A DNA stretch of 51,887 bases, from assembly GCF_001194135.2 (NCBI RefSeq), contig NC_068986.1, positions 81,910,916 to 81,962,802 on the forward strand, given 5' to 3'. Below are positions 1 through 51,887 of this stretch, one piece after another. The position numbers were made by a program, and so were the translations under genes. Numbering within the stretch: position 1 is the first letter of the stretch; every line of letters starts with the position of its first letter. The notes below the pieces were generated by a model. It saw only the letters and a list, made by a program, of their open reading frames with translations. It made no database searches and was not told the origin of the DNA. This DNA is from Octopus bimaculoides. Its lineage: Eukaryota.

Positions 1-368
1 CAACAAAATTTAGTTAAATATTTTTGTTCTTTTATTCACTATATTTATATCTGTCTTTGTTTCCTTATCCATCTGTTTTCACATACATACAAGATCCTGT
101 ACAAAGAATATCTTCAAATGAACACCAAGAGACACACAGTACATCTCATACAGAAATAGAATAAACTTGATATAAAGAGCTGGAAATAGAGACAACTAGA
201 AAGTGGTAATCTCTGTTTTCCTAGATTATTTGCTGCCCTGGGAATGATAAAAAAGATATACATATTTCCAACAACAACAACAACAACGACGACGACGACG
301 ACGACGACGACGACAACAACAACAACAACAGCAGCAGCAGCCGCAGCAGCAGTAACAACAATAATGAT

Positions 369-492
369 TTCAATTTTTAGCACAAGGCCAGCAATTTCGG
401 GACGGGAGTAAGACGACAATATCGACTCCAGTACTCCACTGGTACTTATTTAATCGACCTCGAAAGGATGAACGGTAAAGTCGACCTCGACA
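369..492 (-). mobile_element. SINE-A, 5'-truncated copy
   Basis: Matches the 3' half of full-length copies such as 5701-5915 (cacaaggcc ... ggtacttatttaatcgac ... gaaaggatgaa ... aaagtcgacctcg). Confidence 0.85.
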
Positions 493-514
493 GAACAACA
501 ACAACAATAATAAA

Positions 515-1072
515 TGCCCTGATGCAGTACCAGACAGTGGCTTTCATAGCTTCTGATCTTCACTGACTGGAAGTGTTATCATGTACATTGTTTTGTCCTT
601 GGCATAAAAGCTGGGCTACAGCAAATATTCTGCTTAATACCACAGATTTGCTTATCAGTTGTTTGACCTTAACCAGTTGAACATGTCCCTTAGTGACTGA
701 CGATATGTGTATCTCTGGTCACGAGCAGAAGTAGTGGGGGAGCATCATAGCCATGTGTTGAGAGGAATTCTTTGGGGTTTGAATAATTCATCTTTGGAAG
801 CATAGGCGTTTTGTTCATCATCCTTAGAAAACCCTTTTATTCATGGACCTCTTAAGCGGGATGGTCTACTCGACCTGAAGAAAATTCTCACTGGGCCTCA
901 CCTGCAGGGTCATGTGCTGTTTATCTTGATATGAGATCACCATGCTGCGCACATATGGTTGTAATGCATGTGCCTGGTGTACTCTTATTAGACATGTAGT
1001 CATGATGGGTATAATGGGCTTAGTATATCTTACTCCAGTGTCATTTTGGTTGAATGTACTGCTCTCTCACTT
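515..1072. mobile_element. ~560-bp non-autonomous interspersed repeat flanked by (AAT)n on both sides
   Basis: Reverse complement of 49228-49690 with the same two end points; no TIR, tRNA head or credible ORF. Confidence 0.8.
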
Positions 1073-1098
1073 AATAATAATAATAATAATAATAACAA

Positions 1099-1134
1099 CA
1101 AGAGAACTCAGAGAGCTCAAACTTCCGCCAATGT
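1099..1134 (-). mobile_element. Unit D: ~36-bp 5'-end stub of a fourth array unit
   Basis: caaacttccgccaatgt resembles the 5' end of unit C (caaacctccgccaaggt, 2976-2992) and directly abuts the 3' end of unit C. Confidence 0.5.
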
Positions 1135-3003
1135 TTCTTTATTTTGGCACTACGGCTTCAACACAGAGGGGACACTACAAAGACAGACACAACACCACAG
1201 TGGGGACAAAAACATAAAACGAATGAAAATGAGATGTTATATAAAAATGAAAAATGAAATGGCTGTATGGGCCCCACTCCCATGCAGTATCATTTTACCG
1301 TTTATATAAACTATTTACAATCGTTCTATTATCTCATTGTTTTTTCTTAATCTCGTTTTTTTCCTCTTTTATTTTTAAATGAAACAATTTTACATTTTTC
1401 CTTCTTTCTTCAATAAAACAATAATTTTACTTACTTTTTCCTTTTTAACATCTCATGAAACGTTCTAAATCTTTTAGCTCCACTACAGGTGGCAATTCAT
1501 CAAACTCCACTAACACTCCTGACGGGTCAATCCCTTCTCCACACATGTCTTTTAGTCTATTGTAGGTGTTCTTGTCAACCACGGTGGTCTTCACATTCTC
1601 GGAATACACATCCATGGGCAACTTTACTCGTATAATATGTTTAAACTTTAATAATTTCTTTTCAGTTTCTTTGCTTTTTGTGTACGTCACACAATTCCAT
1701 CGAAATTTTCCTTTTCTTATTAGTTTTCTCTTTTCCTGCTCCGCTCTTGGTACCTTCTTCTTTTCTTTCACTACTCTGAACACTCTCTCCACTTGCGTTT
1801 CTAAATTTTCTTCCTCCACTGGAACAACCGGTGTCTTCACCAATATCTCTTCTTTATGCAACTCCTCCTTGAACACTTCAAGTTCCTTTTCGCTTATTTT
1901 TTCCACCACCATTTCGTCTTCCTTCTGGTCTCCTCCTTTTCCATATCTTCTTTCTTCTCTTTTTGCTGCTCTGGTGGAGAGCTCACTCTCCCACTTCTCT
2001 TTCTTTTTTTAAACACCGTGAACCCCTCCTCTGTTGCTTTCTCCTTTATCTCGACCTATAACACCTGGTCCGTGTTCTCCTTCCTCTCCGTCTGCTCTAT
2101 CTGTTGTTCCCTCTGGGGGGCATCTCGCCTTCATGCGGCCCTTTTCCCCACATGTATAACATATAGGTGGCCTGCCTTCCACCACCACTCTCAATCTTAC
2201 GTCATCGGGCAGCACTATCTCTTCGACAATTCTGCTTAGGTCTTCCACTGTTGCTTGAACGGTTAACTCTATTCCATATCCTCAGTAGTTAACTCTTTGG
2301 GTTCTTGTGGCCTTCAGTATCTTGGCCTCCTCATTCATGTCATACATTTTGGCTATCATCAACCATGCTTCGTTCAGCTCTGGGGGCACTTTGCCAACTC
2401 GCACCCTGGCCACACGTTTGCCACAGTACGATGGCGAAAGTACCCATTTTTTCGATCTTATTGCATCCGTGGAGTGCTTATTTGTTTCTTTTTCTGACGC
2501 AAAACGCACCTCCACAATAGCGTACTTTTCGCTCTTGTTACAATTTTGTGGTTAGTCTTTTTATAATCTTCAAACATTCTTCAATAGCCTCTATTGTCGC
2601 TATTTCTATTTTCCTTGTTGCTATCTTCTTGTCTTATATATCACTGTTCTTTTCATTACATTGGTTGTTAGTTCCACAGGCGGTGTTAATTTCAGTGTAT
2701 TCCCGTCTCTTTCCAGCAACTTCTCGCATTCCTTCATTTTTCGAGGTTCAACCTTTATTTCTCGTACCTCCAGCGTTTCCACGTCTATCCCTTTTCCAGT
2801 TGTAGCCGCATAACTGTAGCCAGCTGCTGGCGTTTTCTCCATTTCTCCCACAATGGGGAAAAACAATTCAAAATAGCACTAGCAACAATTTGAACAGTAA
2901 CAATTAATCAAACAAATATTTAACACTATGAATTATGTCTAACATGACAAAAAACAACTCAAACCACCTGTGACACAAACCTCCGCCAAGGTAACACCAA
3001 CTT
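1135..3003 (-). mobile_element. Unit C: ORF1-only (half-LINE-like) retroelement
   Basis: 5' motif cgccaaggt at 2984-2992; disrupted ORF 2842 to 1445; ~310-bp 3' UTR homologous to that of unit A, ending in AATAAA on the sense strand (gtgccaaAATAAAgaa). Confidence 0.75.
1445..2842 (-). pseudogene. Disrupted ORF1p-like nucleic-acid-binding protein (~465 codons; RRM-like region + CCHC knuckle)
   Basis: Joined from track ORFs 2621-2866, 2282-2515, 2009-2248 and 1445-1912: SYAATTGKG ... VEVRFASE ... RVRVGKVPPELNEAWL ... RVVVEGRPPICYTCGEKGRMKARCP. Architecture resembles Tx1/L1-clade ORF1. One in-frame TGA and about three frameshifts. Confidence 0.7.
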
Positions 3004-3568
3004 CCTTATTTCTTTAATTAGGCACAAGATCTCAGTAGAGAAGGGACAACACAAAAACAGACAAAACAATACATTGGGGTACATAGAAACACACATCGAA
3101 TGAATTATGGATATAATTACGTTCTTAATTCCTCTGAGGCACTCCTCGACCACCTCTACTGCAGCTATTTCCACTTATTTTGTTGCAATTTTTAATGTTC
3201 TGTATACAACTGTTACCTTCTTTGGTGGTGGTGGTGGGGGNNNNNNNNNNGGGTCAACCTTAGGCTATCTCCCTCCTTTTTCAATAAGTCATTGATTTAA
3301 AAAAATTCTTCTGTAATTTAATTTCTGTAACCTGCAGTCTCTCCGCTGACAGGCTTTTGCCAGTCACCGCAGCACTGGTGTACTTTCCATATTATTCACC
3401 ACTTCACCTATAAATGGGGAAGAAAATTTAAAAAAACGGTAACAAGTTCAACAAGTAACAACAGTACAACAATTCAATAATGACAGTTAAGCAAAAACGG
3501 TACTCACAAGAAGCGTTTACACTTCCAACTCACGAACACAAATAAATCACTAACGACAACGCTAACGT
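3004..3568 (-). mobile_element. Unit B: internally deleted copy of the same element
   Basis: 5' end and first ~90 codons (AAVTGKSLSAERLQVTEI ... LLKKEGDSLRLT ... VEIAAVEVVEECLRGIKN) fused at ~3115 to the last ~110 bp of the 3' UTR; contains a 10-N gap. Confidence 0.75.
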
Positions 3569-5358
3569 CCTTATTTCTTTAATTAGGCACAAGGCCTCAT
3601 AGAGAAGGGACAACACAAAAGATAGACAAAACAATACATTGGAGGTACATAAAAACATATAACGAATGAATTATGAATATAAATGAAAATGAAGATGGAA
3701 TGACTTACTTGCCCCACATAAGCAAGTAGTTTCATTTTACTGTTTTTAAATAAAGTGTGTGCTTATCAGTCTTGTATCTTGTTAGTTTTCCTTTTGTTTA
3801 AAAAATCCACACAAAGTCACACCATATGTTTCATCAAATCGTCAAATATTACCACTGGTGGCAATTCATCGTAACGAAATCGAATTCCTGTTATCACTTT
3901 CCTGTCACCAAATATTTCCTGCAACCTTCTTGCTCTGTCTTCTTCCAACATCACCGCTTTCTCATCTCGATTGAACTCACTGTCAGCCACTTTAACTCTT
4001 ATTACATGTTTCATTTCTGAAATTTTATTTTCTATCTCTACACTTTTTTTTGTAACTTATCATAGTTCTTTCATATTTCCCCTTCGGTGGTTCTCTCTGC
4101 TCTTCCTCACCACTCTCTTTCTCTGCTGCTGGTATTCTTGTTTCTGTCCTTCCGTCTCACATTCATGTCTCTTCTTCTTCTTCCGTCCTTCCTCCTCCTT
4201 ACTAGTTGAAGGCAACCGTCTTTGTGTTCGTTCCTCACTTGGCTCCTCATTCTTTCTTTCCTCGTTCTTGTTCTCTGCCTTTCTTTTCTTCTTCGGGCTT
4301 TTACGGGGAGATTCCACATAACTCCTCTTTCTTTCTACCATTGTATATTTTCCCTCCATTTCCTCCTCCGCTGTTGCGCCCTCTTCTTTCTCATGCTCCT
4401 TCTTCGCCTCCTCCTGGTCGTGTTTCTGGGGATACTTTGCTTTCATGTGCCCCCTTACTCCACATAAATAACATACCAGAGATCTCCCTTCCACCACGAT
4501 TCTTAATCTTGTCTCATCTGGTAGCACCAGCTCTTCCGCAATTTTGTGGAGGTCCGGCAGGCTGCTTTGGACCGACACCTCCAGTCCATACCCCCCAGCA
4601 ATTCACCTCTGTCGTTCTCGATATCTTCAATACCTGAGTGTCTTCCTCTGTGTTCTAGAGGATGGCTGCCATCAGTCACGCCTCATCAATTTCTGGGGGC
4701 ACTCTACCTAGTCTTACTCTGGCTGTACGTTTGCCACAGTAAGTAGGTAGCAGTGCCCACTCGGCTGATCTCAAAAGCACAGTGGAGCATTTCCTCGCTT
4801 CTTCTTCGCTTACGAAGCGTACCTCCACTGTGCAGTATTTCCTTCCTCTGGTGTAATATGTCGTTATATCCTTTATCTCTCGTAGACATTCCTCTACCGA
4901 TTCCTCCGCTGCTACTTCAACTTTTTTCGTTGTCACATTCAACGTTCTGTAAATAATTGTCCTTTTTTCAGTTTTTTCAAGTATTTCTTTAGGGGGCGTC
5001 AACCTCAGGCTGTCCCCCTCCTTCTTCAGCAAACCGTTATATTTTAAAAAATTCTTCTCCTTTAATTCGATTTCTTGGACCTGCAGTACCTCCACTGACA
5101 GGCCTTTGCCAGTCACCGCAGCGTAACTGCCCGCTGGTTTACTTTCCGTGACGGTATTATTCATAACTTCACCCATAAATGGGGAATTAAAAATAAAGCC
5201 AGTTAACAACAACAATTTCAACAATTCCAGTTAATAACAGTTCAACAATTCAGTAAATTAACAATACAATACAACAAAACTCACATGGAGCGAACACATT
5301 TCTAACATAGATCGGAATCAAATGATTTGAAAAACAACACTAACAACAACGCCAACGT
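3569..5358 (-). mobile_element. Unit A: ORF1-only (half-LINE-like) retroelement
   Basis: 5' motif cgccaacgt at 5350-5358; disrupted ORF 5176 to 3817; ~250-bp 3' UTR ending cctaATTAAAgaaataagg, which abuts the 5' motif of unit B. Confidence 0.75.
3817..5176 (-). pseudogene. Disrupted ORF1p-like protein (~450 codons)
   Basis: Track ORFs 4676-5224, 4060-4578 and 3817-4014: GSYAAVTGKG ... TVEVRFVSEEEA ... RVRLGRVPPEIDEA*L ... RIVVEGRSLVCYLCGVRGHMKAKYP. In-frame stops and a +1 G in the run at 4591-4596. Confidence 0.7.
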
Positions 5359-5499
5359 TCTCTTAACAGGTTAGCCAGAGATGATTTTTAAAATGAGAAT
5401 ATCTGAAATAAACTCGACTGCTGTCACAAACGAGAATACTAAAATGAGCCCGACCGCTCTCAAAAATTAAGCAACCCCCCCTCAAAAAAAAAAAAAACC

Positions 5500-5697
5500 A
5501 AGAAAATAATCCAGAATCTTTGTCCGGTACCGGATCGATCCCAAAATCTAATCAGTTCGTGCTGGTCACGAGGCCAAACAATCCTGAAAGTTTCATCCGA
5601 ATCCATCCTGCGGTTCTTGAGATATCTTGTCCACGGGCGAACAAACAAACAAACACGACTGAAAACAATACTCCCGCCTTCGCTAAAGCGGAGGTAA
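5500..5697 (+). mobile_element. 3' part of a non-autonomous Helitron2/Helentron-type (HINE/DINE-like) repeat
   Basis: aaagtttcatccgaatccatcc ... gttcttgagatatc core, an (AAAC)n tract and a terminal hairpin ctcccgc-cttcgctaaa-gcggag followed by gtaat. This layout is typical of such elements; the family is assigned from memory. Confidence 0.5.
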
Positions 5698-5700
5698 TAA

Positions 5701-5939
5701 TCCTTTCTTTTATAGGCACAAGGCCCGAAATTTTGCGGGAGGGAGTAAGTCGATCACATCGACTACAGTACTTCACTAGTACTTAATTTATCGACCCCGA
5801 AAGGATGAAAGGCAAAGTCGACCTCGGCGGAATTTGATCTCAGAACGTAAAGGCAGACGAAATACTGCTAAGCATTTCGCCAGACGTGCTAACAGTTCTG
5901 CCAGCTCGCCGCCTTAGACAATGATGATGATGATAATAA

Positions 5940-6000
<61 letters not shown>

Positions 6001-6117
6001 CCTTTCTAGTATAGGCACAAGGCCTGGAATTTGTGGTGGGAGGGATAGTCGATTACATCGACCCAAGTACTTGACTAGTACTTATCGACCCCAAAAGGAT
6101 GAAAGGCGAAGTCGACC

Positions 6118-6154
<37 letters not shown>

Positions 6155-6650
6155 CCTTCCTATTATAGGCACGAGACCTGAAATTTTGGGGGACGAGACT
6201 AGTTAATTACATCAACCCCAGAGTTTCACTGGTACTTAATTTATCGACGCCGAAAGGATGAAAGGTAAAGTTGATTTCGGCGGAATTTGAACTGAGATCT
6301 TAAAGATGGACGAAATGCCGCTAAGCATTTTGCCCGGCGTTCTAACGATTCTGCCAGCTCGCCGCCTTCCAGTAATAATACTTGGAACTGCAAGAATTCC
6401 TCGCAGGGTTCTTGAAGTATGACCAGTAAACAAGTGTCACCTTAGTCTGCTGGTTTCACTTTCCATCATACCCAGCAAAATAAGCTGAGAGTTTTCATCA
6501 AATAATAATAATAGTGGTTTCAAATTTTGTCACAAGGGCAGCAAGACAAAGTCAACGTCAGTCGAATTTGAACTCAGAACAGACCGACGGGCGAAATACT
6601 GCTAAGCATTTCGTCCAGCGTGCTAACGATTTTCTGTCAGATCACCACAT
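5701..6650 (-). mobile_element. Cluster of four SINE-A copies (5701-5915 full, 6001-6118 truncated, 6154-6368 full, 6514-6650 internally deleted)
   Basis: tRNA-like head (ggcggcgagctggcagaa ... ttcaaattcc on the sense strand), GTCGAT-nnn-ATCGAC hairpin, ggccttgtgcc tail followed by (TTA)n. Confidence 0.9.
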
Positions 6651-6800
6651 TCCAATAATAATAATACTTGGAACTGCAAGAATTCTTCGCAGGGTTCTTG
6701 AAGTACGACCAATAAACAAGTGTCACCTTAGTCTGCTGGCTGTGGACAGGCCTCACTTTCCATCATACCCAGCAAAATAAGCTGAGAGTTTTCAGCAAAT
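6372..6800. repeat. ~135-145-bp direct repeat (6372-6503 and 6658-6800) flanking a SINE-A fragment
   Basis: aataatacttggaactgcaagaattc ... cccagcaaaataagctgagagttttca occurs twice, with about 4 substitutions and one 14-bp indel. Confidence 0.9.
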
Positions 6801-8603
6801 GCTAATAACTTCTAACTTGTTGTCTCTTGAGGTCTCTGGGTGAGACTTGGATCCAACTTGTACAAATGCAAAACAAAAGTCAAACATAATAATGATAATA
6901 ATAATAAAACAGCAGGACCTAAGTAACATACAGAAATAGTAATACGTATAGTATACCAAATATTGAAACATAGACGTAGAAAACAAATGGCGTTTTAAAG
7001 ATCTTCGCAAATGATTACATTTTATGAAAAAATTGTCTATGTAGGACAACATTTTCTGGAGATATTGTGAGCTATAGTTTCTTTAAAAGATACGAAGTCT
7101 TGCTGTGACAGGCAATTAAGTCAAAAAGGATTTTACTATGATTTTAGGCTCGTGTATTTTAAAATAGTAGCGGCATAAATTTGCGAAAAATCACATCACG
7201 TATAACAACTTGCATAAATTAACTAAAAAATACATAACAATTTCGTACATAAATTGGTTAAAAAGCCCCAGGAGATATAACAGCGTTTTCACGCATTTAA
7301 AAAAATTTTTTTTTTTTTTTAGTTTATAAACAAATTATGTGAAATTCGTGGAGTAGTTGTACAACAAACTAAAAAATGCAGTTTGCAACAAAAATTTCAT
7401 TCGTAAATAGAGAAATAGTCGTAGAAATAAGTAACTTAAACTAATTAACATGTAGAAATGAAATCTATCATTTGTAATTAACACACCAATCAAATTTGAT
7501 ATGCTGGTTATTTGTGCCAAGCCCTTGCATTTAGAACAAAAACCTGTGCAATACGTAATTAAATATGCAAATTACTTAACTATTTATTCAAATTTCATTT
7601 GTAGAAATTAACATTTTTTTTTCAAATTTACTACTGGGTTATGTTATTTAATATACTTGTTTTTATGTTTCATCACGTTTACATAAAAAACATATACAAT
7701 ACAATAAAATATATATGAATTGTTCTGGAGCTAACTTTTCTCAGATATTTCTTGGTCCATTATCTTTTGCTCTCTGGAGTAACTCTTACAATGTCTCAAC
7801 AAACCAACGGTCTTGTGGATTTATATTAAATTCCTAGTTGTTTTTTTTAAAATTTATTAGCAGTTACTCCACTACCAAAACAAAGAATTTATAAAGCAAT
7901 ATGCCAGATTATTTGAATGATTGAGAAAGGGTCAGAGCTTTTGTACCTGCAAATCCTTTCAGCTATAGGAATAAGGTCTACTTGTAAATGATACACAGTT
8001 GTAGGGTGTAGCACTTAGAAGAGTCCAGTTTGAGTGAAGGAGTTTATTTCAAAATCTAGACCTGCTGATTGGAGTATATTCTCAACACAGAAAATTTGGT
8101 CTCCCCTGGAACACACACCAAAAGGAAAATTGTCTTAAATATACTGTGCACAGGCCATTGTTTTCAAAATTGGCTACAATATTGAGGAGTACATTTTATA
8201 TGAAACTTTGAAAATATTAAATTCGTATCTGCTTTTATTTGATGACAAGAATTCGTTAATTCCCATCACTACCTTCTCCACCACTAAATACGACAAATTA
8301 GCCTTGTATGTTCGCGTGCGCGCATATTTCCTGGGTGTTCTGATATACAACCAGGCACTCCACACACCCATATGTAGAGTATTCTCAATACAAAACAAAA
8401 TAGTAAATGCTATATTAGCAAGACCTGTGGGAGTTATTCGCCCTAGATTATCATCAATATCGACGAACTGTCTTCAATAACGGGATTTGAACTCAGGCCA
8501 CAAAAAGACGAAACAAAATTTACATATATTTTGTCCACTGTACTATCGATAATATATAAAAAAAATTAACCCCGAGCGCAGCATGATTATTATTATGTAA
8601 GTG

Positions 8604-9430
8604 TAAGGCGGCGAGCTGGTAGAATCGTTGGCGCGCCGGGCAATATGCTTAACGGAATTTCATCCATCTTTACGTTCCAAGTTCAAATTCCACCGAGGTC
8701 GACTTTGCCTTTCATCCTCTTGGGGTCGATAAAATAAATACCAGTTGAGTACTGGGGTCAATGTAACCGACTTACTCTCTCCCCCGAAATTGCTGGCGAG
8801 CTGGCAGGATCGTAAGCACGCCGGGCAAAATGCGTAGCCGCATTTCGTCCGTCTTGACGTTGTAACTTCAAATTCCGCCGAGATCAGCTTAACCTTTCAT
8901 CCTTTTGGGGTCAATAAAATAAGTACCAGTGAGTGCTGGGGGTCGATGTGATCGACTTACCCCTCCTCTAAAACTGGTAGCCGTCTGCTAAAGTTTGAAA
9001 CCAATATTATGTAAGAATTTAGCACACCGGGCGAAATGCTTACGTTCTGAGTTCAAATTCCGCCGAGGTTGACTTTGCTTTTCATCCTTTCGGGGTCGAT
9101 AAATTAAGTATCAGTTGTGTACCAGGGTCGATCTAATCGACTGGCCCCCTCCCCGAAAATTTCGGGCCTTGTGTCTAGAGTAGAAAAGAATATTATGTAA
9201 GAGTAAGGTGGAAAACCGACAGACTTGTGAGCACGCTGGTCAAAATGCTCAGAAGCATTTCTACCAGCTTTTATGTCCTGATTTCAAATTCTGCCGAGGT
9301 TGACTTTGCTTTTCCTCATTTAGGGTCGATAAAATGAAGAACTATTGAGCATTGAAGACGATGTGATCGACTATATCCTTCCACCACAAAAAAATTTCAG
9401 GCATTTTGCCTATAGTAGAAAGGAATATTA
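8604..9430 (+). mobile_element. Four head-to-tail SINE-A copies (~8604-8797, 8794-9004, 9016-9190, 9205-9430)
   Basis: Each has gttcaaattc(c)gccgaggt, ggggtcgataaa and a tail; tattatgtaag recurs at three junctions. Confidence 0.9.
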
Positions 9431-9939
9431 TATAATAGTTGACTCTGACAGATTCATAGTGTTTGTGTTCTATAACTATTCAATAAAACTTGCTCAGGAC
9501 AAAAAAAAAAAAATGCCTTAACATAAAGCTTTACCACTATGCTGCGAGGCTAAACATGGTTGAATCGTATTTAAAATGTTATAAACATTTAATATAAAAT
9601 TCTGTACACAAAAATTTTGAACTATACTTAATTATTCAGTCTCAGTGACAAGATTTACATAATATTTCTTGAAGAGGAAGTCGCAATTTTGGGGGTTGCG
9701 GCCTGATTGTTAAGAGAGGGGTGTATAATGTAAGTTTTTAGCCTTGGGTCTGAACTGGTGGACTTGGTGTCATTATAATCATTCAAGCTGTGATCTATCT
9801 TATCAAAAGGACAGCATATATTATTGTGTTACTTACATTTTAAATCGTAAGATGTTATTTGAGCGAAATTTCATTCTATTCCTAACAAGTTGACCTACTG
9901 CATACAGCCTCCTTCGTTGACTGGCGCGCACGTGTAGGA

Positions 9940-9959
9940 GTGTGTGCATACGTGTGTGT

Positions 9960-9990
<31 letters not shown>

Positions 9991-10230
9991 CGCGTGCGTG
10001 CGTGCGAGGTGTGTGCAATTGTGTGTGTGCATTTGTTTGTGTGTGTGTTATGTGCGTGTATGTGCGTGCATATCAAAGTGCGTGCTTTGAGAGTGTGTGA
10101 GTGCGGGTGAATGGGTATGAGAGTCTGTGTGTGTGTGTGTGTGTGTGTGCGCGCGCATGTATATGTAAGTATGTGCAAGTCAGAGTGCGTGCGCGTGTGT
10201 GTGGGAGAGTGCGTGCGCGTAAGCGAGAGT
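9940..10230. repeat. Imperfect (GT)n/(GC)n alternating purine-pyrimidine tract
   Basis: Read directly from the sequence. Confidence 0.85.
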
Positions 10231-10989
10231 GAAGGATATGAGTTAGTGGCGATATCAAGTTAATGGAGAGAAGGTGGTTGGAGAATTAGGTGAGAAATAA
10301 GGTTCTACAGGGAAATTATAGAGATGTGGGTGGTATATGAGAATTATCAACATATGCTGTTTTGAAGCTTACGTCATAGAACGCCTTACCACCAGCATGG
10401 TTAGAAATAAATGGAACCATTAGGATAAAAAGTCGATAGTTTTGCTAATGGTAAAACCAAAGAATATGACATTAACAAGAATCTGAAAGATGAGAGGCTA
10501 AGTGATAAAGAAGAAAAAGGTGTTTTGTGGATTTAATTCTGCTGAATCTGTACAGTTATTTTGCAAGGAGGAGTTATAGTGGGAAGAGATGATAATAATG
10601 TCCATACACATAGTGTGCAGGTATGCAAGTCTATACATATATTACTCATATATATATATATANNNNNNNNNNNNNNNNNNNNNNNNNNNNNNNNNNNNNN
10701 NNNNNNNNNNNNNNNNNNNNNNNNNNNNNNNNNNNNNNNNNNNNNNNNNNNNNNNNNNNNNNNNNNNNNNNNNNNNNNNNNNNNNNNNNNNNNNNNNNNN
10801 NNNNNNNNNNNNNNNNNNNNNNNNNNNNNNNNNNNNNNNNNNNNNNNNNNNNNNNNNNNNNNNNNNNNNNNNNNNNNNNNNNNNNNNNNNNNNNNNNNNN
10901 NNNNNNNNNNNNNNNNNNNNNNNNNNNNNNNNNNNNNNNNNNNNNNNNNNNNNNNNNNNNNNNNNNNNNNNNNNNNNNNNNNNNNNNNN

Positions 10990-11020
<31 letters not shown>

Positions 11021-11515
11021 TGTGTGTGTGTGTAAAATTCTTGACTTATTATAATTATCTCTGCTTTTGAAGGATGAATTATAATTACCAAAATAGCAAT
11101 TAAGACGAGTTCCACTTGAAAAGGGGAGGTAATCTCAAGAATCAAGGATTCCTTAAAGTTGATATGCCATTAAGGAAAAGGACAGGCTACTGTTTCGGGA
11201 TAAGAGGACAGTTACGAACACACATTTCTACCTCATTATGTATCATCAGCACAACAATTGTCCAATCCTAACAATAACCAAAGGACAAAGATTTATACAA
11301 AACAGACTAGAAAACTGTTACAGCCTTTGTAATTTGTGTCCTGTGGTATGTATTTGAACAACATAGACAAATATGCGTATATCAAATATGATAGAACATA
11401 AATTCTTGGTCTCTTAAACATATCTATCTCTACTAGAGAATGTATAATAATTGCCAAAGACCAGTTCCATTTGTGAAAGGGAGATAATAATAGATTTAAC
11501 GGTACCTTTTGTAAA

Positions 11516-11564
<49 letters not shown>

Positions 11565-12449
11565 CTATATGCATAGGAACACACGCATTTACATACATAC
11601 ATACATGCATACATACATACATACATACATACATACATACATACATACATACATACATACAGGTGCTACCCTGCATCGTCAGTCACTATTGAATTCTTCG
11701 TTTTTGGTTTTATATTGATTATAGCTACCTTCGTTATTACATAATTTTCACGTTACCATTTTGCTGAATCAGCCATTGATTCATAATGGTAAATATATAT
11801 ACCGAGAGTCAGAATTTGGCTAAACCATTCAGCGATGGAGTTGTCACCACTGAAGAGATTTAATTTTCAGCGAAACTCGAATTCGTGTATAGTGATCTCG
11901 CTCGCTGTGGTGGTTAGGTCCATTGTCAGAACAGAGACATGTGCTTCTTTGCGGCTAAGAGGTTTTAAAAAATTTTTTTTATACCTATTATTTGTAGCAA
12001 ATAATGATTTCAAAAGGATAGGTAATCCTGGCGGTTACCGTTTTTCTCTTAAATCAGTTTCATACGCCGGCTAACCACCGCGAATGTTGGTGACACCCGA
12101 GTTAGCAGTAAGCTAGTGATTTCCCTCACTTGGTAAATCCGATTCTCCTAGTCAGGACTGCATAGTTTCCGTAGAGTAAGTAGTAGTATTAATAATAACC
12201 AGGAGAACGGAGATTTTCCATATCTATAATTTTATTAAACAGTTATTCACAGCATTCTTATATAAATAATTTGACTTTGGTTTTTGTTTTGGTTGTTGTA
12301 ATTTTATACATGTTAGGTTTATTATATATATATATATATATTGTTCGTTTATATATTGGGGTTTATTATGTTTTTTGTAATTTGTTTAATATTGGTTACA
12401 AATTAACATTAATGTTTTTTACCGAAAAAGTATATATATATATATATAT

Positions 12450-12800
12450 ATATAAATTAACAGAATGAGATAAAAATCGAAGGCTGTGAAAGATTTTAGA
12501 ACATTTATAAATACGTCTTACAGCTATTTTCCTGGATATTTTATATATCCCTTCATCGGAGACGGTGCGAGAAAATGGTTAAGCAATAGTTATTCTAGAG
12601 AAGATATGAAATAGAGAGTGAAGTGGAGGAATGCAGGGATATTGTATCTGCAGTTCCATTATTTAAGCAGAATGGTATACGTTTCCTGTACCTTGTGTGT
12701 AAGTTCCAACAGTATCTAAAATTGGTCATTCCAAACATAGAGTTTGTAAACCGTGTTATTAGATTGAGGGTTTTTGAAGTGACTAAAATATACGGGATTG
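12450..12800 (-). mobile_element. Probable Penelope-like element pLTR/3' fragment ending near (TA)n
   Basis: Contains a degenerate minimal type I hammerhead (12514-12564) and has an inverted second copy at 13251-13331; both are known PLE traits. Confidence 0.5.
12514..12564 (-). ncRNA. Degenerate type I hammerhead ribozyme motif
   Basis: Sense strand: CGTCT | CCGATGA | ag GGATAT-ataaa-ATATCC ag | GAAA a TAGCTG TA | AGACG. Stem I is perfect and stem III near-palindromic; the core has a U4>C change. Confidence 0.6.
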
Positions 12801-13485
12801 CATGTAACTTACATAAGTTTTGTATGCGTATGTATGTGTTGATGTGTGTAAATGTCTGTATACATGTTTAATATATGCATAGATATACATCTCCACATAT
12901 ATATATTCTTCTACTACTAAGCACTGACCTGTCCTCTAAGCAACCTAACCTATATACCTAAATTCTTCATTCCACCATTTTGCTACCCCTACCCCCTCTC
13001 TCGGCCCTTCACTTAGGCTTTATCACTACATACCACACACTCCTCTACTCTACTTTTTACCCTCTCATCTCTTTACATGCTCATATCTTTCTCTCTCTCT
13101 CTCACCCTCACCTCCCTATTCCTTCTATCAATTTATCCTGACTGACCCCTGGCCAGTACACTTTCTCTCTTCATTTCTTTATTATCTCCCCGACTTTTTT
13201 CTCTCTTCTTGTTTTTTGATTTGACCTTACAAACGCATTCCTAACTTTTAAGTCACTTCAAAAAACCCTCGATCCAATAACACGGTTTACAAACTCTATG
13301 CTTGGGGTGACCAATTTTAAATACTATCGGANNNNNNNNNNNNNNNNNNNNNNNNNNNNNNNNNNNNNNNNNNNNNNNNNNNNNNNNNNNNNNNNNNNNN
13401 NNNNNNNNNNNNNNNNNNNNNNNNNNNNNNNNNNNNNNNNNNNNNNNNNNNNNNNNNNNNNNNNNNNNNNNNNNNNNNNNNNNNN

Positions 13486-13523
<38 letters not shown>

Positions 13524-14301
13524 CATGCGCATGGTGACAATAAAGTATCCATATATACTGTGTCCTCTTGCACTGTCGTTCACACCCCTCGATATTTCAA
13601 AGCTGTCAATAATTGTAAGATGATCAGGTGTAAATGAACTACGATCGATACAACCAGATGTGATACCAATGTGTGTTGGCCTACATGCGGTTTAGTTGGG
13701 TATTGGAGTCCTTGCTTCAGGTATGACATCAAATCAAATATGTTTTATTACTATGACGTCTATAAAGACGCTATGACGTCGTTAAAGTTTACCTAAAAGC
13801 AACAACGTCAGTAATAGATAATGTATTAATCGATTACTTAAAGGATATTTGAAGGTCAATCTTGACGGTTATTCACTAAAAGAATATATGCGGGTGAAAT
13901 TTATGTTTGATTACTGTTTGGTGGACCAACTGTTTCACAATATTTAGAATAGTTTAGCCGTTAAGTTTTTGTAATGGAATATATTGACAAGATTGAGATT
14001 ATAGGAAAGTGCGGCTACATTTTTATTGCTGAACAGAACTATCAACATATACCCTGCAGTGATAAGAAGTATTTTACACTTCAAGAACATTTTAATTTTT
14101 ATAACTAATTATAGTTAAGAAAGGAAGACAACTCCGGATTATAAATTTTTTAAAAATTAATTAAAAATAGAAATATTTAATAGAATTAATTGCAGTGGTT
14201 TAAGATTGAAAGAAATTCATGTTTTTAAATTGATGGCTATTATTGGATTTATATGATTTATATTTGGTATTGTGAACTAAGATACTGCATTCTTAAATAT
14301 T

Positions 14302-14507
14302 GGTTTTAAATTTTGGCACACGACCAACAATCTCAAGGGAGAGGTAAGTCAATAACATTGACCCCAGTGTTCAATTGGTACTTTACTTTAACGATCCCCA
14401 AAGGATGAAAGACAAAGTTGACTTCGGCAGCATTGGAACTCATAACGTAAAGACGGACAGAATGTCGATAAGTATTTTGTCAACGATTCTACTAATTTGG
14501 CGCCTTA
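14302..14507 (-). mobile_element. SINE-A, diverged near-full-length copy
   Basis: ggttttaaattttggcaca tail ... aaggatgaaagacaaagttgacttcggc ... ggcgcctta head. Confidence 0.8.
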
Positions 14508-15084
14508 CTACTTTCTTAAATATTGAGAGAGAAGGCTCGAATTACTGATATGGAAGTCAGTCATCGATAACAAGTTGGAGTCAAGGTATTTATAAGTTTT
14601 CTCTTCAATTTCTTTTCCGTCCACACTGAATCCTTGTTTAATCTTAACGGCTTTCATTAAACGAAGTCAACGTAGAAATCTGGGTTTCAACCTAAACAAA
14701 CCTGAACCAAATTTTCGTATAAAATATCGAACGACAGATTTACCAATTACTATTGAAATTTTAGTATTCGGTTCATGAAAACGTTTATCAGTTTAAAATA
14801 TCAGTTTAACAGCCAGAAAGATCAAATATCAAATAAATAAATAAATAAATAAATAAATAAGTAAATAAATAAACAAAACCATGAATCAAATATTTTGCAC
14901 TGTAGCCCATGCTATGAAGCCATTCCCACGATCTGTTGCAAAGCTTCTCAGGCTGGTGAAGTTGATGTAATTCATGTTGAGTATGATCTTCAGCAGGTTC
15001 ATGCTTTAATGGAAGATCCAAAAGGTTACCGTTTTGGGAAGGAGATAGGGGAAATTGAGTGAGAAACTATGAATGAGGAAAGGA

Positions 15085-15262
15085 AAGCTGGATATATGGA
15101 ATGGTAAAGCATCGAGTGTAAGAAGTATTACAGAGCCAAGTGTAAGAGGAAGTAGAAAGCTGAATGAAAGGTAAGGTACATAACTGAATGTGTGGAGTAG
15201 TACGTAACTGACTGTAAGGAATGGTACATATTTGAGTGAAAAAGGTGGTACATAGTTTTCTA
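15085..15262. repeat. Degenerate ~24-bp minisatellite, about 7-8 units
   Basis: The minus-strand frame shows 8-residue periodicity (LCTTFFTQ/ICTIPYSQ/LRTTPHIQ/LCTLPFIQ). Confidence 0.6.
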
Positions 15263-15315
15263 TTTAAGAGGAACAAGGGACTGATGTAGCTGTAGAACAG
15301 ATAGAAGATAGAATA

Positions 15316-15381
<66 letters not shown>

Positions 15382-16819
15382 ATGGGTTGTGGCATGATTG
15401 TGTGAGAAAATTTACAAAACCAGACTCATAGTCTGATGTTTTATTTGGATGGCGTCCACATTGTAAATATAATAACTAAAACTGCTCCGCTCCAAACATG
15501 TTATAAGTGCTCTCACACTGAAACCAATGAGGTATAGGGTTGATAACTGTTCAGAGTTGAAATAGAGGCTGCCCTATGTGGGCTTCGATAAAAATGATTA
15601 GACAGCTTGGACTCTATAAATACAACGTGCAGCCTCGCCTTTGAGATACAGATGCTATAAAGTTGTTGAGGTGCAATAATAGGAAACATGCATAAACATG
15701 CTAATATTAATCTAAAATAATTTCATGGGGTTGTATATTGATTGGAAAGTATGCATGAGTGGTGCAGTGTGTGTCACGCATGGTTGCACATAATCTAAAG
15801 TAATGGTATTGCTATAAAGGAACTACATCGCTAGAGACTCCAAATGTAGTTTTATCATCCTCAAATGGTATTCATATTGAATGAACAGATTCTATACAGT
15901 TTGATGGGTACCAGGTGAGATTAACAGAACCTTCATTTCATACAAACCAATATAACTAAAAGATGAATCAGGCGAGAAAATTATTTAAATATTCCAATGA
16001 AATTGCTAAGTTTGCCTTTTCTAAAAGCTAGCAAATAAATATTTCATCCTACAAAAAAGGAAAAGATAATAACGAAAGCGTGTGTGCTTGTGTGTGTGCG
16101 CACGCGTATATATATATGTGTATGTGTGTGCGTGCTCTTATCCTGATATTCTGTCACACGCACATATATAGACGCATGTGTGTGTTTATTTTTGTACTTA
16201 CAGTGTGTATGTATGCGTGTATGTATGTGTGTATATATATATGTGCATATATACTCATATACCTACAAATACACACACACACACATATATGTATGTATTT
16301 ATTGGTGTCTGAGTATATATACATTATATACTCATCCATGAATACATACATATGCATTCATGCATGCATACATAGATACATACATGCATACACACATATA
16401 TACATAACACACATATACTCATACATACATATATACATATATATATATCTATATATCTATATTCATATCGATACATACATACAACATGCATACACACGCA
16501 CACATGTATATTACTTGATAGAGAATAGACTGAAATTTAATTTGGATAGAAACATCGATGTTGAGGAATTGCGTGTGACAGAGGTGACATAACAATTTAT
16601 GAAGTTGTTATGCTTCAACTACATTGTCATAACATTTCTGATTTGTAATCAATCAAACACACTTTGTCATTTGCTGCCTGAATTAAGTTATCGATTAAAA
16701 TCTCTAAGCTGGAATGGTTGCCTCATTTGTGGATCTTGTCGTCGAAAATAGGAAAAATGTATCGTCGATGGTAGTAGAGACTATCCACGTTCTTTATTCC
16801 TCGAAGCTGTCAAAGCAAA

Positions 16820-17253
16820 TTTTTTTTTCATACATCATTGTGCATCATCTTCTGGTGTACTTGGACGGTGATGTTTTCTAGGGTCATTCGGTGTTTTGAG
16901 TCTTCCAACATCAGATACTATCACTCGTAGGACCCAGCCAGGTTTGATCCAAACTCTAGCTTGTATTCAGTTAGCACTTCTTCCAGGTTTGCATCATCTG
17001 ATCCTCAACAACTTTGAGGCAACCTCTGTTATTTCCACAGTCATCCTGATGGCTCTCTGCCTACTGGTTTCTTTGATGCTAAGCATGTTGTAAGCTCTGA
17101 AAAAAGACCTGCCTGAAAATACTCTGCATTTCACCTCAGATGGACCACATCTTACCTGCTACCCATTGCTTTGGCATAGTTTTACCAGCTCAGTATATTT
17201 ATTTCTCTTATTTCCTCGATGCGGTCAGCTCATGGAAGGGAGAGTTCTATCAA
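16820..17253 (-). mobile_element. HERO-like (RLE-type) non-LTR retrotransposon 3' fragment
   Basis: Translation LIEL ... KRNKYTELVKLCQSNG*QVRCGPSEVKCRVFSGRSFFRAYNML matches the restriction-like endonuclease C-terminus (ELTVPWE ... RKxxKY ... GW ... EVGCRGF). Followed by a 3' UTR and an A8 tail. Confidence 0.75.
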
Positions 17254-17445
17254 AACTATTTACTTAGATGCTTCTAATGGTTACTAACTATACAAAAAAG
17301 AAACTGTAAGAAATAAATTTATATTTAAGTGAGTTAAAATTCGGGATGTGAAGAAACTATTAGTGAATTGTATTGTTCATAAGACAGAGTTCAATAAATT
17401 CAATTACCGCGAAATGTTACTTGCAAACAAAACGCTTTATTATTT

Positions 17446-17493
17446 CTGTTATTTTCTGAAGAAGGCCAAGGCCTGAAACGTTATATTCAACAG
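17446..17493 (+). ncRNA. Minimal type I hammerhead ribozyme motif (Penelope-like type), weak stem I
   Basis: CTGAAGA | AGGC-caag-GCCT | GAAA CGT T, with a palindromic ACGT stem III; the distal stem I CTGTT/AACAG pairs but the proximal part is mismatched. Confidence 0.55.
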
Positions 17494-18471
17494 CTGTCAC
17501 ACAAATAGAACTTATCAATATCTCCAATGAATACTCCCACGTATATAAGTGTATATATTTAGCACTCGGCACATAGAAACGGTTGAATGTATTTTAGTTT
17601 ATAAAACTGAATGTGTGTATATTCAAAGTAGTAGGTCACAGCCTTGCACCTACAACGAGGCGGTTATAGGCTTCATGATTTCTCCTACATTGTCTACAAA
17701 CCCCGGTAAGTTAGAGTACTGCTGAATTGGGTGATTTATAACCAATATGAGGGATTAAATATAACAGCAAATGAAGTAATAATTATATTAATACGGTTAA
17801 CTCGTACCGAAACCATTCTGTCTCTCCTTGCTATTTCTCACTCTCATCACTCGCATACTCCGATCCCATCCTCAGAGCACTTCTCTCTTTCACAAATCTC
17901 CACAGAACGTGTCCCTTTGGAAATTCTCTACCTACCCGTAACCTCATAAATTACCCCACCGATCTCCAGATGTTCAACCTCACTAACCTGAAAGATCTCA
18001 CAAGAGTTATAGAGCTACTGATTCTCCACCTTAAACCAACCAATAAATAAACACGACTGTAGCCATATGTCAGAGACAGAGCCACTGGAGATTGTGATGG
18101 TTGAAACATTAAAAACCAAATATGGAAGAAAATAGACATCAAAACAAATGTGTTTTCTCCCCATGCTCTCTATCAATTTCATATAACGTTAAAATACTCC
18201 ATGTTTCTCCTTCTTTAGAATCAATGACCCAGCCAACCTAGAAATTTAATTTATATTCTCAGACAGCTTTGAAGGAATCAGAGTTTCAAAGAAAAATGAA
18301 AAATAGCCGGAATTAGATGAGAAAAAACCTTTGGCTTCAAAACTATACATTTTCAAATTTTGTTTTAATCTTTTTGTATTATAATTTCCTTCCCATTTTA
18401 TTAAACTAAAATAATAGTTTTCAGCAATATTTCACTTTGTAAAATGGATATACTCTTCCAGTTGAATATTT

Positions 18472-18524
<53 letters not shown>

Positions 18525-19015
18525 NNNNNNNNNNNNNNNNNNNNNNNNNNNNNNNNNNNNNNNNNNNNNNNNNNNNNNNNNNNNNNNNNNNNNNNNNNNN
18601 NNNNNNNNNNNNNNNNNNNNNNNNNNNNNNNNNNNNNNNNNNNNNNNNNNNNNNNNNNNNNNNNNNNNNNNNNNNNNNNNNNNNNNNNNNNNNNNNNNNN
18701 NNNNNNNNNNNNNNNNNNNNNNNNNNNNNNNNNNNNNNNNNNNNNNNNNNNNNNNNNNNNNNNNNNNNNNNNNNNNNNNNNNNNNNNNNNNNNNNNNNNN
18801 NNNNNNNNNNNNNNNNNNNNNNNNNNNNNNNNNNNNNNNNNNNNNNNNNNNNNNNNNNNNNNNNNNNNNNNNNNNNNNNNNNNNNNNNNNNNNNNNNNNN
18901 NNNNNNNNNNNNNNNNNNNNNNNNNNNNNNNNNNNNNNNNNNNNNNNNNNNNNNNNNNNNNNNNNNNNNNNNNNNNNNNNNNNNNNNNNNNNNNNNNNNN
19001 CATCAATTGCCAATC

Positions 19016-19092
<77 letters not shown>

Positions 19093-20723
19093 CAACAATA
19101 ATAATAATAATCTTTTTTCTGTTCTTAGTTTGCTTCTGCTTCTATGCCATTTTTCTTAGAGATAATCAGATTAATCTTTAAACGTTGCTTTCCATTTGTA
19201 GATTTATTCCATATTTCAAACATATTCTGTGTTGAACTTTGAACACTTTTTCTTTACACACAAGAATGATTCATCAAATATGATATCTGATTTATTTGTT
19301 TGTTTGTTTGTTTTGATGTTGCTTTATTTTTTCCTTTCTCTCTCTGTTACTAAATCTTCCTCGGTTTTCACTCTCCTACGTCACCTCTTCTCAAATACTA
19401 CGCTTTGCATATTTTTCATTTCATAAATTGCTTTCTACAGTTCTATTCCCTCCTCCTTCACTCACCCTTTTTTCCTTCCTTTCACCCCTATCCTGTCCCC
19501 TTCTTCAAGGTTTTTCTTTACTGATGTATGTGATACTTCAGCCCAAACTGTTGGTGCTAAACCATCTATGAGGCACAAATGTGCTCACACGCACCAGATT
19601 ACTCCGCTTGCCCACCACCATCGAAATATTTCTCCATTCCTTTATCGGAATCGTGACTTTCAGGGTTTCGATACCAGTTATGTCTCTTCAATTCCAACGA
19701 TTAATCTTTGAGTTTCTAATCTGATACTTAACCATAGAGTCAAGGTTACCCTAACCCCTAGCTGTCTAGGGTTAGCTCAGAGTTATTGCATCGGACACAA
19801 AAAAAGTAAAGCAACAAGCAGATATTTACATTACGTACGTATGTATGTATGTATGTATGTATGTATGTACACACTCATCCCCCCCCCCNNNNNNNNNNNN
19901 NNNNNNNNNNNNNNNNNNNNNNNNNNNNNNNNNNNNNNNNNNNNNNNNNNNNNNNNNNNNNNNNNNNNNNNNNNNNNNNNNNNNNNNNNNNNNNNNNNNN
20001 NNNNNNNNNNNNNNNNNNNNNNNNNNNNNNNNNNNNNNNNNNNNNNNNNNNNNNNNNNNNNNNNNNNNNNNNNNNNNNNNNNNNNNNNNNNNNNNNNNNN
20101 NNNNNNNNNNNNNNNNNNNNNNNNNNNNNNNNNNNNNNNNNNNNNNNNNNNNNNNNNNNNNNNNNNNNNNNNNNNNNNNNNNNNNNNNNNNNNNNNNNNN
20201 NNNNNNNNNNNNNNNNNNNNNNNNNNNNNNNNNNNNNNNNNNNNNNNNNNNNNNNNNNNNNNNNNNNNNNNNNNNNNNNNNNNNNNNNNNNNNNNNNNNN
20301 NNNNNNNNNNNNNNNNNNNNNNNNNNNNNNNNNNNNNNNNNNNNNNNNNNNNNNNNNNNNNNNNNNNNNNNNNNNNNNNNNNNNNNNNNNNNNNNNNNNN
20401 NNNNNNNNNNNNNNNNNNNNNNNNNNNNNNNNNNNNNNNNNNNNNNNNNNNNNNNNNNNNNNNNNNNNNNNNNNNNNNNNNNNNNNNNNNNNNNNNNNNN
20501 NNNNNNNNNNNNNNNNNNNNNNNNNNNNNNNNNNNNNNNNNNNNNNNNNNNNNNNNNNNNNNNNNNNNNNNNNNNNNNNNNNNNNNNNNNNNNNNNNNNN
20601 NNNNNNNNNNNNNNNNNNNNNNNNNNNNNNNNNNNNNNNNNNNNNNNNNNNNNNNNNNNNNNNNNNNNNNNNNNNNNNNNNNNNNNNNNNNNNNNNNNNN
20701 NNNNNNNNNNNNNNNNNNNNNNN

Positions 20724-20787
<64 letters not shown>

Positions 20788-21423
20788 GCCGTGAAATGTA
20801 GAAATCAGTGATAAAAATACTTTTAGCTAATACCGTGTAATGCACGCTGTGGCCATGATGCCTCTTCCCTCGCCACATAAGCTAAATTAATTAAAATTAC
20901 TGTGGTCGATGTAATCGTCTGAAAGTCTTAAACCGATGCCCTAGCATGGCCGCAGTTAATTATTGAAACAGTGAAAGGAGGGTGGACAAAACAAGCGAAG
21001 CGTGACTAACACGAAAAAATACATGTTGGAGTGTGAATGAACGCGGTAATTATAGCTGAATAAGAAAATGTATTTTATTGCAAGATAACAAGGCAAATTA
21101 GCATAATTAATGAAGACATTGATATTGGAGTTCCAGTTGGTGTTGTTGCTTTTGTTGTAATAAACCTGGAGGGACATCTAGAAAGAGACACATGAACCTA
21201 AAATTCTATTTATCGATTACAGAACAATAATTGATCAATAGAATTAGAAAAAAATATTTTGAAATTTCCTCGGTAAGTTTACGGAAACATTCAGGAGAAA
21301 AACAGTAGCAGCTTAATTGCAAATAATATTGGTTTCTAATTAATTAGATTATGGGGTGGAGATGGGGACGGGGATGGACGGAGCTGGTGCTCATTACGTT
21401 TATAAACATTTCAAGATTGATGG

Positions 21424-21479
21424 TGCTGCTGCTGTTGTTGTTGTTGCTGTTGATGATGATGATGATGATGATGATGATA

Positions 21480-21551
<72 letters not shown>

Positions 21552-21576
21552 GTGAGGAGGAGGAGGAGGAGGAGGA
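21424..21576. repeat. Compound (GCT/GTT)-(GAT)n-(GAG)n microsatellite
   Basis: Read directly; it is the source of the poly-M/D/E ORFs in the track. Confidence 0.95.
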
Positions 21577-21639
21577 TGGTCTGCTAGAGCTTTTGCAGGT
21601 TGACGATGTCTGCAGAAAGAGGTGTGGAAAATGAGGGAA

Positions 21640-22430
21640 TTTCAAGGTTGCAACACATGAGAGAGAGAAGGGGGAGAAAGAGGGATAGAGAGAATAATTG
21701 AGCAAGGTGTGTAAGGGTGAAACGGTCTGGGGTGGTGAGATTTAGTAGATCGTTGTGAAGAACGGCAGGTACATGAAGAGGATCGAAGGGGAGAAGATAT
21801 GCAGTTTACTGATGGAGAGAAACAAATAGAATATGTTGTAGTTGTAGTAGAAAGAATAGAAGAGACAGAACTTCTATAATGTAGAATTTGTAATGTGTTG
21901 GTGTATGACTGAATGAATTGTTTCACTGGCATGGTTTACCGCTTGATGTACTCTGGGCTGTCTTTGCAGCAGCAACAGAAGTTTTGTTTCATATGTGAGC
22001 AGAATAGTCAAGTATCGGTTTTACTTTGGATTTGCTGAGCTTCAGTATTTCCTAACTGTGGAGGGAATATCCAGATTATAGGATGAAAATTTGTACTGTG
22101 GGTCACCATGAAAGATCATCGTAGACTGGGCGGTGGGGGGGGGGGGGTTAATATTTCTAGCAGCATGAGAGGTTTAACTAGCCTGAATAAGTTATATGGG
22201 ATGCTGTCTTCTTGATATCTATATAATTAATGCCAATGACTGTTCAAAGAAACTTGTTTCAGGGACATATTCGAGGAGTAATTCACGGAGCAGTATAAGT
22301 CTTGTGCGAGGTGCTTAAGTGTGAATGACGCCTGTCAGGGAGAAGTTAAGACTGATATCTGAATAGGAATGTGTTTTCTTAAAAGTGACATCAAGTAGCT
22401 CATTAACATACTGAGGAAAAAATATGACTG
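21640..22430 (-). mobile_element. Highly decayed Penelope-like RT thumb region
   Basis: Frameshifted pieces HSYSDISLNFSLTG, DLYCSVNYSSN and EDSIPYNLFRL resemble the PLE pattern FLDI ... YLxYxSxHP ... KxSIPYSQxxRL. The left boundary is approximate. Confidence 0.5.
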
Positions 22431-23800
22431 GAATAATTAGAATTTAAAGGTGTCTGTTATGGGTTGCTGATGTAGAGAAACGATTTTAAGAAATAATGTG
22501 TTGAGCATTTTTAGAGAGTTTGTGGAAAGATGTGGGTTCAATAGAAAGAGAGGAACAGCAAGAATAAGTAAAATATATTAAAGAATAATAATATATTGTG
22601 TAAATGGCGGGAGAAACACACACAGAGACCCCCACACACAGACACCCACAGAGACAGACAGACAGACAGACATACAGACACACTAAGTAATATACAAATA
22701 GGAGCGCTTCTGTCTATGCGAATCTTGATATTTACATAAACTTACATCTCTAAACCATTTACTTCTGATGATGGACCTTTGTACCTGTAATATATGAAGG
22801 TGACTCCAGGTTTCCTTTCCGCGTTGTAAGAAGTTCTTCGTTATTTTTTTTTTGTATTTTACTTTTGTATCACAATTCTTCAAGCAAGCTACAACACTCT
22901 TCTAATTAATATACATTAGTCAAAAATTGCTGTACTATTTGTTGCGTGGCAGATATATAGTGTGTCCTGAATAAAAACACGAAAGGAACATGTTTTTCGT
23001 TTTATTGCGAGTATGTTCATTAGGACCGTATGTTCATTATTTGTTAGTAATATAAATGAAAACTGGATCTTTGGATTTCCTAGCAAAACATCCCTGTTTA
23101 TTGTCAAAGTTCCTTAATTACAGTTAGAGATGTCGCTGCCAAGTAAGCCACACGTATAGTAACGGGGTCTTTTGTCAAGTACCACCAGTTTGATTAACCT
23201 CATCCCCACTCCCTTAATGGGATACTTTTGGATAACCATGTGGGAAAGTGAACTCTCTCATCCACTATTTCTCGGCCTCGAAGAACATGCTTACAAATTT
23301 ACTGGATTGGGAGCACTTCTCTCCCCACCCTCACTTTCCTTTCCACATAGAACTTCAAAAAACAATCGATGAGGATTTGACTGAAAATACAAGCATACTT
23401 ATCCTTGTGTGCTTGACAATCTGGATCTCTTCTAGATAGATGGATGATTGGCGATTGATTATAGTAATCGTAGTTGTGATAACGGGAAAATACCTCTTTC
23501 TCCGTTTGCTTCTGTCGAATACCCCAATACCACGATGAAAAAAAAAAAAAAAGAAAAAAGAACCGGATGCCTTGGATTCGAGAAGTAACAAATACCAACC
23601 CAGAAGACCTACAGCAAAGAGGGGCAAACAGTTCCCTAGAATACAGGTTGGGTTAGTAACACATTGGTACAAACATTTCAACGAAAACGATCCCTTAAAA
23701 GAGTCAAATAAATAAACTTGGGATCAATCTAAAGGCGTCATTCCAATACATAAGCAAAATATAATAAGGATAATGATCATAACAGCACTTCAAACAAGGG

Positions 23801-24196
23801 GTACAATCATGTACCCGAAAAGGTTCTAAATAAAACCTAAAAACTGTACGGGGTATTTGATATCCAGACAGAACGATTGAACACTGTAGCCTAGATATCA
23901 TTATACTTTATATAAAAAGAGAATATCTCATAATAGACGTTGCAATTTCTTAAGACAAAAGCATTACAGACAAAGAAGTGGAAAAGATCTTGAAAAACGC
24001 TGATTTAAAAATAAAAATATCCTGAATGTGGGACTACTTTACAGCAAAAGTGAAACTTGTGCCAGTTATCATTGGAGTATTATTAGGTTCAATTCCCCAA
24101 AATTAAAGTATGATATCGGAATAGTTGGACATCAAGGCAGAGGCGTGAGTACTCCGAAAATCTAGCATCGTATTCTCAGAAAGGTACTTTCTCTCA
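23801..24196 (+). mobile_element. R4/Dong-like non-LTR retrotransposon RLE endonuclease relic
   Basis: YNHVPEKVL ... FDIQT(D)RTIEHCSLDII ... YLIIDVAIS*DKSITDKEVEKILKNADLKIKIS*MW ... KVKLVPVIIG ... ILRKVL, matching the R4 RPD ... IDVAxP ... ExEKxxKY motif. Confidence 0.8.
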
Positions 24197-24319
24197 GAAA
24201 CTTTTTGTGAAGACTCGGTAGTAAGCATGAAGAAAAACCAACAAAAACTAGTATTTTATATCTATTCTGCGCAATGACATAATAATAACAATAGTGGCTT
24301 TAATGAGTATAATGATTTA

Positions 24320-24607
24320 AATGAAGACGATAGTGATGATGGTAGTGATAATAACGATGGTGACAGTGACGGTAGTGGTGGTGGTGATGATGATAATGAT
24401 GATGATGGTGGTAGTGGTGGTGGTGGTGGTGATGGTAGTGGTGGTGGTGGTGGTGGTGATGATAATGATAATGATGATGATGGTGGTGGTAGTGGTTATG
24501 ATTTATTATAAAAGGCACAATAACGCCATAACAAACTTCTAACATCATCAATCAACAACCACTACTAACACCATTAATAACAGCTATAATAACGACAGCA
24601 GCAGTAG

Positions 24608-24673
<66 letters not shown>

Positions 24674-24690
24674 TATCATCATCATCATTA
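24320..24690. repeat. Compound (GAT/GGT)n tract followed by a (CAT)n tract
   Basis: Read directly from the sequence. Confidence 0.9.
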
Positions 24691-25846
24691 GCAAGCAGCA
24701 GTAGTAATATCAATAATATTTTTGCTGTTCTCTCAGTATGGCTGGTGTAGAAGTAATTTTTTTAATTATGCGCGCGTGTGTTGGTGTGTGTGTGCGTGTG
24801 TGTTCCTCTGAAATATTTGGTCGTGTGAAAGAATCCGATCTGTCTTTAATGATCAATTAAACAAATATTGCTGTCAACATCCAGTCACATTAACGACAAC
24901 CCTTTGAAGCTAGTTACATTAATGGTTGTATCAGCAGCTTAGAATATAACTACTCGTCTAGCGTAATGTCTGCCTTAACTGCTCTACATTTCCCATCAAA
25001 TACTCACTTTATGAATGATGGCTGCGATCAGAACAAAGACGCGTTGATAAAACAGCACACAAATACAAAAAGAAAAGAAAAAAAAGAAAGAAAAAAAAAG
25101 GAACTATTTTCAGTGAAACAATATAGACTTCTGAATGTGTTCAACAGAAATATATGCAATAACAAACAGATTTCTCATAATGAATATGCAAAGTTAAGGA
25201 TTTTTTACACTAGTTTTTATTACCCCATTATACTAAAAGCATTCAGTTGAAAGCAAAATAAGAAGTAAATGTTACAAAAGATATTGATTGGTCGATGCTA
25301 ACAGAACCACCAACCAATAACATTGAAATTTTGATAGAACGTCCATCAAACGGTGAGTTTATAGGTTGTGATTTCAACGATATAATAGCAAATGGCAGGT
25401 TGGAGATATCAGAATAAAGCAGAGGTTGTGATATAGTTATACTTATATCTATATCTATTTCTTTATCTATATATCTATAAATGTCTAACTTTGTCTCTCT
25501 ACAGATAATCCTGTCATTAATGATGTGTGTTACTATGGTCAACTTTGTTTTCTTTCATAAATAGGCATTAATATTTGTACTTATTTCTCTCCGCTTCCAA
25601 CAGTGTGGGTCCGATGTAAATATCAAGGTGTATGGTGTGTATGTGTGAGTGTATGTATACATGTATGTGTGTATATTTGTACACACAGGCGCGCATGCGC
25701 GCGCCAATATGTGGAGGTTGATTTAGATAGGCGTGAACGTAGTAATCCGCAATACGAACTCAATTATACACAGCATAGACACTTGGTATTTCATATTTTC
25801 TCCTTATTTTACCAGATGTTACGACTATTGTCTCTTCAGAGAAGAA

Positions 25847-25882
<36 letters not shown>

Positions 25883-26383
25883 CATGCATGCATACATACA
25901 TACACATATATGTGAATACGTATATATATATATATATATACACATACACACACACACAGATATATACGTATAGATCCACAGACCTGCAGTTTAATGGTAT
26001 TTCCGTTGTTGTTCAACTCTTGATCAGCTTTCATTAGGCAGATCTGTTATTTAATCCTAGGCATTTCTTATCAAGGAAATCTGTTGATATTTAACCCCAG
26101 ACCATTTCTCGTGAAACAGATCTAAAATCAAAGACATTCCACCTCTTATCATCGCGTTTTTTATCGGACATAATGCATTTAGGATTACATCATCCAATGT
26201 TTCTTTTAATTATTAAAGTTCTGATTTAAGGGAGATCTTGGTTCCATTTCTATCTGATCGAGTGACTCTCTTCATAATGTGTTGCTGTTTAGCACCAAAT
26301 CTAGCCTATGATTAAAAGTATTCCAAATGTGACCAGCAAGATATTCTATTTTATTAAGTGTATGCTTTGGACGGCATACACAG

Positions 26384-26464
26384 GGTTGCCTTAGTCCGAT
26401 GGTAGAATGTCTGTAATGTCTGTCATATTTAGGGTAGATTTGGGTTCGAATCCTGTGGGCTGCC
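26384..26464 (+). pseudogene. Decayed tRNA-like sequence (pseudo-tRNA or orphan SINE head)
   Basis: A-box-like tagtccgatgg and B-box ggttcgaatcc; ends ggttgcc/ggctgcc pair at 6 of 7 positions; 72 nt after removing a 9-nt internal duplication; poor anticodon stem. Confidence 0.45.
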
Positions 26465-26969
26465 TTCACCACTTTCGCTCTAAGGGGTTCTTTAAACCCA
26501 ATATTTACACGCTATTATATATTGTTATATATAGTTTTATCTGTTTCGAGACTCACCGTTCCAAAAAGAAGCCATTGATTTCATGAAATTATCTCCCTTT
26601 TTCATTGTAAGTCAGAAACATTAACTGCCAGCTTTTTGTTTTCCCCCTACTAATAAGTAAATCTCAATTAATAGCATATGTCATTAATTATTTTCGTCTT
26701 AATTACATACGTCATTCAATGTATGATCCCCTTCTAATCCTACAGATTCATACCATAGTCCTATTTCATTTATTTCCATTTGCTCATATTAATTTTAATC
26801 TTAGAAAGAAGTGTTTTAGCTGTTGCCATTCTTGGTGAGAAATTACTGGTACTTTTGGAAGACGATAATTCCTTTTGGGATTGGGAGGTTTTAGAGCAAC
26901 GCATGAGTGTTGAAAGGTGAAATGGAGGAGACGGGGGTGCTTATTATCGCTACAACTGTCACTACTGCG

Positions 26970-26971
<2 letters not shown>

Positions 26972-27000
<29 letters not shown>

Positions 27001-27078
27001 TCATTATCATCATCATTATTATTATTATTATTATTATTATCATCATCGTCGTCATCATCATCATCGTCATCATCGTCG

Positions 27079-27148
<70 letters not shown>

Positions 27149-27189
27149 CATCATCGTCGTCATCATCATCATCGTCATCATCGTCATCA

Positions 27190-27223
<34 letters not shown>

Positions 27224-27830
27224 CATCATCGTCGTCATCATCATCATCGTCATCATCGTCATCATCATCATCATCATCATCATCATCGTCATCATCATCA
27301 TCGTCATCGTCATCATCCTACTACCACTGCCACCACCACCACCACCCCCAACAACAGCGGTACAGTCACTAACGCCATCATTACCACTGCTACCACCTCT
27401 ACAACCACGACGACAATGACCACTACCACCACCGCTACATCAGTACCCTTATCTTCGCTATTACCATCAGTACGTTTATCATCACCATCACCACCATCAT
27501 CATCACCACCATTATCAACATTACCATTGACACCAACACTACTTCGACCACCAAAACCACCACCACCACCACCACCACTACGATGTCCCTTTCCACTTCG
27601 ATGTCCCTTACCACTTATGCCATTACCCTCAAAGCCAAGACCAAAACCAATACCACCATCACTAACATCACCACTACCGCTTCTACGGTCATTCTCAACA
27701 CTATCATCAACGCTACACCACAGCCACTCCTAACACTATCGTTACTACCACTACTACCACCATCGTCACCACCACTTCCACCAACATTACTTACGCCGCC
27801 GCCGCCGCCACCACCGTCGCTACTCCTCCT
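26972..27830. repeat. Long compound ATC/ATT/GTC microsatellite grading into CAC/ACC low-complexity sequence
   Basis: Read directly; it explains the poly-I/S/P/T ORFs. Confidence 0.95.
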
Positions 27831-28155
27831 CCATTACCTAGTTAAAAACCAAACGCCTATGTTACCTGTTATTGTGACGCAGGTGTAAATGATAAATGTA
27901 GTATGGAATATCTTTTAGAATGTGAAAGTTTTACGAGCGAAAAGTCGAAGAACGTGGCTGAGATAACAGAGTTGAATTGTGGAAATGAAATAACAGCAAC
28001 AATGAAGTCACACCTGTTTGGTAATTGATTCTATTAAGGTTTTTAGGATTAATATCGGCAGTAGAATCTCACATGATCACGTGACCATTCCCAAGACGCT
28101 TTCATTGACGAAGAATTTCACGTTTTGTAATCAATATGAAACCTAATAATATTTC

Positions 28156-28206
<51 letters not shown>

Positions 28207-28511
28207 NNNNNNNNNNNNNNNNNNNNNNNNNNNNNNNNNNNNNNNNNNNNNNNNNNNNNNNNNNNNNNNNNNNNNNNNNNNNNNNNNNNNNNNNNNNNNN
28301 NNNNNNNNNNNNNNNNNNNNNNNNNNNNNNNNNNNNNNNNNNNNNNNNNNNNNNNNNNNNNNNNNNNNNNNNNNNNNNNNNNNNNNNNNNNNNNNNNNNN
28401 NNNNNNNNNNNNNNNNNNNNNNNNNNNNNNNNNNNNNNNNNNNNNNNNNNNNNNNNNNNNNNNNNNNNNNNNNNNNNNNNNNNNNNNNNNNNNNNNNGGG
28501 GGGGGGGGGCG

Positions 28512-28760
28512 ATAGAATAAGTACCAGCTGAGCATTGGGGTCGATCCAATCTGGCCTTGTATCAAAATTTGAAACTAATATTTCTTCTAGACTTGCACAA
28601 TCGGGAGAGCGTCTGATAAGATGTCTTGTGCTTTTTAGTTACGATCCTTAACGTTCTGCGTTCAAATACTGCCGAGATAAACCCTGTCATTTATCGTTCT
28701 AGGGGTCGTTATAATAAAGTGCCACCCAAGAACCGGGGTTGGTATAGTCGATTGGTATAC
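28512..28760 (+). mobile_element. Two decayed SINE-A fragments
   Basis: aataagtaccagctgagcattggggtcgat ... ggccttgtatcaaaatttgaaac and acgttctgcgttcaaatactgccgag ... ggggtcg. Confidence 0.6.
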
Positions 28761-28857
28761 CCTTCACCGTGAGACCACCAAATGAATTTTATTTCTTTCG
28801 CAAAATCTGACGAGTGAATTTTGTGATTTTCATGCGTATCCTGTGGAGTGTTTATCT

Positions 28858-29110
28858 TTTATCTATCACTTGTTTCAGTCATTAGGCTGCGTCCATGCTG
28901 GGGCATTACCTTGAGGAATCATTAGTCGAACAAATCGATCCCAGTACTTATTTTCGTTTTAAGCCTGGTATTTATTCTACCCGCCTCCTTTTGCTAAACC
29001 GATAAGTTACGGGGACGTAAACGCACACACACCGGTTGTCAAGCGGTGGTGAGGGCCAAACACAGACACAAAGACACACACTCATAGACAGATAGACAGA
29101 CAGACAGACA

Positions 29111-29160
<50 letters not shown>

Positions 29161-29173
29161 CACACACACACAC

Positions 29174-29204
<31 letters not shown>

Positions 29205-29361
29205 TACGACAGGTTACTTCTCAGTTCCACCTACCAAATTCACTCACAAGGCTTTGGTCGGTCCGAGACTATATTAGACACTTGCCCAAGGTACCACGCA
29301 GAGTGACTGAACCCGGAACCATGTGGTTGGGAAGCAAACTTCTTATCACACCAGCACGTCT
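28858..29361 (-). mobile_element. SINE-B (tRNA head + ccttgggcaagtg segment + internal CA microsatellite)
   Basis: Homologous to 35110-35527; B-box ggttccgggttcagt on the minus strand. Confidence 0.85.
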
Positions 29362-29636
29362 AGAAGTGAAGTGGAAACAACTCCAACTGATAATTGAATC
29401 TATATCTTGTATATATCACTACGGCTCTCATTATCATATCTGAATTATTGTAATGTATTCAACTTAAGCCACAGCATCACCAGATAGTTCGACATTATCA
29501 TCACCAAATACTGTATGCATATTATCACCATAATATTCTGCATTATTGCAACCGACAGTTCATTTTTTCATTTGTTTCTCGTTGCCTAATCTTGTTGCCT
29601 GTCTATGGCTATTCTCTCTGTCTGTACACCTTCATT

Positions 29637-29698
<62 letters not shown>

Positions 29699-30086
29699 TT
29701 CCTTCCTACATTAGACTGTACCATTTCTCTACTCCTCTCCGCGAGGGCTAAGATGTCGGTATTCAGTAGGAAAGATATCAGAGACACCTGTTACTGCTAT
29801 TGCCATGTGATTTCTTAATCTTTCTCAGCCTTGATGGATGGGCTATTCTGCCAATGTTGATTGCATTCTAAAGCCCCCAGCCCCACCATACAAAAAAAAA
29901 AAAAAAGAAAAAAGAAAAAATAAGACCCCCTCCCAAAAAATAAAATACAGTAGTCTGTCAATATTGCAGTGTTAGTTAAGGAATTCTGCTTCAAAATCGT
30001 AGAAGTGTTGATTCCAGTGACCAGGGATCAAGCAATTAAGAGCCTAGGCCGTATTCACACAGTGTCCTTAAAAGACTCTTTGTACT

Positions 30087-30250
30087 ATAGGCACACAACC
30101 AGAAACAACCCGAGTGTTTAACTGGTACTTACTTTATCGACTCCGAAAGGATGAATGGCAGAGTCAACGTTGGCACGATTTGAGCTCAGAACGTAAAGCT
30201 GACGTAATGCTGCTGAGCATTGTCTGGCGTGCTAAAGATTCTTCCTGTTC
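30087..30250 (-). mobile_element. SINE-A, diverged copy
   Basis: ctataggcacac ... ggtacttactttatcgactccgaaaggatgaa ... ggcgtgctaa. Confidence 0.75.
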
Positions 30251-30294
30251 ACCGAGAAGATTTCAATCAAGTTGAGACAGAGATCAACTAGCAG

Positions 30295-30675
30295 TGATAA
30301 TTATGGTTTGGCAGGGAAGTTTAAGGTATATCTTACCAATCTAACCTTTTGTCGAGATTATTATGGCAACGAATGGATAAAATACCGTTAACAGGAGAGG
30401 AGAAAATGGAAAAGTGTACGAGCAAATTTCTTTGAGAGTGGCTTGGTTTCCCATCGTGCTTTACAGGAGCTAGGCTGTACAGAAAAAGCGCCACATCAAA
30501 ATTTCAGTTACTTTAAATATCGCTAGCAGAGGAGTCTAAAATAACAAAACCCTGCTTCTATATTCTGCTACGGGAGTCAGTGGACTCCATTGTTTATCCG
30601 ACCTAACCAGTGGTGTTAAGAGGAAGGAAATGGAGCGTAAGAAAAGCTGATGATGTGGAAGAGATCAGTGGAGAA
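30295..30675 (+). mobile_element. HERO-like RT C-terminal/thumb relic
   Basis: DNYGLAGKFKVY ... LWQRMDKIPLTGEEKMEKCTSKFL*EWLGFPSCFTGARLYRK ... FQLL*ISLAEESKI ... RGRKWS matches HERO GLPGKFK ... RRWLGLP ... LQLP ... SLxEEFK ... TGRKW. Confidence 0.75.
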
Positions 30676-30990
30676 ATAAAAATAAAATGGTAATGAATGG
30701 AAAAAAACCCCACCAGAGTTGGATCGGGATGGATATGGAACAGATGAATTTTCCATTAAAACAGCAAACGTAGGTATTTTGCTAAAAAAAAAAAAAAAAA
30801 TAGCAAATGCAGGTATTTTGATTTTTAAAATGAGATTGAGGATTCAGAAGGTAATATAAATTGGCAGTTTTGAAGGAGAGCAACAAAAGTTATTGTGAAA
30901 CATGTATAAAATGAAAGCAGCCAGGTCGATACTCTTTCTAAAAGTGGTTTATAATGTACGTCCATCTTCAGTTAACATTAGACTGTGGCT

Positions 30991-31198
30991 AGGGCAGTGA
31001 GCTGGTAGAATCGTTAGCACGGCGAGAAAAATACCGCATTTCGTTCGTCTTCACGTTCTGAGTTAAAGTTCCGCCGAGGTTGACTTTGTCTTTCATCACT
31101 TTCGAGGTCGATAAAATAAGTACAAATTGAACACTGGGATCGACTTAACCCTCACTCCACCGAAGTTACTGGCCTTGTGCTAAAATTTGAAACCAATA
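30991..31198 (+). mobile_element. SINE-A, full length
   Basis: gagctggtagaatcgttagcac ... ggccttgtgctaaaatttgaaacc. Confidence 0.85.
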
Positions 31199-31390
31199 TT
31201 AAATTGTGGCGCTGGTGTGACATTGCTGATTGGCATCGGCGTGGTAGTTATGCATTGCTGAAGCACGTTCAGGCAGCTTGAAAGTCATCCTTTGCAGAAT
31301 ATGTCTAGCGGCATAAACAAGTCTTGAGTATCCTTGCTGATACACTAAAGCAACAATGAAGTTACGGCAAGCATCATCTAGTTGCACCTT
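31199..31390 (-). mobile_element. Possible DNA-transposase fragment (weakly Academ-like)
   Basis: Open, GC-richer frame CRNFIVALVY ... RL..AARHIL ... KLP loosely resembles the Academ pattern F..LY ... R..LF ... LPPT; could equally be an exon or chance. Confidence 0.25.
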
Positions 31391-31427
31391 GTTTCCTAAA
31401 GCAATGATTAAGATAAGATTTAAACAG

Positions 31428-31680
31428 TGGAGGCGCGTGGCTTAGTGGTTAGGGTGTCAGCATCATGATCGTAAGATTATGTTTCGATTCCGGGACCGGG
31501 CGACGCGTTGTGTTCTTGAGCAAAACACTTAATTTCACGCTGCTCCAGTCCACTCAGCCTGCAAAAATGAGTAACGCTGAGATGGACTGCCGTCCCGCCC
31601 AGCAGGGGAACACATACGCCATTGAAACCGGGAAACCGGGCCCATGAGCCTAGCCAAGCTTTAAAAGGGCGATTTATTTA
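31428..31680 (+). mobile_element. SINE-C (tRNA head, ttcttgagcaaaacactt segment)
   Basis: ggaggcgcgtggcttagtggttag ... gtttcgattcc A/B boxes; homologous heads at 37335-37668 (minus) and 49765-49860 (plus). Confidence 0.8.
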
Positions 31681-31859
31681 TTTTATTAGTTTAAACAGAT
31701 GAAAGCCGAAAGATACTAATGACTAATGTGCAGGTGGATTTGGAGGAAGTTCTTGTATTCTCAAACTATATTACAAAGGTTATATAGAGTATTTCCACAC
31801 AAATTCCTATATTATTTTAATTGTATCCATCTATTCACATTATATTTTACATTCTATCT

Positions 31860-32187
31860 TTTACCGTTTTTTTTGTTTCAGTCATGCTGAGGCACCACTT
31901 TGAAGGGATTAGTCGAAGAAATCGATCTCATCACTTATATTCTACCAGCCTCTTTAGCCGAACCGCTCAAGTAGAGGGACGCAAGTGAACCAAGACCGAT
32001 TTTGAAACAATAGTGGGGGACAAACAGGTACAAAAATACACAGCACACTCACACGTTCTTTTAATTTCCATTTACCAAGTCCTATTCACAAGGCTTTGGC
32101 AGAAGACACTTACGCAAGGTGCCACGTAGTGGGACTGAACCTGGAACCCTGTGGGTGGAGGCAAACTTCTTACCACTCAGCCACGCT
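31860..32187 (-). mobile_element. SINE-B, diverged copy
   Basis: tgtttcagtcat ... gccgaaccgct ... gacacttacgcaaggtgccacgtagtgggactgaacc. Confidence 0.8.
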
Positions 32188-32799
32188 TTTGCTTATATTA
32201 TATTTATGTATTTTTTATTATTCACACATATCTTTTATTCATATTTTTCTGACACCCTATATTCTAAATAGCTGAGTAAAATAACTAATTACTAATGATT
32301 ATGTATAATATATAATCTTCTTAACTCAGCATATATTAGTTTTTCTCTTTTTTTTTCTTTTGTTAGAAAGCAATTGTTTTATCGTCTGAAGACTACCAAA
32401 TTTTTGAAGGAATGAAACTTAAAGATGCCTAATATTTAACAGATCATATCATATCCCAAACATATATTTGAATATAATAGCTGTAGAAATAGCGCTCAAT
32501 TCATGTAGAGCTTATTAATTGATAGTGCGCTTCTGTGTGACTCAGAGTCTCACTAAATACGATTCTTCGAACGACCAAAGGTTTATCTCCTTGTTACTTG
32601 GTACAAATCTAACAATATACGTGTTTCTTTACTGAAATGACTGGGATTTGTTTGAGAGCTAAAGCTATTTGTTAACCGAAACACTTCCCTCTCTGTACAC
32701 CACGCGCACATTCTCCATTTTGTTAATTGATTTTGACTGACACAGACGACCACCAGTTTACTCTGTTTTTATTTTCTTTTGATAAATTATCTTCACCAG

Positions 32800-32913
32800 C
32801 TACGCTCACATTTTGGAATGGAGTTTCTTCTTTACTTCGTTCTCTCTATAATTGTCTTAATATGACATGGCAACCAAGGACACGGTTTCAAGATAGCCAC
32901 GACAAATATTCCC
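32800..32913 (+). CDS. Candidate 114-nt internal exon of an unidentified gene
   Basis: Pyrimidine-rich ...ttatcttcaccAG acceptor, perfect GTAAGT donor, and a stop-free phase 1-1 frame (TLTFWNGVSSLLRSLYNCLNMTWQPRTRFQDSHDKYS). Protein not recognised. Confidence 0.35.
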
Positions 32914-33666
32914 GTAAGTGATTCGATCTTTCTACTTAATTGTTATCTTTCAGAAGTTTTATGATTCAAATTAGCTTTCATCGCATGGGGAATGTATCTT
33001 TGGAGGCGAAAATCCACAACAATTTAACATCCTCACCACACCAACACACTAACACACATAAACACACACACACACACACACATAAACACAGACACACACA
33101 CATAAACACACACACACATATGCACAACCCTCCCCTCTCTCTGTGTAAATACAACATTTTCCGCTCTGGTCTTTCTCTTTCCCCAACAACACTATCAGTT
33201 ATATGGAATTTCAATTTTAATTAATTTTTCTTCCTAAATTCCATCATTGTAACATGATAGAATGAGTTGATTTATTTCGTTGTAACATGACACAACAATC
33301 AAACGACTTAGCATATCTGTTCGTTCATTAACAATATTTTCAACTAAACACATACACAGCACAGTTATAACAAATAATCAACTAAACTGCCGTTACTGCT
33401 GTTGTTGCTGCCGCTGTTGTAACTGTTGTTGTTGTTGCTGTTGGTGTTGTTGGCGCTATTGGTATTGTTGGTATTGCTGGTGATGTTGATGATCGCTGCC
33501 GTTGTGGTGTTGTTGTTGGTGTTGTCATTTCATTTTAGTTAGATAAGCTTCTTTGAAATGATTTATCTCAAATGAGTTGTGTTAAGGCATTTAACCTGCA
33601 ACCTTCATCTAAATGGAAAACTTCCATTAAATTTCTGAAAATTTATAACATCAATAATTTCCATAG

Positions 33667-33744
33667 CCAGAATTACCCTGTGTATGGTAATGAAAAACGC
33701 CAGGAGCTGGGTACGAAGTGGGTATTTGGCCGAGTAGAAGCCAC
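33667..33744 (+). CDS. Weak candidate exon
   Basis: aatttccatAG acceptor, GC-richer open frame QNYPVYGNEKRQELGTKWVFGRVEA, weak GTATAT donor; phase does not join the previous candidate. Confidence 0.2.
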
Positions 33745-34156
33745 GTATATGATTACATTCTGCTTTGTTGTTCTCTTCTGAATTTATCAATAATTATTGA
33801 TACAGATATTTTTATGTGATAAAAAGAAATTCATTATTTTAGATTGTCACTTATTCTAACAGACACCACTACAACCATCACCCCTACCATTATACTAACA
33901 TATACTTCTGTCAAGAAAACTATATATTCTACCGCTTAAAATACTACCACTGACTAGATGCACTACCATCAAAACCAAACATGAGCAATATTTTTGGAGA
34001 AGCGGGCCGCATGAGACGTGACTCATCATCAGGCGGGTCGCATTACTAAAAGAATTCTAATTAAGTTTTCGCTGGTGTGTCATTCATAAAGTCTGGCGAC
34101 CCGCAGTTTGTCCGTGACTGATCTAAACTATTCCACACTATTTAAAGCACTCTCAA

Positions 34157-34600
34157 GGAGACAAGTTGGCAGAATTGCTGGCATGCCGGACAAAATACTT
34201 AGCGGTATTTCTTATTGCTGGCAGAATCGTTAGCATGCCGGGCGAAATGCTTAGCGGTATTTCGTCTGCTGTTACGTTCTGAGTTCAAATTCCGCCGAGG
34301 TCGACTTTGCCTTTCATCCTTTCGGGGTCGATAAATTAAGTATCAGTTACGCACTGGGGTCGATGTAATCGACTTAATCCGTTCGTCTGTTCTTGTTTGT
34401 TCCCTCTATGTTTAGCCCCTTGTGGGCAATAACGAAATAGGTATTTCTTATTGCTCTTTACGTCCAAATGCCACCGAAGTCGACTTTGCCTTTCACCCTT
34501 TCGGGTCGATAGAGTAAAATACCAGTCAAGTACTAGGGTCGATGTAATCAACAAATCTCATTCTCCCAAAATTGCTGGCCTTGTGCCAAAATTAAAAAAA
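34157..34600 (+). mobile_element. Older SINE-A (34157-34219 and 34440-34600) interrupted by a younger variant-tail SINE-A (34220-34439)
   Basis: Perfect 16-bp TSD ggtatttcttattgct at 34204-34219 and 34440-34455. Confidence 0.9.
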
Positions 34601-34639
34601 AAAAAATTATTAGATGTACAGTCAAGGAGGACAAAATGT

Positions 34640-34808
34640 TTAGTGGCACTTCTGGGTCTTTACGTTCTGAGTTGAAATGCCGCCGAGATCAACTCTCATC
34701 CTTTCGAGGTCGATGAAATAAAGTACAAGTGAAGTACTGGAGCCGATGTACTCGACTTAACACTCCTCACATACAAATCGAAGACCTTTTTCCAAAATTT
34801 AAAACCAC
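34640..34808 (+). mobile_element. SINE-A, decayed 5'-truncated copy
   Basis: tttacgttctgagttgaaatgccgccgag ... gaggtcgatgaaataaagtac. Confidence 0.7.
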
Positions 34809-34862
34809 TTTTAGGTGTTCTGTTACCTAAACTACAACCAGCACCACTACTTCCATCTAAAC

Positions 34863-35619
34863 CAGCGATTCTCAGCCATTTTTTTTTTATTTATGGGCCC
34901 CTTTGACTACTATTTTATTCTGGTGGACCCCGCTTAGCCATTTGATTTTAAAAAAATGAGTTTTATAGATACTTTCAAAATTCCAATTTTGTTTCATACA
35001 CAACTTGTGTAGTTTGAACTATGTCAAACATTAGAGAAAGAAACCTTGCCGTTTCTAACAATAAATACATTCAAAGCAAATTTTTTTTCTGGGACCACTA
35101 AAATAGTACTCTTTACTCTTTTACTCTTTTACTTGTTTCAGTCATTTGACTGCGGCCATGCTGGAGCAGCGCCTTTTAGTCGAGCAAATCGACCCCATGA
35201 CTTATTCTTTGGAAGCCTAGTACTTATTCTATCGGTCTCTTTTGCCGAACCGCTAAGTTACGAGGACGTAAACACACCACCATCGGTTGTCAAGCGATGC
35301 TGGGAGGGACAAGCACAGACACACAAACATATACACACACATACATATATACATGTATACATATATACGATGGGCTTCTTTCAGTTTCCGTCTACCAAAT
35401 CTACTCACAAGGCTTTAATCGGCTCGAGGCTATAGTAGAAGACACTTGCCCAAGGTGCCACGCAGTGGGACTGAACCCGGAACCCTGTGGTTTGTAAGCA
35501 AGCTACTTACCACACAGCCACTCCTGTGGATCTTCAATTTAATATTTCGCTTGTAAGGACTCTAAAATTCCTATATAGGTCCCCCCAGGGTCTATATGAA
35601 CCCTGCTTGAGAACCACTA
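34863..35619. mobile_element. hAT (Charlie-like) MITE with a nested SINE-B
   Basis: Ends cagcgattctca / tgagaaccacta resemble CAGTGGTTCTCAA TIRs; 8-bp flanks atctaaac / gtctaaac (7 of 8 identical). Confidence 0.7.
35110..35527 (-). mobile_element. SINE-B, full length, with (GTAAAA)n-like tail
   Basis: Sense head caggagtggctgtgtggtaag ... ggttccgggttcagtccc and ggcaccttgggcaagtgtctt; tail (ctttta)n on the plus strand. Confidence 0.9.
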
Positions 35620-36221
35620 GTCTAAACAATCGCACAATACTAAACTACCACATAAACTATCACATACTAGTTAGATGTGCTGCCATCTAAACTGTCACCA
35701 GAAACTTCTACATTTATTACCAGCCCTACAATCGTCTCTGTTGAAACTACAGTACCAGCACAACAGCTGCACTAACACCCATGATATTACAACTGCAGGT
35801 GTATTAATAGCTTAACTGCAACACTAGAGATCACCAGCACAGCAGCTGCTAACATCTATATTACCATCACTAGTTACAAAAAACCCACATTTCAACAGAT
35901 ACAACTCTACTAGCTTCTAAATTACTGTCCTTACGATTTTACTAACATCCAAACCACTTCTATTACAGTTATACGAAGACTGGGAACTATTATATGTTCA
36001 GCTGTGTTACTACAGGTGTAGTTAGTAATTGTATAACTATAGCTAAACTAATTAACAGTTAATGACTCCGTTTCTGTTACAGTAATTTACTAATACGAAT
36101 ACCCATTTTGCTTCTTTCTATTTTCACAGACAAATGGCGACTTTTTTTTATGTAATTGTCTTAATTTCATTAAGATTCAAATTTTAGTAACGCTACACAC
36201 AGAAAACACTACTGAACATCC

Positions 36222-36223
<2 letters not shown>

Positions 36224-36277
<54 letters not shown>

Positions 36278-36370
36278 GGAGAGAGAGAGAGAGAGAAATA
36301 AGGAGAGAGAGAGAGAGAGAGAGATAAGGAGAGAGAGAGAGAGAGAGAGAGATAATGAGAGAGAGAGAGA
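36224..36370. repeat. (GA)n with periodic TAAG interruptions
   Basis: Read directly from the sequence. Confidence 0.95.
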
Positions 36371-36959
36371 GGGGCGAAGTGGGATAGAACGGGAAGAGAG
36401 AAAAAGACAGACAGACTGACAGAGAGTGTGCATTATAGCTTTTACTATGAGGAACTGATAGCTCTTACTATAATTAATTTTTCAGCCTTTCTTTTTCTAT
36501 GGATATGTTACTTTAAAGGAGGAGAGTACCCTGTATGTTATAAACAAAGACAAGGGAAAAATGAATCAGGATAGTCTTTACAATGTTAAGTCTATCTTGG
36601 CCCACTAAACAAGGATTTATCCCGGTTTCCACAGAGATTAAGCGACTGAAAATACAAGACTTCCTTCTGAATAGGACAGCAGCGCGTCACCGGGTTAATC
36701 CCTACCCCAGCTGCCATTGTTACACATTTTCAACTGAGTGAAGCAGTGTGAAATGAAGTGCCTTGCTCGAGTACACAATGAAAGAAATAAAAAATAATGC
36801 GCGCGCGCACATACCCCCCCCCNNNNNNNNNNNNNNNNNNNNNNNNNNNNNNNNNNNNNNNNNNNNNNNNNNNNNNNNNNNNNNNNNNNNNNNNNNNNNN
36901 NNNNNNNNNNNNNNNNNNNNNNNNNNNNNNNNNNNNNNNNNNNNNNNNCCCCCCCCCCA

Positions 36960-37117
36960 CACGCATACAACGGGTTTCTTTTAGTTTCTGTCAACTAAAT
37001 CCGCTCACAAGTCTAATCGGGCCAAGGTTATAGTTGAAGACACTTGCCCAAGGTGCCACACAATGGAACCGAACCCGAAACCATGTACTTGGGAAGTAAG
37101 CTTCTTATTACACAACC
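36960..37117 (-). mobile_element. SINE-B 5' part next to a gap
   Basis: gaagacacttgcccaaggtgccacac ... gaacccgaaacc. Confidence 0.8.
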
Positions 37118-37210
37118 ATCTATCTATCTATATATATATATATATGGCTGAGGGCTAAGAAGCTTGCTTTTTATATATGTGTGAGTGTGTGTCTAAATAT
37201 ATGCATATAT

Positions 37211-37262
<52 letters not shown>

Positions 37263-37334
37263 ACACACACATATATATATATACACATATATATGTATGT
37301 ATATGTATATAAACATGTACGCGTGCGTGTTGCT

Positions 37335-37668
37335 GCTGAGCCCCGCCTTCGGTCATGACTGACCATGGGATTGCACCTAGAAAGTTACCCTCTCAGGCAC
37401 AAGTCCGGGCAAGGTTGTTTATGGAAGACCAGCAGTCGCCCATGCATACCAGCCTCCCCTCTCCACGCCATCAGTGTTATACAAGGGAAAGGCAAAGGCC
37501 ACTTGGCACTTGTGATGTCACAACTCATTTCTACAGCTCAGTGAACTGGAGCAACGTGAAATAAAGTGTCTTGCTCAAGAACACAACACGCAGCCCAGCC
37601 CGGGATTCGAACTCACAACCTCACGATCGTAAGCTCGACGCTCTAACGACTGAGTCATGCGCCTTCAC
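37335..37668 (-). mobile_element. SINE-C-type element
   Basis: Minus-strand head aaggcgcatgactcagtcgttag ... gagttcgaatccc and gtgttcttgagcaagacacttt; the 3' part differs from 31428-31680. Confidence 0.75.
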
Positions 37669-40600
37669 ATATGCGTGTGGGTGTCTGTATATATATATAT
37701 ATATNNNNNNNNNNNNNNNNNNNNNNNNNNNNNNNNNNNNNNNNNNNNNNNNNNNNNNNNNNNNNNNNNNNNNNNNNNNNNNNNNNNNNNNNNNNNNNNN
37801 NNNNNNNNNNNNNNNNNNNNNNNNNNNNNNNNNNNNNNNNNNNNNNNNNNNNNNNNNNNNNNNNNNNNNNNNNNNNNNNNNNNNNNNNCATACAAGAATA
37901 AGGGCAGGGAATCGTCAATTAATAATAGAATTAATAATTAACAATTTTGCCAAGTAGTTCAGTATGAAAAAACCTTTATCGGTAAAACCATTTATCATCA
38001 TAAATATACAGGGATTAGCATTGAGTTGCTTCTCCAACATACTGAAAATTTAGAAATAGCAGTCAAAGAACTACTGATTCTAAACTACAAATTTTTCTCT
38101 AAACGGATGGCGATATTTATGGCACACATAGAACAAAAAACCGGAGGGAAAAGCGTAAACAAAACAAGTCTTTAGTTAATTGGATACGAATCGTTTCATG
38201 GTTAAGCGAATGAAAATTTCACTATTCCAATCTTCAGCCCAAATATTCTGATAAATTTGAAAGTGTCTATATATATATATATATATAGGTGTGTTTGTTA
38301 TATGACATAGTTACACAACAAAGTGTTTATATCGTATAAATACGTCATGCTATATGATATAACTACAAAGTATCTATGATATATTTACTCAATAAAAGAA
38401 TGCAAAATCCATTCTGGTTTCAGTGCTTTATGTATTGTTACATAACCCACCATTAACATAAATACTCAAAGCTTTTACTATATGGGTTTCCAACATGATT
38501 TACCAAATACTTATTTCAGAGGAAATCTATATTCTTTACGTGATAAATCACAATAAAACCAAAACTGTAACGCTTACTATTTCGGAACCATTGAAGTAAG
38601 AATTGGTTTCATCAAAGAAAATTTAGTAAATTCTACTTCAATGGATTACTTCCATAATTGTTCCCTTAAACCGAAGTGTTTTAAATAACTGCATCTTTGT
38701 AATCAAACTCTATCAAATCCGTTGTCTTGCAAAAGTGTCATCGTCTCCCCATTCTACCTGAAATGACTTTATCACGGACCATACACTCAGAACTGATACT
38801 CCGTATGAAGAACCCCAATCGCTCCACTAATTATATTTATCAAAGACCAAGAGCTCTCTGTTGGTGCTATTTATTAAGAGCCAAACATTTAACGTTGATT
38901 ATATTCACTGATATGGAAAAGGTATAACTGCCTGCTGAAGATGATAATAATAAACAATATGTTTACTGCTACACTAGCTATACTTGTATCTCTAAAAAGA
39001 TTCTCTTTGACAATATCATTACGTGAATATCATTTCAGAGAAAAACAATGTTTAATATGCAGTTTACCGTCATAGAAAGTGAAAAATAAATTGTCCTATA
39101 AAAACATTTGCGATAGAAACCGGTGGTGATGTCAGTAACATCCCCATATTTCATGTAAACAAAGTCTGTGACAATATCTTACCCATATGTACGTTAGTTG
39201 AAATATTATTGATAGAGTCAAACGGCTCTTCTCATAAAAGAAACTGGCTCATATATTCCGAGTGAATCCACAGGGACAACACCACCGTTTCCCCATTAAT
39301 AGAGGAAGATTTTTGCATTGCTCAAATATAACTACGTTGGCCATCATGCGTCGACATGCAAGACACCGAATTGCTTTTTCAGTAGTGTCCGTTGCTGGGC
39401 ATAGTACGTCGGAACGGTGTGCCTCAGCTGCTATTTCTGAAACTGTTTAACACACTACAAGAATTTACTATACATGTAGGTCCTTGTGGTCGTGTTTTGA
39501 TCTCCGGTTTTTATCACAATTTACTTTCAACCTTTTTTACGACAATAAATTCTTATATATGGAAACAACATAGCTACACTTTCATTTCTTGCGAAGAATC
39601 CTCAATTTAAGCAATATTTTTCATTACGCACACGCGCACACACACATACACACACATACACATACATACATACATACATACATACATACATACATACATA
39701 CATACATACATACATACAGTCATATTCAAACATATTAAGAGAAAGAGAAACAGAGAAACAGAGAGAGAGAGAAAGAGAGAGAAAATTATTGATAGACAGA
39801 AAGAAAAAAACAACAGGAATAGGTCGAGTGAAGGTCACACACAGGTAGAGAGGAAAATAACGAGAAAAGTCTAGAAGAAGATAGCACGAAGAAAATGAAT
39901 AATGTAAGGTAGTTTAGTGGGGGAAAAACAAAACGGAATTAATTCTTAAGAAGAAGAAAAGATAGGAAAAGAAAAAGTATAAAATCAATGTTTGGCAAAA
40001 AGAGTTTCCAAACTAAGGTATTATTCCTCCCTTAAGAAATAAACTATTCAAGCAATTTCATGAGTTTGCCATTTCATCCTCCAGAAGCTCCCTAGATTAG
40101 CGACAAACTCGTAAAGTCAGTCATAAACAAATTTCACTTGAATATTTTTAACCTTGTGTCTGTATGAGAAATCTCGTTTGGCTTACTTGATGAATTGCAG
40201 TTCTCAATTTGAATAACTGAAATCTATTTTATACTCAAAGGACTCTAAATCAACGAATGAGGTTTCTTTACGACGGGCAGGGTTAATTTGCAATAAATAA
40301 ATAAAATAACATGTCTACAAAAATATATAAAGTGAAACTATTATGCAGAGCAAAATAAATCGCAGCAATTATATAACTAAATGATATGATATAATGTTTA
40401 TTGAGATGCTGCTAGTAAAACTGATTTAAAATATTACTGCTAGTGAGTGGTTTGTGAAATGAAATAACGTATAGGTTATCTCTATTAAAATATAAACTGA
40501 TAAACTGTGCTATCACTTCATAAAAGATGACGGCAACATCGATGATATAAATATTTTATTATTATGGTGGTATAGAATAAACTATTTTCATGGCACACTG

Positions 40601-40843
40601 AAATGAACTCGTCTTTAATCATTAGCTTCTGTCGTCGTTGTTGTTGTTGTTGTAGTCTCGTCAGCTCTGATCGAGCAAACCCATGTTCAAAGGCATTCCA
40701 ACCGTGAGCATCTCGGACAGCATTATCTAATGTGTCATATCCTTACTTAAGGGGCCGGTTGTGTTTTGAGGGGAGTTTGGCTGTTATCTTTAGAAGATCA
40801 ATTAATCAGTCTAAGTTCTTTCATTGGGACCAATGAGACCAGC

Positions 40844-40877
<34 letters not shown>

Positions 40878-40974
40878 TATATGTGTGTGTATATACATAT
40901 ATTAAACCTACGAATAAAGAATAATGTTAGTAATTTTCTCGGAAGAGAGTTAAGGATTAATCAACTCAGGCAGC

Positions 40975-41266
40975 GGATTACACAGAGATGAGTAATTGGC
41001 CGTTGCCTCACACGCCACTGGGCACTGTTTAGATAGATTTAGCAAAACAGTTCATAACCACCTTTTAAACACTAGGCCTAAAAATTGCAAACTTCTTAGA
41101 TGTCACTGTTAACTTAGACACAAACACATTTAAGCACCATAACAAGCTCAATGAACAAAAGACCAACAATAACATTAATTCTTATCACCCACCTATAGAT
41201 TTTAAAAATGTAGTCAACAAAATTATCAGAAGAATCTTTAATCTCTCTTCTCAAATAGTGTTTTAG
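40975..41266 (+). mobile_element. Penelope-like element RT relic (YRDD type)
   Basis: GLHRDE*LAV ... LDRF ... GLKIANFLDVTVNL ... NSYHPPIDFKN ... RRIFNLSS matches GLYRDDGL ... GLKI ... NFLDVTxNL ... SNHPP ... RISxLSS. Confidence 0.8.
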
Positions 41267-41385
41267 CAACTTCAAAGACAATGTTTAGTGCGTATATGTA
41301 TCTAATGATGCAAATAAACAAATGAATACGCTTGGGCCTGATATATAAAATGTACATAAATGTATACATATAAATATATATAGGT

Positions 41386-41454
<69 letters not shown>

Positions 41455-41904
41455 GAGAGAAAGAGCGAAAGAAACAAAACTGAAAATATGCAGATGAAAA
41501 TTCATGTATAAGCATACAGATATTTATATATTTACAGAACAGATTTATGTGGAGTACAAAAGATACAGAAAACTAAGGCCTAGTATTTCAGGTCCAACAG
41601 CTGTTTCTGGGGGATCGGAGTTACCTAATAATTGTAATGTTAGCAGACAGAATGTGTAAAAGTCAAGAAAATGCAACCTGCAGTGGCTGCATCTAAGCAT
41701 TACCGTATATCCGGCCTCCGTTTTCACGGTGGCGCACCATCCTCTCTAAGAAGGTATCCCGCAATATTATGCAAATCGCAACCACGTATTTTTAGACGTA
41801 CAGATTAATGTAGCTATAAGCTTCCTGATACCGCAAAATTAAAATTAAGAGATGCATGCATTTTGAAGTGGTTATCTCCTCTTCAGACATAGAAACCGGA
41901 AAAG

Positions 41905-42139
41905 CAAGGCGGTGAGGTGGCAAAAACGTTAGCACGCCGGGCGACAATGCTTAGCAGTATTTCGTCAGCCGCTACTTTCTGAGTTCAAATTCCGCCGAGG
42001 TAGACTTTGCCTTTCGTCCTTTCGGGGTCGATAAATTAAGTACCAGTTACGCACTGGGGTCGATGTAATCTACTTAATCCCTTTGTTTGTCCTTGTTTGT
42101 CTCCTCTATGTTTAGCCCCTTGTGGGCAGTAAAGAAATA
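41905..42139 (+). mobile_element. Young full-length SINE-A, variant tail
   Basis: Perfect 14-bp TSD agaaaccggaaaag at 41891-41904 and 42140-42153; same tail as 34220-34439. Confidence 0.92.
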
Positions 42140-42320
42140 AGAAACCGGAAAAGAAGTCGCTGCGAACTGACACGTGAGACAAGTACTTCTTATGATATTC
42201 CCGCCATCGTTCAGTGATTGGTTGCGCCATTCAGCGGTTCACTGTGAATAAAATACGGAGTGGCAGCGCTAAGTAGTGATGTGTATACGTGCATATGTGT
42301 GTATATATAAACACGCGTGC

Positions 42321-42385
<65 letters not shown>

Positions 42386-43234
42386 CAAGCACACACATGT
42401 ATATATGGTGTTTTAGCAAATTAATCGAATCTGCTTCTATATTAAAAAGAAGCACCAATATTTCTTTGCAGTCTTTCGTCGTACCTCACAGACCGATTCT
42501 ATTCAGATAAATCTCCTCAGAGTTTGGTCTCCTAAAACACCAAACGTCATTCAATTTATAACACTCTTCACTTCATATTCTCCAATATTTTTCTCCAGCC
42601 AAACCTTTCACTAATATTCTTCACCACATTCCATTAACAATTCCAACCAAACAACGAAATTTTTTAAATCACAGTCCTCTCTCCAATGCTCCCCATTTTT
42701 TTTTATATTTCGTCATACTTCTTCTTTTCAATTTAGATCTTAGTGTTGCTAATATTTGACTTCATTCTCGCGGACTCTACACATCGATTCAAAGCTAATA
42801 ACAGCCACTATTTTCTCGGTTCTTTTTCTCTGCAGTTTAAAGATATATTAATGTTTTCTATTGAAGTAAAATAGGACAAGAGCTATGGAGTTATCAAATG
42901 CCAGTGATCTGCGATTGACGTCAATCAATATTAGAAAATTCGGCCGTTCTGCCTTCGTATTTTCAAATTCTTCTCCATTTGTATTCTCTCACTCGCCCTC
43001 CTTTTACTCTGCTCTTTCAGCTTCTATCTTTCTCTTTCTTCCAAGTATATTAATCCCCTCCTCTCTCTCTCTCAATCCCCTCAATCAGTTCTTCTCTTTC
43101 TCTTTTTCTCTTTTTCTCTTTTTCTCTCTTCTGTATATCAATCAGTGAGATGTATATCGCTGACGTATTTGGATGATTTATTCAACAGAATTCTTTTGCA
43201 TTCTAAATAATCTTTTCATTTTCTTTTTCATTTC

Positions 43235-43299
<65 letters not shown>

Positions 43300-43393
43300 G
43301 TAACAACAACAACAACAACAACAACAACACCAGCTCTTTAAAATATAGCTTTGTAGTCGTCGTCATTCTCAACATCAAGATCCTTCCCCTCTA

Positions 43394-43427
<34 letters not shown>

Positions 43428-43924
43428 CTTGCTGAATCCGGTTAATATTCTGATTCACATTCTATTGCCCTCCCCGACACCGTCTTTACCTTTTCATTCC
43501 GTTTAATCTTTCAAGGAATATTGTAAAATGTCTGTTGCATTCACTGGCATTTCTACATACAACATATACATTGATGACAGCAAGCTAGAGCAGCGACAGC
43601 GTCATCGACACCATCAGCTTCGTCTTCATCGTCAACTTCGCCGGTTTTGTCAATATCATCACCATCATCAGCATCACCATCGTTACCAGCCACCACTTTC
43701 ATCACCACCAGCCTCCTCCTTGTCTTCCTCCTACGCATCATCATCATCATCGTCATCATCGTCATCATCATCATCATAATCATCATCATCATCATCGTCA
43801 TCAGGAGCAACAGCAGCAGAAGTATCCTTCATTTTTCTTCCTTTTATAAAAGAAAAAAAAAAACAGCATACAACAACAGTTGCAACAACACCAATACAAT
43901 ATTAGCGACGATAACAACAACAGC

Positions 43925-43974
<50 letters not shown>

Positions 43975-43990
43975 CGACAAAATCAGTAAC
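43235..43990. repeat. Series of (AAT)n, (AAC)n and (CAT)n microsatellites
   Basis: Read directly from the sequence. Confidence 0.9.
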
Positions 43991-44059
43991 GATGCTTCGA
44001 ACTGAGCCTCTTGAGGAATTTCGTGCTGTCCAAAATAGTCTTTAACTTTGATCCGACAA

Positions 44060-45173
44060 TGACACCTGTTTGACCTTTGCCTCAAACACCTTACAGAAAA
44101 ATTCTTGAAGGCACATACAAGTCATAACAAATTAAGATCAAATTTTATGTGCAGCAGTGGAAACAATACCATCCGGGGGTTGACCAATGGTTCACTATTA
44201 CAGTTGTTCTTCCACATACCGCGATTCTTTGCTGTCCCAAAGGCAAAAATATCAGGGTAATTTGATAAAATCGCCTTAGAGACCCATCAAGCGTGTTGCC
44301 ATTTTGATGTCTCCGATAACCTCCCATCTATACTCATCATACTTCAAAGTATCAAGCAAGGTCTTGATGCTGTTGTGCTCTTCTTTGAGCTGCATTAAGT
44401 GAGCCAGAGGTGATGGATACATTTTCGATGATGGTGCAGCACGACTTTGAGGCTTCGGGATGAGTTATCAATGAAGAAGCGCCCCTCATTTGGGTTACAG
44501 GTGATTCCGATTGCTTGGAGCTGAACAGTAACACTAGAAGCAGAAGCCATCCCGATGAGCGAAGAATTTTGAAAAACCGATATGACTCTTTCTTTGGTTT
44601 GTAACTTGCACACTTTCAACTAGCCAATTCCACTGCTTGAGCCTTTGTGAAGCCCACATCTTTGATCAAGGCAGCGAGTTCATTAAATCTGGAGCCCCTT
44701 AGCTGCGCCTCTGAAACTACAATCTGTGTCTTTATCTTCTTCCTCATGTTCAGTTGTTGTTCTGAAAACATTTGCTTTCCCTATTCGGCTCAGTGGATGC
44801 TGGGAGCTCAGGGCAGTGTGGTGCCGATGCGATGGATGATGGGAGGTGCGGATACATATCAGTTGTAATCTTGTCAGCCTGACGTTTGGAAGGGTCCACA
44901 TGCAAAAGTAGCGATTGCTTGAGTAAGTAGTGGTTTTCAGCCAAATTTTTGAAATAACAAACTTCATGACTGTCTCTCCCTTCTGTGCCCTCATGCAAAA
45001 GAGTAAAATAAAATTGTTAGTGAGAAAGAAATTTATTCATTTTATCCGTGACTAATGTGTAAAATATATTTCATATCCGATATATTTTTCTATAACCCTG
45101 GAAATTATTATGATTATTTTGCTATTCAAGCAAGCAAAAAATCTGTAGCGTACATTTTAGCGTTTTTACAGTG
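44060..45173 (-). mobile_element. 3'-truncated DNA transposon with decayed transposase (CMC superfamily, Chapaev3-like)
   Basis: MKFVISKIW ... SSNRYFCM; CNPNEGRFFIDNSSRSLKVVLH; LKEEHNSIKTLLDTLKYDEYRWEVIGDIKM ... YFCLWDS; putative 5' terminus CACTGTAAAAAC at 45173. Superfamily assigned from recalled motifs. Confidence 0.75.
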
Positions 45174-45241
45174 TTCGTACGTGAAGTAAACTGGCCAGAG
45201 TTAGTCTTGATTCCCGACAGACTTAAATACTGTTGCCAGTA

Positions 45242-45883
45242 TTTAATGATCTCTAGTGTTGCCAGTGGAAAAAATAAGGAAGTTGTTTTTTAAAATCTGT
45301 TTCTCTGAAGCTCGGTTTTTAGAAGATCTTGTGTTGGAATAGTTATGAGACGGTTGTGTCAGAAGAATTGTATGAGAATGTTAGGGCTCTGTCTTTTGTG
45401 TACTTGCAATGTATATGATTTGAGATGTGAGGAGGTCGTCTAATGTATACAAAGGTGGGAGGACAGATATTTGTGATACTGCATTTGGGATATTGAAAGC
45501 ACTGGAATTGTTTTTCGCCCTCTACATAGTCTTAGAGATCTGACAGGCAGATTGTTAGGTAGATTGTTAGTCGGTGATTTAGTGAAGAATGTGTGTTGGG
45601 GTGGGCGAAAAACAATTCCAGTGCTTTCAATATCCCAAATGCAGTATCACAAATATCTGTCCTCCCACCTTTGTATACATTAGACGACCTCCTCACATCT
45701 CAAATCATATACGTTGCAAGTACACAAAAGACAGAGCCCTAACATTCTCATACAATTCTTCTGACACAACCGTCTCATAACTATTCCAACACAGGATCTT
45801 CTAAAAACCGAGCTTCAGAGAAACAGATTAAAAAAAGACAACTTCCTAATTTTTTTCCACTGGTAATACTAGAGATCATTAAA
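45242..45883. repeat. Long inverted repeat: arms 45242-45520 and 45603-45883, 82-bp spacer
   Basis: The arms are near-perfect reverse complements, with a few transitions and small indels at the outer end. Confidence 0.97.
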
Positions 45884-46009
45884 CACACCCAATCACGTTA
45901 TTCAACGACATAAATACTGAACGCACGTGCACACACATGTTGTACAAGAAGATTAAAAGTGACATGCAACCCTTACAACATTCGCAGTATATATATTTTC
46001 TATCATTCA

Positions 46010-46290
46010 CTTCATCCAGTCACTCGACGGTGGCTATGGTGAGTCACTACCTTACAGAGTAAAGTCAGAGAAATTGATCCCACTGCTTATTTTTTCTGAA
46101 GCCTGGTATTTATTCCATCGGTCTCTTTTGCCGAAACCGCTAAGTCACGGGGACATACAGTGGGGATATAGAGAAACATTAACACGCACATGGTCGACGG
46201 GCTTCCACACAGTTTCTGTCAGCCAAATTTCCTTCCGAGTTGCCATGTGGTTGTAAAGCGAGCTTCTTAATCACACAGACATGCATGCGC
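46010..46290 (-). mobile_element. SINE-B, internally deleted and diverged
   Basis: aagcctggtatttattccatcggtctcttttgccgaaaccgctaagtcacggggac ... ccatgtggttgtaaagcgagcttctt. Confidence 0.75.
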
Positions 46291-46710
46291 CTATATACAA
46301 AAAAGTAAAGCAAACATATTTAGAACACATGCAAGTACCATATTTGGTAATATATTCAGCCAATGGAAAGAAACAATAACAATGATGTTCAAACAATATG
46401 GTGTACCACATTAAATTACTCCATTACATTAATACACTATTTGAATCCTTTAATTTTGCATGGCTTTGTCATAGAAGAAATGGATATTGTCATATACTAT
46501 TTCCTGATTCTCTTAAATTTTAGCAGTACGACTCAATTCTTTTACTGTATCAGTTATTGGTCTGAAGACAGAATTTCTGCACTAGCGTACTTAAAAAAAG
46601 AAAAAAAAAACGAAAATTAATAAAATTTGAGAGGGTCTGTAAACTGGAAACCCCTCCTCCACCACCACCACCACCACCACAACCAAAAACTGTCATTGTG
46701 ATGGAATAAT

Positions 46711-46924
46711 CCTTTCTACTATAAGCACAAGGCCTGAAATTTTGGAGAAGCGGGCCAGTCGATTACATCGACCAAAGTGCTTAACTGGTACTTATTTCAT
46801 CGACACCGAAAGGATGAAAGGCAAAGTCGACCTCGGCAGAATTTGAACTCAGAACGTAAACGCGGACGAAATACCGCAAAGCATTTTGCCCGGCGTGCTA
46901 ACGACTCCGCCAGCTCGTTACCTT
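46711..46924 (-). mobile_element. SINE-A, full length
   Basis: Flanked by attgtgatggaataat / attgtggtgaaataat (14 of 16 identical), a probable TSD. Confidence 0.9.
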
Positions 46925-47315
46925 ATTGTGGTGAAATAATGAGCTCTATGGATCATTGATGAAGAGTTTCCAACGCCAGTGTCTAAAACACACTTTCAGT
47001 TTAAGAGCTATTATGATTGGACGGACAGAATATGTAGCCACATGCTAATTTCAAACCATATCTATATAATTCATACGTTACAAATGATTAAGGTATCTGG
47101 GACAATAAAATCTTTAAAAACTTAAATTTAAAGAGCGAATGGTTGTGTGAAAAATACCATGGTAAAAAGAATAGGACACATTTAATGTGTATTCTTTATA
47201 GATGTGTTTCCAAGTAGACAGCTGGTCAATAAGCTTTAAATGTTCAATCAAGAAGAGGAAATATACATGTATATATACAGACTATATCCTCATATTTCAT
47301 TTATGCACACACACG

Positions 47316-47386
<71 letters not shown>

Positions 47387-47597
47387 ACACACACACACAA
47401 GTTCATAAATATCAATTGAACAATAGACATAGAGAAGAGTTTAAACTCCCATGATGTACCTAAAATTGTGTTTATGTGAGACATCTGTGAAAGCCTGTGC
47501 GCATTTGTTCGGTAGTTTTCCCACGAGTTATAAATATATTGTTACAACCGTATACAGCGTGTCGAATTTACTAAAATATACACAATGCTATTCTTAG

Positions 47598-47642
47598 GAA
47601 AGATTGTTTTGAAATGAATTTAGACAATATTTGTGATGTGGA
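47598..47642 (+). CDS. Weak candidate 45-nt exon
   Basis: ctattcttAG acceptor, GTAAGT donor and one open frame (KDCFEMNLDNICDV); short enough to arise by chance. Confidence 0.2.
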
Positions 47643-49227
47643 GTAAGTCCATACTTTCCGATATAAAACATATCACTGAAAACTCTCAATCAAATTACCT
47701 GCTAATGAAAATACACAAAACAAGATTTAACTATATGGAAAGAAACACACAACAAAAACTATGAACTATTATGAAGGTCAACAGCCAATTAGTTGGGAAT
47801 ATTTTATTCAAATTTAGTAAGAAAGAGAAAATTGACTATACTTTACCCAGATCATGCATTCACATTTTGAATCTATAATTACTGGTGAGGTTGGTAGGTG
47901 CTTATCCTTTGTAAAAACAATACCCTTAAAAAATAAGTGTTTCGGGAAAAGAAAGCAACAAGAATTTTTGTTACTTTGCTAAACCAACGCGCTACTGAAG
48001 AGAATAGAGAGAAGCATCCCTTCTCATGTGAAAAAGATTTTCTTGTCCTTGATATTTAAAGCTGCACGGTTTTCTTGATCTTCTTATCAGTTCGAAAAAA
48101 AAAAGAGAAAGAAAAAAGACATATCCCAGAAGATTGTCACGAGCCGTTATCTTGTACCGTGTCTAGCATGTTTACCTCTTCTAGTCAGTCTTTACATGGC
48201 ATTGCTCTGTGAGTGCAGCTTCCAACTGATCCGTAATTGTTAACAGACTCAGGGTTGGGCAAAGACTGGACAATCAAAGATGATTTCGACACGTGTCTCA
48301 TTATTCTCATTTCATAGTCAGCACTTCCAGTAAGCGTCTTTGCTCATTATTTTATTTTTGTACTAATTTGCGACCAGATATTTGTCATGTGCAGCTAAGA
48401 TAATACATTCTGTTACTGGATTACCTGCTGAAGAAAATAGTGTATACAAGATTTAATTACATGGAAAGAAACACATAACAGTTGATGCAGTTGAAGGCAT
48501 TCATTCTGACGGCTTTTTATTTTTTTAACTTGTTGTTTTGTCTTTATCCAAATCCTTCTTTAATACAGTCTCCAGTTAATTTTATCGTGTGTGTGTGTGT
48601 ATGTATGTGTATATATGAATGTATGTATATATATGAATGAAAGTATGAATGTATTAGAGTTTTGTCATATTTCCTTATATTTATCAGCTTCTCTGTGTTT
48701 AGTAGTTTTCTGTCAATGTCTTATCCTTATAATGATCGGACAAGGTATATTCCGTTAATAGCAGCATTCAGCTGTTAGTAACTTCCTGATTTTATTTTAT
48801 TTATTTTTGTTCTTTGTCAAAGCACTTCAATTCCATGTAATAATATGGGACTGAATAATAGTTTCAATATAATAAACAGGAATAAATTCAATTTTTTTTT
48901 ATATTGAAACTATAGTTTATATATCTGGTATGGATGATATATTTACACGTATTATTTTATTTCTAGTATTGTGATCAGTTTTTTTACACTGTCTGACTCT
49001 TTTGTAATATTCATCGTTACTTTCCTTCCATGTCGCATCATAATTTCATCTACTCTTAAGTATTTGTATGAACAGTCAAGTTTATTTCTCAAATTCGTTG
49101 TTTCTATCTAATTTAATTTAATTTTCAGTTTTAGTTAACTTGACACAATTGCTTATCGAAAGCACTTTTCTATATTTTGGTTGAAAGTTTTAGCAGATTT
49201 TCTAACCGGATTATTATTATTATTATT

Positions 49228-49690
49228 GAGTGAGAGAGCAGTGCATGCCATCAAAGTGACACTGGGGTAAAATATACAAAGCCCAATATACCCATCATGA
49301 CTACCCGTCTGATAAGGGTACACCAGGCAGATGCATCACAACCATATGTGCGCGACATGGTGATCTCATATCAAGATAAACAGTGGGGCCCAGTTAGAAT
49401 TTTTTTCAGGTCGAGTAGCCCATCCCGCTCAAAAGGTCCCTGAATAAGATTTGTTTAAGGATGTTGAGCAAAACACCCATGCTTCCAAAGGTGAATTATT
49501 CAAANNNNNNNNNNAAGGGACATGCTCAACTGGTTAAGGTCAAACAACTGACAAGCAAATCTGTGGTATTAAGCAGAATATTTGCTGTAGCCCATCTTTT
49601 ATACCAAGACAAAACAACGTACATGATAACACTTCCAATCAATTAAGATCAGAAGCCATGAGAGCCACTGCCTGGTACTGCATCAGGGCA
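49228..49690. mobile_element. Second copy of the (ATT)n-flanked ~560-bp repeat, in opposite orientation
   Basis: Reverse complement of 515-1072; internal 10-N gap and a short deletion. Confidence 0.85.
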
Positions 49691-49693
49691 TTA

Positions 49694-49764
<71 letters not shown>

Positions 49765-49860
49765 GGCCTAGTGGTTAGGGTGTTGCAATCATGATCGCGA
49801 GATCGTGGTTTCAATTTCTAGACTGGGTGGTGTATATGTTCTTGAGCATAACACTTCAAA
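49765..49860 (+). mobile_element. SINE-C 5' fragment
   Basis: ggcctagtggttagggtgttgcaatcatgatcg ... gttcttgagcataacactt. Confidence 0.7.
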
Positions 49861-51129
49861 ACACAGTAGTATTAGTAGTAGTAGTAGTAGTACCTGCACA
49901 TTTCACCCTGATCACCAGACATCCATGACCATCCCTGTTATTATCTAGACAGCCCACCACCCACCACAATCACCGTCACCATTATCACAAATAGTAGCCC
50001 CGTCATCACATCACTAGCAATACCAGCACTGCCGCTGCCGCCACCACCACCACCACCACCACCACTACCACCACCACCACAACCACCACCACTACTACTA
50101 CTACTACTACAACCATGACCACCAATACAATNNNNNNNNNNNNNNNNNNNNNNNNNNNNNNNNNNNNNNNNNNNNNNNNNNNNNNNNNNNNNNNNNNNNN
50201 NNNNNNNNNNNNNNNNNNNNNNNNNNNNNNNNNNNNNNNNNNNNNNNNNNNNNNNNNNNNNNNNNNNNNNNNNNNNNNNNNNNNNNNNNNNNNNNNNNNN
50301 NNNNNNNNNNNNNNNNNNNNNNNNNNNNNNNNNNNNNNNNNNNNNNNNNNNNNNNNNNNNNNNNNNNNNNNNNNNNNNNNNNNNNNNNNNNNNNNNNNNN
50401 NNNNNNNNNNNNNNNNNNNNNNNNNNNNNNNNNNNNNNNNNNNNNNNNNNNNNNNNNNNNNNNNNNNNNNNNNNNNNNNNNNNNNNNNNNNNNNNNNNNN
50501 NNNNNNNNNNNNNNNNNNNNNNNNNNNNNNNNNNNNNNNNNNNNNNNNNNNNNNNNNNNNNNNNNNNNNNNNNNNNNNNNNNNNNNNNNNNNNNNNNNNN
50601 NNNNNNNNNNNNNNNNNNNNNNNNNNNNNNNNNNNNNNNNNNNNNNNNNNNNNNNNNNNNNNNNNNNNNNNNNNNNNNNNNNNNNNNNNNNNNNNNNNNN
50701 NNNNNNNNNNNNNNNNNNNNNNNNNNNNNNNNNNNNNNNNNNNNNNNNNNNNNNNNNNNNNNNNNNNNNNNNNNNNNNNNNNNNNNNNNNNNNNNNNNNN
50801 NNNNNNNNNNNNNNNNNNNNNNNNNNNNNNNNNNNNNNNNNNNNNNNNNNNNNNNNNNNNNNNNNNNNNNNNNNNNNNNNNNNNNNNNNNNNNNNNNNNN
50901 NNNNNNNNNNNNNNNNNNNNNNNNNNNNNNNNNNNNNNNNNNNNNNNNNNNNNNNNNNNNNNNNNNNNNNNNNNNNNNNNNNNNNNNNNNNNNNNNNNNN
51001 NNNNNNNNNNNNNNNNNNNNNNNNNNNNNNNNNNNNNNNNNNNNNNNNNNNNNNNNNNNNNNNNNNNNNNNNNNNNNNNNNNNNNNNNNNNNNNNNNNNN
51101 NNNNNNNNNNNNNNNNNNNNNNNNNNNNN

Positions 51130-51163
<34 letters not shown>

Positions 51164-51562
51164 GAAAGGCATAAATAATGGGCTTTATTCTGAAGATAAT
51201 AGTATTTCTTAAGGTCGCTCAGTTTTTTCAATTGTTCAGTCGAACGATTGAGTAAAAGGAACTATGCACCTATAATGCATTTCAGAATAAGTTGTGAGTA
51301 TACAAGGTACAAATAAATATGTAAACCCAATTATATACTGTAAACACTTAGCATATTAACTGGAGAATACAACCATGGGTTTACAAAGTCGGCTGGTGAT
51401 GGACTTCAACTTCGGATTTTGCCTTAGGATTACCTGGAGTTCTATATCAACATGAAGACTTTTTGTTTGTTTGGCGTATCTGTACTAACAAAGGGATTAA
51501 GAAGTATTTTGCCTAGATTGATAATGCCTTATTAATAACTCACTCTCTTTCTCTCTTTCTCT

Positions 51563-51624
<62 letters not shown>

Positions 51625-51641
51625 GTCTATCTATCTATCTG

Positions 51642-51688
<47 letters not shown>

Positions 51689-51690
51689 CT
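51563..51690. repeat. (TATC)n microsatellite
   Basis: Read directly from the sequence. Confidence 0.95.
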
Positions 51691-51887
51691 TCTCATGGAC
51701 GTGCTGTCACATCGGCTGTGAAGGTAAACGTTTATTTGACCATTTACTGTCCACATTTTGTTGGAATTTTTAAATAATTTTGTTGCGAAGCACCTAGGCT
51801 TCATTTGTGTGTATTTTCAAGGGCAGGAATTGACCCCCAGGGGCAGTTTCGGCCCTAGCAAAATACAAAAATTTCCTTCTTGACATT

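What the first reader, a model, noticed from the sequence alone, without database searches (positions are those of the whole stretch)
1099..5358. Head-to-tail array of deeply diverged ORF1-only ('half-LINE') retroelements
Seen: units A (3569-5358), B (3004-3568) and C (1135-3003), plus a 5' stub D, lie gap-free in one orientation. A and C both run 5' UTR, ~450-codon ORF, homologous 250-310-bp 3' UTR, poly(A) signal, leaving no room for ORF2. They are only 32/51 identical in the best-conserved block, and many differences are conservative. Known: RRM + CCHC with N-terminal SYAA and xVPP motifs is typical of Tx1/L1-clade ORF1p; ORF1-only non-autonomous lineages exist (HAL1; Drosophila HeT-A, which forms arrays of this same polarity); Tx1 elements are often target-specific. 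Inference: loss of ORF2 predates the A/C split, so this lineage propagated under selection as distinct subfamilies that accumulated at one site, rather than arising by local duplication of a dead copy. I know of no such family described in cephalopods. The site is interstitial, with no telomeric repeats.
Basis: partly seen in the sequence, partly recalled or inferred. Interest (0 to 1): 0.85.

Follow-up and report, generated by a model that had tools for sequence, protein, structure and literature searches.

The report
ORF1-only octopus LINE copies in tandem
Window 1099-5358 holds three dead, head-to-tail copies of an octopod jumping gene that kept only the first of a LINE's two genes; the family is real, spread under selection and shares its 3' end with a complete LINE and with the abundant octopus SINE, a notable but not unprecedented kind of element.

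Summary
On the minus strand, units A (5358-3569), B (3568-3004) and C (3003-1135) and a 36-nt stub D abut without spacers. A and C are 5'UTR, ~450-codon ORF, 3'UTR, with no ORF2. Both ORFs are broken, and B is an internally deleted A-type copy.

The ORF is a genuine LINE ORF1. In Argonauta hians and Octopus sinensis a homologous ORF1 sits directly upstream of an ORF2 with APE endonuclease, RT and zf-RVT, whose best PDB match is human L1 ORF2p. That LINE, the ORF1-only units and the octopus tRNA-derived SINE share one 3' tail, GGCC(C)TTGTG(G)CC-AAUAAAGAAA.

ORF1-only units recur in O. bimaculoides, O. sinensis and O. vulgaris. dN/dS between copies is 0.10-0.38. Mixed A/C arrays with the same precise tail|5'UTR junction occur at other loci with unrelated flanks, so they are not local duplications.

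How the arrays form is unresolved. I favour homology-guided insertion upstream of a resident copy. Arrays have not been seen in a long-read assembly. Overall this is a HAL1-like element in a new phylum and LINE lineage: a new variant of a known kind, of moderate interest.

The parts
3569..5358 (-). Unit A: A-type ORF1-only element, full length, dead
   Evidence: Self-BLAST and three-frame translation. tblastn with the reconstructed A protein covers 5176-3820.
5177..5358 (-). Unit A 5'UTR: T-rich (48% T, 11% C), built of GTT/ATT-like repeats; starts ACGTTGGCGTTGTTGTTAGTG
   Evidence: TRF finds a period-24 repeat at 5217-5263.
3817..5176 (-). Unit A ORF1 remnant (~452 codons). In-frame stops at 4678, 4657, 4062 and 4059; frameshift near 4596-4592; terminal TGA at 3819-3817.
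   Evidence: The N-terminal 166 aa are 34% identical to the Argonauta LINE ORF1, E 4e-24.
4432..4473 (-). Unit A CCHC zinc knuckle, degenerate (CYLCGVRGHMKAKY; the last Cys has become Tyr)
   Evidence: Pfam zf-CCHC scores only 13 bits, below the cut-off. A profile hit to retroviral nucleocapsid knuckles has E 0.018. Coordinates were worked out by hand from the translation.
3569..3816 (-). Unit A 3'UTR. The last 28 nt, GGCCTTGTGCCTAATTAAAGAAATAAGG (3596-3569), are the family tail: a small hairpin followed by AUUAAA.
3004..3568 (-). Unit B: A-type copy with an internal deletion. It keeps the 5'UTR, the first ~100 codons and the last ~113 nt; the deletion joint is near 3123-3117.
3241..3250 (.). 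Assembly gap inside unit B, next to a (CCA)n run. Its flanks are collinear with unit A.
1135..3003 (-). Unit C: C-type ORF1-only element, full length, dead
   Evidence: It is 71-75% identical at the DNA level to C-type units of O. bimaculoides and O. sinensis.
1445..2842 (-). Unit C ORF1 remnant (~465 codons). Two frameshifts between about 2625 and 2550; stops at 2284 and 2011; terminal TAA at 1447-1445. Degenerate knuckle CYTCGEKGRMKARC at 2161-2120.
   Evidence: dN/dS against O. bimaculoides C-type copies is 0.14-0.22. The knuckle coordinates were worked out by hand from the translation.
1135..1444 (-). Unit C 3'UTR, ending ...AAGCCGTAGTGCCAAAATAAAGAAAC, with AATAAA at 1145-1140
1099..1134 (-). 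Stub D: the first ~36 nt of a C-like 5'UTR after C's tail. It runs on into (TTG)2(TTA)8 at 1098-1069.
   Evidence: Comparable stubs end the arrays or copies in L003 and L004.
5701..6370 (-). Context: three tRNA-derived SINE copies head to tail with (ATT)n/(ATC)n spacers. They carry the same 3' tail, GGCCTTGTGCCTATAAAAGAAAGG.

Best explanation
Window 1099-5358 is a head-to-tail cluster of three dead copies, plus a 5'UTR stub, of a non-autonomous, ORF1-only derivative of an octopod L1/Tx1-like LINE.

The autonomous relatives carry ORF1, ORF2 (APE endonuclease, RT, zf-RVT) and a ~225-270 nt 3'UTR (measured in L007 and L006). The 3'UTR ends in a small hairpin followed by AAUAAAGAAA. The A-type and C-type elements keep the 5'UTR, the whole ORF1 and that 3' end, but have no ORF2.

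Inferred steps:
- They are copied in trans by the LINE's ORF2 protein, which recognises the shared 3' tail. The abundant tRNA-derived octopus SINE carries the same tail and would be copied the same way.
- Their own ORF1 protein was kept by selection while the lineage split into subfamilies. Presumably an RNA that encodes its own chaperone or coat competes better for ORF2p.

Clustering is a property of the family rather than of this locus. The machinery inserts at simple (ATT)n-type repeats in one fixed orientation. The array-forming subfamilies have GTT/ATT-like 5'UTRs and abut precisely (tail|5'UTR).

My preferred mechanism for the precise junction is inference only, at about 0.35. The template RNA reads a few dozen nt into the next unit's 5'UTR, which makes it terminally redundant. 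That 3' stub then anneals to the 5' end of a resident copy, so the new unit is laid down exactly upstream of it. The founding copy keeps its stub at the 3' end of the array.
For: Shown by tool results:

- Anatomy of A, B, C and D.
- Homologues occur only in octopods. The search for homologous proteins returned 24 proteins, all named ones from O. bimaculoides or O. sinensis and none with an RT domain. The profile search found 471 representative clusters with E<=1e-3; every named one is from Octopus spp. or Argonauta hians.
- Intact ORFs exist: P0026 (453 aa, zf-CCHC 22 bits, above the cut-off) and P0029 (404 aa).
- L007 (Argonauta hians) is a complete LINE: ORF1 of 527 aa abutting ORF2, with a perfect 16-bp TSD.
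- L009 (O. sinensis) has ORF1 and ORF2 and is flanked on both sides by (ATT)n.
- L004 unit 4 carries Exo_endo_phos (47 bits) and zf-RVT (39 bits) behind an ORF1-like N-terminus.
- The Argonauta ORF2 matches human L1 ORF2p over the endonuclease and RT, E 4e-42.
- Window A against the Argonauta ORF1: E 4e-24. Window A against the O. sinensis LINE ORF1: 35% over 216 aa, E 1.5e-40.
- The tail is shared by ORF1-only units, three ORF2-bearing LINE copies and the SINEs. The tail motif has 12 hits in the window against 0.48 expected. A 4-bp hairpin sits at the same place in 11 of 15 tails, with different stem sequences.
- dN/dS is 0.10-0.38.
- Arrays with the same precise junction occur in L001 (2 units) and L004 (C, C, A, LINE). 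Flanks are unrelated between loci, and units within an array are no more alike than units at different loci.
- 5'UTR-like stubs sit at the 3' ends of the window array, L003 and L004.
- The only 5'-truncated array unit seen (L001a) is the 5'-most of its array.
- 5'UTRs rich in GTT/ATT occur only in the array-forming subfamilies.

From the literature:
- HAL1 is an ORF1-only L1 derivative (PMC5753468).
- Tx1-clade LINEs target microsatellites, and their SINEs form tandem insertions (PMC4494074).
- O. vulgaris has recently active L1-Tx1 families (PMC13282606).
Against: - Mobilisation in trans, any function of the ORF1 protein and the array mechanism are all inferred.
- No TSD could be found around the window array, so a single insertion event and several events cannot be told apart.
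- Arrays were seen only in the window and in the gap-rich O. bimaculoides assembly. The four loci fetched from long-read assemblies (L003, L008, L009, L010) hold solo copies.
- The RRM assignment is weak. The AF2 model reaches pLDDT 70-80 only for residues 71-147, and the Foldseek hits to RRM domains have E 0.01-0.3.
- The C-terminal domain of the ORF1-only protein does not match the autonomous ORF1 significantly.
- The window copies themselves are pseudogenes, so selection acted on their ancestors, not on them.
- The dN/dS values come from alignments guided by protein similarity and from a simple NG86 count.
Confidence: 0.8

Rival explanations
1. The arrays arise by repeated insertion into one and the same target site, each insertion duplicating a ~13-20 nt target (t1-d-U-d-U-d-t2). 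On this reading the 'stub' and the first nucleotides of each 5'UTR are sandwiched TSDs, not part of the element.
For: - Tandem insertions 'sandwiching a TSD' are described for SINEs mobilised by target-specific Tx1 LINEs (PMC4494074).
- Solo relatives make direct repeats of 16-18 nt (L007 perfect, L008 with 2 differences).
- All four positions in L004 share GTT[GA]A[GA][CT]AGCAGT.
Against: - The same start sequence (GTTGAGCAGCAG..., ACGTTGGCG...) follows unrelated upstream flanks at L002, L004 and the window. It therefore behaves as part of the element, unless the target is a specific 13-mer.
- Stubs extend 36-90 nt into 5'UTR-like sequence, longer than the TSDs seen.
Confidence: 0.25
2. The arrays move as arrays. 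Read-through transcripts spanning several units, or end-to-end template jumps of the RT between RNAs, are reverse-transcribed in a single event, so the whole window cluster is one insertion.
For: - The junctions are precise.
- The only 5'-truncated array unit seen (L001a) is the 5'-most of its array.
- The stub is explained as 3' read-through from a source array.
- P0002 and L004 show the same C-to-A neighbour order.
Against: - No TSD brackets the window array.
- Unit order differs between loci: A-A'-C in the window, C-C-A-LINE in L004.
- Units of one array differ in how decayed they are, which fits different ages better.
Confidence: 0.2
3. It is a host gene family, a domesticated gag-like RRM-CCHC protein, arranged as a tandem gene cluster. 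The window copies would be its decayed paralogues.
For: - Purifying selection.
- Intact ORFs annotated as genes, P0026 and P0029.
Against: - Each unit ends in the LINE/SINE 3' tail.
- Copies are dispersed with unrelated flanks and show 5' truncation.
- There are hundreds of diverged copies.
- An ORF2-bearing relative sits in the same array.
- No introns were seen: each unit reads as one uninterrupted ORF between its UTRs.
Confidence: 0.05
4. It is a local tandem duplication (macrosatellite) of one dead copy, or an assembly artefact that joins similar repeats.
For: - The units abut with no spacer.
- A and B share a 90%-identical 113-nt 3' end that could mislead a short-read assembler.
- The window has 10 gaps.
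Against: - A and C share only 35% amino-acid identity, with saturated synonymous sites.
- C-type units at different loci are as similar as units in one array.
- The same junction sequence recurs inside contiguous sequence at L001 and twice at L004.
- The arrays start at the element's 5' end rather than at an arbitrary phase.
Confidence: 0.05

Closest known systems
HAL1 ('half-L1') of mammals
   Same: - A non-autonomous LINE derivative that encodes only ORF1p and keeps the partner's ends.
- It propagated as families of its own (PMC5753468).
   Different: - The octopod family belongs to a different phylum and a different LINE lineage. Its ORF1 is of the RRM-like + CCHC kind, not the coiled-coil/RRM/CTD kind of mammalian L1 (the mammalian architecture is from my own knowledge).
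- Its 3' end is a specific tail with (ATT)n rather than poly(A).
- It forms precise head-to-tail arrays.
- It is not a member of HAL1 proper.
Tx1-clade target-specific LINEs (Kibi, Koshi, Keno, crocodilian Tx1) and their SINEs
   Same: - APE-type LINEs that insert into microsatellites or multicopy sequences.
- Partner SINEs share the LINE tail and are often found as tandem insertions (PMC4494074).
- The octopod LINE L009 sits inside (ATT)n, and the SINEs are chained with (ATT)n spacers.
   Different: - Placement of the RT in the Tx1 clade was not tested here.
- An (ATT)n preference rests on one LINE copy and on the SINE flanks.
- ORF1-only derivatives are not mentioned in the Tx1 and octopus repeat papers I could read.
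Drosophila HeT-A (with TART/TAHRE)
   Same: - A Gag/ORF1-only element with zinc knuckles that depends on a partner's RT.
- It is found in same-orientation head-to-tail arrays mixed with ORF2-bearing relatives.
- Its transcripts overlap the neighbouring element. (HeT-A biology is from my own knowledge.)
   Different: - HeT-A is telomeric and joined through oligo(A) to variably truncated neighbours. Its redundancy comes from a 3' promoter.
- The octopod arrays are interstitial and the junctions are exact, without A-runs.
- Here the repeated piece is the 5'UTR start.
Stringent LINE/SINE pairs sharing a 3' stem-loop tail (e.g. eel UnaL2/UnaSINE1)
   Same: A conserved 3' tail with a small hairpin is shared by the LINE and its non-autonomous passengers. 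(The UnaL2 example is from my own knowledge.)
   Different: - The hairpin here has only 3-5 bp and is weakly supported.
- Recognition by the RT is not tested.

Membership tests
Non-LTR retrotransposon ORF1 protein | A homologous ORF lies directly upstream of an endonuclease-RT ORF2 in autonomous elements | tested here: met
   - L007: ORF1 9998-11581 abuts ORF2 11578-15029.
- L009: ORF1 10001-11803, then ORF2 11982-15107.
- Window A against these ORF1s: E 4e-24 and 1.5e-40.
Non-LTR retrotransposon ORF1 protein | CCHC zinc knuckle | tested here: inconclusive
   The knuckle passes the Pfam cut-off in relative P0026 (22 against 20.8 bits). In window A it scores 13 bits, and one ligand residue is mutated in both A and C.
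Non-LTR retrotransposon ORF1 protein | RRM fold | tested here: inconclusive
   The AF2 model shows beta-alpha-beta-beta-alpha-beta topology at pLDDT 70-80 for residues 71-147. The Foldseek top hits are mostly RRM domains, but with E 0.01-0.3. No Pfam RRM hit.
L1/Tx1 group of LINEs | ORF2 with an N-terminal APE endonuclease, an RT and a C-terminal zf-RVT (CCHC) motif | tested here: met
   This holds for the ORF2-bearing relatives, not for the window units: Exo_endo_phos 47 bits and zf-RVT 39 bits; RVT_1 + zf-RVT in P0022 and P0024; human L1 ORF2p is the best PDB match, E 4e-42.
L1/Tx1 group of LINEs | RT groups phylogenetically with Tx1 rather than with L1 or other clades | not tested
O. vulgaris is reported to hold active 'L1-Tx1' families (PMC13282606).
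L1/Tx1 group of LINEs | Target-specific insertion (typical of Tx1) | tested here: inconclusive
   L009 is flanked by (ATT)22 and (ATT)7, L006 ends in (ATT)>=29, and the SINEs are followed by (ATT)n. But L007 and L008 sit at ordinary sites with 16-18-nt repeats.
ORF1-only ('half-LINE') non-autonomous retroelement | ORF1 present, ORF2 absent, same architecture in many copies | tested here: met
   The architecture is seen in window A and C, directly at the 3' end of L001a, L004 u1, L004 u2, L003 and L008, and consistently in three further units whose 3' ends are hidden. There are no ORF2 hits in these units.
ORF1-only ('half-LINE') non-autonomous retroelement | 3' end shared with an autonomous partner | tested here: met
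   Tail alignment A4, and the tails of L006, L007 and L009.
ORF1-only ('half-LINE') non-autonomous retroelement | ORF under purifying selection during amplification | tested here: met
   dN/dS 0.10-0.38 in 30 pairwise comparisons of C-type segments. The method is simple (NG86 on protein-guided alignments).
ORF1-only ('half-LINE') non-autonomous retroelement | Mobilised in trans by the partner's ORF2p | not testable with these tools
   This needs a retrotransposition assay.
HeT-A-type telomeric array | Located at chromosome ends or among telomeric repeats | tested here: not met
   No telomeric repeats were found in the 51.9-kb window (TRF). The related arrays lie 0.9-51 Mb inside chromosomes.
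HeT-A-type telomeric array | Units joined through oligo(A) to 5'-truncated neighbours | tested here: not met
   The junctions are exact tail|full 5'UTR without A-runs.

The most novel reading that the evidence does not exclude
The ORF1-only elements may be terminally redundant retroelements. Their RNA would carry the first 20-90 nt of a 5'UTR again at its 3' end, and they would use that repeat to integrate by homology exactly upstream of resident copies. That would be a self-targeting way of building interstitial arrays, a mirror image of HeT-A/TART and reminiscent of the retroviral R. The family keeps its own ORF1 protein under selection while borrowing ORF2p from an (ATT)n-targeting L1/Tx1-like LINE, the same LINE that would also drive the major octopus SINE expansion.
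Probability: 0.25. Interest if true: 0.7.

Novelty: new variant of a known kind. Interest (0 to 1): 0.5.

Why it matters
Octopus genomes are unusually rich in SINEs and LINEs, and retroelement activity in the octopus brain is under active study. This finding bears on that in four ways.

- It links three repeat classes to one 3' tail: a complete L1/Tx1-like LINE, the abundant tRNA-derived SINE and a previously undescribed ORF1-only lineage. That names a candidate driver for the SINE expansion.
- ORF1-only LINE derivatives kept under selection are otherwise known mainly from mammals (HAL1) and from Drosophila telomeres (HeT-A). A third, independent case would allow a test of why a parasite-of-a-parasite retains ORF1p.
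- The exact head-to-tail junctions and terminal stubs are a concrete, testable puzzle about how the RT of this lineage starts and finishes.
- On the practical side, dozens of annotated octopus 'genes' are fragments or fusions of this ORF1, including models drawn across arrays, and they should be masked.

Tried and rejected
- Pfam on the reconstructed A and C proteins gave only a sub-threshold zf-CCHC hit.
- A PDB sequence search with the ORF1 profile hit only retroviral zinc knuckles.
- P0001 and P0002 are not on record, so no DNA could be fetched for them.
- The first protein search was swamped by the Lys/Glu-rich linker and returned 4 hits. It was repeated with an alignment lacking the linker.
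- The TSD search around the window array found nothing better than chance: 1759 of 2000 shuffles did as well. An 11-mer near the L004 array is not adjacent to the element ends.
- A MAFFT consensus of C-type units gave a frame-shifted consensus. I dropped it in favour of pairwise, protein-guided codon comparisons.
- The AF2 model of P0005 (RRM2, knuckle, C-terminal domain) had pLDDT 47 and was not used for fold search.
- Foldseek on the N-terminal model gave no hit at E<=0.001.
- The C-terminal domain against the autonomous ORF1 C-terminus was not significant.
- L010 (O. vulgaris) holds a solo copy of a third subfamily with no recognisable tail within 4 kb, so it was uninformative.
- ARAGORN finds no tRNA in the SINE heads.
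- The octopus brain LINE paper concerns RTE elements, not this family.
- One script call returned no answer and was repeated.
- Considered and rejected: Penelope-like pseudo-LTR arrays, because there is no GIY-YIG/RT ORF; and a telomeric array, because there are no telomeric repeats.

Full report
**1. What is in the window**

The elements lie on the minus strand. Self-BLAST and three-frame translation confirm three units that abut without spacers:
- A, 5358-3569
- B, 3568-3004
- C, 3003-1135
- a 36-nt piece D, 1134-1099, which runs on into (TTG)2(TTA)8

A and C share one plan: a 160-180 nt 5'UTR, a ~450-465-codon reading frame and a 250-310 nt 3'UTR with an ATTAAA or AATAAA hexamer. There is no room for a second ORF.
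- A and C are 34.7% identical at the protein level over ~467 positions.
- At the DNA level only ~305 nt (68%) and the last ~180 nt (73%) align.
- The best 51-residue block is 33/51 identical.

Neither ORF is open.
- A has four premature stops and one frameshift.
- C has two frameshifts and at least two further stops.
- Each has lost one ligand residue of the CCHC knuckle.

B is an A-type copy with a ~1.2-kb internal deletion.

The assembly gap 3241-3250 lies inside B, next to a (CCA)n run. Its flanks are collinear with A (30 nt against 30 nt), so continuity is plausible. No unit junction touches a gap.

**2. What the ORF is**

Pfam and PDB sequence searches recognise only the zinc knuckle. Protein searches find relatives only in octopods.
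- The search for homologous proteins returned 24 proteins, all named ones from O. bimaculoides or O. sinensis, none with an RT domain.
- A profile search of the representative library gave 471 clusters at E<=1e-3. Every named one is from Octopus bimaculoides, O. sinensis, O. vulgaris or Argonauta hians.
- Intact ORFs exist: P0026 (453 aa, zf-CCHC above the Pfam cut-off) and P0029 (404 aa).

The decisive context comes from fetched loci.
- In Argonauta hians (L007) a 527-aa homologue is followed immediately by an ORF2 with APE endonuclease, RT and a zf-RVT C-terminus. The element is solo, ~5.45 kb, with a perfect 16-bp target-site duplication.
- In O. sinensis (L009) a 623-aa homologue is followed by the same kind of ORF2, which is defective in that copy.
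- Window A's N-terminal ORF matches the Argonauta ORF1 at 34% over 148 aa, E 4e-24, including the SYAAV and VPPEID motifs. It matches the O. sinensis ORF1 at 35% over 216 aa.
- The Argonauta ORF2 matches human L1 ORF2p over endonuclease plus RT (E 4e-42), but matches R2 proteins only over the RT.

The ORF is therefore a LINE ORF1 of an L1/Tx1-like family. Placement within Tx1 was not tested.

An AF2 model of the N-terminal half gives a beta-alpha-beta-beta-alpha-beta domain at moderate confidence, with RRM domains as the best but non-significant fold matches. The RRM label is plausible but not shown.

**3. One 3' tail for three kinds of element**

The last ~25 nt compare as follows:

| Element | 3' end |
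|---|---|
| Units A and B | GGCCTTGTGCCTAATTAAAGAAATAAGG |
| C-type units | GGCCGTAGTGCCAAATAAAGAAAAC |
| LINE, L006 | GGGCCCTTGTGGCCAATAAAAGAAATC |
| LINE, L007 | GTGCCCTTGTGGCGAATAAAGAAATG |
| LINE, L009 | CAGCCCTTGTGGCCAATAAAAAGAATTA |
| tRNA-derived SINE in the window | GGGCCTTGTGCCTATAAAAGAAAGG |

- The 13-mer occurs 12 times in the window against 0.48 expected.
- In 11 of 15 tails the minimum-energy fold is a 4-bp hairpin at the same position. The stems differ in sequence (AGGC/GCCU, UGGC/GCCA, UCCUA/UAGGA, GGCC/GGCC), which suggests conservation of structure. The energies are modest.

By the established logic of LINE/SINE partnerships, this tail is the likely recognition site for the LINE's RT. 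I infer that both the ORF1-only units and the SINE are mobilised in trans.

**4. A lineage, not debris**

- The same ORF1-stop-3'UTR-tail structure is seen directly at the 3' end of four further units: L001a, L004 u1, L004 u2 and L003.
- Three more units are ORF1-type copies whose 3' ends are hidden by gaps or an interruption: L001b, L002 and L004 u3.
- A third subfamily in the gap-free O. vulgaris assembly (L008) has the same structure.
- Flanks of the loci are unrelated, so the copies were dispersed by transposition.
- Pairwise dN/dS among C-type copies is 0.10-0.38, at dS 0.18-0.75.
- Window C against the O. bimaculoides copies gives 0.14-0.22.
- Between A and C, synonymous sites are saturated (pS 0.68-0.85) while pN is 0.32-0.42.

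So the ORF was under purifying selection while the ORF2-less lineage diversified. Most of the 3'UTR aligns between A and C, which fits one ancestral ORF2 loss but does not prove it.

**5. Arrays are a family trait**

- L001 holds two C-type units.
- L004 holds C, C, an A-type unit and then an ORF2-bearing relative. That relative has Exo_endo_phos at 47 bits and zf-RVT at 39 bits, with a deletion fusing ORF1 to the endonuclease.
- The junction is always exact...AAATAAAGAAAAC|GTTGAGCAGCAG... It lies inside contiguous sequence.
- The first unit of the L004 array begins at that same nucleotide, after unrelated DNA.
- The one truncated unit seen (L001a) is the 5'-most of its array.
- Units within an array are no more alike than units at different loci.
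- The gene model P0002 joins a C-type C-terminus to an A-type unit, pointing to a further array.

Each array or solo copy of these subfamilies ends with a piece of 5'UTR after the last tail: 36 to ~70 nt in the window, ~36 nt in L003 and ~90 nt in L004.

The ORF2-bearing L009 is flanked on both sides by (ATT)n. The window's SINEs form a same-orientation chain with (ATT)n/(ATC)n spacers. The 5'UTRs of the array-forming subfamilies are T-rich, C-poor and GTT/ATT-like, unlike those of L007, L008 and L009.

**6. Mechanism**

Shown:
- the identity of the elements
- the shared tail
- selection on the ORF
- recurrent precise arrays with terminal stubs

Inferred:
- mobilisation in trans
- how the arrays form

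I favour, at about 0.35, terminally redundant template RNAs (unit plus the start of the next unit's 5'UTR). Their 3' stub would anneal at the 5' end of a resident copy and place the new unit exactly upstream. This accounts for:
- the exact junctions
- the missing spacers
- stubs found only at array 3' ends
- the one truncation seen, which lies at an array's 5' end
- the mixed composition of arrays

Two rivals stand:
- Sequential same-site insertion sandwiching a TSD, as described for Tx1-mobilised SINEs (PMC4494074).
- Retrotransposition of multi-unit RNAs, or template jumping between RNAs.

No TSD brackets the window array. The loci fetched from long-read assemblies held solo copies, so arrays still need confirmation by long reads.

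**7. Comparison with what is known, and verdict**

The closest analogue is mammalian HAL1, an ORF1-only L1 derivative that arose several times (PMC5753468).
- The octopod family is not a member of HAL1.
- It derives from a different LINE lineage, with a different ORF1 type and a specific tail instead of poly(A).

It resembles HeT-A in being Gag-only and arrayed. It fails the telomeric and oligo(A)-junction criteria.

Target preference and tandem insertion fit Tx1-clade behaviour (PMC4494074). L1-Tx1 families are reported as recently active in O. vulgaris (PMC13282606), though that paper does not mention ORF1-only forms.

I rate this a real, well-supported feature. It is a new variant of a known kind, of moderate interest. 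The array-forming mechanism is the part that could turn out to be new.

Noticed in passing
window 5701-6370 (minus strand); further copies near 360-490, 8610-8960, 9100-9412, 31100-31183, 34500-34589 and 46722-46900: Three tRNA-derived SINE copies lie head to tail, separated only by (ATT)12 and (ATC/ATT)n. Most SINE copies in the window are followed by at least two ATT repeats, and TRF reports a tandem SINE dimer at 8610-8960. ARAGORN calls no tRNA in the SINE heads.
   Followed up: partly
window 23239-23388 (minus strand): A decayed fragment of the C-terminal end of the partner LINE's ORF2 (45% identical to P0024 residues 523-569, E 0.004). No recognisable tail lies downstream.
   Followed up: partly
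L004 14690-18070: The ORF2-bearing LINE copy at the 3' end of the array has an internal deletion that fuses the first RRM-like domain of ORF1 to the start of the endonuclease. After its tail comes a ~90-nt stretch of degenerate GTTGAGTAGCAG-like repeats resembling the C-type 5'UTR.
   Followed up: partly
L009 9720-9778 and 15348-15380: The O. sinensis LINE copy is flanked by (ATT)22 upstream and (ATT)7(ATC)n downstream. This suggests insertion into (ATT)n microsatellites. It rests on a single copy.
   Followed up: partly
proteins P0025, P0054, P0107, P0159, P0018 and P0002: Annotated octopus proteins fuse this ORF1 to WD40, LDL-receptor-A, astacin, C2H2 or ISXO2-transposase domains. P0002 joins a C-type C-terminus to an A-type unit. 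These are most likely gene models drawn across repeats, though exonisation is not excluded.
   Followed up: no
5'UTRs: window 5358-5177, 3568-3412 and 3003-2843; L004 9329-9488, 11114-11274 and 13006-13155: The 5'UTRs of the array-forming subfamilies are 43-48% T and 7-14% C, and look like degenerate GTT/ATT/GTTGAG repeats. The 5'UTRs of solo L008 and of the ORF2-bearing L007 and L009 do not.
   Followed up: partly
L007 1321-4558: Upstream of the Argonauta LINE lie long ORFs with gag-like CCHC motifs and an integrase-like region, probably an LTR retrotransposon. No domain search was run on them.
   Followed up: no
window gaps 10663-10989, 13332-13485, 18525-19000, 19889-20723, 28207-28497, 36823-36948, 37705-37888, 49505-49514 and 50132-51129: At least seven of the nine other assembly gaps sit at or beside di- to tetranucleotide microsatellites, such as (TG)n, (GA)n, (TATG)n and (AT)n. 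The gaps probably mark unassembled simple repeats.
   Followed up: no
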